From contig JBQTHM010000006.1 of the NCBI GenBank assembly GCA_052389895.1, positions 2,056-66,055 on the forward strand: a stretch of 64,000 nt of DNA, written 5' to 3'. Shown here one piece after another: positions 1-64,000 of this stretch (positions within the stretch are counted from its first letter, which is position 1; the number at the start of each line of letters is the position of its first letter). The translations under genes and the position numbers were made by a program. This DNA is from Alphaproteobacteria bacterium (GTDB lineage Bacteria; Pseudomonadota; Alphaproteobacteria; Micropepsales; Micropepsaceae). The notes under the pieces were generated by a model. That model did no database searches and was not told where the DNA came from. It saw only the letters and a list, made by a program, of their open reading frames with translations.

Positions 1-219
1 GCAGAGGCGCTTTGGCGCCGGGATCATCTTTATGACGTCGTCGTGGTGATCGGATTCAACGATGCGCCCATAATAAAAGGCAAAGGCAGCGCGATTTTTC
101 TCCACCTGGCCAGGAAAGACTATGCGCCGACGCAGGGTTGCGTGGCGGCGAACAAGGAGGACTTGCTGGAAGCGCTCGCCCAGCTCTCCCGCGGCGACCG
201 GATCAGGATCGAGAGCTAG
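1..219 (+). CDS. L,D-transpeptidase (YkuD-fold) family protein, C-terminal part; 5' end lies outside the window
   Basis: Frame 1 is open from nt 1 to TAG 217-219 (absent from the ORF track because there is no start codon in the window). Translation ...RRDHLYDVVVVIGFNDAPIIKGKGSAIFLHLARKDYAPTQGCVAANKEDLLEALAQL... carries the His...Gly-Cys catalytic signature of YkuD-type L,D-transpeptidases. Confidence 0.55.
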   Translation, partial: AEALWRRDHLYDVVVVIGFNDAPIIKGKGSAIFLHLARKDYAPTQGCVAANKEDLLEALAQLSRGDRIRIES

Positions 220-283
220 TGCAGCGGCCGGCAGATTTTTAGTGGAAAGGCTTATCGGTTTTTCGTTTCAAACGTCTTGGCGC

Positions 284-964
284 TCATCGCGCGGGCCGCG
301 GGCCGAAGATCGCGGTGCCGATGCGAACATGCGTGGCGCCGAATTTGATCGCGGTCTCGTAATCGTCGCTCATGCCCATGCTGAGCCGGGACAGTCCGCA
401 TTCGCCCGCAAGCTTTTTCAGCAGCGCGAAATGCAGCGCCGCCTCTTCGTTCAGCGGCGGAATGCACATGAGCCCGGCGATGTCGAGCCCCATTTCTTGG
501 CATTCGCGCACGAAGGAGACCGTCTCGCGCGGGGGCACGCCCGCCTTCTGCGGCTCCTCGCCCGTGTTCACCTGGACAAAGAGCTCGAGCGGTTTTCCCG
601 CGCGCGCCATTTCCTCCTTCAGTACCCGCGCAAGTTTGGCGCGGTCGAGCGAATGAATGGCATCGAACAGCGCCACGGCCTCGCGCGCCTTGTTGGTCTG
701 CAAGGAGTCGACCAGATGAAGTTGCACGCCGGGAAAGCGCGCTTTCAGCGCCGGCCACTTGGCCTTGGCCTCCTGCACGCGGTTTTCCCCGAACAAGCTG
801 TGTCCCGCCTCAAGCGCGGGCAGAATGCGCTCCTCGCCATGGCCCTTGGTTACGGCCACGACATGCGTGGCCGGCGCAGGACTCAGCGCCTTCTTCCGCG
901 CGGCTTCCACACTTGCGAGTATGGTGGCGAGATTGGCGGCCACGTCGATTGTCTGCGAGGGCAT
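284..964 (-). CDS. yggS: YggS-family pyridoxal-5'-phosphate homeostasis protein
   Basis: ORF track 284..1009(-). YggS/PLPBP hallmarks: VVAVTKGH (PLP-Lys region), HLVDSLQ, FVQVNTGEE, LSMGMSDDYE. Start placed at the in-frame ATG at 964 (MPSQTIDV...); 973 or 1009 are possible. Confidence 0.85.
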   Translation of the reverse strand: MPSQTIDVAANLATILASVEAARKKALSPAPATHVVAVTKGHGEERILPALEAGHSLFGENRVQEAKAKWPALKARFPGVQLHLVDSLQTNKAREAVALFDAIHSLDRAKLARVLKEEMARAGKPLELFVQVNTGEEPQKAGVPPRETVSFVRECQEMGLDIAGLMCIPPLNEEAALHFALLKKLAGECGLSRLSMGMSDDYETAIKFGATHVRIGTAIFGPRPAR

Positions 965-1041
965 GAATGGCATCGGAGCGCGAGCGTGCGCGGCTTGCAA
1001 GGGCGGCATTCCTGCTCAACCGGGCTGCTGGCTTTGCGGGC

Positions 1042-1617
1042 ATGCTGCCCCCGCTCGTGCTGATGACCGATGAGCGGTTGCGCGATCCGCTCGCTTCTGT
1101 GCGCGCGCTCCCTCAAGGCGCCGGTGTCGTCGTGCGCGCGCGGCGCGAACGCGAACGCGCAATGCTGGCGAGGGAAATCGCAAGCATTGCCGGGGCCAAC
1201 CGGCTCGTTCTTCTCATCGCCGGTGATGCCGCGCTGGCGGACGCGGTGAATGGGCACGGGCTGCATTTGCCGGAGGCGCGAATGGCGCAAGCCGCGCAAT
1301 GGAAGGGCAGGCGGCCGCAATGGCTTATCACGGTTGCTGCGCACTCGGCGCATGCGCTCAGGCGCGCGAGCGAATTCGGCGCCGATGCCGCCTTCCTTGC
1401 GCCTGTTTTTGCAACCGCAAGTCATCCCGGCCGCGCCGCACTGGGGCCGTTGCGTTTCATGGCGATCGCGCGCGCATCGCGCGTTCCCGTTTACGCGCTG
1501 GGGGGGATCACGGCTGCCAATGTGGGCCGCCTTGCCGGTGCGCCCATTGCGGGCATCGCAGCAGTGGACGGGTTGAGCGTGGCGCCCTCCGGCCGCTCGG
1601 TCGAGGCGACGAGTTAA
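1042..1617 (+). CDS. Thiamine-phosphate synthase (ThiE/TenI) family protein
   Basis: ORF 967..1617(+). TMP-synthase-like pattern: MLPPLVLMTDERL, GLHLPE, VPVYALGGI. Start is uncertain: 967 would abut the divergent yggS start, so ATG 1042 is preferred. Confidence 0.6.
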   Translation: MLPPLVLMTDERLRDPLASVRALPQGAGVVVRARRERERAMLAREIASIAGANRLVLLIAGDAALADAVNGHGLHLPEARMAQAAQWKGRRPQWLITVAAHSAHALRRASEFGADAAFLAPVFATASHPGRAALGPLRFMAIARASRVPVYALGGITAANVGRLAGAPIAGIAAVDGLSVAPSGRSVEATS

Positions 1618-1707
1618 GTTGCTAAGACGCCTACTCCTTATTATACACGCGCCCCAGCGCGAGCGGGTCCCGGGGGCGATTCGCACGCATCCAACGAAAG
1701 GCCGCAC

Positions 1708-2124
1708 ATGCGCTACGCCGCCCTCCTCCTGGCTCTTTTTCTCGCCGCCTGCGGTTCGAGCCGTTCGGGTTTCGACGAGGGCGTGCCAATGGCGAAAGCC
1801 GACATCGGCGTGAACGAATTTCTCTGGCGCGCCTCGCTCGACACGCTGAGTTTCATGCCGCTGCAGTCGGCCGACCCCTTCGGCGGCATCATCATCACCG
1901 AATGGTATTCCGCCCCCGAAAATCCGAACGAGCAAATGAAGGTGACGGTCTACATCCTCGACAAGCGCCTGCGCGCCGACGGCCTCAAGGCCTCTGTCTT
2001 TCGCCAGACCCGTTCGAGTTTGGGATGGGTCGACGCGCAGGTTAACCCCGAAACCGCCACCAAGCTGGAAAACGCAATTCTCGGCCGCGCGCGCCAGCTT
2101 CGCCTGGCCGCTATTGAGCGGTAG
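1708..2124 (+). CDS. Lipoprotein, DUF3576-like
   Basis: Lipoprotein signal LALFLAAC|G. Resembles the small lipoprotein family commonly found just upstream of leuS in Alphaproteobacteria (recalled, not searched). Confidence 0.55.
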   Translation: MRYAALLLALFLAACGSSRSGFDEGVPMAKADIGVNEFLWRASLDTLSFMPLQSADPFGGIIITEWYSAPENPNEQMKVTVYILDKRLRADGLKASVFRQTRSSLGWVDAQVNPETATKLENAILGRARQLRLAAIER

Positions 2125-2179
2125 AGGCTTCCCGCGCTAAGCCCGTTCGCCCCGGTGCATGCGGGCGAAAGGACAATCG

Positions 2180-4735
2180 ATGGCGCGCTACGACGCCAGG
2201 ACATCCGAGAAGCGCTGGCAGCAGGCCTGGGAAGAGGCGGGCGTCTTCCGTGCAGACAACGCCTCGAAAAAACCCAAAGCCTATGTGCTGGAGTTCTTTC
2301 CCTATCCTTCGGGGCGCATCCATATCGGCCACACCCGCAATTACACCATGGGCGACGTGATTGCGCGCTTCCGCCGGGCCCAGGGATTCAACGTTTTGCA
2401 CCCCATGGGCTGGGACGCATTCGGATTGCCTGCCGAAAACGCAGCGCGCGAAAAGGGCGTGCATCCGAGGCAGTGGACCTACGAAAACATCCGCGTCATG
2501 CGCGAGCAGCTAAAGCTGATGGGCCTGTCCATCGACTGGAGCCGCGAATTCGCCACTTGCGATCCCGAATATTACGCCCACGAGCAGCGGCTCTTTCTCG
2601 ATTTCTGGCGGCTGGGCTTCGTATACCGCGCGGAAGCGGACGTGAACTGGGATCCGGTCGAGCACAGCGTGCTCGCCAACGAGCAGGTGATCGACGGCAA
2701 GGGCTGGCGCTCGGGCGCGGACGTCGAGCGGCGCAAGCTGGCGCAATGGTTCTTCAGGATCACCGCCTTCATGGACGATCTGCTGGAGGCGCTCGATCGC
2801 CTCCCGCGCTGGCCGGAAAAAGTGCGCCTCATGCAGAAGAACTGGATTGGGCGCTCGGAAGGCTTGCGCTTCAATTTCGCACTGAAAGGCGCGCCCGCCG
2901 GTTTTCCCGGCATCGAAGTTTTTTCCACGCGTCCCGACACGCTCTTCGGGGCAAGCTTCATTGCGCTGTCGCCCGACCACGCGCTGAGCGAGGAGCTGGC
3001 AAAGCGCAATGCAAAGCTTGCCGCCTTCGTCGCCGAATGCAGGCGCATCGGCACTGCGGAAGAGGCGATCGAGACGGCCGAGAAGATGGGTTTCGATACG
3101 GGCATAAAGGCCGTGCACCCCTTCGACGCGAAATGGGAGCTTCCCGTCTATGTCGCCAATTTCGTGCTGACGGCCTACGGCACCGGTGCCATCTTCGGCT
3201 GCCCCGCGCACGACCAGCGCGACCTCGATTTCGCGCGCAAATATCAACTGCCTGTGGTGCCAGTTGTCATTCCTGAAGGCAGCGATCCGAAAACATTCAA
3301 GATCGGGAACGAGGCCTATCTGGGCTCGGGCCGTCTCGCCAATTCGCGTTTCCTGGACGGCATGGATGTGGATCGCGCAAAGAACGAAGCGGCCAAACGC
3401 ATCGAACAGGCGGGGCAGGGAACGCGCACGGTCAATTACCGCCTGCGCGACTGGCTGGTTTCGCGCCAGCGCTATTGGGGCTGTCCTATTCCCGTCATTC
3501 ATTGCGATTCTTGCGGCATGGTGCCGGTGCCGGAGAAAGACCTGCCGGTCAAATTGCCCGACGATGTGCGCTTCGATCGGCCGGGCAATCCGCTCGATCA
3601 CCACCCGTCGTGGAAAAAGGTGAATTGCCCGGACTGCGGCAAGCCCGCGCGGCGCGAGACGGATACGTTCGACACCTTTGTCGACTCATCCTGGTATTTC
3701 GCGCGCTTCTGCGATGCGCAGGCGAAAGCGCCGATCGATGCGGAAGCGGCGAATTACTGGCTGCCCGTCGATCAATATATCGGCGGGGTCGAGCACGCGA
3801 TTCTGCATCTGCTTTATGCGCGCTTCTTCACCCGCGTGCTGCACAAGGCGGGCTACGTGGGACTCGATGAGCCCTTTGCCTCGCTTTTCACACAGGGCAT
3901 GGTTTGCCATGAGACCTACCGCGACGAAGCCGGGCGCTATTACCTGCCCGAGGAAATCGAAAAGCGCGACGGGCGCATATTCCTGCGCGGCACCGGCAAG
4001 CCGTTGACCGTCGGCGCCTCGGAAAAAATGTCGAAGTCGAGAAAAAACGTTGTGCCCCCCGAGGTCATCGCCGGACAGTTCGGCGCCGACACCATCCGCT
4101 GGTTCACGCTCTCCGACACGCCGCCCGAACGCGATGTGGAATGGACGCAGGCGGGGGCGGAAGGATGCTGGCGCTTCATGCAGCGCGTGTATCGTCTTGT
4201 CACGGAAGCCGGCGATCTGCCGCCGCCCGCCACGAAGATCGGCGAGACAAGCGGCGCTGCGCTCGAGCTGCGCCGCGCCACGCATCGCGCCATCGCCGCC
4301 GTCACCGATGATTTGGAACAGCTTCGCTTCAACCGCGCAGTCGCGCGCATCTATGAACTGGCCAACGCCATAAGTGCGGCGGGAGAAGTGCAAGGAGCGG
4401 TGAAGCGCGAGGCGCTGGAAGCGCTCGTGCTGCTGATCGGCCCCATGATGCCGCATCTGGCCGAGACTTGCTGGGGAGCGCTCGGCCGCAAACAGATGGT
4501 TGCCGTCGCGCCTTGGCCCAAGGCCGACCCCGGATTGGTGCGCGCGGAGACCATCACCATCGCAGTGCAGGTGAACGGCAAGCGCCGCGGCGAAATCGAA
4601 ATTGACGCGGAAGCGGGCGAGGAGACCGTGCGCGAACAGGCGCTGGCCCTGGACGCCGTCAAACGTGCGCTGGAGGGCAAGTCTCCCCGCCGTGTGATCG
4701 TGGTTCCGGGGCGCATCGTGAATGTGGTGGCATGA
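2180..4735 (+). CDS. leuS: Leucine--tRNA ligase
   Basis: About 850-aa ORF with class-I aaRS HIGH-type ([11 protein letters not shown]) and KMSKS (KMSKSRKN) motifs and LeuS-typical blocks ([22 protein letters not shown]). Start at ATG 2180 ([14 protein letters not shown]). Confidence 0.97.
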
Positions 4736-4781
4736 CCTTGACCCCCTCCCGCTCGCTTCGGATCGCATCCTGCGTTCGCTG

Positions 4782-4849
4782 CCTCCCCCTTTCAGGGGGA
4801 GGAAAAATGGGTGCTATGCTCTGGCTGTCCTCCCCCTGGAAGGGGGCGG
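4782..4849. repeat. Two GC-rich C5T/AG5 hairpins (REP-like intergenic element) between leuS and lptE
   Basis: First hairpin: CCTCCCCCT-TTC-AGGGGGAGG (4782-4802). Second hairpin: CCCCCT-GGA-AGGGGG with flanking pairs (4829-4849). Neither is followed by a U-run. Confidence 0.5.
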
Positions 4850-4925
4850 TCGGTTTGCGCAAGCAAGCCGGGTGGGGGTCATGGCTCAGAAATCAGAGAT
4901 AAGAAATAGAAAGTCGCGGATCGGA

Positions 4926-5453
4926 ATGTTCCGATTTCCGATTTCTGGATTCAGATTTCTGATTTCCGCGGCGCTTCTTGTGCCGCTCGCCGCATGCGGC
5001 TTTCATCCGCTCTACGGAAAGATCGGCGGCAAGTCGGCGGACGTTACCTTCCAATCCATCTATGTCGAGGCGATTCCCGAGCGCGTAGGCTATCAGCTGA
5101 GGAGCAATCTGCTTGATCTCTTCGATGCGCCGTCCGCGCCGCAGGGCGCGATGTATCGTTTGCGAATTGAATTGCGGTCGGACGAAAAAGGGCTGGCGCT
5201 CGAAGAAACCGCCGCCGTAACGCGTTATTCGTATCGCCTTGCCGCTCGCTACCGGCTCACGCGTGCGGGCAGCACCGATGTGCTGAAAAAGGGCGTGGTC
5301 TACTCGCTGACCAGCTACGACGTCGTGCAGTCGCCCTATGCGACCGTGGTGGCGGAAAGGGACGCGCAGGACCGCGCGGCGCAGGACATCGCCGAGCGCT
5401 TGCGCACGGAGCTGGCCGTCTACTTCATCAACGCGCAAAAGGCGGCGCCGTGA
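4926..5453 (+). CDS. lptE: LPS-assembly lipoprotein LptE
   Basis: Sits in the conserved leuS-lptE-holA position. Lipobox LAAC|GFHPLYG. Start is ATG 4926 (MFRFPISGF...) or ATG 4881 (MAQKSEIRNRK...). Confidence 0.75.
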   Translation: MFRFPISGFRFLISAALLVPLAACGFHPLYGKIGGKSADVTFQSIYVEAIPERVGYQLRSNLLDLFDAPSAPQGAMYRLRIELRSDEKGLALEETAAVTRYSYRLAARYRLTRAGSTDVLKKGVVYSLTSYDVVQSPYATVVAERDAQDRAAQDIAERLRTELAVYFINAQKAAP

Positions 5454-6472
5454 AAGTCGAGTCGCGCGAAGCCGCAAGCTTCGCCGCCAAGCCTCCGCCC
5501 AAGCTTGTCGCCGCGCTCGTTTACGGGCCCGATCAGGGCTTGGTGCGCGAGCGCGCGGACGCGCTGGTGAAAAGCGCAGCCGACCCCGCAGATCCCTTCC
5601 AGGTCAGCGAGCTTGGCGAAGACGCGCTTTCCGAAAGCCCGGGAAGGCTCCAGGAGGAAGCCGCTGCGATCCCGATGCTGGGCGGCCGACGCGTGGTGCG
5701 CGTGAAAGGCGTCTCCAATGCGCTTGCCGGTATTTTCGAGGCGCTGCTCGAAGCCCCGCCGGGCGATGCTTTCATCGTGGCCGAAGCGGGCGAACTCACC
5801 AAGGCGTCCGCGCTGCGCCGCCTGTTCGAGCAGGCGAAGAACGCCGCTGCCGTTCCTTGTTACCTCGACTCGGAAGAAACGCTGGAAAAAGTGGTGGAGC
5901 AGTCTCTCAGACAGGCGGGACTGGCGATCGAACCCGCGGCGCTCGCCGAAGCCGTGTCGCGGCTGGGTTCCGACCGCGGGGTGACGCGGCGCGAAGTGGA
6001 AAAACTCGTACTCTATGCCCAGGGCGAAAAGCGCATCACGCGCGAGCATGTGCTGGCCGTGATGGGCGATGAATCCGAATTGCGCATGGACAAAGTCTGC
6101 GATGCAGCGGGCGAAGGCGACTATGTGCGCGTTGACCGCGAGCTGACTCGCCTTTGGGACAGCGGCGCCCCGGCCGTCGGCATGATCCGCGTGGCGCTGG
6201 GCCATTTTCAGCGATTGCTATTGGCGCGAGCGCGCATGGACGCTGGCGCTTCGACTGCTGACCTGATCAAGACGCTACGTCCTTCGGCGCAATTTTCGCG
6301 CGACGTTTCGCTCCGCCATCAACTCACGGCATGGAACGTGGCGCGCCTCGAAGAGGCGCTCGAGCTTCTCTATGAGGCCGAAGTGCTGTGCAAAACCACG
6401 GCCGTTCCCGCCGAGGCGGCCGCCGGCCGCGCGCTGCTCCAGGTGGCTTCTCTGGCGGGGCCGCCGCGCTGA
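5450..6472 (+). CDS. holA: DNA polymerase III subunit delta
   Basis: 340-aa ORF. GTG start overlaps the lptE stop (GTGA). Delta-subunit-like N-terminus (ALVYGPDQGLVRERADAL) and conserved gene order. Confidence 0.85.
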   Translation: MKVESREAASFAAKPPPKLVAALVYGPDQGLVRERADALVKSAADPADPFQVSELGEDALSESPGRLQEEAAAIPMLGGRRVVRVKGVSNALAGIFEALLEAPPGDAFIVAEAGELTKASALRRLFEQAKNAAAVPCYLDSEETLEKVVEQSLRQAGLAIEPAALAEAVSRLGSDRGVTRREVEKLVLYAQGEKRITREHVLAVMGDESELRMDKVCDAAGEGDYVRVDRELTRLWDSGAPAVGMIRVALGHFQRLLLARARMDAGASTADLIKTLRPSAQFSRDVSLRHQLTAWNVARLEEALELLYEAEVLCKTTAVPAEAAAGRALLQVASLAGPPR

Positions 6473-6873
6473 TGCGATACGAAGATATCAAGAAGCATTG
6501 TCTTTCCCTTCCCGGTGCCATGCTTTCCATCCAGTGGGGCAACGATCGTGTTTTCAAGGTGGCCGGGAAGATGTTCGCGGTGCTGAGCCCGCCCGGTCAG
6601 AAGCCGCCGACGCTTTCCTTCAAGACAAGCGACGACAGCTTTCACATCCTCACGCAAATGAAGCACATCCGGCCCGCGCCGTATCTGGCGCGCGCCCATT
6701 GGGTCTATCTGGAACGGCTGGGCGCGCTTCCCAAACGCGAGCTCAAGGAATATCTCACCCGCGCCCATCTGCTGGTGGCGGCAAGCCTGCCTAAAAAGGC
6801 GCAAGCCGCACTGATCCGGTCCGTAAGCAGGAAAGCGGAAAGGAAAACTAGCGCGCGCCGCCGGCGGCGCTGA
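6472..6873 (+). CDS. MmcQ/YjbR family DNA-binding protein
   Basis: ATG 6472 overlaps the holA stop (TGATG). Sequence MRYEDIKKHCLSLPGA...WGNDRVFKVAGKMFAVL is typical of the family. Confidence 0.7.
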   Translation: MRYEDIKKHCLSLPGAMLSIQWGNDRVFKVAGKMFAVLSPPGQKPPTLSFKTSDDSFHILTQMKHIRPAPYLARAHWVYLERLGALPKRELKEYLTRAHLLVAASLPKKAQAALIRSVSRKAERKTSARRRRR

Positions 6874-7534
6874 GCGGCGCACTCTGCGCGGGCTGCGGCT
6901 GCTGGGCAGCCGAAGGCCGCTCGAAAAGGCTCGTATTGGGGAAGAGGAGTCCCAGAAACTCGATGCCGATGCCTTCGCTGTGGTGGCGCGCCACGCGTCC
7001 CGCGCGATGGCCGATCAGGATGTGCTCGCCAACCGGGGGCCGCAATTCCGTCCTCACTGAAATCCCGGTCAGCGAGAAGTCCAGTACATCGCAACGGATC
7101 TGCTCGCCGCTTGCGCGCGTGAAAACCGTATGGCTCCCTGCCGCGGCCGGCGCGCGCTCGTAATTCCGGAGATGCGACTCGCCCACCAGGTGGCGGTTGA
7201 GGCGCAGCGTCAGCTGGTCCGCCAGCCGATCGCGTTTTTGCAGCGAAGACGCAAACGCCACCGCGAAGCCGGACGGCGTACGGCGCGCAATCGCGCCCTC
7301 GAAACGCCCCAAGCCGTCCAGATAGATGACGATGTTCCCCTGCGGCTCCTGTTTCAGCTCGCAGGTGACGGAAACGCCGCCGGGGGAAATATCCTCGACG
7401 GCGCAAACCGCTTCTTCCTGCGTCGCGGGAATGTAAAGCCGGCCGGAAATGGCCAGCCGCACGCGGCGAAATCGGCGGCGCTCCTTTCGCGCGCGCTCGA
7501 TCAACGCCTCGTTGCGCTTTTCGCTCTCGGACAT
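6848..7534 (-). CDS. Tandem PilZ-domain protein (c-di-GMP receptor candidate)
   Basis: Two PilZ signatures. First: RRRFRRVR ... DISPGG. Second: RNYER ... DFSLTG. These are RxxxR followed by [D/N]xSxxG. Confidence 0.75.
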   Translation of the reverse strand: MSESEKRNEALIERARKERRRFRRVRLAISGRLYIPATQEEAVCAVEDISPGGVSVTCELKQEPQGNIVIYLDGLGRFEGAIARRTPSGFAVAFASSLQKRDRLADQLTLRLNRHLVGESHLRNYERAPAAAGSHTVFTRASGEQIRCDVLDFSLTGISVRTELRPPVGEHILIGHRAGRVARHHSEGIGIEFLGLLFPNTSLFERPSAAQQPQPAQSAPLSAAGGAR

Positions 7535-7808
7535 TTGACGGCCTTGCGTCTTTCCGCGCTTTTGCCGGGAATTCTAGGCGGCGATTGTTCAACAATTGGT
7601 TGATCGGGCGTGTAGAACGGAAAGGGATCGCCGCGGTTAAAGCCTCTTAACTCTCCTGCGCTGCGGCAAACACCCTGCAAGATCGATCCGCTCGGCTGGC
7701 GCCGGCACGGCCGCCGCTTGATTTCAGCCGGTCGCACATTCGTCGGCTGCGACGCAGGCAAAATCCCGTTGTATGCCCGCGCAAACCGGGCGGCCATCGC
7801 GCGGATGC

Positions 7809-7833
7809 GGAACCGGCCCGTCGCTGTCACGTT
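7809..7833 (+). promoter_or_regulatory. EcfG-type (general stress response) promoter motif GGAAC-N16-CGTT
   Basis: GGAAC at 7809-7813 and CGTT at 7830-7833, about 120 nt upstream of ATG 7952. Confidence 0.5.
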
Positions 7834-7951
7834 GCATTGCATGGACCCCTTGTGTGTCGGTGCGGTAACGCCCGTCCCCTTTGCTGAGCCCTGCCTTTCG
7901 CACGGCATGTGTGCGGCGTATGCTCGTTCTCGCGTTCCGGGGGTGGGTGCG

Positions 7952-8293
7952 ATGCGTCGCACAGCAATGCTTGCGTTCGTTCTGATCGCGCTCCCTTTTT
8001 CTGCCCACGCGCAGTCCGCAAATTACATCTCGCCGCCGCTCACCTACGGCGTAAAGACGCTCTCTTTCGACCGCTGGTGCCAGGAAGATCAGCGCTATCC
8101 CGTCGCGCGCTGCGACCAGCGGCTGGCGGCGGACGTGGCGGCGTTCGAAGAGTATCGCGCGCAAGTCGAGCGCTACGATCTGGACTATGAGATGGAGCGC
8201 ACGCGCGAATACGAGTTCGAACGCGACGTGCTAAGACGCGATCATTCGCAGCAGCCGGCGCCGCCCGACGTTATCGCGCCGTCGCCCCATTAG
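7952..8293 (+). CDS. Secreted hypothetical protein (113 aa)
   Basis: Internal ATG of ORF 7718..8293 gives a clean signal peptide MRRTAMLAFVLIALPFSAHA|QS. The mature part is rich in acidic/Arg residues. No family recognised. Confidence 0.5.
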   Translation: MRRTAMLAFVLIALPFSAHAQSANYISPPLTYGVKTLSFDRWCQEDQRYPVARCDQRLAADVAAFEEYRAQVERYDLDYEMERTREYEFERDVLRRDHSQQPAPPDVIAPSPH

Positions 8294-8961
8294 CAGCGCG
8301 CTTTGGCCGCCTCCCAGCGCGGCGCGAAACCGTCGAAATCAGCAACCTCCAGGCGCAGCGGGTCATGCGCGGCGCGTTGGGGAACGACGAGCCGCAAATG
8401 CGGCACGCGAGTGGGCCGCGTGGGCGCGCGGTTTCGCTGTCCAAAACTGGGCGGCGTCGTGTCCGTCGTTTCGCCGTCTTCGTGCACCATGGTGGACGAC
8501 ACAAGGCGCTGAAACACGATATTGCGCCCTGCCAGCACGCCGGCATCGCCCAGCACGGAGATGACGCCCAGAAATCGCGCGCGCCCGCTATGCGCGATGG
8601 GCATCAGTGCCGTCTCGATTTCCACCATCCGCCCGTCATCGGTTGCGCCCAGCGACACCAGGCATATGGGCGCGGACAGCCGCTCCGCCTGGCGCAGCAG
8701 CACGCTCAGCGCAGGCTTGCTTCCCTCATCCCAGTGGGAAAGGAATGCCGCGTCGCGCAGTTCGTGTCCGAAATAGTGGCAGAGCGTGGTTCCCGCGAGA
8801 CGGTACAGCGCGCCGCTCTGGCCGCCGGTTTCGAGAAGGAAAACGAAAGGAAGCAGACGCTTGAGCGCGCGGGGATCGATATCGGCCTGGTCGGGAACGG
8901 ATTTGGCGCCCTTGATGCGGCCCCAGTAGCCCACCACGAAATGGCTGTTTCGGTGCTTCAT
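8290..8961 (-). CDS. PAS-like (PAS_5/DUF1457-type) domain protein
   Basis: Starts at ATG 8961 (MKHRNSHFVVGYW...). The pattern DIDPRALKRLLPFVFLLE...YRLAGTTLC matches my recollection of the alphaproteobacterial single-domain PAS_5 family. Confidence 0.5.
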   Translation of the reverse strand: MKHRNSHFVVGYWGRIKGAKSVPDQADIDPRALKRLLPFVFLLETGGQSGALYRLAGTTLCHYFGHELRDAAFLSHWDEGSKPALSVLLRQAERLSAPICLVSLGATDDGRMVEIETALMPIAHSGRARFLGVISVLGDAGVLAGRNIVFQRLVSSTMVHEDGETTDTTPPSFGQRNRAPTRPTRVPHLRLVVPQRAAHDPLRLEVADFDGFAPRWEAAKARC

Positions 8962-9128
8962 CGAACTGTCCTGCTCCCCGCGCGCCCTGTCCCGCCCTGA
9001 GGCAGGAAAACGCGCAAATTCCGTCCTGCGCGAGAGCAGGAGCGAAATGCATGCCAGCGCCAAGAAGCCGGGAAATTGCGAGGCCTATTCGGAGGATGTT
9101 GGTAAACGCGCGAGCGCCGGGGCCGCAA

Positions 9129-9833
9129 TCAGCCCCATGGGCCGCGGCGGCGCCCGAAGAGGGGCACGTCGGCATATTTGAAGAAAGGCGTGAGTATGAG
9201 CCCGGCAACAAAGCCCCCGACATGGGCCAGGAATGCGACGCCGGGCCGGCCCGGATCGGTCATCGCGGCGCTGACGAGCTGAATCAGGAACCAGAAGCCC
9301 ACGACGAACACCGCCGCGATTTTCATCGGGTAAAGCAGCACCCCCAGCGGCAGAATCACGGTTACACGCGCGCCGGGGTGCACCAGCACGTAAGACGCCA
9401 GCACGCCGGATATGGCGCCCGAGGCGCCGACCATGGGAATTGTCGAATCGGGATTGGCGTAGCCATGGGTGAGTGCCGCCGCCACCCCACAGAGCAGGTA
9501 GAAGATGAGAAAGCGGATATGGCCCATCACATCTTCCACATTGTTCCCGAAAATCCAGAGGTAAAGCATGTTGCCAGCCAGATGCAGCCAGCTTCCGTGC
9601 ATGAACATCGAGGTAAAGAGGGTAAGCACCGGAGCCGGCGCTTCCAGCGCCGGGTTGAGCCGCGCGTCGCCCAGAAGCAGCGCGGGCACGAAGCCGTAGG
9701 TATAGGCCGCGCGCTCGCCGCCGGCCGCCCCCTGGGAGACTTGCCAGAGGAACACCGCGATACAGAGCGCCATGATGCCCCAGGTAAGAAAGGGCACGAT
9801 GCGCGTGGGGTTGTCGTCCGAGATCGGGATCAT
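9129..9833 (-). CDS. Rhomboid family intramembrane serine protease
   Basis: Six-TM profile. Catalytic GASGAISG and downstream HVGGF. Also HGSWLHLAGNMLYLWIFG. Confidence 0.85.
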   Translation of the reverse strand: MIPISDDNPTRIVPFLTWGIMALCIAVFLWQVSQGAAGGERAAYTYGFVPALLLGDARLNPALEAPAPVLTLFTSMFMHGSWLHLAGNMLYLWIFGNNVEDVMGHIRFLIFYLLCGVAAALTHGYANPDSTIPMVGASGAISGVLASYVLVHPGARVTVILPLGVLLYPMKIAAVFVVGFWFLIQLVSAAMTDPGRPGVAFLAHVGGFVAGLILTPFFKYADVPLFGRRRGPWG

Positions 9834-10023
9834 GCGTTAAGCCCTGCGCGCGCCACTTTGCCTCTTGTCTCATATTGGGGCATCGCCGCCCACCTGTCGC
9901 GGCGCATCCGCGCGCGTTTCTGGCACGAAACATGAAACTCAAGCGCCGGGAATTAAGCTTTTGTCAAGAAGGGGCGTGCGCCCCGGGGTGGGCCCGGGCA
10001 GCATGAGGCCGAGGGGACTCTTG

Positions 10024-10974
10024 ATGATCCGTTCGAAACCGCTTGCTCTCGCGCTTTCGCTTGCGCTGGCGGCGCTGCCGCTGGTGCCCGCGCCTGCCCG
10101 CGCGGACGGCGGATTCGCCGGCGGGCTGAAATGCGTGGGCCCGGTCACCTTCAACAATTCGCTCACAATCAACAAGAACGTCAGCATCAACAAGCCGGTG
10201 ACGATCGACAAATCCATCTCGATCTACAATCCGGTCACCATCAACAAGAGCATTTCCATCGACAAGTCGGTCAACATCATCAAGAACATCGACAGTTCGA
10301 AGAAGATAAGCATCAACAAGAAGATCATCATCAACAAGGGCAAGGGCGACGCGACTGCGGAAGCCTTCGCCTTCGCGCTCGCGCGTGCAAGCTCGCGTTC
10401 CAATGCCATCGTATATGGCGGCGGCTATGTGGACCAGGCCGTGTCCTATGGCGGCGGCGGCGATATAGGCGCGCTTGCCGTGGAAGAGCCCTGCATCGAG
10501 CAATGGGCGACGCTCGTGCGCGCGGTGCATGCGGTCTGCGTGGACGTGCGCGGGCGCTCGCATCCCGCCGCGCGTATGCGCCCAGAAACCTGGATCGATG
10601 CTAGTTACTCCGGCGAAGTCTATCGCTGCCTGGAAGGATCCAGCCTGCGCGTGCGCATCGGCCACGTGGTGGAAAGCGAAAAAGGCATGGCGGCCGTCTA
10701 CGAAGGCGCAGACGAACTTGCCTGCCGTCCGGGCGAGGCGCTGCGCCATTACGCCGACGGGTTGGTGAAATGCGCCACCGCCGAGCGCGTGCCCGAATGC
10801 GCCGAGCGGCGCAATCTGCGCGCCTGGGGCGCGGGCGACATCTTCTTCTCCTATCAGACCAGGGTTTGCGCGCGCAGCTACGTCGCTTCGTATCAGGCGA
10901 AAAAAATGTCTTACGGCGCCTCGCGCGAGCTCGAGCTCACCGGCATGAGCCTGAATGGCGGCGTGGGTTATTAG
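10024..10974 (+). CDS. Secreted hexad-repeat protein with Cys-containing C-terminal domain (no family recognised)
   Basis: ORF 9865..10974. Signal peptide MIRSKPLALALSLALAALPLVPAPARA|DG from ATG 10024 (alternative 10003). Eleven xIxKxV-type hexads follow, then a Gly-rich linker and a roughly 190-aa domain with seven Cys. Confidence 0.6.
   Translation: MIRSKPLALALSLALAALPLVPAPARADGGFAGGLKCVGPVTFNNSLTINKNVSINKPVTIDKSISIYNPVTINKSISIDKSVNIIKNIDSSKKISINKKIIINKGKGDATAEAFAFALARASSRSNAIVYGGGYVDQAVSYGGGGDIGALAVEEPCIEQWATLVRAVHAVCVDVRGRSHPAARMRPETWIDASYSGEVYRCLEGSSLRVRIGHVVESEKGMAAVYEGADELACRPGEALRHYADGLVKCATAERVPECAERRNLRAWGAGDIFFSYQTRVCARSYVASYQAKKMSYGASRELELTGMSLNGGVGY
10150..10347 (+). repeat. Eleven in-frame 18-bp tandem coding repeats (A-rich)
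   Basis: Encodes FNNSLT INKNVS INKPVT IDKSIS IYNPVT INKSIS IDKSVN IIKNID SSKKIS INKKII INKGKG. The DNA unit is roughly ATCAACAAGNNNGTCAGC and is visibly more A/T-rich than its flanks. Confidence 0.9.
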
Positions 10975-10988
10975 GCGCCGCCGCCCGG

Positions 10989-11099
10989 CTATTGAATCCT
11001 TCCGTCCATAATCGTCAGCACCCGGTCGGCCGAGGCGGCGAAGTTGTGGTCATGCGTGACCACGACGACTGCGAGGCTGTGTCCGCGCGCCTGTGCGCC
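10989..11099 (-). pseudogene. Remnant of the 3' end of an ABC-transporter ATP-binding protein gene
   Basis: The minus strand reads GAQARGHSLAVVVVTHDHNFAASADRVLTIMDGRIQ* (H-loop VTHD and the typical C-terminal DGRI). No Walker A/B-containing ORF lies upstream; the fragment runs straight into the stop of the dehydratase gene. Confidence 0.6.
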
Positions 11100-11101
11100 C
11101 G

Positions 11102-12091
11102 TCAGCCGGCAATCAGCTCGCAGAATTTTTTCAGATCCACATTGCCGCCGGAGACTACGGCCACGATGGGCCCGTCGCCCGCCTTGCCGGTGAGCGCGGC
11201 CGCCAGGGGAAGCGCGCCCGCCCCTTCCGCAATGATGCGCGATTTTTCCGCCATCAGCTTCATCGCCTTGCGCGTTTCCTCAAGCGTCACAACGATCGAG
11301 CCGTCCACTATTCCCTTCATGCGCTCCCACATGCGCGGGAACATGCTGTGCCCGCCCGCGCCGTCCACGAAGGACGCGGTCCAGTTCTCGAACACTTCCG
11401 GCTTGCCCGTCCGGAACGAAAGCGCGGCGGGCGCCGCCGTTTCGGGTTCGGCGCCAAACACTTTTACGCCCGGCCTTTGCGGTTTGATGGCGCTGGCCAG
11501 CGCTACTACCAGTCCGCCGCCGCCGATGCCGCCGATGACGCAACTGGCCTCGGGCGCGTCTTCCAGGATTTCCAAACCCATCGTGGCGTTGCCCGCGATG
11601 AAATTGTCGTCGTCGAACGGGTGCACGAAGGTGCCCGCGAGACCGGGATAGGCACGCTCGCCCAGCGCCTTCCAGGCAATGTCGTAAGGAACGGGAATGA
11701 GCTCTGCGCCTAATGCGCGCATGCGCTCGATCTTGGACTGCGGCGCGGTATCGATGACCACGACCGTGCACGGCACGGCGAAGGCGCGCGCGGCATAGGC
11801 CACGCCCTGTCCCGCGTTGCCGGCGCTTATCGTCCACACGCCCTTCTTGCGTTCGCCATCTGAAAGCATTGCTACGGCGTTGGCCGCCCCGCGCAATTTG
11901 TAGGCGTTGATGGGCTGAAGATTTTCCAGCTTGAGGCGGATATCGGGAAAGCCCTCGCCCAATTCGAGGCGTACCATCGGCGTGCGCACGGCCGTCCCGG
12001 CAATGCGCTCCCGCGCGGCGCGGATTTCGTCGGGCGTAATGGGTCTTACGGGCGGAACGCCGGACATGGTTCTCTTAGACAGGATGGGCAC
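11102..12091 (-). CDS. PLP-dependent threonine/serine dehydratase family enzyme
   Basis: 329 aa. PLP-Lys region NLQPINAYKLRGAAN. Gly-rich loop GGIGGGGL. Fold-type II PLP enzyme pattern. Confidence 0.8.
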   Translation of the reverse strand: MPILSKRTMSGVPPVRPITPDEIRAARERIAGTAVRTPMVRLELGEGFPDIRLKLENLQPINAYKLRGAANAVAMLSDGERKKGVWTISAGNAGQGVAYAARAFAVPCTVVVIDTAPQSKIERMRALGAELIPVPYDIAWKALGERAYPGLAGTFVHPFDDDNFIAGNATMGLEILEDAPEASCVIGGIGGGGLVVALASAIKPQRPGVKVFGAEPETAAPAALSFRTGKPEVFENWTASFVDGAGGHSMFPRMWERMKGIVDGSIVVTLEETRKAMKLMAEKSRIIAEGAGALPLAAALTGKAGDGPIVAVVSGGNVDLKKFCELIAG

Positions 12092-12206
12092 CGGCGCCGC
12101 AAGTTATCCCCCCGGCCGCGGGAAAATTCCTTTTGTGCCGCGCGTACTTAGGCCCAAGGCAGGATTTTTTGTCCAACACTTCCGGCGCGCGGCCAGAATC
12201 GCGCCC

Positions 12207-12557
12207 ATGAGCAAGAGCATGAGCAAGAGAAAGGCTCCGGCGGCCGGAACAGCCGGATGCGAAGTTTTGTCCGCGATGCGCGAGCCGGACGTGGCAAAGG
12301 TGGCGGCGGACGTGCTCTGCGGCGAACTCGCCCATTGCCGCGCCGCAATAGCTTTTTGCATGGAGATTCTTCGTGATGAAAACGACTATGCCTGGGATTC
12401 GCGGCTCAAGGCAGGACGCGCGGCGGGCGAACTTATGCGTACGGCGGCGGCCCTTGCGGCGTCCATCGCGCGGCTCTCGGGCGAAGTCCGTCAGCGCATT
12501 ACGGTCGAACATGTGGGCCCGGCGGGCGAGGGGGAGAGGGAGGGGGGTGAAAAGTGA
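12207..12557 (+). CDS. Hypothetical protein (116 aa)
   Basis: ATG 12207 lies within ORF 11931..12557. No motif recognised. Coding status rests only on the open frame and the overlap with the next ORF. Confidence 0.3.
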   Translation: MSKSMSKRKAPAAGTAGCEVLSAMREPDVAKVAADVLCGELAHCRAAIAFCMEILRDENDYAWDSRLKAGRAAGELMRTAAALAASIARLSGEVRQRITVEHVGPAGEGEREGGEK

Positions 12558-12772
12558 AAACAACCTCCGGCCAATATCGCAATAAAAACAAGGCACTAAC
12601 CCCATACAAGAACCGCGGCGGTGCGCCTTTGGGCAACCGCAACGCGCTCAAGCACGGCCGCTATCGCAAGGAAATGCGCGCGCTGGGCGCGATGGCCCGC
12701 GAGCGCATTCAGGCGGCGCGGGCTGCCATAGCTGCGGCGGAATCCCTGCTCGGGCGTGCGCCCCCCAACTAG
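12554..12772 (+). CDS. Small basic hypothetical protein with GAPLGNRNALKHG motif
   Basis: 72-aa ORF whose start overlaps the previous stop. I recall the G-A-P-x-G-N-x-N-A-x-K-H-G motif from small orphan or phage-associated proteins but cannot name a family. Confidence 0.35.
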   Translation: MKTTSGQYRNKNKALTPYKNRGGAPLGNRNALKHGRYRKEMRALGAMARERIQAARAAIAAAESLLGRAPPN

Positions 12773-13107
12773 AAGTGCGCCGAGGGGTGATGGTGGGGCC
12801 AGCCGTTGCAATGTGCGATTTCATGGCGAAGCAGCAAGGCGGCTTCTTCTTCGCCAACTTCCGCCACTTCAGGCAAAACGATGAGGCACGTGTTGGGTCC
12901 GCGGAACGCGCACGCTTCGGCCCGGTGGCCGTCGTAGGGCCGCACGCCGCATCTCTTGGAAACCGTCCAGTAGGGCAAAGTGACTACGCGCAAAAGGCCT
13001 GGGTAGGGCCGGTCGTAGTTGCTGGGAGGAAGAAAAGTCGAAGCGCCGGCGGGCGTGCCGAAAGCGACGGCGAGCAACAGCAATGTGCGTTTTACTGCGG
13101 CGTTCAT
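12769..13107 (-). CDS. Small secreted protein with HExxH motif (mini metallopeptidase-like)
   Basis: Signal peptide MNAAVKRTLLLLAVAFGTPAGA|S. C-terminal LLRHEIAHCNGWPHHHP contains HEIAH plus additional His and Cys. Confidence 0.5.
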   Translation of the reverse strand: MNAAVKRTLLLLAVAFGTPAGASTFLPPSNYDRPYPGLLRVVTLPYWTVSKRCGVRPYDGHRAEACAFRGPNTCLIVLPEVAEVGEEEAALLLRHEIAHCNGWPHHHPSAHF

Positions 13108-13238
13108 GCCCCCATTGACGCAAGACGCAGTTGGCGCGCGGCGGCTCTTTCACGGCCACAAGCGGCCCGCCGTTACCTCGCTACAACCGCGCGGCGCCGG
13201 GGCAATCGCCCCGGCGCCTGCGCGCCCCCTCCCCCGGT

Positions 13239-13916
13239 TCAGGGCCCCGAGTCGCAATGGATGATCTGTGCCGTATTGCCGGCGGCGACCGAAGAACCCG
13301 AAACGTCGCCCCCCACATTGCCGACGGCGGCGTTCACGATCGAGGAAACGCCGCTGCTGTTTTCCTGGAAGTTGTCGGCTGTGAAGTTCGCGGCGTTCGA
13401 AACGATCTGGATCTGGTTGGCAATCGCCGTCGCGGCGAGCGAAACATCGTCGCCCACGTTAAACACCTGGGCGTTCAGCTGCGCCGACGGATCGGCGGCC
13501 CCGCAAATCTGTTCGCTTTCCACCGTCATCTTGGCGGGATCGCTGAAGATGCCTGCCGCGTTGCAGACGGCCGTGACTGAAAGCGACACGTCCTTTCCCA
13601 CGTTGAAGACCGTTGCGTTCAGCTTGGCCCCCACGTCGCCCATATTCACCTGGCTGTTCTTCACCTTGCTGTCCGTCATGGTGAAGATTTCGACCATGTT
13701 GCTGACGGCGGCGACTGTTTCCGTCACGTCGCCGCCGACATGGGCCACGTCGAAATTCATCTGCGACCAGATCGTTCCCAGATTGACCTGGCCGTTGATG
13801 ATTTCGGCACCCGTGCTGTTGCCCTTGCCCTTACTCGAGTCCGAGGCGTAGGCCGGGATCGCTTGCGCGCATATCAGCGCTGTACCCGCGATAAGGATCG
13901 TTACGAGTTTGTGCAT
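13239..13916 (-). CDS. hfaD: HfaD-like secreted repeat protein (holdfast anchor component candidate)
   Basis: ATG 13916 gives signal peptide MHKLVTILIAGTALICAQAIPAYA|SD. Four imperfect repeats of about 27 aa: NFDVAHVGGDVTETVAAVSN, NATVFNVGKDVSLSVTAVCN, NAQVFNVGDDVSLAATAIAN, NAAVGNVGGDVSGSSVAAGN. Lies third in an hfaA-hfaB-like operon. Confidence 0.5.
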   Translation of the reverse strand: MHKLVTILIAGTALICAQAIPAYASDSSKGKGNSTGAEIINGQVNLGTIWSQMNFDVAHVGGDVTETVAAVSNMVEIFTMTDSKVKNSQVNMGDVGAKLNATVFNVGKDVSLSVTAVCNAAGIFSDPAKMTVESEQICGAADPSAQLNAQVFNVGDDVSLAATAIANQIQIVSNAANFTADNFQENSSGVSSIVNAAVGNVGGDVSGSSVAAGNTAQIIHCDSGP

Positions 13917-14862
13917 GTCCGTTCTCCTCCTCAATTTGTTTTCCTGGCGCGCCGGTCTCGTTCGCCGCCACGCGCGCTTCCGCGAGCGGGGGCGGACTGT
14001 TGCTGTCGGCCAGCGGATCCGCGCCCCCGCGGCACGCTTCCGGGCCTGTGCGATAAAGACGGGACATGATTTCCAGCACCGCGCGCTCGACCACCGCGCG
14101 AACCGCAAGCTGGACTGGTTCGAGCGCGGATTCGCCGACACCGATATCGATGATGTGCTGGCCGAGAATTGCGAATACGCCGGCCTGAAGCTGGCGGCCG
14201 ACGATCTGCTTCTGGTAAGAGATAACGTCCACGACCTCGAGCGTGCGCGTGTCCACCAGCCTGAGATCGAGGCCGACGTTCATTACATAGGTCTTCGCGT
14301 CGGCGTTCGCCGCCGCGTCGGCCTGCCTGCCGGACCAGAATGCGGAGTTGCCGGTCGAGCGGATGTTGTAATTGAGCTCGGTTATGCCGCCGACCAGGTA
14401 GAACTCGGATCCTGCAATGGAGCCCGCGAAAATCTTGCGATAGCCGTCTTCTGGCCGCGCATCTCCGATGAGCTTGTTGTTGGCGTATTTCAGTTCGAGT
14501 TCGGCGACCGAAGTATCGTAACGCTCGACCAGGCTCACGCCGGCCTTGGCCAGCGCAGAAATGGCCATCAGGGCGGCGCCCTGCGTAATCTTGCGCCCAC
14601 CCCCGTCGGCCTCGAATTTGGCGGTGTAGTCGGCGATCTGGCCCACTGCGATTCTGGGCGCGGGGCGTCCGCGATTGTACGCACCAAGACACTGCAACGC
14701 GTGCGAATAGGGCGTTTCGTTGGAGATCACCGGCGCGTCGCCAATGGGCGTCGCATAGCGGCCGTCATAGCCTGCGGACGTGCTGATGCACCCGCCGAGG
14801 GCGAGCGCCATCAGCGTGAGCGCCAACGGCTTGGCAAAGTGATTGCGGGCGCGGCGCGTCAT
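13831..14862 (-). CDS. hfaB: CsgG-family outer-membrane lipoprotein, HfaB-like
   Basis: Lipobox LALGGC|IS. CsgG-like core: RIAVGQIADYTAKF...ITQGAALMAISALAKAGVSLVERYD. ATG 14862 has a GAGGA box 9 nt upstream (alternative 14871). Confidence 0.8.
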   Translation of the reverse strand: MTRRARNHFAKPLALTLMALALGGCISTSAGYDGRYATPIGDAPVISNETPYSHALQCLGAYNRGRPAPRIAVGQIADYTAKFEADGGGRKITQGAALMAISALAKAGVSLVERYDTSVAELELKYANNKLIGDARPEDGYRKIFAGSIAGSEFYLVGGITELNYNIRSTGNSAFWSGRQADAAANADAKTYVMNVGLDLRLVDTRTLEVVDVISYQKQIVGRQLQAGVFAILGQHIIDIGVGESALEPVQLAVRAVVERAVLEIMSRLYRTGPEACRGGADPLADSNSPPPLAEARVAANETGAPGKQIEEENGHAQTRNDPYRGYSADMRASDPGLRLGLE

Positions 14863-14874
14863 GCAGATCATTCC

Positions 14875-15285
14875 TCAGAAATCGATGTCGCCGTTGAGCG
14901 TGGCGGTCTGGTCGCCCTTGTTCACCTGCTTGGAATCGACGATGACCGTGTTCCAGGAGCCGTTGACGACCACATTGAGGGCATTGCCGATGGCGGTTGC
15001 CGACGCCGTGCCGCCCGGGCCCGCGAATCCCACTCCGCTGCGGTGCACGCCTTCGGCGGCGCTGTGGGTCGCGCCCGTCATCACGCCGTTCACGAAAACC
15101 TTGTTGCCGTTCTCGTCGCGGGTGGAACCGGAAATCGGCGCGTTTTCCTCGCCAGGCGCCATGCCGATTCCGGTGTTGTAGGTAGCGGCGTCGTCATAAC
15201 CGCCGCCTGCCCGTGCAGGCGCCCCCAGCGCCGCCCAGGCCAATGCCGCGACAAACCCCATCAGAACCCATTCTTTCAGGCGCAT
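14875..15285 (-). CDS. hfaA: HfaA-like secreted curlin-related protein
   Basis: Signal peptide MRLKEWVLMGFVAALAWAALGAPARA. C-terminal ATAIGNALNVVVNGSWNTVIVDSKQVNKGDQTATLNG matches my recollection of HfaA/curlin-type repeats. Alternative start 15324. Confidence 0.6.
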   Translation of the reverse strand: MRLKEWVLMGFVAALAWAALGAPARAGGGYDDAATYNTGIGMAPGEENAPISGSTRDENGNKVFVNGVMTGATHSAAEGVHRSGVGFAGPGGTASATAIGNALNVVVNGSWNTVIVDSKQVNKGDQTATLNGDIDF

Positions 15286-15488
15286 CGCACCCGCCGCAGA
15301 TTCGTTGCGGAGCTCACGGAGCAACCGTCATGCCAAAGGCAAACGGGAATTAACCCAGGCTTGTGTGCCGCAGCGGCACAACTGCGCTCGCGGGCGCACC
15401 AAAACGGCTCCAAACGTAGTGCTCGTGCGGGCCGGAACGCCGCGCTAAAGTGGCGCGAGGCGGGCGTAAATTTCGGGAACTTCAGCTA

Positions 15489-16205
15489 ATGGCCTTTTTT
15501 CAGGATTCCCGTCCGGCCCGCGAGCCCTTTCTGAACGCACCGGCCAGCGTGCTCTGGCTTATCGGCGCCCTGCTGGCGTTGCATGCGGCGCGCGCGTTTC
15601 TGCCCGAAAACTTGGCTAACGAAATCCTAATCAACTATGCCTTCGTGCCGGCGCGCTATTCGGGCGCGGCAGCGAGTGTGCCGGCGGCGAGCCTGTTCGA
15701 CCAGGCGGTAACGGCGGTGAGCTACATCTTCCTGCATGCCAATTTCACGCATGTGATCATCAATACGTTGTGGCTGCTTGCCTTCGGGCCGGCGGTCGCG
15801 CGCCGGCTGGGCGCCGGGCTGTTCATTCTGTTCTTTCTTGTCTGCGGGATCGCCGCGGCCAGCGTGCACCTTGCCCTCAATTGGGAGTCGCCAGTGCCGG
15901 TCGTGGGCGCTTCCGGTTCGGTGGCAGGGTTAATGGCGGCGGGCATCCGCATCATGTATCGCGAGCGCACGCTCCAGTTCGGCGAACGGCCGCGAATCGC
16001 CCCGATTCTCGCCCCGCCGGTCCTTTTCTTTTCGGCCATCTGGGTTGTGGTGAACATCATCGCGGGAATCACCGGACTCGGTCTGACGGACAACATGGCG
16101 ATTGTCGCCTGGGAGGCGCATTTGGGCGGGTATTTCACGGGGCTCTTCCTTCTCGGACCGCTCGACCGCCTGCGCGCACGGCGCATCGGCGCCGCTGCGG
16201 CTTGA
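15489..16205 (+). CDS. Rhomboid family intramembrane serine protease (second paralog)
   Basis: ATG 15489. Catalytic GASGSVAG and downstream HLGGYFTG. Multi-TM profile. Confidence 0.8.
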   Translation: MAFFQDSRPAREPFLNAPASVLWLIGALLALHAARAFLPENLANEILINYAFVPARYSGAAASVPAASLFDQAVTAVSYIFLHANFTHVIINTLWLLAFGPAVARRLGAGLFILFFLVCGIAAASVHLALNWESPVPVVGASGSVAGLMAAGIRIMYRERTLQFGERPRIAPILAPPVLFFSAIWVVVNIIAGITGLGLTDNMAIVAWEAHLGGYFTGLFLLGPLDRLRARRIGAAAA

Positions 16206-16252
16206 AGCGAAGAGCCGCGCGGCATACATGAAGGCGTCAAGGAGTCGCGACA

Positions 16253-16552
16253 ATGACCGATAATCAGAGCGCCAGTGGAGCGCCGGGGGCGCGGGCCCGG
16301 CCGGCACAGCCCTTTCCCGTCGACAGGTTGCTCTTTTCCATCGGCTTTGCCGTGGTGGCCTGGTTCGTGTTCTGGGTGGCGCTGTTGCTCGCCGTGCTCC
16401 AGTTCGTGGTCACTGCTATCGCCGGCAACGTAAACGAGGAGCTCAAGGGCATCAGCCGCAACGTGGTCGCGTATCTCGATCAACTGCTCTCCTACATCAG
16501 CTTCACCCGCGACGAGCGGCCCTTCCCCCTGGGGCCTTTTCCCAAAACCTGA
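16253..16552 (+). CDS. Small membrane protein, DUF4389-like
   Basis: 99 aa with two TM helices (FSIGFAVVAWFVFWVALLLAVLQFVVTAIAG). The family assignment is recalled only. Confidence 0.45.
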   Translation: MTDNQSASGAPGARARPAQPFPVDRLLFSIGFAVVAWFVFWVALLLAVLQFVVTAIAGNVNEELKGISRNVVAYLDQLLSYISFTRDERPFPLGPFPKT

Positions 16553-17746
16553 TTGCTGAACGTGCTGCCGGGGGGCCAAGCGGCCAACACGCGCCTGCCG
16601 CTCGAAGGCCATGCCGCGCTCGCGCGCTTCGCGCTTGATCCGCGCATCCTCCATCTCAATCATGGATCTTTCGGCGCAGCGCCGCACTCCGTTCTCGAAG
16701 AACAGCAGCGCTGGCGCATGCGCATGGAAGGAAATCCCATGCGTTTCTTTCTCGACGAACTGCCGCTGCTTTTGCGCGAGCGCGCGGCCGGCGCGGCACG
16801 CTGCTTCGGCGGCGATGCGGAAGGTTGGGTGTTCGTCGAGAACGCAACAGCAGCTGCGAACGCCGTGCTCAAATCGCTTCCGTTGCGTGAAACCGACGTA
16901 TTGGTCACCACCTCGCATGCCTATGGCGCGGTATTGAAAACCGTTCAACGCCGCGCGTCGGAAACAGGGGCCAGTCTTCGCATTGCGGAAATTCGCGCGC
17001 CTGTCACAGGCGAAGACGAAATTGTGGAAGCAATTGCGCGTGCACTTTGTCCCCGCACGCGCCTGCTTGTCGTCGACCATGTGACATCGCAGACCGCGGC
17101 CGCGCTTCCTATTGCACGCATCATTTCTTTGGCGCACGAAAGAAACGTTCCCGTACTTGTCGATGGTGCGCATGCCGTAGGCATGCTCGCAGTGGACGTC
17201 GCTTCCATGCAGGCGGACTGGTACACGGGCAACGCGCACAAATGGATGTTTGCGCCCAAGGGCTGCGCACTTCTATGGACTGCACCCGTGTTGCGCGCAT
17301 CGACGCATGCTCACGTCACGTCCCATGGCTGGGGCGCGGGTTATTTGGCGGAGTTCGATTGGGTCGGCACGCGCGATCCTTCACCCTGGCTCTGCTTTGA
17401 TGCAGCTGTGCAGGCGCATGACTGGTTCGGTGGGCAGTCGCTTATGGCGCGCAACAACGCGCTGGCTTTGCAAGCGGGCGATTATCTTGAAAAACGTCTC
17501 AAGGCGCCGCGTGCGGCGCGCGGCAGTTTGCAATCGGCGATGACATCTTTGCGGCTGGCGCCGAAGGCCACAGTGGAACAGACGATTGAACTCAGGCGCG
17601 CGCTCGAAACCCAATATGGAATCGAAGCGCCGTTCTTTCCTTTTCAGGGCGAGCTTTGGCTGCGCGCGTCCGCACAAATTTACAACGAGATGGACGATTA
17701 CGTTCGCCTCGCCGCGGCCGTCGAAGCGCTTCTTAGTTCTGGATGA
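16553..17746 (+). CDS. Class V aminotransferase-fold PLP enzyme (isopenicillin-N-epimerase-like)
   Basis: TTG start. Motifs LNHGSFGAAP and NAHKWMFAPKGCALLW (PLP-Lys). Confidence 0.8.
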   Translation: MLNVLPGGQAANTRLPLEGHAALARFALDPRILHLNHGSFGAAPHSVLEEQQRWRMRMEGNPMRFFLDELPLLLRERAAGAARCFGGDAEGWVFVENATAAANAVLKSLPLRETDVLVTTSHAYGAVLKTVQRRASETGASLRIAEIRAPVTGEDEIVEAIARALCPRTRLLVVDHVTSQTAAALPIARIISLAHERNVPVLVDGAHAVGMLAVDVASMQADWYTGNAHKWMFAPKGCALLWTAPVLRASTHAHVTSHGWGAGYLAEFDWVGTRDPSPWLCFDAAVQAHDWFGGQSLMARNNALALQAGDYLEKRLKAPRAARGSLQSAMTSLRLAPKATVEQTIELRRALETQYGIEAPFFPFQGELWLRASAQIYNEMDDYVRLAAAVEALLSSG

Positions 17747-18920
17747 GGCCGGTGAGTTCGCTGGCGGTGACCGGACGGCCGTAGAGAAACCCCTGCGCAT
17801 AATCGCAGCCGAGTTCGGCCAGCAGTTTCGCGGTGGCTTCGGTCTCTACGCCTTCGGCCACGACCTGCATGTCGAGCGCGTGCGCAAGCGCGATCACCGC
17901 TCCTACGATTTTGCGATCCTCCGTATGCGTCGCGCAGTGGCGGATGAAGCTCTTGTCGATTTTTACCTCATCGATGGGAAGGCGCTGCAGCCGCGAGAGC
18001 GAGGAATAGCCCGTGCCGAAATCGTCCACCGCCACGCGCACGCCGCGCAGGCATAGGGCGGAAAGCGCCGCGGCGAGGCTTTTCTGGTCTGTTGCCATTT
18101 CGCCTTCGGGAATCTCAACGGTGAGTCCGTCCAGCGTGATCTGAAAGCGCTCGCACATGCGATGGAGCTCGGCCACGAACTGGGGATCGAGAATGGTCGT
18201 AATGGGAACGTTTACGCTCACATTCACGGGTGCAGACAATTTGGTCCACAGCGACCGGTTCTGGAAAACTTTGCGTAGCATCGTGCTGGTCAGCTCGTTC
18301 ATGCCGCTTTTGTCGAGCTTGTGTAAGAACCGCGCTGGCGACAGTAGCCCTTCCGACGGATGTTGCCAACGAACCAGCGCCTCGGCGGAAGCCACTTCGC
18401 CGTCTGGCAGCGACACGATCGGCTGATAGCGCACGACGATTTCCTCGTTGCGGATCGCCTGCACCACCTCGTCGCGGCTCGGCGTAAACGCCTTTTGCGG
18501 GTAGGCCGCCAGTGCTTCCAGCAACGGCTTGATGGTGAAGGGTTTGCGTACGCAACCGATGATCTTGAGCTTGTAATCCTCGGCGAGGCGGCTCACGGAC
18601 CTGAGAAGCTGCTGGCTATGGCCGGAAATGAGAAGGATGCGGCCCTGGTAGTCCTGCGCAGCAAGTTCGTTCAAGATCGCTACGCCGTCGAGATCGGGAA
18701 GCGAAAGATCCATAATGCAAAGATCGGGTGCTTCGCGCGCCACAGCGCGCTCGAATTCGCGACCCGCAGAGAATGCTTTGGTGCGATAGCCCGCGTTTTC
18801 GAGTCCTCGGGTAATTACATCAAGAACGCCAAGCTCGTCGTCTACGACAAAGACGGTCTGCCGCTGCGCCTGCGTGTCGGCGCGTTCTTCCGCGATTGAA
18901 TCTGCCTTGTGGTTCGCCAT
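17733..18920 (-). CDS. Response regulator with EAL domain (c-di-GMP phosphodiesterase)
   Basis: REC domain (VFVVDDELG...MDLSLPDLDG) followed by an EAL domain (EALVRWQHP, DDFGTGYSSL, QGFLYGRP). Confidence 0.9.
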   Translation of the reverse strand: MANHKADSIAEERADTQAQRQTVFVVDDELGVLDVITRGLENAGYRTKAFSAGREFERAVAREAPDLCIMDLSLPDLDGVAILNELAAQDYQGRILLISGHSQQLLRSVSRLAEDYKLKIIGCVRKPFTIKPLLEALAAYPQKAFTPSRDEVVQAIRNEEIVVRYQPIVSLPDGEVASAEALVRWQHPSEGLLSPARFLHKLDKSGMNELTSTMLRKVFQNRSLWTKLSAPVNVSVNVPITTILDPQFVAELHRMCERFQITLDGLTVEIPEGEMATDQKSLAAALSALCLRGVRVAVDDFGTGYSSLSRLQRLPIDEVKIDKSFIRHCATHTEDRKIVGAVIALAHALDMQVVAEGVETEATAKLLAELGCDYAQGFLYGRPVTASELTGLIQN

Positions 18921-19011
18921 GAAGCCTGCGCCGCTACCGCGCAGATACTCGCATCCCAGCCTTAACGGCGGTTAAACACGGCGCACTAATGACGACGAGG
19001 TAACTGGTTGT

Positions 19012-20823
19012 TTACGCTCGCCGCACGCGGCCGCGATCCAGTGTCGCGCGCACTTTGCGCACAAGGGCATTGGGGCGAAACGGCTTGGCAATGATTTCCG
19101 CATGCGGTTCTTCTGTTTCGTCCGTCTCTCCGGCAAAGGCGCTCATAAGAAGAAGATTTAAGCCGGGGCTTTTTGCTGCGAGTGCACGGGCAAGCTGGCG
19201 CCCGCCCATTTTGGGCATGCCCACGTCGCTCAAGACGAGGTCGATCTGCCCCTGCTTCTCTTCGACGACGCGAAGCGCCTCTTCGCCGTCGCCTGCAGTC
19301 AACACCGTGTAGCCATGCTTGCGCAGAAGCTCTGAAATCGAGGCAAGCACCGGCGAATCGTCATCTGCGACAAGAATGGTTTCGTGCCCCCGGATAGAGT
19401 CGGACGGTTCCTCAGCGTCCTCTTGCGCACCGGCGACTGAGCCTGGGACGCCCGGCAGAATGATGGAGACCGTGGTTCCCGCGCCCGGTTCGCTTGTGAT
19501 GCCGATTTTGCCGCCTGCTTGATCCACGATGGCGTAGCACGTCGCAAGCCCGAGGCCCGTGCCTTTTCCGGCCTGCTTGGTCGTAAAGAAGGGATCGAAA
19601 ACCTTGGCCAGCACATCCGGCGGAATCCCGCAGCCTGTGTCGCTCACGCTTAGCTGAACACGCCCGCCGGCTGCGGTTTCCAGCGCGATCATCAACCTGC
19701 CGCCATCCGGCATGGCGTCTTTTGCGTTGACCGCAAGATTCATCAGCACCTGTTCCATCTGGCCTTTGTCGGCCAAGACGGGTGGAACAGTTTCGAGCCG
19801 TGTCACGATCTCAATCTTGGCGGGCAGAGTGCGCCCGAGCAGAGCGACGATCGACTCGATCGACAGCTTTAGGTCGATAACACGTGGTTCGATCGATTTT
19901 TTGCGCGTTAACGCCAGCAGTTGCGACACGAGCGCCTCCGCACGCTCCGAAGCGCCCAGAATCTGCTTTACGTCGTGGCGCTTGCGGTCTGTCTCCGGGA
20001 TCGCATCGGCCAGAAACGTCGCGCAGTTGACGATGACTGTAAGAAGATTGTTGAAGTCGTGCGCTACCCCGCCCGCGAGCCGGCCCAAAGCTTCCATCTT
20101 CTGTGACTGCAACAGCTGCTCGGCCAAAAGCTTCGTTTCCGTCGTATCGCGGATGGAGGCGAGATAAGCGCGCTCGTGGTTCCACTCGAAAGCCGCAGCG
20201 CGGATCTCGGCGCTACATAGCTTTTCGTCGCGCTCGAAGGCGATTTCGCTCACACCCGCGTCGCCTATGGGGTACGGAAGCGGGCGGCCGACAAGCTCGT
20301 TCTCGTTCTTCCCGAAAAGCGCGAGCGCCGCGTTGTTCGCAAAGCGCACGACACCCTGTCCGTCCACGACGATCACGGCGTCAGGGTTGGCGGCTATCAG
20401 GCGTTCGATCTGCCGGTGTTGCTCCTGGATGCGGTGGCGTTCCAGCGCATAAAGAAAACTTCGCGCCACCAGGCGGGAAGCGGGTTCGTTTTTGCTCAGA
20501 AACTCCTGCGCCCCTTCAGCCAAAGCCTGGCGTCTGAGCTCTTCGTCGTCCGCGCCGGAAAGCACGATTATCGCCATTTCCTTGTGGATCTCGCGCAGCC
20601 GCTTGAGTGAAGCGAGACCCGTACTGTCCGGCAGATTGAGGTCAAGAATGACTGCGTCTACCGAACTCGATTCCAGCGCGGCAATGGCCTCCGAGAGGCG
20701 CGAGACCACCTTGATGTCGAACGCGTAGTCGGGAAACGAGGTCAGGCGCTCGCGCGCGAGCTCCGCATCGCCCGGATTGTCTTCGACGAGCAGCAGACGG
20801 AAAGCCGTACCCGCGGAATCCAT
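19012..20823 (-). CDS. Hybrid sensor histidine kinase (REC-PAS-HisKA-HATPase-REC)
   Basis: N-terminal REC (LLVEDNPGDAEL), PAS region, H-box [12 protein letters not shown]-box GTGLGL, C-terminal REC (ILVADDDSPV...SDVGMPKMGG). Confidence 0.9.
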   Translation of the reverse strand: MDSAGTAFRLLLVEDNPGDAELARERLTSFPDYAFDIKVVSRLSEAIAALESSSVDAVILDLNLPDSTGLASLKRLREIHKEMAIIVLSGADDEELRRQALAEGAQEFLSKNEPASRLVARSFLYALERHRIQEQHRQIERLIAANPDAVIVVDGQGVVRFANNAALALFGKNENELVGRPLPYPIGDAGVSEIAFERDEKLCSAEIRAAAFEWNHERAYLASIRDTTETKLLAEQLLQSQKMEALGRLAGGVAHDFNNLLTVIVNCATFLADAIPETDRKRHDVKQILGASERAEALVSQLLALTRKKSIEPRVIDLKLSIESIVALLGRTLPAKIEIVTRLETVPPVLADKGQMEQVLMNLAVNAKDAMPDGGRLMIALETAAGGRVQLSVSDTGCGIPPDVLAKVFDPFFTTKQAGKGTGLGLATCYAIVDQAGGKIGITSEPGAGTTVSIILPGVPGSVAGAQEDAEEPSDSIRGHETILVADDDSPVLASISELLRKHGYTVLTAGDGEEALRVVEEKQGQIDLVLSDVGMPKMGGRQLARALAAKSPGLNLLLMSAFAGETDETEEPHAEIIAKPFRPNALVRKVRATLDRGRVRRA

Positions 20824-21290
20824 CAGCCGGTCATTTCCAGTTTTGACTTCCGCCGGCCTGTGTTTTGCGGAAGCTTGACCACGGTGAACCAGAAGTTCTC
20901 GACTTCTTTGACGATGGTCTGAAAAGCTTTCAGATCAACGGGCTTGATCACGTAGCAATTCGCACCAAGATTGTACGTCTGCACGATGTCGCGTTCGGCC
21001 GAGGAAGAGGTGAGTACGACCACGGGAATACCGCGCAGATCGGCATCAGATTTGACCTCGGCCAGCACCTGGCGGCCGTCCATTTTCGGCAGGTTGAGAT
21101 CGAGCAGGATTAGATCGGGGCGCGGCGCTTGCGCGTATTGTTCTTGCCTTCGTAGGTAGCGGATTGCTTCCACGCCGTCCCGCACCGTGTCTATATCCAG
21201 CAGCAATTTGCCCGAGGTTATTGCCTCGCACATCAGGTCTGCATCCGCGGGATTGTCCTCGACCAGGAGGACTTGAATGGGCTGGGTCAT
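20823..21290 (-). CDS. Single-domain response regulator
   Basis: ATG 21290 ([19 protein letters not shown]...[11 protein letters not shown]...K). Its start overlaps the upstream kinase stop (ATGA) and its stop overlaps the downstream kinase start. Confidence 0.85.
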
Positions 21291-23929
21291 GCTGCCTTCT
21301 CCTGTGTTGCCGGCATCGTGAAATAGAATGTTGTTCCCTTGCCCGGCTCGGATTCGAACCAAATCCGCCCGCGATGGCGCTCGACGATCTTCCTGGCGAT
21401 CGTGAGCCCAATGCCGCTGCCTTCGTAGGTTTCGCGGTCGTGCAGGCGCTGGAACATTTGGAAAATCCGGTCGGAATACTTTGTGTCGATACCGATGCCG
21501 TTGTCTTCGACGAAAAACTGCCACCCGCCCGAAATCGCGCGCGCGCCGATGTGCAGCCGCAGCGGGCGATCAGGCACGCGGAACTTGAGCGAATTACCGA
21601 TCAGATTCTGGAACACTTGCCCGAGCTGGACATCGTCGGCGGTAATTACCGGCAGCTGCCCGATCTCGATTTCCGCCCGCGCTTCGTCGATCGTCGGTTT
21701 AAGGGCGCGCAACGATTGCCTGACAATCATGTTGGCGTCAGCGGGCTGCGGAGGATGTCCCTGTGTGCCCACGCGCGAAAAGGTGAGAAGATCATTGACA
21801 AGCCGCTGCATGCGCTTGGCGCCGTCCACCGCGTAGGCGATGTATTTTTCGGCTTTCTCGTCCAGCTTGCCGTGATAGCGCTCGGCCAGAAGCTCGGCAT
21901 AGCTGGCGACCATCCTAAGCGGTTCCTGCAAATCGTGCGATGCGACATAGGCGAATTGCTCCAGTTCGGAGTTGGAGCGCTGCAGCTCGGCGGTGCGCTC
22001 GGCCATCGTCTTTTCGTGTCGCTTCCGCTCTGTGATGTCGACGATGGAGGCAAGGACGAGTAAGCCGTTTGGCGTTCGAATCGGATTAAGGCCAATTTCG
22101 ATGGCAACGGGGCTCCCGTCTTTCCGCATCCCGAAAAGATCGCGGCCAGCGCCCATCATGCGGCGCGCCGGATCTTTCGCGTAATCTTTGCGATGCTGCA
22201 CGTGCGCGTCGCGCACCTCCTTTGGAATCAATATATCGACAGGCTTGCCCACGAGTTCGCCATGCGCATAGCCGAACATGCGCTCGGTTTCCTGGTTTAC
22301 CAGAATGATCTTGCCCTCCGCATCCGCCATGATCATTGCGCCGGGCGAGGACTCGACCGCCAAGCGGAACATGCGGTCGGCCTGCTTGCGTTCGGTTATG
22401 TCGCGCGCGATGGCCGAGCCGCCTATGACCTCGCCTGAATCGGAGAAAATGGGAGAGAAGTTGAATGATACTTCGATTGGCGTGCCTTGTTTCGTTTGTC
22501 GTACGGCTTCGATGCCCACGATCCGCTCGCCGCGCCCGACGGCCTCGAGGTATCGCTTCTGTTCCGCGCGCTGTTCGGGCGTGGCGATGATCGAAACGTT
22601 GTTGCCTATGGCCTCCTCGGCAGAATAGCCGAACATGCGCTCGGCCGCCGGATTCCAGGTGGTGAGATTGCCCCCGAGATCGCTCGTGAATATCGCATCG
22701 TTGGCCGACGTGACGGCGGCTATGTACAGTTTTTCGCGCTCGGCATATTTGCGTATCAGCTGTTCAACGCGCTTGCGCTCTTCGATTTCACTTTGCAACG
22801 CGCCGGTTTTTTCGCGTACCGCATCAGCCATGCGCTTGAAAGCCCGGGCGAGCACGCCCATTTCGCTTTTGTCATGTTCTGGAACGTCGACACTTTCTTC
22901 GCCGGTAAAATGTTCTACCGAATGCGTGAGGGCGCGCAGCGGGCGTGTAAACGAACGTGCGACCAATGCCGCCAGCAGGGCGGCGCACAGCGCCGCTACG
23001 ATCGCGCCGATCATGCTTGATTGGCCAATTGTTCTAGCCGAAGCGAGCGCAGCCGAAAGCGGTAATACGTCGACCACGGTAATCTGCGGTCCGCCCGCTA
23101 TACGCAGTTTGGCGTCGCCGAAGATCGCTTCGTCCTGATTCACGCCCTGCCAGCGATATCGCTGGCCCAATTCCCAGCCAAATTCACGCGTGCGATCGGG
23201 ATGGACCAGAAAATTTCCCGTCTCGCTTATGACGAAACCGGAAGCATTGTCCGGAACCATGCCGCGCAGCTCAGCGAAGGCGGGGCGCATATCTATGTTA
23301 ATGACGACGACGCCGAACAGCTTCCCCTCGGTAGTAAAGATCGGCTTGCCCAGCCGCATGACCGGCACGTGCGGCTCGGCAATGGCCCCCTTCTCCCGAT
23401 TCAGTTCGATGGGCGACACATAAACGCTTCCGCGCGGCGCGCGCAGTGTTTCCGCGAAATAGGGCTGGTCGCCTTTGCGTTGCAACTCGTTGTCCGGAAC
23501 GATGCGGACGGTGCCTTTTGGTCCCATGCGGTCCACCCGCAGAATTTCACGCCCGCCGTCGGCTAGGCCGATGACACGAAACTGGTAATAGGCGGGCTTC
23601 GCGTTGAGATGCGCCAGCACGTTCTCAGTGAAGCGCTCGCGCCAACCTATGGCGGAAACACCGTCCTGCGTTCCGCCGCGGGATAGCGCAATTATCAGGT
23701 TGTTCAACCCTGTGGAGCCCGTGCTTGCGAGCACGTCCGCGCGCGCCCAGCGGACATAGGAGTCAAGCATGGCCGCCTGCATGTGCGCACGCGCCTCGAG
23801 CCGCGAGATTTCCGAGGGAATGATCGCCGCTTCCAGATTGCGGTAGGAAAAATAACTGACAGCCAACACCGTCAGCGCCACGAGCGCGACCATCGCCGCA
23901 GTCAATCGGGTGGAGAGATTCATCCCCAT
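21287..23929 (-). CDS. Sensor histidine kinase (double-Cache-like periplasmic domain, HAMP, PAS repeats, HisKA, HATPase)
   Basis: 880 aa. TM1, a periplasmic region with PYF...VSPIEL, TM2, HAMP, PAS blocks, H-box [16 protein letters not shown], then DNGIGI and GSGIGL boxes. Confidence 0.9.
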
Positions 23930-24100
23930 GTCCCCGAGAATCCGCGCGGATTATAGGCACTTGGCCGGTTAACACTCTGTTTGCCCCAAGAAGGGCCAAG
24001 GCGTCGGCCCATGACAGAGGCGGTGCATGGTCTGGAATACCGGCCCGAAAGATGGATTCATGCCGTGCGCCGCGGGGGCGCGCGTTCTGCGGGGAAAATC

Positions 24101-26149
24101 ATGCAACGGATCATCGTGTTCGTCGTGTTCGCTTTCGTGTCGGCGTGCGCTGGCGGTCAACATGTGTCGGTCGGGCACGGGCAGGCCGAGATCGGCGCCT
24201 GGGGCTTCGACCTCGCCGGTATGGATACAAGCGTAAAACCGGGCAACGATTTCTTCCGCTACGCGAACGGCAAGTGGCATGCGGATGCCGTCGTTCCGCC
24301 GGAGCGGTCAACGATCGGTTCGTTTACCTATTTGAGAATCCGCAGCGAAGAGCGCCTGACAGGAATCCTGCAGGAACTGCGGGCAAAAGAAGGGCTCGAC
24401 CCCGAGGCGGTCAAGGTGCGCGATCTTTATCGCAGCTTTGTTGATACCGCGCGCATCGAAGAGCTTGGCCTTTCGCCTGCGAAAGCGGACCTCGACATGA
24501 TTGCGGGCTTGCGCACGCATGGCGATGTCGCGCGTGTTATGGGCTCGGTTCCGATCGGTACTGAAAGCATTTTCGCGGCGTTCATTGCGGTAGACAGCAA
24601 GAATCCCGACGCCTATTCCATGTATCTGACGCAATCGGGTTTGGGACTTCCCGACCGCGACTATTACTTGATCGGCGAAAAAGGCGCCGTTGCGGTACGC
24701 GAAGCCTATCGCAGCTTCATAGAAAGAATGCTGCGCCTTGCCGAGATTCCGGATGCAAGACGCAAGGCGGAACGCGTTTTCGCGCTGGAAACGGACATCG
24801 CCAAGATTCACTGGCCGGCAGCGGAGCGGCGTAATGCCGATCGGACATATAATCCCATGCAACTCGCGGATATCACGGCGCTCGCCCCGGAATTCGATTG
24901 GCGCGCCTTCGTCTCGGAAACCGGCATTGGAGAGCTGCCTGGCGGCAAACGTACGCTCATCGTACGCGAGCAGACCGCATTTCCGGCGCTGGCAAGGTTG
25001 TTCCGGGAAACGCCCGTCGCGGTCTGGCGCGATTACCTGACCTTCCACTATCTGCGCACGCACGCCGATTTTCTGCCAAGGCGCTTCGACGATGCGAACT
25101 TTGATTTCTACGGCAAGGTCGTGCTCGGCAACGAAGTGCAGCTCGAGCGCGACAAGCGCGGCGCGCATTTCGTGGACGCGATGATGGGTGAGGCGTCGGG
25201 CAAATTATACGTCGCCAGGTATTTTCCTCCCGCCGCCAAGGCTAAAGCCCAGGCGCTGGTCGATAATCTGATGGCGACCTACGTCGAACGCATCAAGACG
25301 CGCGACTGGATGACCCCTCCTACCAAGTCGAAGGCGTTGGAAAAGGTCGCGCGCATGCGCGTGAAAATCGGCTATCCCGATACGTGGCGCGACTATTCGC
25401 TCTATGAGGTGGACGCGGGCGATCTCTTCGGCAATGCGGTACGCGGGCAGGTGTTCGAATGGCGGCGCAGGTTGGCCCGGCTCGACCAACCCGTGGATCG
25501 CAACGAGTGGGGTATGACGCCGCCTACCGTTAATGCCTATTTCAATGCGCGCGGCAACGAAATTGTTTTCCCTGCTGCGATATTGCAGCCCCCCTTCTTC
25601 GATCCGAACGCCGACGATGCGGTAAATTATGGCGGCATAGGCGGAGTGATCGGCCACGAGATCAGCCATGGCTTCGATGACCAAGGCAGCAAATTCGATG
25701 CCAGCGGCGTGCTGCAAAACTGGTGGACGCCGGAGGATCGCAGAAATTTCGAGGCGAAGACCGAGGTGCTCGTAACGCAATTCGACGAATATGAGCCTCT
25801 GCCGGGACTGCGCGTGAACGGAAAGCTCACTCTTGGCGAAAATATCGGCGACCTCTCTGGGCTGACCATCGCGCACGCCGCGTACAGGCGCTCGCTAAGG
25901 GGAAGGCGGGCGCCCGTGGTGGACGGTTTTTCGAGTGACCAGCGCGTGTTCCTCGGTTGGGCGCAAGTGTGGCGGGAGAAGGCGCGTGAAGGCTACTTGC
26001 GCCAGCGCGTGCTATCCAATCCGCACAGTCCGGCGGAATTCCGCGTCACGGGGACAGTGCGCAATGTGGATGCTTGGTACGATGCCTTCGGAGTGACGGA
26101 GGGCAACCAGTATTTTCTGCCGCCGGCGCAGCGCGTGCATCTCTGGTGA
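24101..26149 (+). CDS. M13 family zinc metallopeptidase (PepO/endothelin-converting-enzyme-like), lipoprotein
   Basis: ATG 24101 gives MQRIIVFVVFAFVSAC|AGG. Zincin HEISHGFDD and ENIGDLSG motifs. Confidence 0.9.
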   Translation: MQRIIVFVVFAFVSACAGGQHVSVGHGQAEIGAWGFDLAGMDTSVKPGNDFFRYANGKWHADAVVPPERSTIGSFTYLRIRSEERLTGILQELRAKEGLDPEAVKVRDLYRSFVDTARIEELGLSPAKADLDMIAGLRTHGDVARVMGSVPIGTESIFAAFIAVDSKNPDAYSMYLTQSGLGLPDRDYYLIGEKGAVAVREAYRSFIERMLRLAEIPDARRKAERVFALETDIAKIHWPAAERRNADRTYNPMQLADITALAPEFDWRAFVSETGIGELPGGKRTLIVREQTAFPALARLFRETPVAVWRDYLTFHYLRTHADFLPRRFDDANFDFYGKVVLGNEVQLERDKRGAHFVDAMMGEASGKLYVARYFPPAAKAKAQALVDNLMATYVERIKTRDWMTPPTKSKALEKVARMRVKIGYPDTWRDYSLYEVDAGDLFGNAVRGQVFEWRRRLARLDQPVDRNEWGMTPPTVNAYFNARGNEIVFPAAILQPPFFDPNADDAVNYGGIGGVIGHEISHGFDDQGSKFDASGVLQNWWTPEDRRNFEAKTEVLVTQFDEYEPLPGLRVNGKLTLGENIGDLSGLTIAHAAYRRSLRGRRAPVVDGFSSDQRVFLGWAQVWREKAREGYLRQRVLSNPHSPAEFRVTGTVRNVDAWYDAFGVTEGNQYFLPPAQRVHLW

Positions 26150-26794
26150 TCAGAGAGCGACGCGGAAAGAGCCTTCGGTTTTTGCTTTCACTTCGTCGAG
26201 ACTCACGCCCGGCGCAAGCTCGACAAGCTTCATGCCGTCAGCATCGATATCGAACGCGGCGAGGTTGGTGATCACGCGGTCGACGCATTCCTTGCCGGTC
26301 ACCGGCAATGTGCATTTCTTCAGAAGCTTCGGTTCGCCGCTTTTGCTGGTGTGATCCATGATCACTACCACGCGTTTCACGCCCGCCACGAGGTCCATGG
26401 CACCGCCCATCCCCTTCACCATTTTCCCTGGAATCATCCAATTGGCCAGGTCACCCCTTTCCGACACTTCCATGGCGCCGAGAATGGAGAGGTCGATGTG
26501 GCCACCGCGGATCATGGCGAAACTGTCGGAGGACGAGAAATAGGACGTGCGCCGCAGCTCGGTGATGGTCTGTTTTCCGGCATTGATCAGGTCGGCGTCC
26601 ACTTCGTGTTCAAGCGGGAAGGGGCCCATGCCGAGCATGCCATTCTCGGACTGGAGCGTCACATCGACGCCTTCGGGAATATAGTTTGCGACGAGGGTCG
26701 GAATGCCTATTCCGAGGTTCACATAGAACCCGTCGTGCAGCTCTTGCGCCGCCCGTTTCGCCATTTCGTCCCGGTTCCAGGCCATTGTTCTCAC
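26150..26794 (-). CDS. scoB: 3-oxoacid CoA-transferase subunit B
   Basis: [10 protein letters not shown] catalytic-Glu motif. Overlaps the subunit A stop. Confidence 0.9.
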
Positions 26795-27519
26795 GCCGCC
26801 CTTATCGTGCGTTTTTCGATGCGCTTTTCGAAGTTCATACCCTGGAAGATTCGCTGCACGAAAATGCCCGGCGTGTGAATATGATCGGGATCCAGCGTGC
26901 CAAGCGGAACCAAATGCTCCACCTCCGCGACTGTCACCTTCCCCGCCGTCGCCATAATTGGATTAAAATTGCGTGCCGTCTTGCGATAGACGAGGTTGCC
27001 TGCCTCGTCCCCTTTCCACGCCTTTACGATTGAAAGATCGGCGGTAAGGCCGGTCTCCAGAATGTAGGTTTCACCGTTGAACGCCTTGTGCTCTTTTCCT
27101 TCTGCGATCACGGTTCCGGCGCCGGTTTTCGTGTAAAAGCCGGGGATGCCCGCGCCGCCCGCACGGATGCGTTCCGCCAGCGTGCCTTGCGGGTTGAATT
27201 CCAGCTCAAGCTCGCCAGCAAGAAATTGCCGTTCGAAGGTTTGGTTTTCCCCTACGTATGAGCTGATCATTTTCTTGATCTGGCGCGTTTGCAGGAGAAG
27301 CCCGAGCCCGAAATCGTCTACTCCGGCATTGTTCGAGATTACGGTCAGATTTTTTACGCCGGACTCCCTAAGCGCCAGAATCAGGTTTTCCGGTATCCCA
27401 CACAGGCCAAAGCCGCCGGACATGATGGTCATGCCGTCGAAGAGAAGGCCGTCGAGTGCCGCCCTGGCGTCCTGCGAGACCTTGTGCACGCGCCCGCCCA
27501 TTTGGCTTCCGCAGGTCAT
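26791..27519 (-). CDS. scoA: 3-oxoacid CoA-transferase subunit A
   Basis: Motifs [10 protein letters not shown] and SYVGEN. The start may be the second ATG (27501). Confidence 0.9.
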
Positions 27520-27673
27520 TTAGCAGCCGGAACGCTTGGGATAAAGCGCGGCAATGTGGGCGGCTGCCGATATTGGGCAGCGACAATAAGAAGTGTCGCA
27601 AATTGCGCAAAGCCGGGCTACAAGTCCCGGCCCGCACGGCCAAGCCCCGTGCGGTGCACATTTGGACGGGCCG

Positions 27674-28285
27674 ATGACCACGACGAGCACGCAACCTGAG
27701 CCGCGCCTACGCGCGCCTGGCCTGAAAAGCCTTTTGCCGATCCTGCTCGGCGTTGCAATCGCAGTGTTGCTGATAGCAGTAGGCAGTCTGGGAACGATAG
27801 TGATGCAGCACGTCAATCGTACGGACCGCAACGAGGTGACAATCGTCGGATTTGACGATTGGCGGGTCATTTGCCCGCCGGTGAAGGATCCGGGAACGGG
27901 CTGTATGCTCAATATGGATGTGTCACGCGACACCGGCGAAACACTTCTGCGCTTTTCGCTGACCGCGACCGATCCTAATCCGACGCTGCGCATCACCGTG
28001 CCGCACGGCGTGCTGCTGGATCAGGGGCTCGGGATTTCGGTCAGCGGTGTCGATATGAAAGTACGCCCATACGAGACCTGCGATACCGTCGGTTGCGTCG
28101 CCAGCATGGTGCTCGACGAACAGACGCTGAATGCGCTCAAGAGCAATCAGCAGGCTCAGATTGTCGTCGTTCCCGGCAATGGAACGCCGGTTTCGGTTCC
28201 TTTTTCGCTCAAAGGCTTCGCGGTCGGCTACGAGGAACTTGAAAGCGCCAACGCCTCGCGCGAGTTTTGGGGCTTCCTAAACTGA
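27674..28285 (+). CDS. Invasion-associated locus B (IalB) family protein
   Basis: ATG 27674. N-terminal TM/signal LLPILLGVAIAVLLIAVG. IalB-like pattern: W.V.C...C.L....L.......L.I..P.GV.L..G. Confidence 0.65.
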   Translation: MTTTSTQPEPRLRAPGLKSLLPILLGVAIAVLLIAVGSLGTIVMQHVNRTDRNEVTIVGFDDWRVICPPVKDPGTGCMLNMDVSRDTGETLLRFSLTATDPNPTLRITVPHGVLLDQGLGISVSGVDMKVRPYETCDTVGCVASMVLDEQTLNALKSNQQAQIVVVPGNGTPVSVPFSLKGFAVGYEELESANASREFWGFLN

Positions 28286-28304
28286 TCTCTTGGGAAGAAA
28301 GCGC

Positions 28305-28994
28305 ATGATCGCAAAATACGGAACGTTGCCATTGGCGATTGTCTTCGGTCTCCTGACTGGCGCGGCATTCGCACAGGAGGTGGCGCCAGCCGCTCCCACT
28401 CCAGCCGCTCCTGCTCCAGCCGCGCCTGCTGCGGCCTCGCCAGCTGCGCGTACCGCGCCCGCGCGCGCCACGGCCCAAGGTCAGCAGAATGCCACCGACG
28501 TGCAGACGATCGGGGACTGGACGGTGCGTTGCTTTCCCATCAAGGCGCCGGCGCCCTGCGACATGATCCAGGTTGCCATCAGCAAGGAAAAAAAGCAGAA
28601 AGTCAGCAGCGTCTCGCTTGCCTACGTCCCCAGCCGCGATAATTATGCTCTCCAGGTGGTCGTGCCGCTCGGTGTTTCCTTTGCAGCGGGCCTGACGCTC
28701 TCGTCGGGAGACCGCAAGATTGAAGGCCTCAAATTCCGCCGCTGCCAGAATGACGGCTGTTACGTCGAGACTGGCATGACCCGCGCTGCGGTCGAGGGCC
28801 TTCCAGCCGGAGGCAACAGCGGTGCTATTACGGTTGCGCTCTACCGCGATAACAAGCAGGTGGGACTTCCGCTCTCATTCAATGGCTTCGGTCAGGCGCT
28901 TGCCAAAATGAAGGATCTTGCCCGGGCAAAGGCAGTCGCGACGCCGCCTGCCGCGCCGGCTAGTGCGCCTGCAGCCGCGCCCCCGCAGCAATAG
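28305..28994 (+). CDS. IalB family protein with Pro/Ala-rich linkers
   Basis: Signal peptide MIAKYGTLPLAIVFGLLTGAAFA|QE, a PA-rich stretch, then GDWTVRCFPIKAPAPCDMIQ and RRCQNDGCYVE blocks typical of IalB. Confidence 0.7.
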   Translation: MIAKYGTLPLAIVFGLLTGAAFAQEVAPAAPTPAAPAPAAPAAASPAARTAPARATAQGQQNATDVQTIGDWTVRCFPIKAPAPCDMIQVAISKEKKQKVSSVSLAYVPSRDNYALQVVVPLGVSFAAGLTLSSGDRKIEGLKFRRCQNDGCYVETGMTRAAVEGLPAGGNSGAITVALYRDNKQVGLPLSFNGFGQALAKMKDLARAKAVATPPAAPASAPAAAPPQQ

Positions 28995-29000
28995 CCGGCA

Positions 29001-29990
29001 ATGTTCGCGCTTGCGACGGTGACGAGCACGGGCAGCCCGCCCTTTGTCGTTATGGTCTTGGGGGCGCGCGCGCTGTCTCTGGCGGCTCTCTACGCGCATT
29101 ACTGCCGTGTACGCGCCGAAAGAGCGAAGCGGCTCACGGGCAGCGAAAGCATGCTTGGCCTGTTGCTGGACTGGGATGCCAACTTCGAAACGCTGGCCGA
29201 CATGGCCGCTTTCGCAAAAAACGAAACAATAGGAGACCGCGAAGGCCGCTTCGCGGAGTTGCGAAAGCTGCCGCCGATTCTCGCCCCGGGAAAAATGTTT
29301 TATGCCGCGCAGAATTACAAAGAACACGTCAAGGAAATGCAGGCGGCCAAGTTCGCGAGCGCGAGCAAAGACTTCAGCGGCGAGCGCGACAATGCGAAGC
29401 CTTATGCTTTTCTCCGTGCGCCAAGCACGTTGCTCGGCGCATGCGATGACATTGTTCTTCCCGCCATGTTCGACCGCATTGATTGGGAAGTGGAAATGGC
29501 AGTTGTGATCGGAAGGCGCGGCAAGCACATCGCGGCAAACCGCGCCAAGCAGCACATAGCTGGGTTCATGACCGCGAACGACGTGTCCTGCCGTTCGCTT
29601 TTCCTGCGGGAAGACCGCCCGGCTCTGCGAAGCGATTGGCTGGGTGGCAAGAATCACGACACGTTCGGCCCCATGGGGCCGTTTTTCGTACCTCGCGAGT
29701 TCGTAGCGAATTACATGACTCTGCGCCTGACGCTGTCGGTGAACGGCGAGGTCATGCAGGACGGGCGAACCAGCGAAATGATTTTCGCGCCGGAAGAGCA
29801 GATCGAATATTGCTCGCATTTTATGACGCTCGAGCCCGGCGACGTTTTCGCAACGGGAACACCGAGCGGCGTCGGCACCGCCAGAGGAAAATTCTTAAAG
29901 GCGGGCGATGTCGTGGAAGCGGAGGTCGAGGGCCTCGGACGCCAGCGCAACCGTGTCGTGGCCGAATCTGCTGCCGGCGTTGGCGCTTGA
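29001..29990 (+). CDS. Fumarylacetoacetate hydrolase (FAH) family protein
   Basis: C-terminal FAH fold motifs: IDWEVEMAVVIG and LEPGDVFATGTPSGVG. Confidence 0.8.
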   Translation: MFALATVTSTGSPPFVVMVLGARALSLAALYAHYCRVRAERAKRLTGSESMLGLLLDWDANFETLADMAAFAKNETIGDREGRFAELRKLPPILAPGKMFYAAQNYKEHVKEMQAAKFASASKDFSGERDNAKPYAFLRAPSTLLGACDDIVLPAMFDRIDWEVEMAVVIGRRGKHIAANRAKQHIAGFMTANDVSCRSLFLREDRPALRSDWLGGKNHDTFGPMGPFFVPREFVANYMTLRLTLSVNGEVMQDGRTSEMIFAPEEQIEYCSHFMTLEPGDVFATGTPSGVGTARGKFLKAGDVVEAEVEGLGRQRNRVVAESAAGVGA

Positions 29991-30021
29991 TTGTGGCGCC
30001 GTTACTCCAGCCGGCCCGGCG

Positions 30022-30687
30022 CTAGCGCCGGCCTCGCCTCTTCGACAAGTTGTTGCGCGTGTCCAGCGGCGCGAGATGGTCAAGCTGCGACATGATTTCA
30101 TGAGTCGCGTCGCCCTGGGCACGATCTGCACCGCTGGGTAGCGGCAACGCGCCCTTTCCCTCCAGCGAAGCGATTAGCGCCTTTCTTGCCCGCGCGACGC
30201 GGCTTTTGACCGTTCCCACGGCGCAGTTGCAAATTCTCGCGGCGTCCTCATACGAAAAGCCCCCCGCGCCTACGAGAATAAGGGCTTCACGCTGCTCGTT
30301 TGGCAACTGGCGCAGCGCGCGCGCCGTATCGGAAAGCTGCATTGCCCAGCCCTGGACACTGCCCGGTGCGGGCACGCGCTCGGCTGCGGACTCGTCCCAT
30401 GGCGCCTGGCGCCACGCGCGCCTGCGATCGGAATAGAATTGATTCCTGAGGATCGTGAACAACCAGGCCTTCAAATTCGAACCTGCGCGAAACGTGTCCC
30501 GCGACTGCCATGCTTTCGTCAGCGCTTCCTGCGCAAGGTCGTCGGCCAAGTCGCGGTCGCCGCACAGCGAGCGCGAAAAGGCTCGCAGGAACGGTATGAG
30601 CTCCAGAAGGCCGCGGCGGAATTCCTCGTCCACGTCCCTGAGGGCGCTTTCATGCAGCATCGGTTCTCCCGGTCGGGTAGCGGTCAA
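30022..30687 (-). CDS. ecfG: ECF sigma factor, EcfG type (general stress response)
   Basis: Sigma-70 region 2 (DLAQEALTKAW, FRAGSNLKAWLFTILRN) and region 4 (ICNCAVGTVKSRVARAR). Lies immediately downstream of nepR and divergent from phyR. Confidence 0.85.
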   Translation of the reverse strand: MTATRPGEPMLHESALRDVDEEFRRGLLELIPFLRAFSRSLCGDRDLADDLAQEALTKAWQSRDTFRAGSNLKAWLFTILRNQFYSDRRRAWRQAPWDESAAERVPAPGSVQGWAMQLSDTARALRQLPNEQREALILVGAGGFSYEDAARICNCAVGTVKSRVARARKALIASLEGKGALPLPSGADRAQGDATHEIMSQLDHLAPLDTRNNLSKRRGRR

Positions 30688-30899
30688 CGCGGCTCACCCT
30701 TTGCGGAATCCGTTCCGTTGGACTTATCGATCTGACGAAGCAGGTCGAGGAATTCATCCGGGATGGGCTCACGCACCACCTCGTCGTACATCCTGCGCAA
30801 CTCGCGCCCCAGCGCGCGCTGCCTGGCGCGTACGGCCTGCACCTTACCGGGATCCTTCTTCACTGGCCTGACTTCGCCCTCTTTCAGATTTGCTCTCAC
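30684..30899 (-). CDS. nepR: Anti-sigma factor NepR
   Basis: GTG 30899 is preceded by GGAGG. Contains the NepR signature LGRELRRMYDEVVREPIPDEFLDLLRQID. Its stop overlaps the ecfG start. Confidence 0.8.
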   Translation of the reverse strand: MRANLKEGEVRPVKKDPGKVQAVRARQRALGRELRRMYDEVVREPIPDEFLDLLRQIDKSNGTDSAKGEPR

Positions 30900-30961
30900 G
30901 CTACCTCCGCAACTGGCAGCAAGCTGCCCGGGCAAGGCTAAAAACCGCCGCCCCGAGGGCA

Positions 30962-30986
30962 TACGCGTGAGTTGCCCAAAAGTTCC
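30962..30986 (-). promoter_or_regulatory. EcfG-type promoter motif (GGAAC-N16-CGTA) for nepR-ecfG
   Basis: The minus strand reads GGAAC TTTTGGGCAACTCACG CGTA. The -10 block has one mismatch to CGTT. Confidence 0.5.
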
Positions 30987-30993
30987 CGCCATG

Positions 30994-31018
30994 GGAACCT
31001 TTCCAGACAGGGCACGTT
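30994..31018 (+). promoter_or_regulatory. EcfG-type promoter motif GGAAC-N16-CGTT for phyR
   Basis: GGAAC at 30994-30998 and CGTT at 31015-31018, 28 nt upstream of the phyR ATG. Confidence 0.75.
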
Positions 31019-31045
31019 ACCATACGGGGATCGAGGGTCTTAGCC

Positions 31046-31837
31046 ATGAACGTGACGGAGTCTCTGGCGCCGCACCTGCCCTATTTGCGCCGCTATGCAA
31101 GGGCGCTTACCGGGTCCCAGGCCAGCGGCGACGCCTATGTGCGCGCCGCTCTTACCGCGCTGCTGGCAGGCCGGCAGGAGTTGTTGGAAGAGAGCTCGCC
31201 TAGGCTCGGGCTGTACCGTCTGTTTCACGCTATCTGGTCGAGTTCGGCCGAGCGCTTGGAAGACGAAATCGGTGCCGACCCGGAGGGTGGTCCGGAGGAA
31301 AGGTTGAAAGCGCTTGCCGCGCCGAAACGCGCCGCACTTTTGCTTACCGCCGTTGAAGGTTTCAGCTTGAACGAAGCCGCACACATTCTCGACGTGTCGT
31401 CGGGGGAGGTCGAGCGCGCCATTCTTGAGGCCCAGGCCGAAATCGAGCAGCAGCTCGCTTCGCGTGTCCTTATTATAGAGGACGAGTCCATTATTGCGCT
31501 CGATTTGGAAAATCTGGTCACCGACCTTGGCCATCAAGTAGTCGCAACCGCGACGACCAAGGATGAAGCCGTTGCCGCGGCGCGCCGCCACACGCCAGGG
31601 CTCATACTTGCCGATATCAATCTCGGCGAAGGTGGTTCGGGCATGGAGGCAGTGGCGGAAATCCTGCGCAGTTTCGACGTTCCCGTCATTTTTGTCACTG
31701 CATATCCGGAAAGGCTGCTAACCGGCGAGCGGCCGGAGCCGACCTACCTCGTGACAAAGCCATTCATGCCCGAAACGGTGCAGGCGACGATTGGGCAGGC
31801 GCTATTCTTTCACTCGGCTAACCGCAAGGCGGCCTAA
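31046..31837 (+). CDS. phyR: Anti-anti-sigma response regulator PhyR
   Basis: N-terminal sigma-like domain (LPYLRRYARALTGSQASGDAYV) plus a C-terminal REC domain (VLIIEDESIIALDL...ILADINLGEGGSG). Confidence 0.92.
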   Translation: MNVTESLAPHLPYLRRYARALTGSQASGDAYVRAALTALLAGRQELLEESSPRLGLYRLFHAIWSSSAERLEDEIGADPEGGPEERLKALAAPKRAALLLTAVEGFSLNEAAHILDVSSGEVERAILEAQAEIEQQLASRVLIIEDESIIALDLENLVTDLGHQVVATATTKDEAVAAARRHTPGLILADINLGEGGSGMEAVAEILRSFDVPVIFVTAYPERLLTGERPEPTYLVTKPFMPETVQATIGQALFFHSANRKAA

Positions 31838-31848
31838 AGCGATTCCCG

Positions 31849-31874
31849 GGAACCCGGCCAGCCTGGAACACGTT
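31849..31874 (+). promoter_or_regulatory. EcfG-type promoter motif GGAAC-N17-CGTT
   Basis: GGAAC at 31849-31853 and CGTT at 31871-31874, upstream of the DUF883 gene. Confidence 0.7.
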
Positions 31875-31906
31875 TTGAGTCTAACGTGTTCGAGGCGGAG
31901 TGTGTG

Positions 31907-32218
31907 ATGGCGATAAGGCGAAGGCGCAGCAACGGCGTGGAAGCCCGGCTGGAGGCGCTAAAGGCCGATCTGGAATCGCTTCAGGAAGATATGCGTGGGC
32001 TATTGACCGACGTAAAGGGAATCGCAGCGGACGGCGTTTCAGAGGCGATGCAGACCGCCACTGACGCGGCGACCGACGCGGCTGACCGCGTGCAGGATTG
32101 GGCAACGGACAATGTCGAATCGTTGCGAGATGTTGTGCGCCGGCAACCGCTTGCGGCCTGCGCGCTTTCCATGAGCGCGGGTGCGCTGATCGGCGCGCTT
32201 CTGCTCAGGCGCGGATAA
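31907..32218 (+). CDS. DUF883 (ElaB/YqjD-like) membrane-anchored stress protein
   Basis: Helical N-terminus and C-terminal anchor RRQPLAACALSMSAGALIGALLLRRG. ATG 31907 (GTG 31886 is possible). Confidence 0.7.
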   Translation: MAIRRRRSNGVEARLEALKADLESLQEDMRGLLTDVKGIAADGVSEAMQTATDAATDAADRVQDWATDNVESLRDVVRRQPLAACALSMSAGALIGALLLRRG

Positions 32219-32227
32219 AGGATTCCC

Positions 32228-32566
32228 ATGGGGCCGCAAACGGTCGCGCGCACGCTTGTTGTGCTGGGCGCAATTGCCGTGGTGCTGACCGGGGTCGCCT
32301 TCGGCGGTCTCGCGCTCTATCTGTGGCTTCTCACGGATCTTTCGCCGCCGGCGGCGGCGGCGGCAACCGCGGCGATATTCCTGCTTGTTCCGGCGCTGTA
32401 CGTTTTTGTCATGGCGCTCCGCAACGAAAGCCCCGCCAAAGAAATGCATTCCGACAACGCCGCGCTTTCTGCTCTTGCCGATGTCGCGAAGGACAAGCCG
32501 CTGATCGCGGTGCTGCTTGCCGGTATCATTGGCGCCGCCGAGGTGGTCAGCCACCACAAGAAGTGA
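32228..32566 (+). CDS. YqjE/holin-X-like two-TM membrane protein
   Basis: Two TM helices. Its position directly after the DUF883 gene mirrors the yqjD-yqjE arrangement. Confidence 0.5.
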   Translation: MGPQTVARTLVVLGAIAVVLTGVAFGGLALYLWLLTDLSPPAAAAATAAIFLLVPALYVFVMALRNESPAKEMHSDNAALSALADVAKDKPLIAVLLAGIIGAAEVVSHHKK

Positions 32567-32580
32567 CCCGCGCGCAGTGC

Positions 32581-32606
32581 GGAACCGCAGTCAACATTGG
32601 CGCGTT
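32581..32606 (+). promoter_or_regulatory. EcfG-type promoter motif GGAAC-N17-CGTT
   Basis: GGAAC at 32581-32585 and CGTT at 32603-32606, 19 nt upstream of ATG 32625. Confidence 0.7.
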
Positions 32607-32624
32607 TTGTGACGGAGAATCGCT

Positions 32625-32798
32625 ATGCTCGGATGGGCGCTCACATTTTTCATACTTGCGATAATTGCGGCGTATCTCGGGTTCTTTGGGCTGGCAGGAG
32701 TCGCCGCGACAATCGCGAAGTTTCTGCTGGTCGTTTTCGTCATTCTTCTTGTGGTGAGCGGGCTGATGGGCGCACTGCGCAGCCAACCGCCAACCTGA
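32625..32798 (+). CDS. DUF1328 (UPF0391) small membrane protein, 57 aa
   Basis: Not in the ORF track (below 60 aa). Hand translation: [57 protein letters not shown]. This matches the DUF1328 pattern. Confidence 0.75.
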
Positions 32799-32942
32799 TC
32801 AGGGGGAACCGCTTTCGGCCGGAAGCATTATCATTACTGAGCGGATGGCTGCTTCCGGCTAACGTCACCTTGCCCCCCTCGAGAGCCGGAAGTGGCGGTC
32901 CGCTCTTCCTCTGTCGGCGGCGATTGGCGTGAGGGTAAGGTC

Positions 32943-34148
32943 ATGCTGCTGCGCCCGATATTGCCGCCCGATAATGCCCAAGAGGTTTCCGAGAATACAC
33001 GAAGGGAATTGCTGCGCGGCATGCGCGCCATCCGTGCGTGCGCAATCGGGCTCATAACAATTGCAACCCTCGCTGTCTGCGTAGCAGCTGCCGACATTCT
33101 GGCGCCCACCGCGATCGCCATCATGCTCGCGCTCGTGCTGGCACCGGTGGCGGCGAAGCTCGAGCGGCTTGGGCTCCCCTCCGGCGTTGTAGCGGTTTTC
33201 ACGGTCGCAGTGACGGTAGCCGGGCTGACGATGGCGGCGGCAACCTTCGTGCCTGCCGTGATCGAATGGATGGAGCAGGCGCCCGAAATCGTACGCTCTG
33301 TAGACGAGAAGCTGCGGCCGATAAAACGTCAGCTGCTCGCGGTGGAAAGCGCCTCGCAGCAGATCACGCGTGTTACGCCATCGCCCGAGCCGGGGCCGCC
33401 GGAACAGGTCGGTTCCGTTACGCAGGGCATTCTCACGATGGCGCTCGATACGGCCCCGGGAATTCTTGCGAAGGCTGTTTTCGTCACAATTCTTACGATC
33501 TTTCTTCTGGCCTTCCGCAAGCGCTATACCGAACAGCTCGTATTGACGCCGCGAAGTTTTCTCAATCGGGTGCGCATGGCGCGCATCTGCCGTGATGTGC
33601 GCGTCGGCGTATCGGGTTATCTGGCCACACTCGCACTGCTCAATGTCGGTCTCGCGTGCGTTACGGCACTCGCCTTCATGCTCGCCGGGATTTCGGACGG
33701 CGTCCTGTGGGGCCTCGCGTTTGGCTTGTTGAATTTCATTCCCATCATCGGACCAACGGTGGTCATCCTGGCTTCGGCGCTTGTGGGATTCGCGACGGCG
33801 GACACCATGACCGAAGCGCTGCTTCCCCCTGCCATTCTTCTCGGCATCAACACAATTGAAGCCAATCTGGTGCAGCCTTGGCTGCTTTCCCATCGTATTG
33901 TGGTCAATCCCGTCGTCATTTTCATTACCGTTGCCGCTCTTGTGTGGATGTGGGGCGTTGCGGCGGCGATAACGGCTGTGCCCGCACTCATCCTGTTCCA
34001 CACCGTGGCCAAACACGTGCCTTCATTGCGCCGTGTCGGTGCGCTGCTTGCCGTGGATGGGCGGAACGGCAGAGCCGCGAACGGAAACTCGGACCATGGG
34101 CGCTCATTTGGGATTCTGTGGCGTGAAAAGACGCGAGCCAAAGGATGA
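32943..34148 (+). CDS. AI-2E family transporter (PerM/YhhT-like permease)
   Basis: ATG 32943. Multi-TM protein with the family block GLAFGLLNFIPIIGP. Confidence 0.8.
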   Translation: MLLRPILPPDNAQEVSENTRRELLRGMRAIRACAIGLITIATLAVCVAAADILAPTAIAIMLALVLAPVAAKLERLGLPSGVVAVFTVAVTVAGLTMAAATFVPAVIEWMEQAPEIVRSVDEKLRPIKRQLLAVESASQQITRVTPSPEPGPPEQVGSVTQGILTMALDTAPGILAKAVFVTILTIFLLAFRKRYTEQLVLTPRSFLNRVRMARICRDVRVGVSGYLATLALLNVGLACVTALAFMLAGISDGVLWGLAFGLLNFIPIIGPTVVILASALVGFATADTMTEALLPPAILLGINTIEANLVQPWLLSHRIVVNPVVIFITVAALVWMWGVAAAITAVPALILFHTVAKHVPSLRRVGALLAVDGRNGRAANGNSDHGRSFGILWREKTRAKG

Positions 34149-34184
34149 GAAGGAGAACCGTACGAACTCTGACGGTAGCCCGGT

Positions 34185-34361
34185 TCAGGACCCGAAATAC
34201 ATGAGCAGCAGAATGGTAAAGGCGATCACGCCAAGCGCGAGGCTGAAGCCCAGCACGTAGCGCATCACGCGGAGCGTGTTGGCTTGTCGTGCTTTGGTCG
34301 TTGCAACAACCGGGTGTTCGTTATTGTCCGGCCGGGACTTGTGGGGCGCAGCGTTCGCCAT
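34185..34361 (-). CDS. Tail-anchored small membrane protein (58 aa)
   Basis: The internal ATG 34361 of ORF 34185..34526 lies about 25 nt downstream of an EcfG-type -10 block. Sequence: MANAAPHKSRPDNNEHPVVATTKARQANTLRVMRYVLGFSLALGVIAFTILLLMYFGS. Confidence 0.45.
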   Translation of the reverse strand: MANAAPHKSRPDNNEHPVVATTKARQANTLRVMRYVLGFSLALGVIAFTILLLMYFGS

Positions 34362-34393
34362 TGAAACGTCCGAACTTGAGTTGAACGTATCGG

Positions 34394-34419
34394 AACGCGC
34401 CCATTCGCACATAAGTTCC
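34394..34419 (-). promoter_or_regulatory. EcfG-type promoter motif GGAAC-N17-CGTT (proximal)
   Basis: Plus strand has AACG at 34394-34397 and GTTCC at 34415-34419. Confidence 0.65.
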
Positions 34420-34432
34420 CGCGCTAGTGCGG

Positions 34433-34458
34433 AACGCGCGCGCGCCGACAGGCGTTCC
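34433..34458 (-). promoter_or_regulatory. EcfG-type promoter motif GGAAC-N17-CGTT (distal, tandem)
   Basis: Plus strand has AACG at 34433-34436 and GTTCC at 34454-34458. Confidence 0.55.
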
Positions 34459-34572
34459 CCTGCAGAGATCGCCGGAGACCGGCGCCCCGCTTCGTTTTTC
34501 GTGGCGAGCGATGGCTCTGCCTGCATGAATGGTCAGATGCTGTATCCCAATGAGGCGAGATTGCCGCGCGAC

Positions 34573-34860
34573 TCAGCCATCGGCCTTGTCGTCGCCTTTA
34601 CCGTTTTGCGGGGAAACACGGCCCATCGCCTGCTCCACTTCCATACGCGCCTTGATCACCTGCTCGAGCTGGTTGGGTTCGCCGCCCGACATGTTCTCAT
34701 CCGAAGCAACCAAGAGCGCGCGAGAATCGCGCTCCCACGTGTTCAGAATAGTAAGCCGCTCTTCGTTCGTCAGCCTTCGATCGCGCACGACATCCGCAGG
34801 TTGGCGGTAGAAGCGGCCGGGGTCCGCTTTGGCTTCTTCAATGAATTTTTCCCATTTCAT
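34573..34860 (-). CDS. Hypothetical cytoplasmic protein (95 aa)
   Basis: Clean ORF MKWEKFIEEAKADPGRFYRQPADVV... preceded by an EcfG-type motif. No family recognised. Confidence 0.5.
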   Translation of the reverse strand: MKWEKFIEEAKADPGRFYRQPADVVRDRRLTNEERLTILNTWERDSRALLVASDENMSGGEPNQLEQVIKARMEVEQAMGRVSPQNGKGDDKADG

Positions 34861-34892
34861 AGCGGTGGCCGGACCAGGAGATGTGCGGTGGA

Positions 34893-34918
34893 AACGCGCG
34901 TGCGGCAGCTCGCGTTCC
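34893..34918 (-). promoter_or_regulatory. EcfG-type promoter motif GGAAC-N17-CGTT
   Basis: Plus strand has AACG at 34893-34896 and GTTCC at 34914-34918. The same 26 bp read on the plus strand gives GAAAC-N17-CGTT, facing the Ku remnant. Confidence 0.65.
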
Positions 34919-34944
34919 GGACTGCGTTTTACTAGGAGGCCTCA

Positions 34945-35139
34945 TTGGCAGCACGAAGCCGCCGCAGCAAAGATGACAACGGCAAGGGACGCAAGCAAGC
35001 CCGGCCCGATGGCCGTGAGGGCGGCCTTGGTACGCGGCCAATTTGGCAGAGCCATTTGCGGCTGTCGCTCGTAAGTTGCCCTGTCGTGCTCTACAGCGCC
35101 ACCACGCGCGCCCACGACATTTCATTTCATCTGCTTAAT
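34945..35139 (+). pseudogene. ku: Ku (NHEJ DNA-end-binding protein) N-terminal remnant
   Basis: TTG 34945 is preceded by AGGAGG. Residues 31-65 (nt 35035-35139), RPIWQSHLRLSLVSCPVVLYSATTRAHDISFHLLN, match the conserved Ku N-terminus (W.G.L.LSLV.CPV.LY.A......ISFH..N). Beyond about 35140 the frame is simply antisense to the LigD-Pol 3' end. Confidence 0.6.
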
Positions 35140-36057
35140 CCGCTTGATGGCGGCGCCAAGGGGCGCCGCAGCACGATCGAGGTCTCGCCAGGGATCGCCG
35201 GCTTTCAACCAGATGGAGGCATTGGCGACGTGAAATCGCTTCGGATTCACTCCGGTACGCAATTTGCTCCACTCCAGCGGCATGGCGACGGGCGCGCCCT
35301 CCTTGGCGCGCGGCGAATAGGGGGCAACCGCCGTGGCAAAGTGATCGTTGCGCAAATAATCGAGAAAGATCTTTCCACCCCGCGCCTTCTTGGAAAGGGT
35401 CGTCGTGTACGCGTTTGGGCTGTCCTGCACCATCATCTGGCAGAGAAGTAGGGCGAAGTTTTTCGCTATGTCCCAAGTGAGTAACTGGCCACGTGACGCC
35501 TTTATCGGCGTCGTGACGTGCAGGCCTTTGCCGCCGGTCGTCTTCACAAATGGCTCGAGACCCGCTTGCGCGATGCGCTCACGCAATTCCCTGGCGGCTT
35601 CAACGACGCGATCGAAGGCTACGTCGGGCGCGGGGTCCAGATCGAAAACCAGCCGTCCAGGCGTTTCAGGCCCGTTGGGCTTGCAGCCCCAGGGATGCAG
35701 CTCCAGCACGCCCGCCTGCGCGAGCGCAACCAGCGCCTTTGCAGTGTCGGCCGCGAGAAACGGTTTTTTCTCGCCCGTAACCCTGATCTCGCGAAAATCC
35801 GCCGCGCTTCCCGCCAGCACGTGGCGCTGAAAGAAACGATTGCCGGTGATGCCGTCGGGCGCGCGTACCATGGAAAGCGGGCGTCCCTTGATGTGCAGAA
35901 GAATCCGCTCGGCGAGGCGCTCATAATATTTGGCGAGATCGAGTTTTGTCATGGCAGGTGTATTGCGCGTCTTTGGCCAAAGCTCCTTGCCGGGATTGCT
36001 AAGGCGGACACCCGCGACTGCGGCCGCCTCGTCGTCTAGCTTTCGAACGTGTTTCAA
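35122..36057 (-). CDS. ligD: LigD polymerase/primase domain protein (stand-alone)
   Basis: Motifs VAGVRLSNPGKELWP...TKLDLAKYYERLAERILLHIKGRPLSMVRAPDG and KIFLDYLRN. Only a TTG start (36057), 3 nt after the PE-domain stop. Confidence 0.85.
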   Translation of the reverse strand: MKHVRKLDDEAAAVAGVRLSNPGKELWPKTRNTPAMTKLDLAKYYERLAERILLHIKGRPLSMVRAPDGITGNRFFQRHVLAGSAADFREIRVTGEKKPFLAADTAKALVALAQAGVLELHPWGCKPNGPETPGRLVFDLDPAPDVAFDRVVEAARELRERIAQAGLEPFVKTTGGKGLHVTTPIKASRGQLLTWDIAKNFALLLCQMMVQDSPNAYTTTLSKKARGGKIFLDYLRNDHFATAVAPYSPRAKEGAPVAMPLEWSKLRTGVNPKRFHVANASIWLKAGDPWRDLDRAAAPLGAAIKRIKQMK

Positions 36058-36060
36058 GGG

Positions 36061-36735
36061 TTACCGCACCGCCTGACGTTTGCGCCGGCGAGTCCTTTTT
36101 CTCGTGTGCGCCGACGTCGCTTTCTTGCGTTTCGCCTTCGGTCTCGCGCCAAGCGCAATCTCTTCCAAGGTGCGCCCGGTCTTGATCGACGTATCGGCCG
36201 CCGAAAGTGCATCGGGTTCGCCCGGCATGGCTGCTTCGTCGCGTTCCTTTATCAGCAGCCAGTTGTGCCGCTGCTTGCGGCCGGGCCGGCCATTCTTTTC
36301 GCGCAAGCGGATCAGCATCCACCTTCCCGTGATGCGCTCGCCTTCGAGTTCGAATTTGAGATGTCCCTTTTTCAGATCTTCCGAAGGAGGACGCGGGGAT
36401 TGCGGCCGCCATCTGCCGCGATCCCATAGTTGGACCGTGCCTCCGCCGTATTCGCCTTTGGGAATCGTACCTTCGAATATGCCGTAATCAATCGGATGGT
36501 CTTCCACTTCTACGGCGAGCCTTTTTACGGCGGGGTCGAGAGAAGGCACCTTTGTCACGGCCCAGGACTTGTATACGCCGCCCAGTTCGAGCCGCAGATC
36601 GTAGTGGAGCCGCCGGGCATCATGCCTTTGCACGACGAAGCGCAAAGCTCTGCCTTTGGCGCCAACGATTCTTCCCCGCGGCTCCTTGGTTACACGAAAA
36701 TCACGCTTGGCACGATAAAGGTCGAGTTCACTCAT
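36061..36735 (-). CDS. LigD 3'-phosphoesterase domain protein (stand-alone)
   Basis: Motifs LDLYRAKRDFRVTKEP and RFVVQRHDARRLHYDLRLE. Ends in a basic tail. Confidence 0.85.
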   Translation of the reverse strand: MSELDLYRAKRDFRVTKEPRGRIVGAKGRALRFVVQRHDARRLHYDLRLELGGVYKSWAVTKVPSLDPAVKRLAVEVEDHPIDYGIFEGTIPKGEYGGGTVQLWDRGRWRPQSPRPPSEDLKKGHLKFELEGERITGRWMLIRLREKNGRPGRKQRHNWLLIKERDEAAMPGEPDALSAADTSIKTGRTLEEIALGARPKAKRKKATSAHTRKRTRRRKRQAVR

Positions 36736-36782
36736 CGACGTTCTTGGGCGTGAGTCTAGTGTCTAAAAAGTATGTACATGCA

Positions 36783-36807
36783 AGCGTGCGCCCATTTGAT
36801 TGGTTCC
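36783..36807 (-). promoter_or_regulatory. Near-consensus EcfG-type motif (GGAAC-N16-CGCT) upstream of the LigD-PE gene
   Basis: Plus strand has AGCG at 36783-36786 and GTTCC at 36803-36807. One mismatch in the -10 block. Confidence 0.4.
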
Positions 36808-36864
36808 GAGTTAGGATACGACCGTCAACAGCGCATGTGCTTGGCAATCCTGCTGAGAGCTGAC

Positions 36865-36889
36865 GGAACTTCGCAGGTGCGAACGCGTT
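36865..36889 (+). promoter_or_regulatory. EcfG-type promoter motif GGAAC-N16-CGTT
   Basis: GGAAC at 36865-36869 and CGTT at 36886-36889, 35 nt upstream of ATG 36924. Confidence 0.7.
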
Positions 36890-36923
36890 ACCCGAATGTG
36901 GCGGAATCCATCAGGAGAACAGC

Positions 36924-37385
36924 ATGAGTATCAAAGTCTTTGAGCAACGCGGAGGAGCCGTGGTCGCTCTTTCATTTGCTTTTGCTCTCTCGAGCACGGG
37001 CCCCTCGCTCGGCGCCGATCCGGAAGAGCAGGCTGTCACCAGGGATCTCAATATGCAGCAATTGGAGACTCCGGGGGTGATTTACGGCAACGCGCAAGAG
37101 CCTGCCGGCCCAGTCGCGGACGAATTGATACCGCTCGAAGACGCCGAGTTCACCTCGGATGAGCTGCTGGACCGCGCGGTAGAAACAAGCGAGGGCGAGC
37201 CGGTGGGTCGAGTTCGCAATGTCGCATTTGACGATGCCGGGCGGGCGATTTCAGCGGATGTCGAATTGGAAGGCGACGACAGGGTTGTTGTAATCGGTGC
37301 CGAAGCTCTATCGTACGATCAGGACGGTGACATTTTGATCGCCGAAATGAGCATTTCGGAAGTTCAGGAGCTTCCGGAAATCTGA
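36924..37385 (+). CDS. Secreted PRC-barrel domain protein
   Basis: Signal peptide, acidic linker, then a PRC-barrel-like block LLDRAVETSEGEPVGRVRNVAFDDAGRAISADVEL. Confidence 0.6.
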   Translation: MSIKVFEQRGGAVVALSFAFALSSTGPSLGADPEEQAVTRDLNMQQLETPGVIYGNAQEPAGPVADELIPLEDAEFTSDELLDRAVETSEGEPVGRVRNVAFDDAGRAISADVELEGDDRVVVIGAEALSYDQDGDILIAEMSISEVQELPEI

Positions 37386-37481
37386 CATTTCGCAGCCCAG
37401 GACGAGCGGGGTGAAGATGATTGGCGAAGAGGTCCGGCGTGCGCGACCAAGGTCGGCCGAGCGTCCAGGGCCGAGGCCGAA

Positions 37482-38312
37482 ATGAAAGGGAGTGGAGGCA
37501 AGTCCGCGGCGACCCATGGGCGCGTTCCTGACTCGGGAACGGAAGCGCGCATCTCGCGCGTATTGCGCGGTGAGGTCGACTTTGGCGGCACGGCATTGTT
37601 GCTTGACGTCGATGGAACGCTGCTTGATATCGCACCTGCACCCAATGAAATTCAGGTGCCGTATCAACTTCGCGATGCCCTCGTAGAGCTCGGGCGCCGT
37701 ATGGATGGCGCGCTTGCGCTCATCAGTGGCCGCTCGCTTGCCGACCTTGATCGCATCTTTGCGCCGCTTAAACTGCCCAGCATCGGCGGCCATGGCGCCG
37801 AAACGCGATTGCAGGATCACGGCGAGACGTTGCAACGCCACGCCGACCCGCTTGAGGAAACCCTGCGCGAGGAGCTGTTTCGCATCGCGAAAGACCGGCC
37901 TGGCGTGCTGATCGAGGACAAGGATTATTCGATCGCCATTCATTATCGCCTTGCGCCGGAAATGAAACGCAATCTACGCGAAGAAGTCGCGCGTGCCTGC
38001 GCGAATTCCGAAGCCGAGGATCTTCACGTGCTCCAAGGAAAATGCGTGATCGAAGTAAAATCCGCCCACTTCGACAAGGGCACGGCGGTACGCGATCTGA
38101 TGACGCTTCCTCCCTTCAAGGGCCGCGTCCCCATTTTCGTGGGCGACGATGTTACGGACGATGACGTGTTCCGGATTTTGCCGGAATTCGGTGGAATTGG
38201 TCTTCCCGTCGGGCGGGCTTTCGATGGTGTGGAGTTGGCCTTTTCCGGACCGCAGGCCGTGCGTGCCTGGCTCGCGCGCATGCTGAAAAGGCGCGAGGCT
38301 CGGACGACATGA
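37482..38312 (+). CDS. otsB: Trehalose-6-phosphate phosphatase
   Basis: HAD motif I LLLDVDGTLLD. Additional motifs GGHGAE and FVGDDVTDDDVF. Its stop overlaps the GH15 start. Confidence 0.85.
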   Translation: MKGSGGKSAATHGRVPDSGTEARISRVLRGEVDFGGTALLLDVDGTLLDIAPAPNEIQVPYQLRDALVELGRRMDGALALISGRSLADLDRIFAPLKLPSIGGHGAETRLQDHGETLQRHADPLEETLREELFRIAKDRPGVLIEDKDYSIAIHYRLAPEMKRNLREEVARACANSEAEDLHVLQGKCVIEVKSAHFDKGTAVRDLMTLPPFKGRVPIFVGDDVTDDDVFRILPEFGGIGLPVGRAFDGVELAFSGPQAVRAWLARMLKRREARTT

Positions 38313-40096
38313 AGTGCGATCTCAATCTTGCTGTCATTGGCAATGGCCGCACGGCCGCCCTGCTCGATCCGATGGGCAGAATCGTATGGTGGTGTTTTCC
38401 CCGATTTGATGGCGACCCGGTTTTCTCCCGGCTGCTCGCCGATGACGAGGAGAAGGGGTTCACGGATGTCCTGTTGGATGGCGTGACGGAAAATCAATCC
38501 GGATATGTGCACAACACGGCGATCGTGACTACGCTGTTAAAGAACAAGCACGGTGCCGCGGTGCGCATCACCGATTTTGCGCCGCGCTATCGCAACTTCG
38601 GGCGCATTACGCGGCCGCCGCAGCTCATACGCATTGTCGAGCCGTTATCGGGGCTGCCCCGAATCACAATCAGGTTCCGGCCGACGCACGACTACGGCCA
38701 GCCAATGACGCACCGGACGATGGGCAGCAATCATATTTCCTGCTGGGGCCGCTGCGGCGTAATCAGGCTCACCACGGATGCGCCGCTGTCCTACATTGAG
38801 CGCGAGGCGCCGTTTGTCCTGACGCGGCCGGTGCATCTTGCCTACGGCACGGATGAATCCTTTCCCGGCGGCCTCGAACTTACCTGCCGGGAATTCCTCG
38901 AACACACGCAGGACTATTGGCACGAATGGGTCCGGCGCTTGAACATCGCCTACGACTGGCAAGACGCCATTATTCGCGCCGCCATAACGCTTAAGCTCAG
39001 CAATTTCGAAGAGACTGGCGCCATTGTCGCGGCGCTGACGACTTCGATCCCGGAGTCGCCCCGCTCCGGACGCAACTGGGATTACCGTTATTGCTGGCTG
39101 CGCGACGCTTATTTCGTCGTAAAGGCGCTCAATCGCATTGGCGCCACGAAAACCATGGAGGACTTCGTATCCTTCATCCTGGGCATTGCCGCAGAGGAGC
39201 AGGACGAGCTTCGCCCGGTTTACGGCGTGGTGCCAACGGACAGCATGGAGGAGCGCACGGTGGAAGCACTGCGCGGGTTTTGCGGCGATGGTCCGGTGCG
39301 CGTCGGCAATGCCGCCGCCGCCCAGCGCCAGCACGACACCTATGGAAGCATCATTCTTGCCGCGATGCCCCTCTTCTTCGACCGCCGGCTGCCGCGTCAG
39401 GGTGACGAAGCCTTGTTTCGCCTTTTGGAGACGATCGGGAAGCGCTCGGCCAAATTCGCGTTCGAAAGCGATTCAGGAATCTGGGAATACCGCGGGCGAA
39501 GCCGCATCCACACGCATTCTACCGCCATGGCCTGGGCCGGATGCAATCGCCTGGGAGCTATTGCCTCGCAACTGGGATTGTCGGACCGCGCCGCGCACTG
39601 GAACGATGTTTCCGACGGAATATTGCGCACGCTGCTTGAACGCGGCTGGAATGAGAAGCGCGGCGCATTCACTGCGTCCTTCGATTCGGACGAACTTGAC
39701 GCAAGCGTGCTTCTTTTTGCTGAGCTCGGCGTCGTAGAGCCCACGGATCCCCGCTATCTCAAGACGGTTGCGGCTGTCGAGCGGGAACTTCGCCGCGGCA
39801 AGCTAATGATGCGCTATGCTGGGAAGGATGATTTCGGCGAGCCCGAGACGGCCTTTTTGATTTGCAGTTTTTGGCTGATCGACGCATTGTGGTCGCTTGG
39901 CCGTCACGAAGAAGCAAGAGATCTCTTCCGCGAAACTCTGCGCTACCGGAATACCTACGGCATTCTTTCCGAGGACGTGCATCCGGAGACAGGCGCACTG
40001 TGGGGAAATTTCCCGCAGACCTATTCGATGGCGGGATTGATCGTGACGGGCATGCGCCTGTCACGCAGCTGGGAGGACAAATATTGGCGCGGGTAG
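38309..40096 (+). CDS. Glycoside hydrolase family 15 (glucoamylase/trehalase-like)
   Basis: 595 aa. GH15 blocks NWDYRYCWLRDA and IWEYRG. Sits between otsB and otsA. Confidence 0.88.
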   Translation: MKCDLNLAVIGNGRTAALLDPMGRIVWWCFPRFDGDPVFSRLLADDEEKGFTDVLLDGVTENQSGYVHNTAIVTTLLKNKHGAAVRITDFAPRYRNFGRITRPPQLIRIVEPLSGLPRITIRFRPTHDYGQPMTHRTMGSNHISCWGRCGVIRLTTDAPLSYIEREAPFVLTRPVHLAYGTDESFPGGLELTCREFLEHTQDYWHEWVRRLNIAYDWQDAIIRAAITLKLSNFEETGAIVAALTTSIPESPRSGRNWDYRYCWLRDAYFVVKALNRIGATKTMEDFVSFILGIAAEEQDELRPVYGVVPTDSMEERTVEALRGFCGDGPVRVGNAAAAQRQHDTYGSIILAAMPLFFDRRLPRQGDEALFRLLETIGKRSAKFAFESDSGIWEYRGRSRIHTHSTAMAWAGCNRLGAIASQLGLSDRAAHWNDVSDGILRTLLERGWNEKRGAFTASFDSDELDASVLLFAELGVVEPTDPRYLKTVAAVERELRRGKLMMRYAGKDDFGEPETAFLICSFWLIDALWSLGRHEEARDLFRETLRYRNTYGILSEDVHPETGALWGNFPQTYSMAGLIVTGMRLSRSWEDKYWRG

Positions 40097-41565
40097 TTGT
40101 TGTGTCCAACCGCGTATCGATGCCGAGCGGCGAAGGCGGACGCGCGGGAGGATTGGAAGTCGCGATCCGCGCGACGTTGAAGCGCTATCCAGGTTTGTGG
40201 TTCGGCTGGAGCGGGCGCGTATCCGCGCCGTCGCACGGCGAAACAACCGTCATGACACGCGGCGGCATTAGCTTTGTCGTTACGGACCTGACGGAAGAAG
40301 ACTACGGCGAGTATTACAGTGGGTTCGCCAACCGCGTGCTGTGGCCGATTCTGCATTACCGGCTCGATCTCGCCGAATTTTCGCGGCGCGAACTTGGCGG
40401 CTATCTGCGCGTGAACGAACACTTTGCCGACAAGCTGCATGGTATCCTGCGGCCGGACGATCTCATCTGGGTGCACGATTATCACCTTTTGCCATTGGCG
40501 CAGGCGTTGCGTACGCGCGGCCACAAAAACAAATTGGGCTTCTTCCTGCACATTCCGCTTCCGCCGCCTGACATTCTGTGCGGGTTGCCGCATCACGAAC
40601 GGCTGATTCCGGCGCTGTGCCAGTACGATCTGGTTGGCTTCCAGACCGATACCGACGCGGAGAATTTCGCCCGCTACCTCATCCGTATTTGCAAAATGCC
40701 TACGGCGGACCGGCGCACGTTCCGCACCGACGGGCACAGAGTGCAGATCGGTGTCTTTCCGGTGGGAATCGAAACGGCGGAATACGCCTCCACCGCGCAA
40801 CGCGCTATCAGCTCTCCCTTCACCAAAAAAGTTCTGGATAGTTTGCGCGGCGCGCTGATGATCATCGGCGTCGATCGCCTCGACTATTCAAAAGGCATCA
40901 CGCAGCGAATGGACGCCTTTGAGCGGTTCCTGGTTGCCTTTCCGGAATGGCGGGGCAAGGTCACCTATTTGCAGATCACGCCGAAAAGCCGGTCCGACAT
41001 TCCGGAATATGCCAGCATGAACCGGCAGGTGGACTCGACGGCAGGCCGCATCAACGGCAATTACGGGGACGTCTCTTGGACGCCGATCCGCTATGTCAAC
41101 CGCGCCTACAGCCGGTCGGTGCTGGCGGGCCTTTATCGCGCCGCGCGTGTCGGTCTGGTTACGCCGCTGCGGGACGGAATGAATTTGGTCGCGAAGGAAT
41201 TCGTGGCGGCCCAAAACGCGCACGACCCCGGTGTCCTCATTCTTTCACAGTTCGCGGGTACGGCGGAAGAATTGGAGGCGGCGCTCGTGGTCAATCCCTA
41301 TGATCCCGATGCCGTCAGCGCGAACATCGCGCGGGCGCTCTCCATGCCGTTGGAGGAGCGCCGCTCGCGACAGGAGGCGCTTTTTCACGCGCTGCTCAAA
41401 AACGACGTCACCTTCTGGGGCGAACGGTTTCTGGCCGCGCTGCAGAGAACCGGAACGAAGGCGCCACTGGGAACGGGCCGGAAGCTCCCGATGACCCATT
41501 TGGCACGAAATTCGGAAGGCGATTTGCCCGTGGCCGGCAAGGTTGACCCGCAAGTCCCCTCCTGA
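40084..41565 (+). CDS. otsA: Alpha,alpha-trehalose-phosphate synthase (UDP-forming)
   Basis: Motifs (M)ARVVVVSNRV, WVHDYHLLPLA and VGVDRLDYSKGI. The start is taken as TTG 40084, overlapping the GH15 stop; the longer ORF from 39862 lies inside GH15. Confidence 0.9.
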   Translation: MARVVVVSNRVSMPSGEGGRAGGLEVAIRATLKRYPGLWFGWSGRVSAPSHGETTVMTRGGISFVVTDLTEEDYGEYYSGFANRVLWPILHYRLDLAEFSRRELGGYLRVNEHFADKLHGILRPDDLIWVHDYHLLPLAQALRTRGHKNKLGFFLHIPLPPPDILCGLPHHERLIPALCQYDLVGFQTDTDAENFARYLIRICKMPTADRRTFRTDGHRVQIGVFPVGIETAEYASTAQRAISSPFTKKVLDSLRGALMIIGVDRLDYSKGITQRMDAFERFLVAFPEWRGKVTYLQITPKSRSDIPEYASMNRQVDSTAGRINGNYGDVSWTPIRYVNRAYSRSVLAGLYRAARVGLVTPLRDGMNLVAKEFVAAQNAHDPGVLILSQFAGTAEELEAALVVNPYDPDAVSANIARALSMPLEERRSRQEALFHALLKNDVTFWGERFLAALQRTGTKAPLGTGRKLPMTHLARNSEGDLPVAGKVDPQVPS

Positions 41566-41616
41566 TTTCCGTCTGTCTGTTATACTTTTTGACAGCCGCT
41601 GAAGGTCTGCAACGCC

Positions 41617-42030
41617 ATGAGCCAAGCCGAAAACGAAAAGACGTTTCCCGTTAGCAAGAGCGACGCGGAATGGCGGAGCATTTTGACACCGGAGCAATAT
41701 GCCGTTTTGCGCGGCCACGGAACCGAGCGGCCGGGCTCGTGTGCGCTGCTGCATGAGAAGCGTAATGGCACGTTTGTTTGCGTTGGTTGCAGAAACTCCC
41801 TCTTTCGTTCGGGCGCCAAGTTCGAGAGTGGAACGGGCTGGCCGAGCTTTTTCGACCCGCTGCCCGGCGGAGTCGAAACCTCGACAGACACGAGCTATGG
41901 CATGCGTCGAACAGAAGTTCATTGCGCAAACTGTGGCGGTCATCTCGGCCACGTGTTCGAAGACGGCCCCAAGCCCACGGGGCTTCGCTACTGCATCAAC
42001 GGCGTCGCCACGGAATTCAAACCGGATTAG
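41617..42030 (+). CDS. msrB: Peptide-methionine (R)-S-oxide reductase
   Basis: Two CxxC pairs (CVGC, CANCGGHLGHVF) and RYCING. Confidence 0.93.
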   Translation: MSQAENEKTFPVSKSDAEWRSILTPEQYAVLRGHGTERPGSCALLHEKRNGTFVCVGCRNSLFRSGAKFESGTGWPSFFDPLPGGVETSTDTSYGMRRTEVHCANCGGHLGHVFEDGPKPTGLRYCINGVATEFKPD

Positions 42031-42523
42031 CATTACGCCGCGGCGCAAGCGCGCGATCTTCTTCTTGGATGCGCCACCATAGAAGCGCGGCGTTTGCGAT
42101 CGAGAAGAATACCGCCACCCAGATTTCGCCGAATACAAGCGGAAAAACCGCGAATTCCGCGGCCACGACTGCATAATTCGGGTGGCGCATGACACGGTAC
42201 GGGCCTTTGCGAACGAGCGGCGCGTTGGGAAGGGTGATGATCCGCGTCGTCCAGTAAGGACCGAGCGTTGCGATGATCCAAATGCGCGCCGCCTGAAGAG
42301 CAAGAAAGAGCGCGAAAAGAACCCAATCGACCGTAATAGGCTGTGGCAGGGCAAGGATAATCGCCACGAACCATGCGGCGTGCAGAAGCACGATGAACGG
42401 ATAATGACCGCGGCCAACCTCCACCGCGCCGATCGCCAGAAGCCGCTTCGTATTGCGCCCCGCATACACAAGTTCGAGGAGGCGTTGCAGCACGACGGCG
42501 CCGATGATCAGGTAGGCAATCAT
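42017..42523 (-). CDS. Isoprenylcysteine carboxyl methyltransferase (ICMT) family membrane methyltransferase
   Basis: ATG 42523 overlaps the PKS stop (ATGA). Multi-TM protein with GPYRVMRHPNY. Confidence 0.8.
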   Translation of the reverse strand: MIAYLIIGAVVLQRLLELVYAGRNTKRLLAIGAVEVGRGHYPFIVLLHAAWFVAIILALPQPITVDWVLFALFLALQAARIWIIATLGPYWTTRIITLPNAPLVRKGPYRVMRHPNYAVVAAEFAVFPLVFGEIWVAVFFSIANAALLWWRIQEEDRALAPRRNANPV

Positions 42524-43560
42524 TCGCCTTCCAGCACCTGGAACGCGCAAGTGAAACCGGGTCCAAGCGCGCTTGCCAGTGTGCGCTGCGCGTTCAAGCG
42601 GTCTTTCAGGCGCTCCAGCACAAAAAGAACCGTGACGGCCGACATGTTCCCATAGTCGCGCAGGATCTCCCGGCTTTCCTTCAGTCCGCCATTTGGGAGT
42701 CCCAGCGCCTCTTCCAGGGCGTCGAGCACCTTCGCGCCGCCTGGGTGGCACGCAAACCCAGCAAATTGCTCCAGGCGCATGTCGTTGCGATGAAGAAATT
42801 CAAGTGCAATTTTTCGGAAATCGCTCGCAACGAGAGAGGGGATGCTTTGCGCGAAGCGCGCCTTTAGGCCGTCCTCCTGGATATCCCAGCCCATCACGTC
42901 GAGCGAATGCGGCCACGTATATTCGCCGCCCGCGCCGATCCTGGGCCCCGCGCCGCCGGTCGAGAGGATCGCGCCTGCCGCGCCGTCTCCGAAGAGAGCC
43001 GCCGCGACGATATTGCTCTTGGAGAAATCGTCTTTGCGGAAAGTGAGTGCGCACAGTTCGACGACAAGCAAGAGCACCTTGGCTCCGGGCATGGCCGCCG
43101 CCATGTCGGCTGCACGCGCAAGGCCGATAACGCCCCCTGCACAGCCGAGGCCGAAGATCGGCAGGCGCTTGATGTCGCGCCTCAACCCCATCCGCTCGAC
43201 CAGCAGCGCATCCAGGCTGGGCGTTGCGATTCCCGTCGTGGAAACGGAGATGATGGCGTCGATCTGGTCGCGTTTAATTCCCGCTTGGGCGACGCAGCCC
43301 TGCGTTACAATTTCCAGAAGTGCGACCGCATTTTCGATGTAAAGCTCGTTACGGTCTATCCAGCCGTGCGGCTGTTCGTACCAATCCATTGGAACGCAGG
43401 AATAACGACGCTCAATTCCCGTATTCGCGAAGACGGGAAGCATTCGTTCGATGTCCTTGCCTTTGAAGATGATCTCGGCGCGGGCCTGAACGTCACCCTG
43501 TTTCAGCACGAAGGGCGGCACCGCCGTGCTCAGTGCCAACATGCGCACATTGCTTGACAT
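42520..43560 (-). CDS. Type III polyketide synthase (chalcone/stilbene synthase family)
   Basis: Catalytic triad contexts FGLGCAGG (Cys), FACHPGG (His) and YGNMSAVTV (Asn). Confidence 0.9.
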   Translation of the reverse strand: MSSNVRMLALSTAVPPFVLKQGDVQARAEIIFKGKDIERMLPVFANTGIERRYSCVPMDWYEQPHGWIDRNELYIENAVALLEIVTQGCVAQAGIKRDQIDAIISVSTTGIATPSLDALLVERMGLRRDIKRLPIFGLGCAGGVIGLARAADMAAAMPGAKVLLLVVELCALTFRKDDFSKSNIVAAALFGDGAAGAILSTGGAGPRIGAGGEYTWPHSLDVMGWDIQEDGLKARFAQSIPSLVASDFRKIALEFLHRNDMRLEQFAGFACHPGGAKVLDALEEALGLPNGGLKESREILRDYGNMSAVTVLFVLERLKDRLNAQRTLASALGPGFTCAFQVLEGE

Positions 43561-43672
43561 GTTTTTTCCACATTGTGTGGCGCCGCCTCACTTGAGCGGA
43601 GACTATACCAAGCGACCGTCGGCGTCTCCAATACTCGGAGCTTGATTGTGATCCTATCCGTTCTTCGCAGAT

Positions 43673-44881
43673 TCAGAAGTACAGGCGAGCGGAAAGCTGC
43701 AATTGCGTGTCGGCGGCCTTTGGCCTATCGCCGGTAACGAACCGCTGATCGCGCGTGCTTTCTATGTGAAGCGCTTCCGCGGTAAGGCGCAGCCACTCTC
43801 GCGGGAACCAGCTTGCGGCGAATGTGAGCGCGTGACCGTTCTCGCTAAATGGCAAATCCGGGCCGGGATTGTGCTCGCGCGTCTCGAAAACCTCAGCGCG
43901 TGCCGCAAGGCGCACATCGCCCTCCTCCCAGCCTAACAGGGCGAAGGCGGAGTCGAAATTGGTAATGGCGTCGAAATTGGGAAAGGGCGTAATGATGGTG
44001 CGCCCCGTCATACCCTGGAGTAAGAGCGTAAACTGGCCGTGATGCGTCTTGAACCCCGCGCTCCAGAAATACGTGCGCCAGCCAAAAACGCCGTCAACCT
44101 CCTTCGCAGGGTCTGCCAGATTGTCGTAGTAGAGGATTTCAAACGCGCCGGTTCCTGCCTCGTCCCAGGATAGGCGTCCATACCAGCCAACGCGATGATC
44201 CAATTCTTTGAAGATCGGCGTATGCAAGGGGATTTTTGCGCCGAAAAGGATTGCTGTAGCGTCTGGTTCGCGAAGGCGGTCGAAAAGCCCCGTCGGGTGA
44301 TCATCCAGTGTCCAGCCACGGTCGGCAATCATCACGCCTGCCGGGTCGTTCCAGCCGAACGCGGCGGCGCTGAGCGTCAGGGTGCCGCGCTCGCGCCTCC
44401 ATTCGACGGTAGCCTCGGCGCCGATGGTGCGAAGTTCGGCGCCAACCCACGTGTTGATCGCCGAGGGCGTGAGTGTCCAATAGCTCGTCCACGCCATTTC
44501 GGTGTTCTCGAGCGAAATGGGCGGGAAGAATGCGCCGGCTTTCACCGACCAGCGCCACTCTGTAGTCGAGACCGGGCGGTAGCGCATGTACGCCTCCAGC
44601 AAATCCACGGGCGTGCGCTGATCGGGGCCAGCGCGAAGCGACAGGAATGCGATTAGTTCCGGCAGCAAAAGCACGTGGCCGTCGGCGGCAAGCTCGGCAA
44701 ACTGCAGATTCGAGTCGCCTCCTCCATAACGTGTTTTGCCCAATCCGCCATCCAGCCAACTGCGTTCGTCGGCGGGGAGCACGAGCCGCAAGTCGAGATA
44801 GCCTTCCAGCCCCGCATCCATGGCGTGGGCCATCGCGCATTCTGCCGAAAAGAAAAACGCGATGAGCAGCCTGCGCATCAT
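43673..44881 (-). CDS. Outer-membrane beta-barrel protein (family not recognised)
   Basis: Signal peptide MMRRLLIAFFFSAECAMAHA. Alternating aromatic/Gly-rich strands. C-terminal ...LQLSARLYF. Its start overlaps the upstream kinase stop. Confidence 0.5.
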   Translation of the reverse strand: MMRRLLIAFFFSAECAMAHAMDAGLEGYLDLRLVLPADERSWLDGGLGKTRYGGGDSNLQFAELAADGHVLLLPELIAFLSLRAGPDQRTPVDLLEAYMRYRPVSTTEWRWSVKAGAFFPPISLENTEMAWTSYWTLTPSAINTWVGAELRTIGAEATVEWRRERGTLTLSAAAFGWNDPAGVMIADRGWTLDDHPTGLFDRLREPDATAILFGAKIPLHTPIFKELDHRVGWYGRLSWDEAGTGAFEILYYDNLADPAKEVDGVFGWRTYFWSAGFKTHHGQFTLLLQGMTGRTIITPFPNFDAITNFDSAFALLGWEEGDVRLAARAEVFETREHNPGPDLPFSENGHALTFAASWFPREWLRLTAEALHIESTRDQRFVTGDRPKAADTQLQLSARLYF

Positions 44882-46692
44882 GCGGCGTGGCGCATTGGTT
44901 CGGCTGCCAGCGGCAGTTCAATAATGGCCGTGGTGCCTACATTGGGCGTGCTTTCGAGCACGAGCTTTCCGCCGTGCAGTTCGATAATCGCCTTTGCGAA
45001 AGGCAGCCCCACACCGGCGCCCTGCTGACGGCCATCAAGTGAGGAGCGGAGCCGGTGGAACGGCCGGACAATAATCGGCAGCAGATCCGGCTCGATTCCG
45101 GCGCCGCGATCGCAGATGCGCACAGTGAGGCGCTCCTGTTTAACCGCACCTGAAATAGTTACCTCGGCGCCTGCGGGCGAGAATTTCACGGCATTGTGCA
45201 GAAGATTGATAAAGGCTTGGCGCATCTTGGCGGCGTCTCCCGCCATGCGGGGCCACTGCGTCGCCTCGCTCGCCAACAAGATGCGGACGCCGGATTTTTC
45301 CGAGAAAGGCTTCAGCAGAATTACGCTTTCCCGTAACAGCACACCCGGTGCGATGGAGTCGTGGGCGATCTGGAGCCGTCCGGCCGCCGCTTCGGCTAGA
45401 TCGAGCATGCGCTGGACAAGCGCCAGGAGGTGATTGGCGCTTAACTGGATATCGCGCGCGTATTCGACATAGCGCCCCTGCCCCAGAGGGCCGAAAACCT
45501 GCTGTTCCAGCATACCGCTGAAACCAAGGATCGCGTTGAGCGGCGTGCGGAATTCATGGCTCATGTTGGTCAGAAACTGTGATTTGGCTTCGTTCGCGGT
45601 TACGGCTTGAGCCAGCGCAATCTCCATCGATTCAATGGCGCCTGTGAGGGCTGCTTCGCGCTCCGCGATCGCGCTGGTCATTTCGCGAAGCGCGTTGCCA
45701 AGACGCCCAACCTCGTGGCGCTGCCTGAAGACCGGCGGCGGCGTATAGTCGCCGGAAGCAATACGCTGCGCCACGGCAGCAAGTCCTTCCAGCGGCCGCG
45801 ATACGCCACGCACGATGAACATCGCGCCGCCGAGCGCGGCAAGCAGCGCAAGGATGAGAATGACAAGCATCGCGGTGACTATCGTGCGATAGACTGCAAG
45901 CGCTTCGTGGAGCGGATAGGCGACAACCGCGACAACAGGGGCGCTTTCCGCCAGCGTCTGCAGCCGGCCGACAACAGAAAGATACTCTCGGCCATCCGCC
46001 GCGGTGGCATGCGAGACGGCCTGCCCCGTGTCGGCGTAGCTGGTGGGGGGCAGAAGTCCGACCCGGTCGGCACTCTGCGCCGCAATGGTCCACGTCCCGT
46101 CCATTGCCTTTGTCGCCAGCGTGATGGAACGCGGCAGCGATGCAATCGACCTCAGCTTCTCCAGGAGCCCGTTATCCACAGGAATGAACGCCGCAATGAA
46201 CGCGATAGGGACGGGCGCGCGCACAGGTACCACGACAATCCAATAGATATATCCGTCGATGGCGGCGAGTGCGGTTCCTTTGTCCGCAGAAGCCGCTGCC
46301 TGAAGCAACTTTGGGAAGGGAAACTTACCGTCAGGCCCACCCGCTTGGCGCGTGTCTGCCGCGATCTCGCCCTGAAGCCCGATCAGGAGCATGCGCTCCG
46401 TGCCTATGCGGTGACCGTGATTGCGTAGAGCGGAGAGCTCGGTCTCGACGTCGCGTCTCGCAATGGCGGCTCGCAGCGCGTAGTCGAGCGAAAGAACCTG
46501 GACGCCGTCGGTCACCCGCTCGGAGAGAAAATCGAGCTGGCGCGTGAATTGCTCCAATTCTGCCGTAAGTTCGCGCTCGGCTTTCTTGACGAGGTCGCTT
46601 CGCACATAGCCGTAAATGAAGAGCGCGGTCAGGGCCTGCACGGCGACGAGCGTGACCACCAACAGGAGCGCGAGTCGATGGCGGAAGCTCAT
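44878..46692 (-). CDS. Sensor histidine kinase (periplasmic Cache-like domain, HAMP, HisKA, HATPase)
   Basis: TM1, a periplasmic region of about 250 aa, TM2, HAMP, H-box MSHEFRTPLNAILG, then DRGAGI and GAGVGL boxes. No response regulator is adjacent. Confidence 0.88.
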   Translation of the reverse strand: MSFRHRLALLLVVTLVAVQALTALFIYGYVRSDLVKKAERELTAELEQFTRQLDFLSERVTDGVQVLSLDYALRAAIARRDVETELSALRNHGHRIGTERMLLIGLQGEIAADTRQAGGPDGKFPFPKLLQAAASADKGTALAAIDGYIYWIVVVPVRAPVPIAFIAAFIPVDNGLLEKLRSIASLPRSITLATKAMDGTWTIAAQSADRVGLLPPTSYADTGQAVSHATAADGREYLSVVGRLQTLAESAPVVAVVAYPLHEALAVYRTIVTAMLVILILALLAALGGAMFIVRGVSRPLEGLAAVAQRIASGDYTPPPVFRQRHEVGRLGNALREMTSAIAEREAALTGAIESMEIALAQAVTANEAKSQFLTNMSHEFRTPLNAILGFSGMLEQQVFGPLGQGRYVEYARDIQLSANHLLALVQRMLDLAEAAAGRLQIAHDSIAPGVLLRESVILLKPFSEKSGVRILLASEATQWPRMAGDAAKMRQAFINLLHNAVKFSPAGAEVTISGAVKQERLTVRICDRGAGIEPDLLPIIVRPFHRLRSSLDGRQQGAGVGLPFAKAIIELHGGKLVLESTPNVGTTAIIELPLAAEPMRHAA

Positions 46693-46704
46693 GATGGCCG
46701 CCGC

Positions 46705-47361
46705 TCAGTAGGTCTTGCTGTGGGGGTGCTTTACGCCGCGATGGCGCGCCCGCAGCAGCGGGATGGAAAGCGAAACTTTTGCACCGGAGTCCGTCACGTT
46801 CAGCGTGGCGGCCTTCGGGTGGTGTCCCGGCATGATTTGCGGGTCCCACACGCTCACGCGGTAGCGCCCTGGAGAAACGTTGCGGATTGTTGCCTGGCCG
46901 CTTGCGTCGGCGCTGACCGCCCAGGGCGTTTCGGCCACATAGACGAACGTCACCATGTGGTCATGAATGTTGCAGCCGATTGCCGCCACGCCGGGTATGT
47001 CGAAACTGACGGGCGCAGAAGTACGCCCGCGGTCGATCTCGAGGGCGAACCTCTTGATATCCGAAAATGAATACACCTGATGCATCGTGTGATCGCTGTT
47101 GCGAGACGCCACGCGTCCGCCGCGCCGAACGATCGTGACCAGCGGAATGAAGGTCTCGTCGCGCTGATCGACGATGGCTTCGAGCGGGAGCTGCGACGCC
47201 GGCACCCTTGTATTTCCACCCTCGGGTAATAATTCGACCACGGCATGGGCTGCGGGGCTGCCGTCCGTCCCCGTCACTGCAACTTCAACCGTCGCAGCGA
47301 ACGTCGCCGCGTTCGGGCAAAGAACGAGCGCAATAAGTCCCAATTTGAGGCGCCGGCACAT
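46705..47361 (-). CDS. Periplasmic cupredoxin-like protein (type-1 copper site candidate)
   Basis: Signal peptide. HTMHQVYSF and GCNIHDHM (C-x2-H-x2-M, the spacing seen in amicyanin). I recall this family being annotated as 'methylamine utilization protein'. Confidence 0.6.
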   Translation of the reverse strand: MCRRLKLGLIALVLCPNAATFAATVEVAVTGTDGSPAAHAVVELLPEGGNTRVPASQLPLEAIVDQRDETFIPLVTIVRRGGRVASRNSDHTMHQVYSFSDIKRFALEIDRGRTSAPVSFDIPGVAAIGCNIHDHMVTFVYVAETPWAVSADASGQATIRNVSPGRYRVSVWDPQIMPGHHPKAATLNVTDSGAKVSLSIPLLRARHRGVKHPHSKTY

Positions 47362-47563
47362 GGCGACAATTTATGGTGCCGGAATTAATCCCCTCTTTAT
47401 TTCTGGCTAATGGGAAGTAACCAAGAACCGTCTCGCCACACGGGGCGGCGGCCGCGATGCCGGCAAACTAAACTTTGTGGTTACCGCAGCCAGGGACTCA
47501 GGTTCTGGTTGTAGGGCTTTGCCGGCGCCAATTTATCCTTGACTTTCAAGCCTCTCCACCGGT

Positions 47564-47579
47564 TTAATTCTTTGTTAAC
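47564..47579. promoter_or_regulatory. CtrA-box consensus TTAA-N7-TTAAC
   Basis: TTAA at 47564-47567, a 7-nt spacer, TTAAC at 47575-47579. Lies in the AT-rich intergenic region 113 nt upstream of ATG 47692. Confidence 0.4.
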
Positions 47580-47691
47580 CATGTAACCGGTGCGTTTGTT
47601 CGAGGGTCGGGCAAATGAGTCGGCGCGACCCTGGTGAGCGGGGCACGCGCTGCAACCTCGAGCGGCCATCACCGGCAGGTGAGGTGTCGCA

Positions 47692-49137
47692 ATGTTGGCG
47701 TATGAAGAGTTGCGTGGCTCGCAAGGCCGCGAGGTGTGGTTTCGCCCGCCCCGGTACGAAGCAAGAAAACTTTTTCCGCATGTCTTGCCGCGCGTTCGCG
47801 TCGGCGGTCATCTTTACAACCTTCAAAACATCAGCCTCGGCGGCGTTGCCGCGCTCGCGCAGCACGGCGCGGATTCCCCGCTTGAGGTCGGCGAAGTCGT
47901 ACCGCTGACAATCCAGCAGTCGGGCCTTTCCATTTTTGAAAGCGAAGCGCGCGTCTGCCGTACGGAGACGACGGTATTTGGCACGAAGGTCGCCTTTCAC
48001 TTCCTCAACAATCACGTCGAATTTGAAACGCTCCTCAACCGCAATACGCAGGCACAGATTGCCCGCCGCTCGGCGATGCTCAACGGCGAACTGAGCCAGC
48101 TCGTGTCCAAGGACTATCGCGCGTTCTGTTCCGATGTCTTAAACGTGCTGCGCTCCTACCGTGTCGTGCTCGACGAAAATGCGAATCTGGCGCGCCAGTT
48201 CGGGCACGGTTTCGACGAAGGCGGCGCATTCGAGGCGTGCATCGAACCCCTTCTTTCGCAATGGCGTGCGCTATGGCGCATGGGCAACGATCTCGCTCGC
48301 GCAGTGGAACACAAGCGCGAGGCTCTAGAGGCCAGCAAGGAATTCACGGAAATCGTGCTTACGCCCGAAATGCGTGGCGGCGCCATATGGGAGCGCAGCT
48401 ACGCCAAGCCGTTCGGCTATCCTGGCGATTTTGGCGTCATGAACCAGGTTTACGATTGGGAGCGGCGGGGCAATGACGTCTATCAGATGTTGCTCCATCG
48501 GCTGGGACTGGAAGTCGCAGAATGCATCAAGACGCGCATGGAAGTGGTCAAGGGCGTCATCTCGCGACTGTTGCGCGAGAGGGGGGCGGACGGAACGGCG
48601 CAGGTCATGAGTCTCGGGTCCGGACCCGCCCGTGAAGTCGAGCTGTATCTCGCTGGCACCCACGTCTTGCCGGCCCGAGCCGAATTCACCCTAATCGATC
48701 AAGAGCAGGCAGCCCTGCGCTACGCCTTTGAGAAGACGTATCCGCATATTGTCCGGCTGAAGCAACATGCGCGCGTGCGCTGTCTCAATATGTCGTTCAC
48801 GGAGATACTCAAGAGCAATGAGGCATTTGAGGCCGTGCCGCCCCAGGATCTTATCTATTCGGTTGGGCTGCTCGACTACCTCGTGGACCGGCGTGCCGCG
48901 CGCCTGACGCAAAGTCTGTACAACACCCTTGCACACGGTGGCCTGCTCATCATCGGCAATATGAACGAAACCGAACTCAGCAATCTCTGGCCAATGGAGT
49001 TCATTGCCGACTGGACGCTGCATTATCGCGACGGAAAGCAGATGCTGGCATGGGTCGACGGCCTGCGACCCGCGCAAGCGTGGACCGAGCTCGATCCCAC
49101 GGGCCGCGTACGTCTCTTGTACGTGCGGAAACCCTAA
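47692..49137 (+). CDS. PilZ domain - helical linker - class I SAM-dependent methyltransferase fusion (PhcB-like C-terminal part)
   Basis: N-terminus has RYEAR (RxxxR) and NISLGG ([D/N]xSxxG). C-terminus has VMSLGSGPAREV (motif I), DLIYSVGLLDYL and GGLLIIGN. The linker ends in KPFGYPGDFGVMNQVY. Confidence 0.7.
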   Translation: MLAYEELRGSQGREVWFRPPRYEARKLFPHVLPRVRVGGHLYNLQNISLGGVAALAQHGADSPLEVGEVVPLTIQQSGLSIFESEARVCRTETTVFGTKVAFHFLNNHVEFETLLNRNTQAQIARRSAMLNGELSQLVSKDYRAFCSDVLNVLRSYRVVLDENANLARQFGHGFDEGGAFEACIEPLLSQWRALWRMGNDLARAVEHKREALEASKEFTEIVLTPEMRGGAIWERSYAKPFGYPGDFGVMNQVYDWERRGNDVYQMLLHRLGLEVAECIKTRMEVVKGVISRLLRERGADGTAQVMSLGSGPAREVELYLAGTHVLPARAEFTLIDQEQAALRYAFEKTYPHIVRLKQHARVRCLNMSFTEILKSNEAFEAVPPQDLIYSVGLLDYLVDRRAARLTQSLYNTLAHGGLLIIGNMNETELSNLWPMEFIADWTLHYRDGKQMLAWVDGLRPAQAWTELDPTGRVRLLYVRKP

Positions 49138-50558
49138 CCCGCAGCCTTCAACGGCAGGACAGTCCCGCGCTCCACATAACGGCTCGGGGGAAGCCACACG
49201 GTTGCGGTCGTGCCCTTGCCGAGCTCGCTTTCGAGCGTGAGCTTGCCGCCATGGAGTTGAGCGAGTCGGTCGGCGTAGGGAAGCCCAAGCCCTGTGCCGC
49301 CATGGCGGCGCGCCAAGGAACTTTCGACCTGCTCGAACGGGCGCAGCACGCGCGGGATCTCTTCCGCGGGGATACCGATCCCAGTGTCGATAACTTTTAT
49401 TACAACGCCTTCCTCGCGGCTCGCCGCAATCGAGAAGCGGATTTCGCCCCCTTCGCGCGTGAATTTCACGGCGTTGGAAACCAAATTCAGCACGAGCTGG
49501 AAGAGTAGCCTTTCGTCGGCGCGCACGAAGATCGGATGCACATTTTGCGGCGGTATGACGCGCACGCGAACGGCCTGGGCCGGGCCCTGGCACATGCGGA
49601 TGCAACGCCCAACCAGCTCGACGACGTCCACATCGCGCTCTTCAAGTTCGAGTTTCCCCGACTCCGCCTTAGCGAGGTCAAGAATGTCGTTGATGATCGA
49701 AAGCAGATGCGACCCGCTGCGGTGTATGTCATTGACGTAGTCGGTGTACTTCTCGTTGCCGAGCGGCCCATACATCTGCCGTTTGAGAATGTCGGAAAAC
49801 CCGATCACGGCATTTAGAGGCGTGCGCAACTCGTGGCTCATGGTGGCCAGGAATTCGCTCTTGGAACGGTTCGCCTTGTGCGCCTCCTGCAGCAGAACGT
49901 TGAGCAAAGCGTTTTTTGCCTCGATAATTCTTTGGCTGGCGTAGGCTTTGCGGATGTAGGTCTCCTCGATGTAGCCGGAGAAAAGTCCCACGCCCGTTGC
50001 CATTACGAGGAAGAAATCGTTGCTGATCGCCATTTCGCTAGGGATGGGATTTATCCACCAGCATACCGCCTGGTATGCAGCCACGAGCACGACCGATATC
50101 CAGAGCGAATGGATGAAGCGCAAGCGAATGAGGGTGCCGCAGTAGATCACAACCATGATAAGGCCGGCGTAGTACTGACTGTTGAAGGGTGCGTCCATAA
50201 TGGCGGTCATCGCCACAATGCTGAGCCCGGCCACCATCATGGTGGAGCCCAGCGCCGCCTGCGCATATTTGTGGAAGTTGCGGGAAAATGTGAGGGCGAG
50301 CACCGCAAACAGGAAGGGCGTCACGGCGCCGTACCGGATCGCCCAAAGGGCGAGATAATTGTCGCCGCCCACTATGCGATCGAGAATTCCGAACATCATG
50401 TAAAGGAATGTGCCGGCGATAATGTAGGTGCGGATGAAATTCATCGATTGTGCGAGAGATTCTCGCGCAAACTTCGCTTCGGCCTGCGGGTCGCGAAACC
50501 GCAGCCGGACCCGGTCAAGCTCGAAGCTCTGCTCGGTTGATTCAAATGCCGAGGACAA
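49134..50558 (-). CDS. Histidine kinase with integral-membrane (about 6 TM) sensor block
   Basis: N-terminal polytopic domain with no sizeable periplasmic loop. H-box MSHELRTPLNAVIG, then DTGIGI and GTGLGL boxes. Its 3' end overlaps the PilZ-MTase gene by 4 nt. Confidence 0.85.
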   Translation of the reverse strand: MSSAFESTEQSFELDRVRLRFRDPQAEAKFARESLAQSMNFIRTYIIAGTFLYMMFGILDRIVGGDNYLALWAIRYGAVTPFLFAVLALTFSRNFHKYAQAALGSTMMVAGLSIVAMTAIMDAPFNSQYYAGLIMVVIYCGTLIRLRFIHSLWISVVLVAAYQAVCWWINPIPSEMAISNDFFLVMATGVGLFSGYIEETYIRKAYASQRIIEAKNALLNVLLQEAHKANRSKSEFLATMSHELRTPLNAVIGFSDILKRQMYGPLGNEKYTDYVNDIHRSGSHLLSIINDILDLAKAESGKLELEERDVDVVELVGRCIRMCQGPAQAVRVRVIPPQNVHPIFVRADERLLFQLVLNLVSNAVKFTREGGEIRFSIAASREEGVVIKVIDTGIGIPAEEIPRVLRPFEQVESSLARRHGGTGLGLPYADRLAQLHGGKLTLESELGKGTTATVWLPPSRYVERGTVLPLKAAG

Positions 50559-50733
50559 CGCGCATTTCGCCCAAAATAACCGCGCTCATCCTCGTGGGAA
50601 GGGATAAACGATCAAATAATCGGGTTCCTGTTAGCAACTTATTCTTTTTCGTTGCTTAAGCGTTTACCGCGCATGCAACTAAAACTTAACTCTTGTTTGC
50701 CGAGAATTGGCGGGCTTTCACCGGGGGCAGGGG

Positions 50734-52068
50734 ATGCGCGGCTATGCGACAGGCGTTTTGGCGGCTGGCTGCGTCTTGCTGGCGCAATTCGCACATGCTG
50801 CCGGTTACGGCCTGCGCGAGCACGGCGCGGACGCGGTCGGCGCCGCCTATGCCGGGGCAAGCGCCACGGCAACGGATGCAAGCTATCTTGCCTATAACCC
50901 GGCGGCGCTCGGCTTTGTGGATGACTCCGACTTAGCCCTTAGCCTCGCCGGCATATTTCCCACGTCTTCCGCGAACTATAGCGCGACAACATCTGCGCTT
51001 ACGCCCGTGGGCGGGCAGAACCGCCCCGATGGCTTCATCGACAATGCGGCGCTGCCGCAGATCGCCCTCCGGTTGCGCTTGGACGATAAATGGGCGATCG
51101 GCGTTTCTGTCACCGCGCCTTGGGGCCTCAGCACCGACTATCCGGAAGATTGGGTCGGGCGCTACTATGCGCTGCAAACCAAGCTCGTGACGGTGAATAT
51201 TGCACCGGTCGTTTCCTATACGATCGCGCCCGGTTTTGTTGTGGCGGCGGGCCCGGTGGCGCAATACGCGGACGGCAAGTTGTCCTCTGCCGTGGATGTA
51301 GGAACATTGGGCGCTCTCCTCGCCATCCCCGGTTCGATCCCGGGCGCGCAGGATATCAAGGCACGCTACAGTGCGGACGCCTGGGGCTGGGGCTTTACCG
51401 TTGGCGCCATGGCCGAGCTGAATGAGGCTGTTACACTCGGCGTTGCGTATCGCTCGGAAATCGACACCGATTTCGACGGCAAGCTCGATTTTCAACTGGG
51501 AGGCAATCCGATTGCGCTTGCCATTAACGGCGCAACGGGACTTTTTTCCGACACGCCTGCTACGACGTCGCTGACGACACCGGCAACCCTGCACGTCGGG
51601 GCGCGCGTCAGGCTGAATGAGCGCTGGACGCTCCTCGGCGAAGCCGACTGGACCGATTGGTCGGCCTTCGACGAGTTGCGGATCAAAGCGAAGAATCCGG
51701 CGCAACCTGACGATGTGACGCCCGCGGATTGGAAGGGCGCATGGCTCTTCGCCGCCGGGCTGGAATTTCAGGCCGACGAGCGCTGGTCGCTGAAAGCGGG
51801 AGCCGCCTATGACGAAAGCCCGGTTCCCGATTCCACTTTTGGCCCGCGCATTCCCGATGCCGATCGCACCTGGATCGCGCTGGGGGCGCGTTACCGCATG
51901 AGCGAACGATCGCATGTATCGTTCGCGCTCGCGCATTTGTTTCTCCCCGAGCGCGATGCGCACCTGTCCGCTCTGCAGCCTGCGAACGCGCTGAGAGGCA
52001 ACCTGGACGGATCATCGGAATCCGGCGTGACCGTCGTTGCCGTGGAGTTTTCCTTTCCGCTGAACTGA
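50734..52068 (+). CDS. fadL: OmpP1/FadL/TodX family outer-membrane transporter of hydrophobic compounds
   Basis: ATG 50734. Signal peptide ...LAQFAHA|AGYGLREHGADAVGAAYAG (typical FadL N-terminus). C-terminal ...VAVEFSFPLN. Confidence 0.85.
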   Translation: MRGYATGVLAAGCVLLAQFAHAAGYGLREHGADAVGAAYAGASATATDASYLAYNPAALGFVDDSDLALSLAGIFPTSSANYSATTSALTPVGGQNRPDGFIDNAALPQIALRLRLDDKWAIGVSVTAPWGLSTDYPEDWVGRYYALQTKLVTVNIAPVVSYTIAPGFVVAAGPVAQYADGKLSSAVDVGTLGALLAIPGSIPGAQDIKARYSADAWGWGFTVGAMAELNEAVTLGVAYRSEIDTDFDGKLDFQLGGNPIALAINGATGLFSDTPATTSLTTPATLHVGARVRLNERWTLLGEADWTDWSAFDELRIKAKNPAQPDDVTPADWKGAWLFAAGLEFQADERWSLKAGAAYDESPVPDSTFGPRIPDADRTWIALGARYRMSERSHVSFALAHLFLPERDAHLSALQPANALRGNLDGSSESGVTVVAVEFSFPLN

Positions 52069-52167
52069 CCACTATTGCCTGGCAGCGAATTTCAAAATAA
52101 CGCCCGCCGGCCTTGCCCTTGCCCCTGTCTATAGGCGAGGTTTCGCCCGCACCTTTTGGGGATTGGC

Positions 52168-53925
52168 ATGCTTGTGCGAAAGGTGACGCGCGCCGTCCCT
52201 TGGCTGGTTGCCGGGGCGTTCGCGCTTTCTATTGCCGTACATTCGCATGCGGCGGAAACGCCCCGCTATGACGTGCTCATTCGCGGCGGCGCGATTTACG
52301 ACGGCACGGGTGAGAAATCGTTCGTCGGCGACGTCGCCGTCGCCGGCGACCGCATTGTTTTTGTCGGGCGGAAAGCGGTCGGCGGCGCACGGCACCTGAT
52401 TGATGCGCGCGGCCTGGCCGTGGCGCCGGGCTTTATCAACATGCTGAGCTGGTCCACCGAATCTCTGATCGTGGACGGGCGCGGCCAAAGCGAACTCAGG
52501 CAGGGCATCACGCTCGAAGTGATGGGCGAAGGCTGGTCCATGGGGCCGCTCAACGAGCCGATGAAGCGGCTGGCAGAGCAGCGCCAGGGCGACATCAAGT
52601 TCAAGATCACCTGGACGACACTTGGCGAATATCTCGATACCCTTCAGAAAAGGGGAATCTCTCTCAATGTTGCCTCGTTCGTCGGCGCCACGACCGTGCG
52701 TATTCACGAGCTCGGCGAAGGCAACGTGCAGCCCAATGCGGCGCAACTCAATCGCATGCGCTCGCTTGTGCGCAAAGCAATGGAGGAGGGAGCGCTCGGT
52801 CTCGGCTCGTCGCTCATTTACGCGCCGGCGAACTACGCGCGCACGCCGGAATTGGCGGCACTGGCGGAAGAGGCGGGCGCCTGCGGAGGAATCTACATTT
52901 CCCACATTCGCAGCGAGGGCGACAAAATCGAAGCCGCGCTTGACGAATTGTTCGCGATCAGCCGCACGGCGAAGGTGCCGGCGGAAATCTATCACTTGAA
53001 GGCTGCAGGCAAATCGAACTGGCGGTAACTCCCTGCGGTGCTCGATAAGATCGGCACGGCGCGCGCGCAAGGGCTGCGGATCACCGCGAACATGTACGTC
53101 TATGAGGCCGGTGCCACCGGGCTCGATGCGGCGATGCCGCCTTGGGTGCAGGCGGGCGGACTGGAAGCATGGATTGCCCGTCTGAAAGATCCGGGAATCC
53201 GCAAACGTGTCATTGCCGAAATGCGCGATCCCAAACCGGCATGGGAGAACCTGTACGCGCATTCCGGCGCGGACGGTGTGCTCTTCCTTGGCTTCAAATC
53301 GGAAAAGCTGAAGCCGCTTACAGGCAAGAAGCTGAGCGAGGTAGCGCGAATGCGCGGCGCCAGCCCCGAGGACACGATCATTGATCTTGTGATCGAAGAC
53401 GATTCCCGCGTGGACGTCGCCTATTTTCTCATGGCCGAGGAAAACATCGCCAGGCAGGTCGCGCTTCCATATGTAAGCTTCGGTTCGGACGAAGCCGCAC
53501 GCGCCCCCGAAGGCGTTTTTCTCAAGTCGAACCCCCACCCGCGCGCTTACGGAAATTTCGCCAGACTGCTCGGCAAGTATGTTCGCGAAGAAAAGCGCGT
53601 AGAATTGGCCGAGGCCATCCGCCGGCTGACGTCCCTTCCGGCTGCCAATCTTGCATTGCGCGGCCGCGGTCTTCTGCGCAAAGGCTACTTCGCTGATGTG
53701 GTCGTATTCGATCCGAAAACCATCCGCGACCATGCCACCTACGAAAACCCTCAGCGCTACGCTACGGGCGTGCGCCACGTGCTGGTCAATGGCGTGCTGG
53801 CGCTCAAAGACGGTGAACCCACGGACGCGCGCCCGGGCCGTGTCGTACGCGGCCGTGCCTGGAAGGGCTGGCACGACGGCGGCTGCCGCAAGTCCGGCGC
53901 GGAGTGGCGCTGGGCGAGGAGCTGA
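52168..53925 (+). pseudogene. N-acyl-D-amino-acid deacylase (D-aminoacylase) family gene interrupted by an in-frame TAA
   Basis: ORFs 52156..53028 and 53038..53925 are in the same frame and are separated only by TAA at 53026-53028 (...HLKAAGKSNWR*LPAVLDKIG...). Together they form one amidohydrolase (DVLIRGGAIYDGTG, APGFINMLSW, FGSDEAA). Confidence 0.75.
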
Positions 53926-54061
53926 CCACCATTAAGCATTTGTTTCGGAGCGGTTTTTTCCTGTCCGGCGCGCCGCAACCTTGAGTGCAGCCCAAGCGTT
54001 ATGTTGCCTCGGGATGGCGCGCGGGGAGCCTGCCGTGGGATCGGGGCGGCCAGTCGCATTC

Positions 54062-55975
54062 ATGCAAAAGAGGGTTCCGGTGCGCGCTTTGGCGTGCGCT
54101 GTGGCGCTTGTTTGCTGTACCCAGCCGGCGCTCGCGCAATCGCAGATTGCCTCTATTTGGGACCTGCGCGAACTCAGCATAGAAGAGCTCGCCAATCTGG
54201 AAATCACCTCGGTCGCCAAGCAGCGCTCGCCGCTGCAGGAGGCACCCGCTTCCGTCTATGTCGTCACCGGCGAAGAAATCCGGCGCAGCGGCGCCAACAG
54301 CGTGCCGGAAGCGCTCAGGCTGGCGCCCAACCTGCAAGTGGCGCGGCTGAACGCGGCGACTTACGCCATCACGGCGCGCGGGTTCAATCACGAAACTGCC
54401 ACGGCAAACAAGCTTCTGGTTCTGATCGACGGCCGCACCGTATACACGCCGCTCTATTCCGGCGTCTTCTGGGACACCCAATCCGTGATGCTGGCCGATA
54501 TCGATCGCATCGAGGTCATTAGCGGGCCTGGCGGGGCGTTGTGGGGCACGAACGCGGTGAACGGCGTGATCAACATCATCACGCGGCCCGCAGATCAAAC
54601 CGCCGGCGTGCATTTCGACGCGGGCTACGGAAATCTCGACAAGGTGGTCAATGCCCGTTTCGGCGGTGCCTTGGGCGAAGACGCAAGTTTTCGCATTTAC
54701 GCCATGGGCGAAAAGCGCGGCCCGCTGGAAACGCCGGACGGCAAGGACGCCAAGGACGACTGGCAAAAACTCCAAGGCGGATTCCGAGCCGATTTCGGCG
54801 AAGGCGCAAGCACGTTTACCCTTCAGGGCGACATCTACGCGGGCGAGTCTGAACACGTGCCCGCCGGCTCCGTTTCCGAAAACACGCTCAGCGGCGGCAA
54901 TCTCTTGGGCCGCTGGGTTCAGCGGTTTTCCGACGGATCGAATTTGCAGTTGCAGGCCTATTACGACAATGCCAGGCGGACCACCATCAGCGGAATTACG
55001 TCGCTCGTTTCCACCTACGACATGGACGTGCATTATGCGTTTCGCATGGGCGAGCGGCATGCATTTGTGGTGGGCGGCGGGTATCGCTACATCGAGGACA
55101 AGTTTACGCCGGGGCCGGCAACGGCGTTTCTCGATCCCGCCGAGCGCACTCTGGAGCTGGCCAACGTTTTCGTTCACGACCAGGTTGCACTTCAGCCCGA
55201 TCTTACACTTTCCCTGGGCGTCAAACTCGAAACCAACTCTTATACGGGCCTCGAGTACATGCCCGAGGCCCGGCTGGCCTGGCTCGCCTCCGAAACATCC
55301 ATGCTGTGGGTTGCCGTTGCCAGGGCCGTGCGCACCCCGTCGCGTGTCGATCGCGATCTCTACGTTACGGGCCTACTCGCAGGCGGTCCGGACTTCGTAT
55401 CCGAGGATTTGATCGCGACCGAAGTCGGCTATCGCGGCCAGCCTGCGCCAAATTTCTCGCTTTCAGCCTCGGTCTTCTTCAATGTTTATGACGACTTGCG
55501 CACCGTCGAGGCGACCGGGGCGCCGTTTCCCCTTGTCGTCAAGAATAACATGGAGGGCGAGACGTACGGCGCCGAAGCATGGGCCGTGTACGATGCCACG
55601 GACTGGTGGCGATTGCGTGCCGGGGTGAGCACATTGCACAAGGACCTGGAGCTCAAGAAAGGCAGCACCGATTTCTTCGGCACCGGCTTCGCCGGGAACG
55701 ATCCCGAGTATCAAATCTCATTGCGCTCGGCGATGGACTTTGGCGACATCGAACTTGACCTCGGCTTGCGGGCGATAGACGCTCTTCCCGGACCGAGTGT
55801 CCCCGCTTACGTGGAGGCGGACGCGCGGATCGGCTGGCATCTCTCGGAGACCATGGATCTTTCGCTGCTCGGCGCAAATCTGCTGCACGAGCGCCACCTG
55901 GAATTCGTGAGCTCCAGCCTGCCTCGACGCGAGGTTCCGCGCTCGTTTTTCGTCAGTTTTACTTGGCGGCCTTAG
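54062..55975 (+). CDS. TonB-dependent outer-membrane receptor
   Basis: ATG 54062. Signal peptide, then LSIEELANLEITSVAKQRSPLQEAPASVYVVTGEEIRRSGANSVPEALRLAPNLQV (plug), then a beta-barrel. Confidence 0.88.
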   Translation: MQKRVPVRALACAVALVCCTQPALAQSQIASIWDLRELSIEELANLEITSVAKQRSPLQEAPASVYVVTGEEIRRSGANSVPEALRLAPNLQVARLNAATYAITARGFNHETATANKLLVLIDGRTVYTPLYSGVFWDTQSVMLADIDRIEVISGPGGALWGTNAVNGVINIITRPADQTAGVHFDAGYGNLDKVVNARFGGALGEDASFRIYAMGEKRGPLETPDGKDAKDDWQKLQGGFRADFGEGASTFTLQGDIYAGESEHVPAGSVSENTLSGGNLLGRWVQRFSDGSNLQLQAYYDNARRTTISGITSLVSTYDMDVHYAFRMGERHAFVVGGGYRYIEDKFTPGPATAFLDPAERTLELANVFVHDQVALQPDLTLSLGVKLETNSYTGLEYMPEARLAWLASETSMLWVAVARAVRTPSRVDRDLYVTGLLAGGPDFVSEDLIATEVGYRGQPAPNFSLSASVFFNVYDDLRTVEATGAPFPLVVKNNMEGETYGAEAWAVYDATDWWRLRAGVSTLHKDLELKKGSTDFFGTGFAGNDPEYQISLRSAMDFGDIELDLGLRAIDALPGPSVPAYVEADARIGWHLSETMDLSLLGANLLHERHLEFVSSSLPRREVPRSFFVSFTWRP

Positions 55976-55993
55976 CCATCCGGCGAGGATGAA

Positions 55994-56527
55994 TTGAACC
56001 GCAGCTGGATTTTTATATTGCTCATGGTTTTGGCGATGTCCGGCGGCCCAGCCGCCGGCGAGGTGACGCTCGAAACGGCGATCAAGGCCACGTACCTTTA
56101 CAAGTTCGCGCCTTTCGTCGAATGGCCGGCCGGGCCGGAAGGCCCGTTCGGGCTCTGTGTCATGGGCAAGGACCCCTTCGGAGACGCACTCGACGACGCC
56201 GTTTATGCCGAAAAGATCAACGGGCGGCCCATTAAGGTTCAGAGGATAAAATCGGCCTCCGCGGCAAAAGGCTGCCACATTCTCTACATAGGCGGCGACC
56301 ATCGTCAGGTCGCGGCAGCTTTGAACCGGTTGCGAAGCCTGCCTGTGCTGACCGTGACGGATTTGCCGCGCGATGCACAAGCGAAGGGAGTTGTCAATTT
56401 TGTCATTGTCGACAACCATGTCCGCTTCGAAATCGACGATGCGGCCGCCGCCGAAAATGGACTTGTGATCAGTTCGAAGTTGCTGCGCCTTTCGCGCGGG
56501 GTGCGGCAGAGGCCGACGAAGCAATGA
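55994..56527 (+). CDS. YfiR-like periplasmic protein (DUF4154)
   Basis: TTG start. Signal peptide. Motifs AIKATYLYKFAPFVEWP and CHILYIG typical of DUF4154/YfiR. Confidence 0.72.
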   Translation: MNRSWIFILLMVLAMSGGPAAGEVTLETAIKATYLYKFAPFVEWPAGPEGPFGLCVMGKDPFGDALDDAVYAEKINGRPIKVQRIKSASAAKGCHILYIGGDHRQVAAALNRLRSLPVLTVTDLPRDAQAKGVVNFVIVDNHVRFEIDDAAAAENGLVISSKLLRLSRGVRQRPTKQ

Positions 56528-57900
56528 TCATGCGCAGGCTCCATCGCTGGACAATGGGCCCCGTGCTCGCGCTCGCCGGAGCCGTGCTCCTGCTTGCGGC
56601 GGGCGTAGCGACCGCCGTCTATCAAAACTCGCTATACACCGCACAGAAGACGCACGAAGTCACGGCTCAGGCGCAAATACTGGCCGCCAGCGTCACCGCC
56701 GCACTCGATTTCAACGATACGATAACGGCGCAGGAATACGTCAATGCGCTCCGGGCCAATCCCGAAGTGCGCGCGGCTGGCGTTTACAACATGGATGGCA
56801 TTGCAGTGGCCGCCTATGTACGCGAAGGCGAACCACCGCTTCCCAAGTCGGTAAGCGCAGGCGGCGCAATGGCAGACGGGGACAGCATAATCGTCACTGT
56901 GCCTGTCGTTCAAAACGGTGCGTTGCTCGGCCGCGTATTTGTTCGCTCCAGCACGGATACCTTCGAGCGGCGCCTGATGCGCTACGGCGTCATCGCACTG
57001 CTTGCATGTATGGCGGCGCTCCTGTTCGCCGTGGCCGGCCTGTCCCAGGCGGCGCTCTCGCGCGCAAACCGGGCGCTCGAAATGCGTGCGGGGGAGCTGG
57101 CAGCCGCAAACGAAAAGCTTCAGGCGGAAATGATAGAGCGCGCGAAGGCGGAAGAAGCGTTGCGCCAGAGTCAGAAGATGGAAGCCATAGGCCAGCTTTC
57201 CGGCGGTATTGCGCACGACTTCAACAATTTGCTGACGGTCATCAAGGGCAATCTGCAGCTTCTCGAACGGCGCATCGCGCAAGGGCGGACGGACGTAAAG
57301 CGTTACGTCGACTCGGCAGCGGAAGCACTCAGGCGTGCCGCGACGCTCACGCAGCGCGTGCTGGCATTTTCGCGCCGCCAGCCGCTTTCTCCGCGCCCCG
57401 TTCATTTGAGCCGTCTTATCGAGGACATGCGCGAGCTGCTGCGTCACTCGGTCGGCGAGACCGTTAAGCTTGAAAACCGCCTTGCCGCGGATTGGTGGAC
57501 ATTCTGCGATGCGAACCAGTTGGAAAATGTGATTCTCAACCTCGTCAACAACGCGCGCGATGCTATGCCCCGGGGCGGAATGCTGACGATCGCAACGGAA
57601 AACGCATACGTGGATAGCCGCGAAGCCGAGGAAAAGGGAATCTCGCCGGGCGACTATGTCCGTCTGTCCGTGCACGACACGGGCGTCGGCATGCCGGAAG
57701 AAGTGCGCAGCAAGGCAATCGATCCGTTTTTCACGACCAAGCCCCACGGGCAGGGCACGGGGCTCGGCCTCAGCATGAGCTTCGGTTACGTGCGCCAGTC
57801 CAACGGCTTCATGGACATCGAGAGTGCCGTGGGGCGGGGCACAATCGTTAGGATTCTCATGCCAAGATACGCTGCCGAATCGGAGGCTTTGAGGGCGTGA
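56524..57900 (+). CDS. Sensor histidine kinase with small periplasmic sensor domain
   Basis: Start overlaps the yfiR-like stop (ATGA). TM, a periplasmic region of about 120 aa ([17 protein letters not shown]...), TM, coiled coil, H-box [17 protein letters not shown] box. Confidence 0.88.
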
Positions 57901-58295
57901 TGATGGTTGACGGCCCGAGCGGCGCGAAGCCCACCGTGCTCGTAGCGGAAGACGAGGCCATGCTGCGTGTGGTCGCCGTCGAGGTGCTGACGGATGCGGG
58001 CTATCGCGTCCTGGAAGCCGGCGACGGCAATACGGCGCTCAAGGCGATTCAGGATGACGCAAATGTGGATCTCCTCATCAGCGACATCAAGATGCCGGGC
58101 CTCAATGGATACGAACTTGCGGAAGCGGGCATGGCGTTGCGCCCAGCCATGAAAGTGCTGTTGATGACCGGATATGTGCAGGAACCCATTCCCGCCAAGA
58201 TGGCGGCAGCGGGCGTTCGCGTCCTCTACAAGCCCTTCGACATCGATCAGCTTCCGGCGCTGGCCGATTCCATGCTGAAGAACAGGCCCTTCTAG
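57900..58295 (+). CDS. Single-domain response regulator
   Basis: Motifs VLVAEDEAMLR...ISDIKMPGLNG...K. Its start overlaps the kinase stop. Confidence 0.85.
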   Translation: MMVDGPSGAKPTVLVAEDEAMLRVVAVEVLTDAGYRVLEAGDGNTALKAIQDDANVDLLISDIKMPGLNGYELAEAGMALRPAMKVLLMTGYVQEPIPAKMAAAGVRVLYKPFDIDQLPALADSMLKNRPF

Positions 58296-59368
58296 TTTCG
58301 GTCGCGGGAGTTTCGCAGCAGCTCTTCCAAATAGTTTTTCCAGATCGCTGCCCAGGTATGCGTGCTGTGCCCGCGTGTCGACTTGCTGGCAGGAATAAGA
58401 ACAAAGCGGCCGCGCTCGAGCTTGCGTGCTTCGCGTTCGGCGATGCCGAGCTCAGGGGGATTGATGAAATCGTCGCCGGAGTTCACCCACATCACGCGCG
58501 CCTTGATGGTGTCGAGACGCGTGGACGGATCATAATCGCGCGAGGCGCCGATCTGGTACAGCAGATCGTTGGCGTCAAGCGGCGCTGTCATGTCCCTCAT
58601 GCGCTCTTCGACATGCCGGTCGGCTGCCTCGCGCGTGGGAAAGTCGTCCTGCATCCGTAGCGGCGCGCTTCCGGCCAAAATGAGCAGATACGCTGCTGTG
58701 CGCAAACCCTGTTGCGGCTGTTCGCCGTAATAGCCCCCCTTCCAGGCGGGATCGGATGTGATCGCGTCCATCGCCATTTTGCGCCACATGCGGTTTCGCC
58801 CCGCGATTGCGACGGGAAGACAGGCAAGCGGCATCAGCGCATCCGCGAAATCGGGATACGTCTCCCCCCAAACAAAGGCATGCATGCAGCCCATGGATGT
58901 GCCGAGGATCAGACGCAGATGATTTACGCCCAGACCTTCTGTCAGCAGCGCATGCTGGGCCGCAACCATGTCGTCGTAGGTGTAAGGCGGGAATCGCATG
59001 CGCAATCCGTCGCTAGGTTTCGACGATTTCCCGTGCCCGATTCCGTCCGGAAGAACGATGAAATACCGTGCGGGATCGAGCAATCCGCCCGGCGCAAAGA
59101 GGACGTCAGCGAACTGCGGACGCAGGAATTGGTGTCCGCTTCCGCTCGTCCCGTGCAGGATCATGACGGCGTTCGTCACGCGCCCCGCCGCATCGCGCCT
59201 GGGTTCGCCAAGCGTGGTGTAATGGATCCGGAGCTCATTCAGCGTTTCGCCCGAGCGAAAGCGGAAGTCGCGCAGGACATAGTCGCCCTCGCGCGTTTCA
59301 AGCGCTTTCGCCGGTTGCAGGACGGCGAGAAGGGCGAGGGCAAAGAGTATTGGCAGCCGAAGCGTCAT
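58292..59368 (-). CDS. Secreted alpha/beta-fold hydrolase
   Basis: ATG 59368 gives signal peptide MTLRLPILFALALLAVLQPAKA. Nucleophile elbow GTSMG and an HG oxyanion region (ILHGTSGSG). Confidence 0.7.
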   Translation of the reverse strand: MTLRLPILFALALLAVLQPAKALETREGDYVLRDFRFRSGETLNELRIHYTTLGEPRRDAAGRVTNAVMILHGTSGSGHQFLRPQFADVLFAPGGLLDPARYFIVLPDGIGHGKSSKPSDGLRMRFPPYTYDDMVAAQHALLTEGLGVNHLRLILGTSMGCMHAFVWGETYPDFADALMPLACLPVAIAGRNRMWRKMAMDAITSDPAWKGGYYGEQPQQGLRTAAYLLILAGSAPLRMQDDFPTREAADRHVEERMRDMTAPLDANDLLYQIGASRDYDPSTRLDTIKARVMWVNSGDDFINPPELGIAEREARKLERGRFVLIPASKSTRGHSTHTWAAIWKNYLEELLRNSRDRN

Positions 59369-60351
59369 GGCGGGCGCGGTCTGCTCGATTCGGGGCCGGC
59401 GTATTGCGCCACAACGGGCGCTTCCCGTTCGGTGGCGTAGCCGCGGAACATGCCCACGCGGTTCCATTGCATGGCGACATTGCCCTTGGTGTCTATGCCG
59501 ATCATGCCGCCATTGGCATCGTCGTGGGCGGCCAGCGCGTCGCGAATTCCCGCCTTCATGGCGTCCTGAATGGTCATTCCCGCATACTTCATGCGGTCCG
59601 CCACGTCCTTCGAGATGGAAAAGCGAATGAAATACTCGCCCTTGCCCGTGGTGGAAAATCCGCCCACGGCATTGTCGGCGTAGGTGGAGGCGCCGATGAT
59701 GGGCGAATCTCCCACGCGCCCGGGCTTCTTGCCGCTGTCACCGCCAGTTGAGGTCGCAGCGGCGATGTCACCGCAACGGTCGAGCGCGACCGCGCCAACG
59801 GTTCCGTGCGTCCGTTTATCCGCTGCTGCACCCTTGTTCCTGATGAAATAGTCCGGCGGGGCGCTTTCCGCGCCCCGATTTCTTACCGATGCCTCGCCGC
59901 GGTCGCCCGCGAACAGCACATGGGGCGATTTCTCCATCACCAGGCGCGCAGCGGCGACCGGGTTCTTGATTGCGGTCATCGAGGCGACGGCACCGGTGCG
60001 CAGGTCGCGTCCGTCCATGATCGATGCATCCGTTTCCACCAGGCCGGCCGTGTTCGCGATGGCGCCCTTGCCGGCGTTGAAGATGCCGGAGTCCTCGAGA
60101 TTGCGGACCACGGTCTCGACCACGTCCAGGCTTGCCGCCCCCTTCGCCAGCGACTTGCGCGCCTCGGCCAAAGTCTTGCGAAGAAATGCCAGCCTGCCGT
60201 TGTCCTCCGTCTTTTGGCTGAGCGCGCCGCCATGGGCCACCACGGCAAAGAAGTTATGCGCTTTGCAGGGCTCCGCGGCCCAAGCCGGGGACACGAGCAC
60301 GCAGCAAAGCGCCAGCGCCGCGCACGAGTTGCGCAAGAATAATCTGCGCAT
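59365..60351 (-). CDS. Isoaspartyl peptidase/L-asparaginase (Ntn hydrolase)
   Basis: ATG 60351 with a signal peptide. Autoprocessing site HGTVGAVALD. Also VVAHGGA and GKGEYFIR. Confidence 0.85.
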   Translation of the reverse strand: MRRLFLRNSCAALALCCVLVSPAWAAEPCKAHNFFAVVAHGGALSQKTEDNGRLAFLRKTLAEARKSLAKGAASLDVVETVVRNLEDSGIFNAGKGAIANTAGLVETDASIMDGRDLRTGAVASMTAIKNPVAAARLVMEKSPHVLFAGDRGEASVRNRGAESAPPDYFIRNKGAAADKRTHGTVGAVALDRCGDIAAATSTGGDSGKKPGRVGDSPIIGASTYADNAVGGFSTTGKGEYFIRFSISKDVADRMKYAGMTIQDAMKAGIRDALAAHDDANGGMIGIDTKGNVAMQWNRVGMFRGYATEREAPVVAQYAGPESSRPRPP

Positions 60352-60446
60352 GAGGTCTCCTTTCCGGAAAAGCGCGAAAGCTGGCACTATATACGTGCCG
60401 CGGCGGCATGCGCAGCGCGTCACAGGCACGCTGAATCCGCTGCCAG

Positions 60447-61301
60447 CTAGGATAGTCGCGGCCAGGATAGCCCGAAGGGCACGATCTTGTTGTCGATGTC
60501 GTGGCCGATATCGGCGCGGCCGAGATAGGGAATGCCCGACGCACGGCACCAGTGCTGAACGACCTCATCTTCCGTCTGGCGGAAATCGGGGTCGTTTGCC
60601 GGAATTGAGTCGCAGCGGCCAAGCATGATCCCCGCCACCTTGCGGACATCCGGATTGCTCGTGACGTGAAAGAGCGTGCGGTCGATGCGGTACATATATT
60701 CGCCCACTTCTTCCAGCATGAGGATGTGGTCCGCGAGAGCTGGCTGAAACGGCGTGCCGGCCAGGGTGGCAAAGATCGTAAGGTTGAACGCAACTGCGGG
60801 CCGGGTCCGCGAAACATGCGGCTCGAACGTTTGCGTGTCTCCATCGGCAAGAAAGGAAAGGGCGCGCGCAACGGCTTTTTCGCCTCCCTCCCGCGCAAGA
60901 TCGGACGGCATGGGCCCGTGCGCGAGGCGCGCAAACCCCCGCGCGTAGAGTGCGCCGAGCAGCGCCCCGGCATCGCTGTAGCCGAGGAACATCTTGGCCT
61001 TCGCAACGTCGCCGAGCCGCGGCAGCACGCGATCCAGCAGCCGGCACGCGCCGTATCCGCCGCGCGCAAACCAGACGGCGTCGAACGTCGCGTCGTTCGC
61101 GAATTCGAGAAGCGCGTTCGCGCGCGTCTCGTCGTCGCCGGCGAAATGACCCGAAGAAAGAAAACATTGCGGATGGAAAACGATCTCGGGCGCGCGCTCG
61201 CGGAACTGCTGACGGGCGATGACGGCGATCCTTTCCGCGTGTGCGCGCTCCAGCCTGCTGCCGGGCGCGACCACGCCGATCTTCATCGCCTTGTTGCCCA
61301 T
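60447..61301 (-). CDS. ldcA: LD-carboxypeptidase (muramoyltetrapeptide carboxypeptidase)
   Basis: Motifs KIGVVAPGS and FLGYSDAGALL (Ser nucleophile), with C-terminal His/Glu region. The start may be ATG 61286. Confidence 0.8.
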   Translation of the reverse strand: MGNKAMKIGVVAPGSRLERAHAERIAVIARQQFRERAPEIVFHPQCFLSSGHFAGDDETRANALLEFANDATFDAVWFARGGYGACRLLDRVLPRLGDVAKAKMFLGYSDAGALLGALYARGFARLAHGPMPSDLAREGGEKAVARALSFLADGDTQTFEPHVSRTRPAVAFNLTIFATLAGTPFQPALADHILMLEEVGEYMYRIDRTLFHVTSNPDVRKVAGIMLGRCDSIPANDPDFRQTEDEVVQHWCRASGIPYLGRADIGHDIDNKIVPFGLSWPRLS

Positions 61302-61358
61302 TGCGCCCGCCCCTAATCGCCCTTGCCGCCACGCAAATTTGGCTTATAGCTGCGCGCA

Positions 61359-62762
61359 ATGGTTCACAACAGGCCCTATTTTTTCTGCGGCATCGGGGGC
61401 AGCGGAATGCTCCCGCTCGCGCTCCTTCTGCGCGCCAGAGGCCATGACGTTTCCGGTTCGGACCGCGCGCTCGACCAGGGCCGTATGCCGGAGAAATTCG
61501 CCTTCCTGCGCGCCCAAGGAGTCAAACTGTTTCCGCAGGACGGCAGCGGCATCACCAGCCGAGATTTCACCGTTGTCGCCTCTGCGGCCGTTGAGGAAAC
61601 GGTGCCGGACATCGCTGCGGCGCGCCGCTGCGGCGCAGGGCTGGTGACGCGAGCGGAGCTGCTCGCGCGCCTCTTTAACGAGTCGAAACGAAGCATCGGC
61701 GTGGCTGGCACCAGCGGCAAGACGACGACGACCGGAATGGCAGGCTGGATCCTGCACGCAGCCGGGCGGCAGCCAACCATCATCAACGGCGGCGTGATGA
61801 AGAACTTTGTTTCCGCCGACGTTCCGTTCGCCGGCGCCGTCGCCGGGAAAAGCGATCTGATGGTGTGCGAAGTAGACGAAAGCGATGGCTCGATCGCCCA
61901 TTACAACCCGCAGGTCGCCGTGCTGACCAACGTGGCGCTCGACCACAAGTCGCTGGACGAGCTGCGCGTGCTTTTCCGTGAGTTCGCCGCGCGCGCAGAC
62001 CTGGCGGTTATCAATCTCGACAATGCGGAAACCTTCGCGATTGCGCGGCACTTGGCGGAGCCGATCACATTCGCGATGTCCGCGTCCGGTGCGCGGCTTG
62101 CTGCGCGCGATCTCCGGCCAACCGCCGCGGGCGTCGCGTTCCGTGTGTCCGACGGGCGCACGGGAGAGGAAGCCGGCGTTTCGCTTTTAGTGCCTGGCCG
62201 CCATAACGTCGCCAACGCGCTGGCCGCGATCGGTGTGGCGCTTGCAATGGGCGTTCCGCTCGGCGAAGCCGCGAAGTCGCTGGGGCGTTTCACTGGAATC
62301 CGCAGGCGGCTTGAAACCGTCGGCGGCAAGAACGGCATCACGGTGATCGACGATTTCGCCCACAACCCGGACAAGATCGCGGCGACGCTTTCCACCCTGC
62401 ATGAGCAGCCCGGGCGGCTTCTCGTCATGTTCCAGCCCCACGGCTTTGGGCCCCTCAACAAGATGCGCGCCGAATTCGTCGAGGCTCTTGCCCGCGGCCT
62501 CGCGCCGGAGGACGTTCTTGTCATGCCCGAACCCGTCTATTTCGGGGGTACCGTCGAGCGCGCCACCACCAGCGGCGACATTGCGGAGGGCGTGCAGAAG
62601 GGCGGGCGCAATGCGCGCGCGTTCCAAACCCGGAAGGAATGCGGCGAGGCGCTCCTTGCCGGGGCGGAGCCGGGCGACCGCATCGTCGTCATGGGCGCGC
62701 GCGACGACACGCTCAGCGATTTCGCGCAAGAACTCTTGCGCTCGGTTCCGGCGCGGGACTAG
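61359..62762 (+). CDS. Mur ligase family protein (MurC/Mpl-like)
   Basis: Motifs [22 protein letters not shown], the P-loop [12 protein letters not shown], and [10 protein letters not shown]. Divergent from ldcA, which suggests murein-peptide recycling. Confidence 0.8.
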
Positions 62763-62963
62763 GGCGCATGCAAAAACAAATACGGGCGCCACAGAAGAAT
62801 TTGCGCATTATTGGGTACAAGGCGCACGTTGGGCGCCGATCTGGAGCCGCTTTTTTCAAATGGTGCTAGCCTGTGCGTGCGGTGCCGCTGCACCGCGCCT
62901 TTCACCTTCTTCTCCGTCCGCTCTGGATATCGCCAGGCCCGATTCGGCCCTCGCGCTCCAAAT

Positions 62964-62997
62964 GCAAAAACGGCGCGGGGCCGGATGGCCTCACGCC
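62964..62997 (-). terminator. Intrinsic-terminator-like hairpin on the minus strand with no annotated gene upstream
   Basis: The minus strand reads GGCGTGAGGCC-ATCC-GGCCCCGCGCC followed by GTTTTTGC. Confidence 0.45.
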
Positions 62998-63303
62998 GCG
63001 CGCTCGCACTTGTGTGGATATAAGCGATTTGGTGTGAGGAGCGCCGCGCTGCAAGAGGGCGCCGCAAAATTTTTTTCAGGCAATTGGCGGGTTCAAGGGG
63101 CTTGACGGAAATTTTTTGGCGCGCGAAAGCCTAAATCGCCCGTGCTCGCCGGCGCGCGGACCATTGTTCCGCCCGCAGCGTGCGGGTTCGCCGAGGCGCC
63201 AGCCCATCCGAGCGTCATCGGGCAACAATTCACCGTTGACCTGGATCAAGGATGACTCCCGGAGTTCGCCTATCTTTTCTTGAACCGAAGGCGGGAGGTT
63301 AAC

Positions 63304-63723
63304 GTGCAAGTGAAAGACGTCATGCACAAGGGCGTTGTCTGGGTGAAACCCGACACGCCGCTTGCCACGATAGCAAGGAAGATGCGCCGGGAAGATATCG
63401 GCGCGGTTCCCATCGGCGAAAATGACCGTTTGGTTGGCATGGTGACCGACCGCGACATCTGCTGCCGCGCCATGGCAAACCGTCAAGACCCTCGCAAAAT
63501 GACGGCCCGCGACGCGATGTCGAAACCCATTCTCTATTGCAGGACCAATCAGGACATCAGGCAAGCGGTTCGCCTTATGGAGCGCAAGAAGATCCGCCGG
63601 CTTCCCGTCATCAACGAGAAGAAACGCATGGTCGGCATTCTGGCGCTGGGAGACGTGGCGTCAAAGGTGAAGCCCAATTTGGCGGGCGAGGTCATGAAGG
63701 CGGTTTCCGCCCACCATCGCTGA
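63304..63723 (+). CDS. CBS-domain pair protein
   Basis: GTG 63304 is preceded by GGGAGG. Two CBS repeats: VKDVMHKGVVWV...GAVPIGENDRLVGMVTDRDI and ARDAMSKPILYC...RRLPVINEKKRMVGILALGDV. Confidence 0.8.
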   Translation: MQVKDVMHKGVVWVKPDTPLATIARKMRREDIGAVPIGENDRLVGMVTDRDICCRAMANRQDPRKMTARDAMSKPILYCRTNQDIRQAVRLMERKKIRRLPVINEKKRMVGILALGDVASKVKPNLAGEVMKAVSAHHR

Positions 63724-63766
63724 GCGGCTGGAAAAAAGGCGGTGAAGCGGTTCTGCGCCGCCAAAA

Positions 63767-64000
63767 TCAATACGGCAACTCGCCGAGCGAGGAATAGCGG
63801 CAGTTCCAGGCGTTCATGCGCTCAATGTCTTCAGCGCCGATCTCGAGATCGAACACGTCGAGATTTTCGCGCAGGGCGAGCACGGGCATGTGGTTGCCGC
63901 TGCGCAATTGGATGGTCGAGGCAGGTCCGGCCAGTCGGGCGCGTGTATTCATGGTTCTCTGCCAACGAAGCACGTTTGCGATTGTTCCAGGAAGAGATGG
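63767..64000 (-). CDS. Possible aldo/keto reductase C-terminal part; 5' end outside the window
   Basis: The minus frame is open from the window edge to the stop at 63767. The tail ...RENLDVFDLEIGAEDIERMNAWN resembles the AKR C-terminus (ENxxVFDFxLxxEDMxxI). Confidence 0.35.
   Translation of the reverse strand, partial: PSLPGTIANVLRWQRTMNTRARLAGPASTIQLRSGNHMPVLALRENLDVFDLEIGAEDIERMNAWNCRYSSLGELPY

Follow-up and report, generated by a model that had tools for sequence, protein, structure and literature searches.

The holdfast of Caulobacter is among the strongest biological adhesives. To our knowledge HfaE is the least understood of its anchor proteins; databases list it as "hypothetical" or as DUF8217, and we know of no structure. 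HfaE is the fourth holdfast anchor protein of Caulobacter (CC_2639/CCNA_02722 in C. crescentus, Hbal_0649 in Hirschia baltica), and in published work it is called Caulobacterales-specific (PMC6372794; doi 10.1101/2022.07.20.500906). Deletion of hfaE in C. crescentus and H. baltica results in holdfast shedding, and the polar localisation of the protein requires HfaA, HfaB and HfaD (PMC6372794; doi 10.1101/2022.07.20.500906). Caulobacter HfaA, HfaD and HfaE form SDS- and heat-resistant high-molecular-weight species, and in C. crescentus hfaE lies eight genes from the hfa operon (PMC6372794; doi 10.1101/2022.07.20.500906). Three motifs, PHPASQV, CNERSLLR and DGGVG, are conserved in all HfaE proteins (Hershey 2019, PMC6372794; Chepkwony, Hardy & Brun 2022, doi 10.1101/2022.07.20.500906).

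The gene analysed here lies in a 64-kb stretch of DNA, referred to as the window. We consider it likely to encode a holdfast anchor protein of the HfaE family (DUF8217), with the role proposed below, in an uncultured alphaproteobacterium that is Micropepsales-like and related to Rhizomicrobium. The family itself is already known; what is new is the hexad array that this protein carries. The protein has a three-part build, consisting of a signal peptide, the hexad array with its linker, and a Cys-rich C-terminal domain (Table 1). The closest homologues share the start MIRS... with it, which supports the assigned ATG. The signal peptide, a predicted feature in common with HfaE, has a basic N-terminus, a hydrophobic core and an A-x-A site and ends at ...APARA, before DGG. 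The translation of 10024-10974 is exactly the protein described in the original prediction, including the eleven in-frame hexads from FNNSLT to INKGKG. The Gly-rich segment and the seven-Cys C-terminal part reported there are also seen: the segment IVYGGGYVDQAVSYGGGGDIG stands between the hexads and Cys residues 157, 172, 202, 234, 250, 259 and 282, and Cys37 brings the total to eight. An Rfam scan of the whole window and a promoter and terminator scan around the gene returned nothing useful.

Table 1 Features of the hfaE-like gene and its surroundings (positions in the window)
Feature	Position	Strand	Basis
PAS_5 (PF07310) gene, conserved hfaE partner in both clades	8290..9063	-	Pfam; 65/82 loci
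Rhomboid intramembrane protease gene, divergent neighbour	9129..9833	-	Pfam Rhomboid 2.8e-34; catalytic GASG and His present
hfaE-like gene, PF26654/DUF8217, 316 aa plus stop	10024..10974	+	Translation; GAGGGG 8 nt upstream of ATG
Sec-type signal peptide, aa 1-27, MIRSKPLALALSLALAALPLVPAPARA followed by DGG	10024..10104	+	Predicted, by sequence reading
Lone Cys37 just ahead of the array	10132..10134	+	Conserved in at least 90% of 66 aligned homologues
Eleven 18-bp units, hexads of type I-x-K-x-V/I-x, aa 43-108	10150..10347	+	Translation, Tandem Repeats Finder, repeat spacing, shuffles
Acidic Ala/Ser- then Gly-rich linker, aa 109-153, DATAEAFAFALARASS...VYGGGY...YGGGGDIG	10348..10482	+	Sequence; AlphaFold pLDDT 30-39
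Conserved HfaE/DUF8217 C-terminal domain, aa 154-316, 7 Cys	10483..10971	+	AlphaFold, hhalign
Motif SHPAARM, counterpart of HfaE PHPASQV	10558..10578	+	Sequence, hhalign
Motif CAERRNLR, counterpart of HfaE CNERSLLR	10798..10821	+	Sequence, hhalign
C-terminal NGGVGY, counterpart of HfaE DGGVG	10954..10971	+	Sequence, hhalign
Short hfaD-like gene, 225 aa	13239..13916	-	NF037936, E 1.5e-9, 37.6 bits, under cut-off 100
hfaB, CsgG-like lipoprotein	13831..14871	-	NF037935 375.5 bits vs cut-off 300; Pfam CsgG
hfaA	14875..15324	-	NF037934 85.8 bits vs cut-off 50
Second rhomboid gene, divergent from hfaA	15450..16205	+	Pfam Rhomboid 1.8e-24

The original prediction held that the protein belongs to no recognisable family, a claim that has to be given up. 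The copies of Pfam and NCBIfam that we searched, which do not contain PF26654, match no family model to it, and NCBIfam has no model for HfaE. Precomputed annotation based on newer Pfam, however, assigns PF26654 (DUF8217) to the protein and to all 86 full-length homologues. An exhaustive profile search with the C-terminal domain retrieves a second tier of proteins of about 300 residues (E values of 1e-17 to 1e-30, full-domain coverage), in clusters from Brevundimonas, Asticcacaulis, Maricaulis, Henriciella, Hyphomonadaceae and Caulobacterales. These Caulobacterales-type proteins likewise have no NCBIfam match, are also assigned PF26654, and contain the HfaE motifs PHPASQV, CNERSLLR and DGGVG verbatim. 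Profile–profile alignment (hhalign) of the C-terminal domain of the window's clade with that of the second tier gives a probability of 99.96% and an E value of 5.6e-39 over 157 columns with 32% identity, and all seven Cys columns are aligned. The motifs SHPAARM, CAERRNLR and NGGVG of the window protein occur in the same order as the three HfaE motifs. The link to HfaE is made through the motifs, taxonomy and synteny of the second-tier proteins (Brevundimonas, Asticcacaulis, Maricaulis, Henriciella) rather than through CC_2639 or Hbal_0649 themselves. The named relatives of the window protein come from Rhizomicrobium sp., a member of Micropepsales, or from metagenome-assembled Alphaproteobacteria, and the relatives are encoded in 153 GTDB species genomes. 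The family is therefore not restricted to Caulobacterales, as the host lies outside that order. We found no relevant paper in the literature on PF26654, DUF8217, or Rhizomicrobium together with holdfast.

The gene neighbourhood points in the same direction. The hfaA-hfaB-hfaD operon is located 2.3-4.3 kb downstream of the hfaE-like gene, with hfaB 2.9 kb away, and both the CsgG/HfaB-type operon and the divergent rhomboid gene that the original prediction had placed nearby are indeed there. Its suggestion of an additional exported anchor component beside an HfaB-like system is borne out by an HfaE homologue 2.3 kb from a real hfaA-hfaB-hfaD operon. HfaA and HfaB score above their family cut-offs and the HfaD-like protein below its own, while its orthologue in one related locus (L001) carries PF27277 HfaD. 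The true start of hfaA is probably an internal Met (MRLKEW...). The PAS_5 gene is the direct divergent neighbour of the hfaE-type gene in three Caulobacterales-type loci (L084, L086 and L087). In one of these (L087), PAS_5 is divergent from the DUF8217 gene, which is followed by hfaD-hfaB-hfaA, the same layout as in the window. Synteny with PAS_5 and PilZ is common to the window's clade and Caulobacterales. We assign the protein to the HfaE type because its C-terminal domain is homologous to that of the Caulobacterales proteins and because the gene layout is shared.

The array distinguishes the window's clade from the Caulobacterales-type members of the family. Tandem Repeats Finder reports a period of 18, and by a repeat search 10 copies are in register, spaced 18 nt apart. 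Chance does not come near to explaining the array: when the protein was shuffled 5000 times with its composition preserved, no shuffle reached a run of 11 hexads, and in the six frames of the 64-kb window no other strict-hexad run of three or more occurs. Over 1012 hexads from the whole family, position 1 is Ile (75%) or Val (11%), position 3 is Lys (92%) and position 5 is Ile (49%) or Val (37%), which amounts to 86-92% conservation at these three positions, with Asn, Tyr or Ser at position 2. At the variable positions the identity autocorrelation peaks at lags 12, 24 and 36 (0.35, 0.29 and 0.26), with no peak at lag 18 (0.22); the array has a super-period of 12 residues and not 18. Its net charge is about +9 and its pI 10.2. 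The original prediction described the repeat DNA as A-rich in a GC-rich gene, and the GC content of the array is in fact 0.44-0.46, against 0.6-0.78 in the flanks. This low GC content is due to the amino-acid composition: GC3 in the array is 0.894, the codons are AAG, AAC and ATC, as preferred by the host, and the drop in GC is confined to codon positions 1 and 2. A foreign or A-rich DNA island is ruled out by the same GC3 value and codon choice.

The number of hexads per orthologue ranges from about 2 to 25. The original prediction had made its reading depend on orthologues with a maintained frame, and the frame is kept in every array. A long array is dispensable, since some members of the clade make do with 2-4 hexads or lack them altogether. 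None of 219 Caulobacterales-type proteins has a run of two or more hexads, and from these comparisons the array appears only in the window's clade, where, as a lineage-specific feature, it stands in place of the N-terminal region that is Gly/Pro/Val-rich in Caulobacterales HfaE.

The AlphaFold model of the window protein is confident over residues ~155-290 (pLDDT >90), which are mostly β-strand with two short helices; the C-terminal tail from residue 292 has pLDDT <50. This conserved disulfide-rich β domain is the core of the family. Foldseek searches of the PDB with two AlphaFold models, of the window protein and of a relative with 24 hexads, gave nothing at E ≤ 0.001; YEATS and transthyretin sandwiches are among the matches with TM ≤ 0.33. 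Nor did sequence searches of the PDB yield a meaningful match, whether with the window protein, with a relative that has a long array or with the C-domain profile. The folded four-disulfide C-domain is hard to reconcile with export through a narrow CsgG-type pore, a difficulty that applies to Caulobacter HfaE too.

The fold of the array can be read in several ways. The original prediction saw in it a short-rung β-solenoid or amyloid-like stack and asked for a structure prediction. In the AlphaFold model the array of the window protein has pLDDT ~45 and no secondary structure. In the 24-hexad relative a pattern "EEE---", a three-residue strand in every six residues, extends over 14 hexads at pLDDT 50-60, in a run with a shallow alignment of seven sequences and a mean pLDDT of 37.5. 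Because the repeat region is of low confidence, a β-solenoid or amyloid fold is unproven. A left-handed parallel β-helix as in LpxD/LpxA (LbH), with three hexads per turn and forming a rigid monomeric stalk for the C-domain, would account for the strand pattern of the 24-hexad relative and for a weak NCBIfam match to the LpxD hexapeptide region (E 1.2e-5, residues 42-106). Pfam LbH_EIF2B matches the window protein at E 0.24 and a relative (P0051) at E 0.0034, and a few LbH enzymes, an ice-binding β-helix and MinC occur among the non-significant Foldseek matches. We nevertheless regard an LbH as quite unlikely, as the array fails on score, periodicity and residue pattern. The LpxD match (TIGR01853) reaches 24.4 bits against a cut-off of 242.5 and the LbH_EIF2B matches 11.9 and 17.8 bits against 54; the scores do not rise with length, and four long-array relatives (P0017, P0023, P0013 and P0062) have no LbH match. 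The hexad counts show no preference for multiples of three, the 12-residue super-period replaces one of 18, and the conserved Lys lies between the aliphatic residues, with position 2 not being Gly, Ala, Glu or Asp. The model of the window protein has no strands, and Foldseek offers no significant LbH. Were the array instead an intrinsically disordered basic tether that has no ordered state and simply spaces the C-domain from the outer membrane by a flexible stretch of adjustable length, its low pLDDT and its copy number, which varies in steps of single hexads, would follow easily. Substrates of CsgG-type pores cross the membrane unfolded, as in curli secretion, which also suits this reading. 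Disorder would not, however, keep Ile/Val and Lys at their positions over 1012 hexads, and the composition, rich in β-branched residues and Asn and poor in Gly, Pro, Ser and Glu, is atypical of disordered linkers. Low pLDDT may also reflect the repeat alignments, which are known to have this effect when shallow or misaligned, and HfaE forms SDS-resistant multimers; a purely disordered tether is thus unlikely, if a little less so than an LbH. A bolder reading, which we rate as rather unlikely, takes the 12-residue double hexad as the unit of a previously undescribed self-assembling β module, either a very short-rung solenoid or a cross-β stack. This module would be the fibre of a Micropepsales-type holdfast anchor, with its length tuned by recombination and with maturation, its own or that of its partners, dependent on the rhomboid proteases whose genes neighbour hfaE and hfaA.

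The two remaining alternatives concern the gene rather than the fold. In the original prediction the gene could be that of a phase-variable surface protein whose repeat number changes by slippage. Repeat number does vary: indels of 1, 2, 3 and 9 hexads separate proteins of about 80% identity, and two genes that share 96% DNA identity differ by an in-frame indel of 162 bp (nine units) with a 27-nt direct repeat at its boundaries, in two short metagenome contigs where an assembly effect is possible in principle. Judging from these comparisons, copy number appears to change by whole units through recombination between direct repeats. This part of the earlier claim stands in a weaker form, and with the tandem repeat inside a surface-protein gene it would speak for a contingency gene switched by slipped-strand mispairing. 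On/off switching is excluded, as an 18-bp unit leaves the frame intact and the units have diverged: unit length is a multiple of three, all indels among the homologues are in-frame multiples of six residues, and identity between units of the window's array is only 60-89%, without long exact repeats. A contingency locus, for which copy change would shift the frame and units would be near-identical, is extremely improbable here; length may change, on/off state not. It could also be that the protein of the window's clade has become detached from the holdfast system and works with the divergent rhomboid, as its substrate or as a rhomboid-regulated exoprotein in another envelope process. In 61 of 82 related loci a rhomboid gene is the immediate divergent neighbour on the upstream side, while only about 6 of the 82 have the hfaABD operon inside 10 kb, and the same position holds no rhomboid in any of the three Caulobacterales-type loci examined. 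Distance from hfaABD is no evidence of uncoupling, however, because hfaE of C. crescentus itself lies eight genes from its operon. A second rhomboid gene stands divergent from hfaA, both in the window and in three related loci (L001, L005 and L007), an arrangement suggesting that the rhomboid goes together with the Hfa system and does not take its place. Moreover, an intramembrane protease would find no transmembrane segment to cleave in the mature protein, and Caulobacterales have the PAS_5 and PilZ synteny as well. We therefore hold this alternative to be very unlikely.

The preferred reading remains that of an HfaE-type anchor protein. By analogy with the published Caulobacter work, the protein would join the HfaA/HfaB/HfaD anchor at the outer membrane after Sec export, its placement would depend on the CsgG-like HfaB, it would self-assemble into heat- and SDS-resistant multimers, and it would fasten the holdfast polysaccharide more firmly to the cell envelope. 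We infer the structural role of the array, because AlphaFold gives no confident fold for it. The array may form a strongly basic, β-strand-prone extension in which Ile/Val at positions 1 and 5 and Lys at position 3 would lie on one face of the strand and Asn, Thr and Ser on the opposite face. The real unit would be a double hexad of 12 residues, in which K-P frequently serves as a putative turn. Such an array could act as a polymerising or spacing element of the anchor, its length tuned by unequal recombination between units, and candidate partners are negatively charged components of the envelope or holdfast, for example LPS or DNA.

The HfaA/B/D/E anchor set is present at this locus outside Caulobacterales, and relatives of the protein are encoded by Rhizomicrobium-like bacteria of soil and freshwater, in at least 153 GTDB species genomes. 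Pfam DUF8217 is now tied to the name HfaE. The conserved and confidently modelled C-domain, which has no PDB neighbour, can be separated from a freely evolving N-terminal module, and the length-variable array offers a natural series for probing whether the N-terminal half of HfaE is a spacer or a polymeriser. The recurring rhomboid neighbours suggest a putative processing step. If the array is a self-assembling β module, it would represent a new polymer chemistry for holdfast anchoring outside Caulobacterales, and rhomboid-dependent maturation, if true, would be a first link of bacterial rhomboids to an adhesin system.

The array can be set beside several known repeat proteins. The antifreeze protein of Tenebrio molitor (TmAFP) is a β-helix with 12 residues per coil, whose coils are held together by internal disulfides. 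We presume a likeness to this type of helix from the short 12-residue period and one flat polar face (Thr/Asn); the hexad array differs in having no Cys and gave no sequence or fold match in the PDB sequence search or Foldseek. With the LbH proteins LpxA, LpxD and GlmU it has in common a six-residue period, an aliphatic residue at position 1, Val or Ile at position 5 and sub-threshold profile matches. The LbH enzymes differ in that the window protein is secreted and has no enzyme domain, and its array has Lys at position 3 (92%), no Gly/Ala at position 2, a 12-residue super-period and no confident LbH model. As a secreted, repeat-containing, β-prone protein encoded beside a CsgG-like HfaB gene, it resembles HfaA, HfaD and CsgA, though Pfam and NCBIfam gave no Curlin_rpt, HfaA or HfaD match to it at E ≤ 10. 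The curlin repeat signature appears to be absent: its repeat is one of 6/12 residues with Lys and Ile/Val and not the unit of about 20 residues with Ser, Gln, Asn and Gly, and it adds a globular disulfide-rich domain that curlins do not have. HfaE is the closest of these systems. Compared to Caulobacterales HfaE, the window's clade has variant motifs (SHPAARM/EFPASHM, CAERRNLR/CTERTNLR and NGGVG), an N-terminal half made of a regular I-x-K-x-V-x hexad array and a host outside Caulobacterales, and in the window PAS_5 and hfaE are separated by an inserted rhomboid gene. The two nevertheless agree in the succession of signal peptide, variable low-complexity N-terminal half and conserved Cys-rich C-terminal half, in motif order, the C-terminal GGVG, Pfam family and size of about 300 residues, and in the PAS_5 gene upstream with hfaABD nearby.

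The protein encoded by the hfaE-like gene belongs to a known family, and the original prediction was wrong to deny it one. Searched against our copies of Pfam and NCBIfam, it gives hexapeptide/left-handed beta-helix (LbH) matches below threshold and nothing else, and against PDB sequences it gives nothing. Full-length homologues in a large protein database number 86 (E ≤ 1e-8), and every one is annotated with PF26654, named DUF8217. The named homologues come from Rhizomicrobium sp., a genus placed in the Micropepsales, or from Alphaproteobacteria MAGs. When each GTDB species is represented by a single genome, 153 genomes (the window's own not included) encode a relative, the best match being 77% identical over the C-terminal domain. 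HfaE (CC_2639 in Caulobacter crescentus, Hbal_0649 in Hirschia baltica) is a fourth holdfast anchor protein, secreted and of unknown fold. Its N-terminal half is divergent, and its C-terminal half is conserved and carries the motifs PHPASQV, CNERSLLR and DGGVG; its gene adjoins the hfa operon or stands eight genes away (PMC6372794; doi 10.1101/2022.07.20.500906). The counterparts in the window protein, again in this order, are SHPAARM, CAERRNLR and NGGVG; in its relatives they are EFPASHM, CTERTNLR and DGGVG. The C-domain profile (A1), run against 1.84 billion representative proteins, reaches a second tier of ~300-aa proteins (E 1e-17 to 1e-30, whole domain covered) that hold the three HfaE motifs letter for letter and share the Pfam family of the window protein. 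Their clusters, every one labelled "hypothetical protein", fall in Brevundimonas, Asticcacaulis, Maricaulis, Henriciella, Hyphomonadaceae and Caulobacterales. Profile–profile comparison of the window's clade with this second tier gives a probability of 99.96% (E 5.6e-39, 157 columns), and all Cys columns align. From motifs, profiles and the synteny given below we conclude that the window protein is an HfaE homologue, linked via the motif-bearing second tier and not to CC_2639 or Hbal_0649 directly.

Features of the hfaE-like gene and its surroundings in the window
Feature	Position	Strand	Remarks
PilZ-domain gene	6848-7534	-	shared with L086 and with 50 of the 82 related loci
PAS_5 gene	8290-9063	-	PF07310
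Rhomboid protease gene	9129-9833	-	divergent from hfaE-like gene; catalytic motifs intact, including Ser and His
hfaE-like ORF	10024-10974	+	translates to 316 aa
Sec signal peptide, typical	start of 10024-10974 ORF	+	MIRSKPLALALSLALAALPLVPAPARA/DGG, read from translation
Lone Cys, aa 37	between signal peptide and hexad array	+	translation
Eleven in-frame hexads	10150-10347	+	translation
Linker	3' of hexad array	+	Ala/Ser-rich, then Gly-rich; translation
C-terminal domain with seven Cys	10483-10971	+	translation
112-aa ORF	12769-13107	-	directly downstream of hfaD
hfaD, short	13239-13916	-	NF037936, 37.6 bits, below cut-off 100
hfaB (CsgG-like gene of the original prediction)	13831-14871	-	NF037935, 375.5 bits, cut-off 300
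hfaA	14875-15324	-	NF037934, 85.8 bits, cut-off 50
Second rhomboid protease gene	15450-16205	+	divergent from hfaA; catalytic motifs intact
Receiver-EAL phosphodiesterase gene	17733-18920	-

In the window, hfaA-hfaB-hfaD form a real holdfast anchor operon. With this operon and the HfaE homology, the earlier proposal of an accessory holdfast-anchor component proved right. The window HfaD has 225 aa, whereas its counterpart in L087, a Caulobacterales-type locus, has 424 aa; that of L001, a locus of the window's clade, is also short (216 aa). In L087 the DUF8217 gene is divergent from PAS_5 and lies 3.4 kb from hfaD-hfaB-hfaA, which is the layout of the window. PAS_5 is also the divergent neighbour of the hfaE-type gene in L084 and L086, two further Caulobacterales-type loci (about 9084-9802 on the minus strand in all three), and it neighbours hfaE in 65 of the 82 Rhizomicrobium-type loci. 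This presence next to hfaE in both clades suggests a functional or regulatory pairing, of which we know no earlier description. PilZ and GMC oxidoreductase genes lie close by in L084 and L086 and likewise in the Rhizomicrobium-type L002. The c-di-GMP-related genes of the window (PilZ, receiver-EAL) flank its anchor region. In the window's clade, 61 of 82 loci have a divergent rhomboid gene directly upstream of the hfaE-like gene, and none of the three Caulobacterales-type loci examined has one there; the second rhomboid is likewise paired with hfaA in the window and closer relatives. The 112-aa ORF has a signal peptide and, at the C-terminal end, the HExxH-like motif HEIAH; Pfam, NCBIfam and a tblastn search of the 82 related loci give no match for it. 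It may encode a small metallopeptidase-like protein specific to the lineage, or may not be a gene at all. Across the whole 64-kb window (1-64000), no Rfam match attains the gathering score of its family.

Translation and repeat searches bear out the predicted ORF, signal peptide, eleven hexads and seven Cys. The hexads read FNNSLT, INKNVS, INKPVT, IDKSIS, IYNPVT, INKSIS, IDKSVN, IIKNID, SSKKIS, INKKII and INKGKG. Tandem Repeats Finder gives a period of 18, and a separate repeat search finds 10 copies in register. The array is beyond chance: eleven consecutive hexads are reached in none of 5000 composition-preserving shuffles of the protein, and strict-hexad runs of at least three occur nowhere else in the window in any frame. 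Its 12 Lys and 3 Asp make it strongly basic (charge ~+9, pI 10.2), next to an acidic linker and a C-domain close to neutral. GC content falls to 0.44-0.46 in the array because of its amino-acid composition, with GC1 at 0.18 and GC2 at 0.26. GC3 is 0.894, compared to 0.764 in the rest of the gene, and the array uses AAG, AAC and ATC, the codons preferred by the host; the array DNA is therefore native. All homologues share a signal peptide, a short Gly-rich stretch with one Cys, a hexad array ending in ...I[IV]INKGG, an A-x-A-x-A linker, a Gly-rich stretch, the 7-Cys domain and a C-terminal GGVG. Some of them (P0209, P0051 and P0200) have long prion-like stretches of low complexity, rich in Q/N/S, inserted between array and C-domain, for example GDQSQNQEQNQNQENFQQQDQNQTSNNTNTNNND.

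By the following counts the array is clade-specific. Two or more consecutive strict hexads occur in none of 219 CNERSLLR proteins, and most of the 227 CTERxNLR proteins have runs of 3-15, a few having only 2-4 hexads or none; by a looser count, the 80 best full-length proteins have 7-25. The consensus of 1012 pooled hexads is I (75%) or V (11%) at position 1, N/Y/S at 2, K (92%) at 3, N/P/S at 4, I (49%) or V (37%) at 5 and T/N/D at 6. Identity at the variable positions is 0.35, 0.29 and 0.26 at lags 12, 24 and 36, compared to 0.18, 0.22 and 0.19 at lags 6, 18 and 30, so the real unit is a double hexad of 12 residues, for example IYKPVT-INKNIN. Among the copy numbers, multiples of 2 or 3 are not favoured.

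The gene had also been proposed to encode a phase-variable surface protein. An 18-bp unit holds the frame and therefore allows variation in length only, never on/off switching, but the predicted change in repeat number is seen: among ~80%-identical proteins the array indels are exactly 1, 2, 3 and 9 hexads. The genes for the homologues P0017 (25 hexads, L088 31-1296) and P0025 (16 hexads, L089 39-1142), both on short metagenome contigs, are 96% identical in DNA, with 7 mismatches beyond nt 270 and a single in-frame indel of 162 bp (9 hexads). Both ends of this indel carry the perfect 27-nt direct repeat AACATCGACAATTCCAAGACCATCAAC, which is the mark of slippage or unequal recombination at direct repeats, with the caveat of the short contigs. 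Directly 3' of the hfaE-like gene in L088 lies a GT87-family glycosyltransferase gene. The repeat units of the window are 60-89% identical to one another, and its allele should therefore be fairly stable.

The hexad array has a clear beta propensity and its pattern is under strong selection, but the suggested beta-solenoid or amyloid-like stack is unproven. AlphaFold2, with a 66-sequence alignment, gives pLDDT >90 for aa 155-290, a domain made mainly of beta-strand plus two short helices, and pLDDT <50 without secondary structure for signal peptide, array and linker. For a 24-hexad relative the model is poor overall (mean pLDDT 37.5, 7 alignment rows only) and, across 14 hexads, has one 3-residue strand in each 6-residue period (pLDDT 50-60); Foldseek finds no significant match for it, a few beta-helix proteins lying within noise. 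The LbH reading fails on scores far under the cut-offs, with longer arrays scoring no better, on a period of 12 residues and not 18, and on the conserved Lys between the two aliphatic positions. For the window model, Foldseek finds no PDB neighbour (best E 0.17, target-normalised TM ≤ 0.33) and the C-domain profile finds nothing among PDB sequences; the fold of the HfaE core may therefore lack a solved representative.

The firm elements of a mechanism are the HfaE homology, the co-location with hfaABD and PAS_5, the secretion signal, the modular build and the clade-specific recombining array. By analogy with Caulobacter experiments, the protein would join the outer-membrane HfaABD anchor complex, require HfaA, HfaB and HfaD for its placement, form SDS-resistant multimers alone and reinforce the tie between holdfast polysaccharide and envelope. 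The array could be a basic beta-forming extension that polymerises or acts as a spacer, with LPS, DNA or other anionic molecules as possible partners in contact with it. Cys37 lies outside the C-domain, which leaves an odd Cys count there; Cys37 could either bond to that domain and so close a loop, or join subunits head to tail. There is no obvious rhomboid substrate, the mature HfaE-like protein having no transmembrane segment to cut; the rhomboids may process a partner protein. The window protein is an HfaE/DUF8217 protein outside the Caulobacterales, with a hexad module not described before and a conserved rhomboid neighbour. The array may be this lineage's form of the variable N-terminal HfaE module, whereas in Caulobacterales HfaE the same region is Gly/Pro/Val-rich with an irregular V-N-V-type alternation.

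Follow-up and report, generated by a model that had tools for sequence, protein, structure and literature searches.

Stalked bacteria use a holdfast anchor to tie a polar glue to the cell. To our knowledge, the holdfast is the strongest biological adhesive system known, and its anchor has, so far as we are aware, hitherto been treated as specific to Caulobacterales. Micropepsaceae are abundant in soil, peat and groundwater and have few cultures; among the cultured members, the type strains of Rhizomicrobium palustre and R. electricum are stalked. Among the Hfa proteins, whose roles have been described (10.1101/2022.07.20.500906, PMC6707917), HfaA, HfaD and HfaE depend on HfaB for their stability and for display on the cell surface, while HfaA forms HfaD-dependent multimers at the holdfast that resist heat and SDS. 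HfaA and HfaE were considered in the preprint to be confined to Caulobacterales (10.1101/2022.07.20.500906).

We analyzed a window of 64,000 nt that the original prediction had described as resembling Hyphomicrobiales in its surroundings. That placement did not hold, as the organism belongs to Micropepsaceae, order Micropepsales, and is neither Hyphomicrobiales nor Caulobacterales. The three co-directional genes that had been claimed were all found, on the minus strand from 15285 to 13239 and in the order hfaA-hfaB-hfaD-like, with the following features:

14875..15285, minus strand: hfaA, 136-aa secreted holdfast anchor protein, matching NF037934
13831..14871, minus strand: hfaB, 346-aa CsgG-family outer-membrane lipoprotein with lipobox LALGGC
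13239..13916, minus strand: hfaD-like gene, 225-aa secreted protein with four repeats of ~47 aa
13831..13916, minus strand: 86 nt shared out of frame by the end of hfaB and the beginning of hfaD, as read from the sequence
13924..13932, minus strand: hfaD Shine-Dalgarno sequence GAGGAGGAG, lying within the hfaB coding sequence and 7 nt ahead of the ATG at 13916
15320..15335, minus strand: TGGCATGACGGTTGCT, a sigma-54 type -24/-12 element that precedes the hfaA ATG by 35 nt
15364..15380, no strand assigned: TGTGCCGC-N-GCGGCACA, a perfect palindrome located 29-45 nt ahead of the -24 element

Family membership was judged with the NCBIfam equivalogs NF037934 for HfaA (cut-off 50), NF037935 for HfaB (300) and NF037936 for HfaD (100 bits), and with NF011731 for canonical curli CsgG (505 bits). 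HfaA and HfaB scored above their equivalog cut-offs and the third gene occupies the HfaD position, in agreement with the hfaA-hfaB-hfaD type of operon originally proposed. Chance can be excluded, since the HMM E-values were 2.6e-24 for HfaA, 1.2e-112 for HfaB and 1.5e-9 for the HfaD-like protein. We estimate a probability of about 0.75 that the three genes form an orthologous holdfast-anchor operon in the sense of the full Hfa explanation, which includes export, a polysaccharide partner and regulation. This is a known kind of system, found in a lineage, Micropepsaceae, without an earlier description of it.

HfaA reached 85.8 bits on NF037934 and aligned to model positions 10-115 of 115. Its gene was listed as 14875..15324 with a TTG start at 15324; because this TTG falls within the promoter element, the start is most likely the ATG at 15285. 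The product begins with the signal peptide MRLKEWVLMGFVAALAWAALGAPARA, cleaved between ARA and GG. The protein had been described as ending in ATAIGNALNVVVNGSWNTVIVDSKQVN, and this string does lie near the C-terminus but is followed by 14 further residues. The hfaA stop codon lies 3 nt ahead of the hfaB start, so that the small secreted protein is encoded immediately upstream of hfaB, as are its homologues in nearly all of 80 related loci. An AlphaFold2 monomer model of HfaA built with 83 homologues was of low confidence (pLDDT 62) and uninformative.

HfaB, the product of the only HfaB/CsgG-like gene in the genome, scored 375.5 bits on NF037935 (376.6 bits in a whole-genome scan). It is a lipoprotein with a CsgG-type domain, as had been claimed: the lipobox LALGGC, which lacks an Asp at position +2, and the CsgG-like strings quoted earlier are present, and the match to Pfam CsgG was 63.4 bits. 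A C-terminal tail, DPYRGYS...GLRLGLE, extends beyond the HfaB model and is conserved across loci. The Pfam CsgG domain, together with the fact that CsgG chains are the only solved relatives in the PDB (E 1e-6), could suggest that a canonical curli (CsgG/CsgA) system was misread as Hfa. The equivalog scores refute this explanation, which we consider to have practically no chance of being correct: on NF011731 the protein obtained 31.6 of the 505 bits required, and it thus groups with HfaB and away from curli CsgG. The flanking proteins, moreover, match the models for HfaA and HfaD, and neither HfaA nor the HfaD-like protein is matched by a Pfam curlin family.

The third gene is the only HfaD-like gene in the genome. 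It was listed as a 300-aa ORF, whereas the real start is the ATG at 13916, which gives 225 aa and the signal peptide MHKLVTILIAGTALICAQAIPAYA, cleaved before S. The gene has the position of hfaD, as it encodes a secreted protein directly after hfaB and starts inside the hfaB 3′ end. The HfaD-like protein did match the HfaD model, over positions 2-182 of 374, but its 37.6 bits fell short of the 100-bit cut-off. Relatives of eight-repeat length within the same subfamily also scored low on NF037936 (41-55 bits). Canonical HfaD has ~374-414 aa and eight ~47-aa repeats, as opposed to the 225 aa and four repeats seen here:

residues 41-86, nt 13659-13796, minus strand: HfaD-like repeat 1
residues 87-133, nt 13518-13658, minus strand: HfaD-like repeat 2
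residues 134-181, nt 13374-13517, minus strand: HfaD-like repeat 3
residues 182-225, nt 13242-13373, minus strand: HfaD-like repeat 4

The number of repeats given in the original prediction was thus right and its ~27 aa correspond to a conserved core, but the period is 44-48 aa (~47). Pairwise identity between repeats was 24-49%, with alignment z-scores of 4.3-11.2 against shuffled sequences. Nine residues were invariant in 68 homologues (N41, Q43, N73, Q89, N119, Q136, N167, Q184 and N214), forming a ladder of one N and one Q per repeat. The AlphaFold2 model (pLDDT 84.4) has 12 strands, three per repeat, and the protein is confidently predicted to fold as a four-rung β-solenoid. When the model was compared with the PDB using Foldseek there was no significant match, FapC and CsgA being only weak neighbors, and we therefore do not claim amyloid homology. 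Database homologues are assigned to Pfam PF27277. An hhalign comparison of the short-HfaD profile with one canonical HfaD was weak (47% probability), and the tie to HfaD consequently rests on the NCBIfam match, synteny and the repeat architecture. By these features we take the protein to be what its sequence indicates, a half-length, four-repeat HfaD variant, which provides a natural minimal HfaD for structural work.

In the 86 nt shared by hfaB and the hfaD-like gene, one frame specifies the HfaB tail motif and the other the HfaD signal peptide. Overlaps of 77-104 nt were present in 59 of 75 non-redundant loci and measured exactly 86 nt in 37 of those 59, and an SD-like GGAG preceded the hfaD start in 74 of the 75. 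Translation of hfaD may be coupled to that of hfaB through this overlap. Upstream of hfaA, the sequence has the features by which we defined a sigma-54 promoter, namely TGGCAC-N5-TTGCW with invariant GG and GC 10 nt apart, close to a gene, in a genome encoding RpoN and an activator. Of 93 loci, 92 carry such an element ahead of hfaA, compared with a background rate of 0.037 per 290 nt; its anchored logo shows an invariant TGGCA...TTGC, and the copy described here is among a very small number of intergenic matches genome-wide. A sigma-54-like sequence has reportedly been noted upstream of hfaA in Caulobacter.

An RpoN-box protein is encoded at C21:38999-40444, and the genome has a single GAFTGA-type activator (GSFTGA) at C47:44240-45775. 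Expression of hfa would depend on RpoN and on this single activator, for which the palindrome at 15364..15380 is a candidate site; a GGCAC-like block at the same distance is partly conserved in relatives. No sigma-54 elements were found upstream of hfaE or of the polysaccharide clusters, scans for a sigma-70 promoter and a terminator gave nothing, and neither did an Rfam search of 9-19 kb. A CtrA box upstream of hfaA was considered and rejected, as the only candidate, TTAA-N6-TTAAG, is one base short of the consensus and occurs in ~40% of loci. The conserved promoter and the gene overlap provide testable handles on the regulation and balance of anchor production.

The surroundings of the operon include the following genes:

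10024..10974, plus strand: hfaE-like gene for a secreted protein of 316 aa that contains Cys, oriented convergently to the operon and 2.3 kb away
15489..16205, plus strand: rhomboid-family gene transcribed divergently from hfaA, with the ATG at 15489 (MAFFQD...) as its revised start
9129..9833, minus strand: the other rhomboid paralog, transcribed divergently from the hfaE-like gene and marking the left border of the hfa block

HfaE has no curated model and is defined by the C-terminal motifs PHPASQV, CNERSLLR and DGGVG in a Cys-rich secreted protein (10.1101/2022.07.20.500906). The hfaE-like product carries degenerate versions of these motifs (SHPAARM, CAERRNLR and NGGVG) and four invariant Cys columns, and its N-terminal half consists of arrayed hexad repeats. 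Its identity to six aligned proteins from distant families is 23-31%, and three of the six (L090-L092) have the exact motifs. HfaB, complete or split, is present in each of the 13 genomes that gave a match, and the 24 genomes that lack HfaB gave none; in six families the hfaE-like gene lies 2-5 kb from hfaB. The rhomboid gene at 15489..16205 (Pfam Rhomboid, 87 bits) adjoins hfaA in 75 of the 80 loci, and it does so in five further families too. As an obligate Hfa partner it was rejected, because an ortholog persists in relatives without hfa; in such relatives the two paralogs that here flank the hfa block are adjacent, 0.6-1 kb apart. An HExxH protein downstream of the hfaD-like gene (12769-13107) has no family match and no homologue beside hfaD in any related locus, and we therefore do not count it as part of the system.

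Hfs-type polysaccharide genes, looked for elsewhere in the genome, were taken to comprise a Wzx/Wzy pathway with a priming phosphotransferase (PHPT), a WecG-type glycosyltransferase (HfsJ-like), two further glycosyltransferases, a deacetylase (HfsH-like), a flippase, a polymerase, a co-polymerase (PCP) and Wza. All of these classes are present on contig C8, where the likeness to hfs is by enzyme class alone. According to Pfam matches, a Wzx/Wzy cluster at C8:87209-98978 encodes the deacetylase, PHPT, WecG-type glycosyltransferase (C8:88981-89895), two GT2 enzymes, flippase, polymerase and PCP; the single Wza-type protein of the genome lies at C8:51686-52279. In the Wza cluster, an IS element seems to break up a glycosyltransferase gene.

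Within the family, a high-scoring WecG transferase was found in 12 of 17 genomes with HfaB and in none of 8 without. The presence of a Wza-type exporter did not correlate with HfaB among 40 relatives, and the Wza cluster consequently cannot be tied to the anchor by its profile. The profile of the deacetylase across relatives was uninformative, the family being too widespread. A loose first-look search did not detect the WecG transferase in the HfaB-bearing genomes G007, G020, G022 and G024, a deacetylase in G004, G009, G011, G020 and G024, or a similar Wza in G009, G020 and G024. It follows that either the anchor can exist without this polysaccharide set or detection failed in these genomes.

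The holdfast-anchor interpretation implies the following sequence of events. By analogy with Caulobacter, HfaB would form a channel in the outer membrane through which HfaA and HfaD, both of which carry Sec signal peptides here, reach the cell surface, and the HfaE-like protein would probably be delivered to the surface through HfaB as well. At the surface, HfaA and HfaD would form heat- and SDS-resistant multimers, and these may fasten an adhesive polysaccharide at the pole to the envelope. The product of the Wzx/Wzy cluster on C8 (87.2-99.0 kb) is the likely polysaccharide partner, presumably exported through the single Wza-type protein (C8, 51.7 kb).

Alternatively, HfaA and the HfaD-like protein, exported by HfaB, may polymerize into a curli-like protein adhesin. 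This adhesin would then be the functional product in its own right and would anchor no holdfast polysaccharide. The confident β-solenoid with its N/Q ladder would suit such a surface fiber, as would the identity of its best structural neighbors, which are functional amyloids, albeit non-significant ones. The Wza-type exporter is not distributed in step with HfaB, and two HfaB-bearing genomes (G020 and G024) showed neither the WecG transferase nor the deacetylase nor a similar Wza; however, these absences may be false negatives, as the first-look search behind them was a loose one. We consider a polysaccharide-independent fiber unlikely, given that the host genome has a complete Wzx/Wzy set of hfs-like composition as well as a Wza, that the WecG transferase correlates with HfaB within the family, and that in the only system studied so far the Hfa proteins serve as anchors and are not themselves the adhesive (10.1101/2022.07.20.500906). 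One could also imagine that the operon is a decaying, functionless remnant, as the host genome, at 2.09 Mb, is a reduced one and the smallest complete one in its family, hfaB is apparently split in two in a genome of the same genus (G002), and the Wza-cluster glycosyltransferase is seemingly IS-interrupted. Yet the three ORFs are intact, with their signal peptides, lipobox and internal Shine-Dalgarno sequence, the promoter element is preserved and the scores are on par with those of relatives. Retention of the operon despite genome streamlining argues for its use, and decay is in our judgment very improbable. The orthologous holdfast-anchor operon thus remains our preferred interpretation.

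The A-B-D order was common to ~75 of 80 related loci, and the operon was also found in at least five other alphaproteobacterial families. Tentatively, and with considerable doubt, we suggest that the holdfast anchor is an ancestral module of a clade much larger than Caulobacterales, spanning at least six alphaproteobacterial families. Selection may have fixed its architecture, that is, the sigma-54- and activator-dependent hfaA promoter, the coupling of hfaD to hfaB via an overlap of ~86 nt that also encodes the HfaB tail, and the chromosomal slot beside the rhomboid/DUF4389 pair. In this streamlined genome, hfa would be a principal target of the single activator and anchor production, if so, a switchable developmental decision. 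The presence of an intact anchor, an hfaE-like gene and an hfs-like cluster in Micropepsaceae and other families widens the expected range of polar-adhesin users.

Comparison with described systems places the locus closest to Hfa. FapC, a functional amyloid of Pseudomonas (PDB 9u4u), was the best Foldseek match of the HfaD-like protein, and both are β-solenoids of imperfect repeats, but the match was non-significant (E 1.1e-3, TM 0.17-0.22, 8% identity), indicating a resemblance of fold class only, and the FapC export machinery (FapF) is unrelated to HfaB. Curli type VIII secretion likewise exports small secreted subunits through an outer-membrane lipoprotein of the CsgG fold, and the repeats of its subunits (CsgA/CsgB) have conserved Asn and Gln and stack as β-solenoids. 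HfaB is, however, only distantly related to CsgG, no Pfam curlin repeat was recognized in the secreted proteins, and the HfaD-like repeat has 47 aa and three strands where that of CsgA has ~22 aa and two. The Hfa product would also differ in anchoring a polysaccharide instead of forming a matrix fiber.

Relative to Caulobacter crescentus and Hirschia baltica, the host is a member of Micropepsaceae and not of Caulobacterales, HfaD has four repeats (225 aa) in place of eight (~414 aa) and does not reach the curated cut-off, and the N-terminal half of the HfaE-like protein differs in being a hexad-repeat array. Shared with both are the A-B-D order, a CsgG-like HfaB lipoprotein and HfaD repeats of ~47 aa, and H. 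baltica also has its hfaE gene near the hfa operon (10.1101/2022.07.20.500906). The claimed likeness to the Caulobacter locus in gene order and gene types is further corroborated by lineage L090, one of the five further families and the top scorer on the Caulobacter-derived models. Its HfaD is canonical (414 aa, 361 bits on the HfaD model, A-x-G-N every 46-50 residues), and its A-B-D order, hfaB/hfaD overlap (74 nt), sigma-54-like element and divergent rhomboid gene are all like those described here.

Three co-directional ORFs were seen on the minus strand at 13239..15324, as the original prediction had claimed, and we consider them a genuine holdfast anchor (Hfa) operon whose HfaD-like protein belongs to a half-length subfamily, in a Micropepsaceae lineage for which such an operon has not been described. 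The features are as follows:

15335..15320, minus strand: sigma-54-type -24/-12 element TGGCATGACGGTTGCT, a consensus match 35 nt before the hfaA ATG
ATG at 15285, minus strand: gene 1 (hfaA), 136 aa, signal peptide ARA|GG
13831..14871, minus strand: gene 2 (hfaB), 346 aa
ATG at 13916, minus strand: gene 3 (hfaD-like), 225 aa
10024..10974: HfaE-like gene, which aligns with far-family proteins bearing published HfaE motifs

The start of gene 1 was placed at ATG 15285 because the listed TTG at 15324 falls within the promoter element. For gene 3 the ATG was chosen over an upstream GTG, with GAGGAGGAG 7 nt before it and a signal peptide after it. The predicted string ATAIGNALNVVVNGSWNTVIVDSKQVN is present close to the C-terminus of gene 1, as is the LALGGC lipobox in gene 2. 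HfaA and HfaB scored 85.8 and 375.5 bits on their NCBIfam equivalog models (cut-offs 50 and 300, respectively). Gene 2 contains a CsgG domain (Pfam, 63.4 bits; PDB CsgG, E 1e-6); on the model of true curli CsgG it reached just 31.6 bits (cut-off 505), and the alternative that this CsgG-like gene groups with canonical csgG therefore came out negative. A genome scan detected one HfaB-like and one HfaD-like gene. The latter, gene 3, scored 37.6 bits on the NCBIfam HfaD model (E 1.5e-9; model positions 2-182 of 374), under the cut-off of 100.

Gene 3 has the four repeats that were predicted (residues 41-86, 87-133, 134-181, and 182-225; identity 24-49%, alignment z-scores 4.3-11.2 relative to shuffles), although the proposed length of about 27 aa corresponds to the conserved core while the period is ~47 aa. 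The hfaA-hfaB-hfaD order was found by tblastn in ~75 of 80 related loci and also in loci of five further families, one of which encodes a 414-aa HfaD (361 bits) with A-x-G-N every 46-50 residues, giving eight repeats; the HfaD-like protein of the window thus represents a version with four repeats. When 1.84 billion proteins were searched with a profile built from 68 short HfaD-like homologues, just 364 cluster representatives were retrieved, with lengths grouping at ~215-235, 315, and 410-440 aa (maximum 1089 aa), and repeat number therefore differs within the family. Members of the short-HfaD subfamily that are of eight-repeat length still fall under the NCBIfam cut-off (41-55 bits). The database homologues P0001-P0031 are named "hypothetical protein" and carry Pfam PF27277. 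The structural model of the HfaD-like protein (mean pLDDT 84.4, >90 across the mature part) shows three strands in each repeat (12 in total), pointing to a predicted four-rung beta-solenoid. In the 68 sequences, every repeat has one invariant Asn and one invariant Gln. Foldseek returned no significant PDB neighbor for this model. The FapC amyloid came first (E 1.1e-3, low TM-score), with the CsgA fibril in tenth place, a likeness of fold class only. The HfaA monomer model (pLDDT 62) gave no usable fold.

hfaD starts within hfaB, in a different frame, with its ATG 86 nt ahead of the hfaB stop codon. Overlaps of 77-104 nt occur in 59 of 75 non-redundant loci, being exactly 86 nt in 37 of those 59, and a GGAG-type Shine-Dalgarno sequence precedes the hfaD start in 74 of the 75; in the lineage with the canonical 414-aa HfaD, the overlap is 74 nt. 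We infer that hfaB and hfaD may be translationally coupled. Within the overlap, the hfaB frame specifies a conserved tail of HfaB, DPYxWYS...GLRG, which lies beyond the HfaB model and is kept in loci having no overlap.

The rest of the window had been described as Hyphomicrobiales-like, a view that we revise, as Micropepsaceae belongs to the order Micropepsales and to neither Hyphomicrobiales nor Caulobacterales. The window corresponds to C6:2056-66055 of the source genome, which comprises 2.09 Mb (99.9% complete), and the nearest HfaB loci among named public genomes are in MAGs labelled Rhizomicrobium, Micropepsaceae or Micropepsales. HfaB exceeded the cut-off in 16 of 25 sampled genomes of the family, and the HfaA model matched 12 of 401 genomes across the class, in about five families. 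These results extend the range beyond that stated for HfaA and HfaE in a 2022 preprint, in which both were confined to Caulobacterales (10.1101/2022.07.20.500906). In the literature searched, we found no paper linking holdfast genes to Micropepsaceae. In a genome of the same genus (G002), the HfaB match falls into two pieces in different frames (C1:927561-928323; model positions 2-174 and 169-263), owing to a frameshift in hfaB or to an assembly error. A second HfaB/CsgG-like protein clade (G013, G017, G021, G007, and G032) scored ~160 bits on the HfaB model, under the cut-off, and was found in genera mostly without true HfaB; it may represent a distinct CsgG-like secretion system.

The HfaE-like gene was detected in 13 genomes, all with HfaB, and in 0 of 24 genomes without HfaB. 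The hfa block (hfaE ... hfaD-hfaB-hfaA) is flanked by two divergently oriented rhomboid paralogs (9129-9833 and 15489-16205). In 75 of 80 loci, as well as in five other families, hfaA adjoins a divergent rhomboid gene, frequently accompanied by DUF4389. We ruled out the rhomboid as an obligate hfa partner, since its ortholog is kept where hfa is absent. In five family genomes without hfa (loci L100-L104), the two paralogs lie 0.6-1 kb apart as an "empty site," and in G008 and G018, where the block is split, rhomboid 1 is still paired with hfaE and rhomboid 2 with hfaA. We interpret the site between the two rhomboid genes as a conserved slot for the hfa block, which has repeatedly been lost from it. 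Just downstream of hfaD, a secreted 112-aa HExxH protein (12769-13107) had no Pfam or NCBIfam match and no homologue in ~100 related loci; we regard it as probably specific to its lineage and outside the operon.

A genome search for polysaccharide genes, as the original prediction had proposed, identified a Wzx/Wzy-type cluster (C8:87209-98978) comprising a deacetylase, a small PHPT, a WecG-type transferase, a flippase-like protein, two GT2 enzymes, a Wzy-type polymerase, GH10, and a co-polymerase (PCP), the enzyme classes given for Caulobacter hfs (10.1101/446781). The deacetylase and WecG genes are also adjacent in G001, G002, and G018. The only Wza-type gene (C8:51686-52279) is grouped elsewhere on this contig with a Wzc-like kinase, a BBP2_2 porin, and a priming transferase. 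Beside this sole Wza/Wzc cluster, a glycosyltransferase-like gene (C8:57350-59753; L089 15351-17754) is apparently interrupted by a transposase of the IS3 type (rve domains), with N-terminal 116-aa and C-terminal 195-aa pieces, read by eye, flanking the transposase gene. Within the family, the high-scoring WecG transferase is carried by 12 of the 17 genomes that have HfaB and by none of the 8 that lack HfaB. The distribution of Wza does not follow that of HfaB, and WecG, the deacetylase or Wza went undetected in some HfaB-bearing genomes; a polysaccharide-independent role of Hfa in the family is therefore conceivable.

The sigma-54 element upstream of hfaA was present in 92 of 93 loci, distant families among them, relative to a background of 0.037 per 290 nt, and TGGCA and TTGC were invariant in the anchored logo. 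Genome-wide there were 35 matches (≤1 mismatch), very few of them both intergenic and correctly oriented, and no sigma-54-type promoter was found before hfaE or the polysaccharide clusters. The genome has one RpoN gene (C21:38999-40444) and an apparently single sigma-54 activator (C47:44240-45775), of response-regulator type, with an N-terminal receiver domain and a GAFTGA-type motif reading GSFTGA; no named NCBIfam equivalog fits it. The element is itself preceded, at 29-45 nt, by a perfect palindrome. In ~40% of 79 loci, a TTAA-N6-TTAAG sequence, which falls short of the CtrA box (TTAA-N7-TTAAC) by one base, occurs 4-18 nt upstream of the element; the copy in the window (~15339-15353, minus strand) is degenerate (GTTAATTCCCGTTTG). 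In Caulobacter, a sigma-54-like sequence ahead of hfaA was reportedly described in the 1990s. At the present locus, further attention should go to the conserved sigma-54 element, to the overlap of hfaB with hfaD, and to the slot flanked by rhomboid genes.

Follow-up and report, generated by a model that had tools for sequence, protein, structure and literature searches.

The DNA analysed here, called the window, is a stretch of 64,000 nt from Alphaproteobacteria bacterium (GCA_052389895.1) with a GC content of 0.616, and the host is a soil, Micropepsaceae/Rhizomicrobium-like alphaproteobacterium. The part under study (47564-52068) carries three genes. They encode a 481-aa PilZ-helical-methyltransferase protein (47692-49137, plus strand), which is a putative signal synthase of the PhcB family and is called the synthase below, a putative PhcS-type sensor histidine kinase (49134-50558, minus strand) and an outer-membrane channel of the FadL/TodX family (50734-52068, plus strand). 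We rechecked the coordinates of the genes and motifs in an earlier note on this DNA, and all of them were found where it had placed them.

The start of the synthase is fixed by its N-terminus MLAYE, which is invariant in 21 aligned sequences, and the whole protein gave an AF2 model with pLDDT 89.2 and pTM 0.83. Residues 1-128 (47692-48075) form the PilZ domain. In the Pfam search that the earlier note had proposed, PilZ (PF07238) matched residues 35-117 (profile positions 16-98) with 25.2 bits and an E-value of 2.1e-5, above the gathering score of 22.5. The model contains a six-stranded barrel within residues 21-105 (strands 34-37, 40-48, 51-56, 69-76, 79-94 and 97-105), followed by a C-terminal helix (111-128), and the block pLDDT of this region is mostly 78-95. 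Two predicted c-di-GMP-binding motifs are located here, namely RxxxR (R21-Y-E-A-R25, 47752-47766) and (D/N)hSxxG (N46-I-S-L-G-G51, 47827-47844). They are 21 residues apart, and the canonical PilZ spacing is about 20-30 residues.

Both motifs occur together in 113 of 120 close homologues but in only 37% of diverse family representatives (46 of 124). R21 is unchanged in 44 sequences with identities as low as 25%, while R25 reaches at least 90% conservation in homologues that are 60% identical or more and drifts in distant family members. Close homologues without exception have S48, G51 and either N or D at position 46; at 60-84% overall identity R21, S48 and G51 are all invariant. The signature had been described as canonical, which is supported, and both motifs are conserved in orthologues. 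By profile, motifs and predicted fold, the domain is of the canonical c-di-GMP-binding type, with binding itself predicted.

The PilZ domain is followed by an all-helical domain (residues 133-297 in the AF2 model, 48088-48582), which includes the family signature KPFGYPGD (residues 239-246, 48406-48429), whose K239, P240, G242 and D246 are invariant, PhcB clade included. Residues 302-479 (48595-49128) are a class I (Rossmann) SAM-dependent methyltransferase domain according to Foldseek and PhcB homology; the Pfam profile Methyltransf_12 scores 18.2 bits, under its gathering score of 30. Foldseek returned 817 PDB matches for this domain at E <=1e-3, and the matches listed are all methyltransferases (SgvM, CurJ, AprA MT2, O-methyltransferases) except the top one, the uncharacterised 3ocj. 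The SAM-binding motifs include LGSGPA at 308-313 with an invariant G311, and an acidic D336 that is at least 90% conserved. Along the protein the elements RYEAR, NISLGG, KPFGYPGD, VMSLGSGPAREV, DLIYSVGLLDYL and GGLLIIGN were all confirmed, and the proposed union of PilZ with a class I methyltransferase holds by Pfam, Foldseek and PhcB homology. Searching by sequence found no solved structure of a family member (best E-value 0.076, with the family profile) and nothing for the PilZ part alone.

The helical and methyltransferase region was aligned by hhalign to the PhcB clade of Cupriavidus, Paraburkholderia and Massilia with a probability of 100% (E 1.1e-47, 297 columns). Here the Cupriavidus and Paraburkholderia orthologues stand in for Ralstonia PhcB, which is justified by the operon structure, an invariant R22 (PMC6989110) and a PhcS phospho-histidine at residue 230/231 (PMC11960443); proteins of both genera are treated as PhcB homologues in PMC6989110. 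The Cupriavidus orthologue is encoded in a phcBSRQ-type operon, and the Paraburkholderia homologue, which is 28% identical to the synthase by BLASTP (E 6e-27), in an operon of the order methyltransferase-kinase-regulator-regulator. The signature KPxGYxGD occurs in 120 of 120 PhcB-clade sequences and 120 of 124 diverse family members, and PhcB is the JGI KEGG-derived name of many synthase homologues. The earlier association of this motif with PhcB is borne out. The fusion had also been taken as one without a described counterpart; within its family, however, it is nothing unusual, being the normal layout of a large family with 202 clusters at E <=1e-30 and at least 572 species genomes. A cluster lookup returned no names for the distant representatives.

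The N-terminus of classical PhcB matches PilZ folds in a predicted model, while both c-di-GMP motifs are absent from its clade (0 of 120 sequences). A relationship to the PilZ domain of the window at sequence level was rejected (hhalign probability 2.5%), and the relation is resolved at the fold level only. The adaptive mutation R22C of PhcB does not fall in the methyltransferase domain (PMC6989110); in the model it is located in the PilZ-fold barrel, showing that this domain matters in PhcB. Since the identity to PhcB is only about 28%, the product may differ, and neither substrate nor product can be read from the synthase sequence.

The kinase (474 aa) consists of a sensor assigned to MASE8, a HisKA domain (76 bits, with H242 in SHELRTP) and a HATPase_c domain (104 bits), and by sequence criteria this core is catalytically competent. 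Hydropathy revealed about six hydrophobic helices and no long loop in residues 41-205 or so (49944-50438), in agreement with the polytopic membrane block lacking a periplasmic domain that had been described. The precomputed assignment of PF20968 (MASE8) covers the exact window kinase (P0399) and 38 of 120 orthologues, and also the PhcS-like kinase of the Cupriavidus phcBSRQ operon. The suggested comparison with PhcS is therefore upheld by a shared precomputed family, although a live hmmscan at E <=10 lists MASE8 for neither kinase. The sensor aligned co-linearly but weakly with two PhcS sensors (hhalign E 0.006, probability 5.9%, 154 columns), and we regard the MASE8 assignment of the window kinase as weak. 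The synthase and kinase genes converge, as had been observed, and their stop codons overlap in CTAA at 49134-49137 (TAA on the plus strand, TAG on the minus strand).

This arrangement is widely conserved. Of 75 Micropepsaceae loci, 70 have a kinase gene with a homologous sensor next to the synthase gene, and the two converge in 69. In 53 of the 70 the distance between the two stops is -29 to +20 bp, and in about a dozen loci unrelated genes lie between synthase and kinase. Contexts examined outside Betaproteobacteria include alphaproteobacteria and one cyanobacterial plasmid. The pairing is kept in three of four deep lineages at about 31-36% identity. The plasmid, from Pseudanabaena, also carries a family member and a convergent kinase with the same 4-bp overlap, and this kinase is 35% identical to that of the window over its full length (E 5e-89). 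Lipid-related genes are recurrent neighbours, such as FadL, MMPL, a CMAS-like methyltransferase, acyl-CoA thioesterase and acyl-CoA dehydrogenase. Of the three-gene neighbourhood whose synteny was to be checked, the methyltransferase-kinase pair is conserved, whereas FadL stays outside the invariant core.

The FadL gene, a frequent accessory, encodes a channel family for hydrophobic compounds. Its product matches Pfam Toluene_X (PF03349) with 299 bits over profile positions 2-419 of 421 and has a signal peptide (N-terminus MRGYATGVLAAGCVLLAQFAHA). Against the NCBIfam equivalog NF007988 it scores 178 bits with a cut-off of 585; it is a member of the family and not an orthologue of the long-chain fatty-acid transporter FadL of E. 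coli. The channel is divergent from the kinase, as noted before, in 44 of 66 related loci and is missing in about a third. Its translation probably begins with the ATG at 50734, leaving a 175-bp divergent promoter spacer between kinase and FadL (50559-50733, GC 0.49). The length of the spacer and the inverted repeat AGCAAC-N12-GTTGCT (50633-50656) reported in it are both correct; as an operator, however, the repeat was rejected. Shuffled spacers hold 0.68 such repeats on average and at least one in 41% of cases (P = 0.41), and among 41 homologous spacers only the window's own contains it, so we judged it to be a chance occurrence.

Upstream of the synthase there is a promoter-like block (47539-47579, plus strand) composed of TTGACT (47539-47544), 18 nt, TTTAAT (47563-47568) and a GTTAAC box (47574-47579). 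It is called promoter-like from its conservation, as the consensus CTTGA(C/T)-17/18-TATTAA-N5-(G/A)TTAAC recurs in about 45 aligned loci, while a consensus promoter scanner made no call on the block. The GTTAAC box is about 25-fold enriched in the synthase promoter and in the kinase/FadL spacer, where the window has a degenerate copy (GTTAGC, 50630-50635), and its presence in both promoter regions suggests co-regulation. A riboswitch or structured leader upstream of the synthase was rejected: Rfam has no match at E <=1 over 43000-53000, 35 synthase leaders yield no consensus structure, and the folding z-score of the leader is -0.70.

The synthase-kinase pair has no adjoining receiver gene, either here or at most of 80 related loci, in line with the lack of a cognate response regulator noted earlier, and no adjacent PhcR-, PhcQ- or PhcA-like partner was found at this locus in the 64-kb window. 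In the phc system, PhcR and PhcQ are regulators from the phcBSRQ operon, which works through PhcA. A small receiver (57897-58295) overlaps the end of a CHASE8 kinase (56524-57900); it was rejected as the cognate regulator because it belongs to that kinase upstream. The cluster of receptor, YfiR-like protein and CHASE8 kinase adjoins the module in loci L012, L018 and L047, and a related receiver gene is present in L018 and, without the cluster, in L032 and L033. The association of this cluster with the module is occasional.

One of the closest known systems is phc quorum sensing of Ralstonia and Cupriavidus. Its synthase PhcB matches the window synthase by homology in the helical and methyltransferase domains and by the KPxGYxGD signature, and has a predicted N-terminal PilZ-fold barrel; the partner kinase is likewise assigned to MASE8-HisKA-HATPase, and the two genes are adjacent in both systems. 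The differences are that the window synthase keeps RxxxR and (D/N)xSxxG, which are lost in 120 of 120 PhcB-clade sequences, that its gene converges on the kinase gene with overlapping stops while the Ralstonia genes are co-transcribed, and that the window pair has no PhcR or PhcQ gene beside it and often a FadL gene attached in related loci. Control of a class I methyltransferase by c-di-GMP through PilZ has precedents in trans. In Pseudomonas aeruginosa the c-di-GMP-bound form of the single-domain PilZ adaptor MapZ binds and inhibits the SAM methyltransferase CheR1 (10.1101/2020.02.11.943704), and a Xanthomonas PilZ adaptor binds an N5-glutamine methyltransferase (PMC11250160). Contact is probably made through the C-terminal helix of PilZ. 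Those adaptors act on protein methyltransferases, whereas the PilZ domain here is fused in cis to a methyltransferase of small-molecule type. BcsA and Alg44 have PilZ domains that are fused to polysaccharide synthases or belong to them. There, too, a canonical PilZ exerts allosteric gating on an enzyme of its own polypeptide or complex, but the output is exopolysaccharide synthesis instead of a methyltransferase reaction, and the PilZ domain of BcsA is C-terminal while that of the synthase is N-terminal.

Adjacent synthase and kinase genes are also found in alpha-hydroxyketone signalling, as CqsA/CqsS in Vibrio and LqsA/LqsS in Legionella. CqsS and LqsS sense a lipophilic autoinducer with a polytopic membrane sensor that lacks a periplasmic domain, like the block found here, while CqsA and LqsA are unrelated PLP-dependent acyltransferases, and we know of no c-di-GMP input on them. 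The Lqs system is also described in PMC10653808. For the channel, a FadL-family protein of Sinorhizobium mediates uptake of long-chain AHL signals, helping a hydrophobic quorum signal across the outer membrane, in the account that PMC9938287 gives of Krol and Becker 2014. The Sinorhizobium fadL is unlinked to synthase or receptor genes, whereas in two-thirds of the loci related to the window FadL and the putative receptor kinase are transcribed divergently.

Taken together, these features point to phc-type cell-to-cell signalling with a synthase gated by c-di-GMP, to which we give a probability of about 0.55. The 481-aa protein would be the PhcB-family SAM-dependent methyltransferase that makes the signal and, by analogy with Ralstonia PhcB, would methylate a hydrophobic carboxylic acid. 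The most likely substrate is a 3-hydroxy fatty acid, and the product would be a methyl ester that can permeate membranes; methyl 3-hydroxymyristate or methyl 3-hydroxypalmitate are the products of PhcB-type signal synthases. Judging from the motifs, c-di-GMP probably binds the N-terminal PilZ domain, which would then act through its C-terminal helix and the helical domain to switch the methyltransferase on or off, in either direction. The convergent kinase with its putative MASE8 intramembrane sensor of the PhcS type is the likely receptor for the product and would pass the signal to a response regulator encoded elsewhere in the genome, while the FadL channel probably aids the crossing of the outer membrane. 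The window itself contains a c-di-GMP enzyme, a receiver-EAL protein (17736-18971). Gating of a lipophilic signal by c-di-GMP is in our opinion a well-founded hypothesis. In the complete chain, c-di-GMP bound to PilZ would directly switch production of a diffusible, lipophilic autoinducer, and the convergent kinase assigned to MASE8 would read it; we propose this more tentatively, as less likely than not.

The pair could be of PhcB/PhcS type while its PilZ domain is a structural or protein-interaction domain and not a c-di-GMP sensor, a role that it must have in classical PhcB, the motif residues serving otherwise. The PhcB clade still makes its signal with a predicted PilZ fold and no motifs (PMC6989110), and 46 of 124 diverse representatives keep both, so a PilZ domain can serve another role; the drift of the second arginine in distant members fits this too. 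We nevertheless think it unlikely here, since the motif conservation in the window's own clade, R21, S48 and G51 included, is hard to explain without ligand binding, and according to a PilZ survey (10.1101/814665) c-di-GMP is still bound by PilZ domains that are part of fusion proteins.

It is similarly improbable that the synthase is a c-di-GMP-controlled lipid or metabolite methyltransferase, for example in envelope remodelling or detoxification, with the kinase sensing membrane state or substrate and FadL importing the substrate. The low identity to PhcB, the best structural matches to natural-product methyltransferases of varied specificities, and the lipid-metabolic neighbours in distant loci (CMAS-like methyltransferase, thioesterase, acyl-CoA dehydrogenase, MMPL transporters) would agree with such a role. 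However, the only characterised relatives are signal synthases partnered by the same kinase type (PMC10653808), and a one-to-one pairing across phyla with a kinase assigned to MASE8, in a window free of metabolic genes, speaks more for a synthase and its receptor than for a pathway enzyme. That the three genes are adjacent by accident and form no functional unit is very improbable. They are three separate transcription units, and the absences of FadL and the insertions described above would be expected in this case, but the GTTAAC box is common to both promoter regions, and the kinase adjacency with the same tail-to-tail geometry reaches from Micropepsaceae to deep lineages and a cyanobacterial plasmid. 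For the methyltransferase-kinase pair, these synteny data effectively refute accidental adjacency.

Whether bacteria live freely or in communities is decided mainly through two systems, quorum sensing and c-di-GMP. To our knowledge, the known links between them either lead from quorum sensing towards c-di-GMP enzymes or work on transcription. The only nucleotide control of phcB that we found is transcriptional, via 2',3'-cGMP (PMC10667535), and our literature search found no publication on a module of a PilZ-bearing PhcB-type synthase and a PhcS-type kinase. If the signalling reading is true, a c-di-GMP receptor built into the synthase would put the second messenger immediately ahead of the signal output and control quorum-signal production post-translationally, which we have not seen described. 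The phc cluster is largely restricted to Betaproteobacteria according to one survey, and this view changes with divergent PhcB/PhcS-like pairs in hundreds of other genomes. Besides, the N-terminal region of PhcB that was left unexplained, the site of R22C (PMC6989110), gains a structural identity as a PilZ fold without ligand motifs. If the c-di-GMP reading holds, phc-type signalling would also be ancestral and widespread, far beyond Betaproteobacteria, and classical Ralstonia PhcB would be a derived form that lost the c-di-GMP input and kept the PilZ fold.

The pairing of a PhcB-family methyltransferase, its PilZ domain intact, with an intramembrane-sensing kinase of the PhcS type is kept across deep evolutionary distances. 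In the window, the module consists of the gene for the 481-aa methyltransferase (47692-49137, +), a convergent histidine kinase gene (49134-50558, -; the two stop codons overlap in CTAA), and a gene for a full-length FadL/TodX-family channel (50734-52068, +; 299 bits), which is not an equivalog of E. coli FadL (178 bits, cut-off 585). The kinase carries HisKA and HATPase_c domains, and its N-terminal 205 residues contain about six hydrophobic helices and no long loop. The kinase/FadL spacer is 175 bp long and AT-rich (GC 0.49; 0.616 in the window). The earlier note had described these three genes, and our analysis confirmed its observation, including all of the peptides quoted from the methyltransferase gene. 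The exception is a 6-bp inverted repeat in the spacer, which turned out to be at chance level (shuffles gave a mean of 0.68 per spacer, P = 0.41) and has no counterpart in the remaining 40 homologous spacers.

The window belongs to a metagenome-assembled genome of an alphaproteobacterium. The 481-aa protein is 100% identical to one NCBI entry, and its nearest relatives come from Rhizomicrobium and Micropepsaceae. Pfam places a PilZ domain at residues 35-117 (25.2 bits, gathering score 22.5), while the class I methyltransferase match is weak (Methyltransf_12, 18.2 vs 30 bits). RYEAR (21-25) and NISLGG (46-51) correspond to the canonical c-di-GMP-binding motifs RxxxR and (D/N)hSxxG with the usual spacing. 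Among 21 aligned sequences with 60-84% identity, R21, S48 and G51 never vary, R25 almost never does, and position 46 is always N or D; both motifs are carried by 113 of 120 close homologues. An AlphaFold2 model built from 44 sequences (pLDDT 89.2, pTM 0.83) predicts a six-strand barrel with a C-terminal helix at residues 21-128, an all-helical region at 133-297 and a Rossmann fold at 302-479. No sequence relative of the protein was found among solved structures.

Several lines of evidence assign the enzyme, by sequence, to the PhcB family. Many homologues bear the KEGG-derived name PhcB at JGI, and a search of plasmids yielded a 468-aa protein of Paraburkholderia graminis, aligned to window residues 136-453 (28% identity, E 6e-27), which is encoded by the first gene of a methyltransferase-kinase-regulator-regulator operon. 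Close relatives of this protein (about 68% identity) include Cupriavidus proteins, one of which lies in an operon of methyltransferase, MASE8-HisKA-HATPase kinase, receiver-HisKA-HATPase protein and receiver protein, the phcBSRQ layout described for Ralstonia (PMC10653808). In profile-profile comparison, the window family matches the PhcB clade over the helical and methyltransferase domains (probability 100%, E 1.1e-47). KPxGYxGD, a motif which the earlier note had associated with the PhcB-type family, is indeed present in 120/120 PhcB-clade sequences and in 120/124 diverse family representatives. The Cupriavidus and Paraburkholderia proteins served as stand-ins for Ralstonia PhcB. This is justified because they are treated as PhcB homologues in the literature (PMC6989110), because R22, conserved in PhcB (PMC6989110), is invariant in the PhcB-clade alignment, and because the H-box position of the Cupriavidus kinase agrees with the PhcS phospho-histidine at residue 230 (PMC11960443).

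We searched 1.84 billion cluster representatives exhaustively and got 3,337 relatives, of which 1,571 reach E <= 1e-10 and 202 reach E <= 1e-30. Most of the 150 matches listed are 470-500 aa long and align end to end, with identity down to 26%; a scan of one genome per species found a relative in 572 species genomes. Thus the PilZ-methyltransferase fusion is the normal architecture of the family. (D/N)xSxxG is kept in 92 of 124 diverse full-length representatives and both PilZ motifs in 46 of them; neither motif occurs in any of the 120 PhcB-clade sequences. The first 125 residues of PhcB also have no significant sequence similarity to the window PilZ domain (hhalign probability 2.5%). For residues 1-135 of a Cupriavidus PhcB orthologue (L086, 7001-7405), AlphaFold2 gave a model with core pLDDT of 72-82, and its best 27 PDB matches are all PilZ domains, including YcgR, MrkH, Alg44, PP4397 and BcsA (best match E 3.7e-4, TM about 0.5). 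These structural matches suggest that PhcB has a PilZ-fold barrel in which the DxSxxG turn and the N-terminal segment with RxxxR are both missing. The adaptive substitution R22C in PhcB, described as outside any known functional domain (PMC6989110), hits the invariant Arg in a strand of this predicted barrel. On the most economical reading, the family's ancestor would already have combined PilZ and methyltransferase, and the betaproteobacterial clade would have lost c-di-GMP binding.

The kinase is a conserved partner of the synthase. We compared the 80 closest genomic loci (51-79% identity), 75 of which have downstream sequence long enough for a kinase; 70 of these 75 encode a kinase whose membrane sensor is homologous (45-70% identity). 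All but one of the 70 are convergent with the methyltransferase gene. The co-directional one (L019, 7001-10623) is followed by a small 162-aa receiver, so that one member of the alphaproteobacterial clade has a phcB-phcS-regulator-like operon. A response regulator consistently linked to the pair was not found among the compared loci. That the sensor belongs to MASE8 (PF20968) is likely, not firm: precomputed calls assign this family to the window kinase and 38 of its best 120 orthologues, as well as to the Cupriavidus PhcS-like kinase (L086, 8421-9752) and one deep-lineage kinase, whereas live hmmscan at E <= 10 found it in neither the window kinase nor the Cupriavidus one, and direct profile matching of the window sensor to those of two PhcS kinases gives a co-linear, weak match (E 0.006). 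The HMMER filters may drop this membrane-domain match.

That the three genes are adjacent by chance is very unlikely, and for the methyltransferase-kinase pair the synteny effectively refutes it. The stop-to-stop distance is -29 to +20 bp in 53 of the 70 loci, wider gaps are filled by unrelated insertions such as copper-handling genes, and the synthase-kinase pairing is kept at about 31-36% identity in three of the four deep lineages sampled. On plasmid pPSE7367.01 of Pseudanabaena sp. PCC 7367 (L002, 1264-7710), too, a methyltransferase homologue overlaps by 4 bp a convergent kinase, followed by a single-domain receiver; this kinase shares 35% identity with the window kinase over the whole length including the membrane block (E 5e-89). 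That this pair sits on a conjugative plasmid points to horizontal spread. The methyltransferase homologue has an annotated length of only 280 aa and comes right after a Tn3 transposase and a recombinase; an insertion has therefore probably removed its PilZ part. In the fourth deep lineage (L089, 6001-7434), a member 27% identical to the window protein has degenerate PilZ motifs and sits, with no kinase in its neighbourhood, among many small genes that lack Pfam matches; it may represent a different use of the enzyme. A less unlikely rival is that the enzyme is metabolic rather than a signal synthase, and the Foldseek matches of the 481-aa model are natural-product-type methyltransferases with many specificities. 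A further rival is that the PilZ domain does not bind c-di-GMP. Judged by its motifs, from which we infer binding, the domain looks functional. In the organism c-di-GMP signalling is present, given a receiver-EAL protein (17736-18971; phosphodiesterase), a receiver-PAS-HisKA-HATPase hybrid kinase with two receiver matches (19015-20934) and a single receiver (20826-21569), and a PhyR general-stress regulator (30971-31834).

A divergent FadL gene lies next to the kinase in 44 of 66 loci, and is therefore a common accessory outside the core. The synthase promoter region is strongly conserved as CTTGA(C/T), 17-18 nt, TATTAA, 5 nt and (G/A)TTAAC. In loci L003-L085, the palindrome GTTAAC reaches 4.0 per kb upstream of the methyltransferase gene and 3.6 per kb in the kinase-FadL spacer, an enrichment of about 25-fold over 0.15 per kb, and 60 of 85 AT-rich control windows with GTTAAC fall inside these two regions. 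Many loci carry two or three phased copies of GTTAAC(C/T)ATTT, which overlap the -35 and -10 of the synthase promoter. In the window, one box is located at 47574-47579 in the synthase promoter, and a degenerate box, GTTAGC, at 50630-50635 in the spacer overlaps the left arm of the inverted repeat. The distribution hints at GTTAAC as a candidate operator of a regulator common to both promoters. In addition, the aligned leaders of many loci among L003-L070 (alignment A6) share a conserved patch rich in G, with an approximate consensus of GGGGTGGCGTC-N-GGAAGCA, some 50-60 nt before the start codon (47640-47670 in the window); conserved RNA structure and an Rfam match were both sought for it and neither was found.

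Several neighbouring genes were also noted. Upstream of the module, a separate three-gene unit (43673-47361, -) with overlapping or nearly abutting ends encodes a CarboxypepD_reg-like protein (46705-47361, -), a dCache_3-HAMP histidine kinase (44878-46692, -) and a porin-like outer-membrane protein (43673-44881, -). Downstream of FadL, a presumed amidohydrolase gene (52156-53925) is split by an in-frame TAA (53026-53028) into two same-frame ORFs, which could reflect either pseudogenization or faulty assembly. The cluster beyond it (53981-58295) comprises a TonB-dependent receptor, a YfiR/HmsC-like DUF4154 protein, a CHASE8 histidine kinase and, with its start overlapping the kinase stop, a small receiver. 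In three other loci (L012, L018, L047) parts of this cluster adjoin the module, and in two more (L032, L033) a related receiver gene stands alone beside a MASE8-type kinase. Lipid-related genes recur near distant family members (L087 3083-11026; L090 1936-8921; L001 1739-4599; L004 6145-7731), namely a CMAS-like methyltransferase between synthase and kinase, acyl-CoA thioesterase, MMPL/RND transporters and acyl-CoA dehydrogenase. A CLC chloride channel gene is upstream in one Paraburkholderia phc-like locus and one Micropepsaceae locus.

Under the reading we prefer, that of a signalling pair, the enzyme would make a hydrophobic methyl ester signal, and c-di-GMP bound to PilZ would alter the helical domain over the active site and so tune signal output. 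The kinase would detect the signal within the membrane and pass it to an unlinked regulator, and FadL would help it to cross the outer membrane. A direct precedent exists in rhizobia, in which FadL assists the uptake of long-chain AHL signals (PMC9938287). Separate terminators have no space in the tail-to-tail overlap; as a speculation, convergent transcription could therefore couple the expression of synthase and receptor negatively.

The nucleotide input described for phcB is transcriptional only, through 2',3'-cGMP (PMC10667535). Among the PilZ fusions recorded in a survey of architectures (to REC, GGDEF, EAL, HD-GYP, MCP, CheC, HlyD/Alg44, BcsA and protein kinase), a methyltransferase fusion is absent (10.1101/814665); PilZ control of methyltransferases is known in trans only, as in MapZ-CheR1 and in a Xanthomonas PilZ adaptor that binds an N5-glutamine methyltransferase (PMC11250160). 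In the literature searched, from which subscription journals are missing, we found no paper tying PhcB to PilZ or to direct c-di-GMP control; an earlier description may exist. Databases already name such proteins "PilZ domain-containing", and the domain combination itself is therefore not hidden. In conclusion, three points taken together are apparently new: the enzyme is linked to PhcB, PhcB itself has a predicted PilZ fold, and PhcB/PhcS-like pairs occur broadly.
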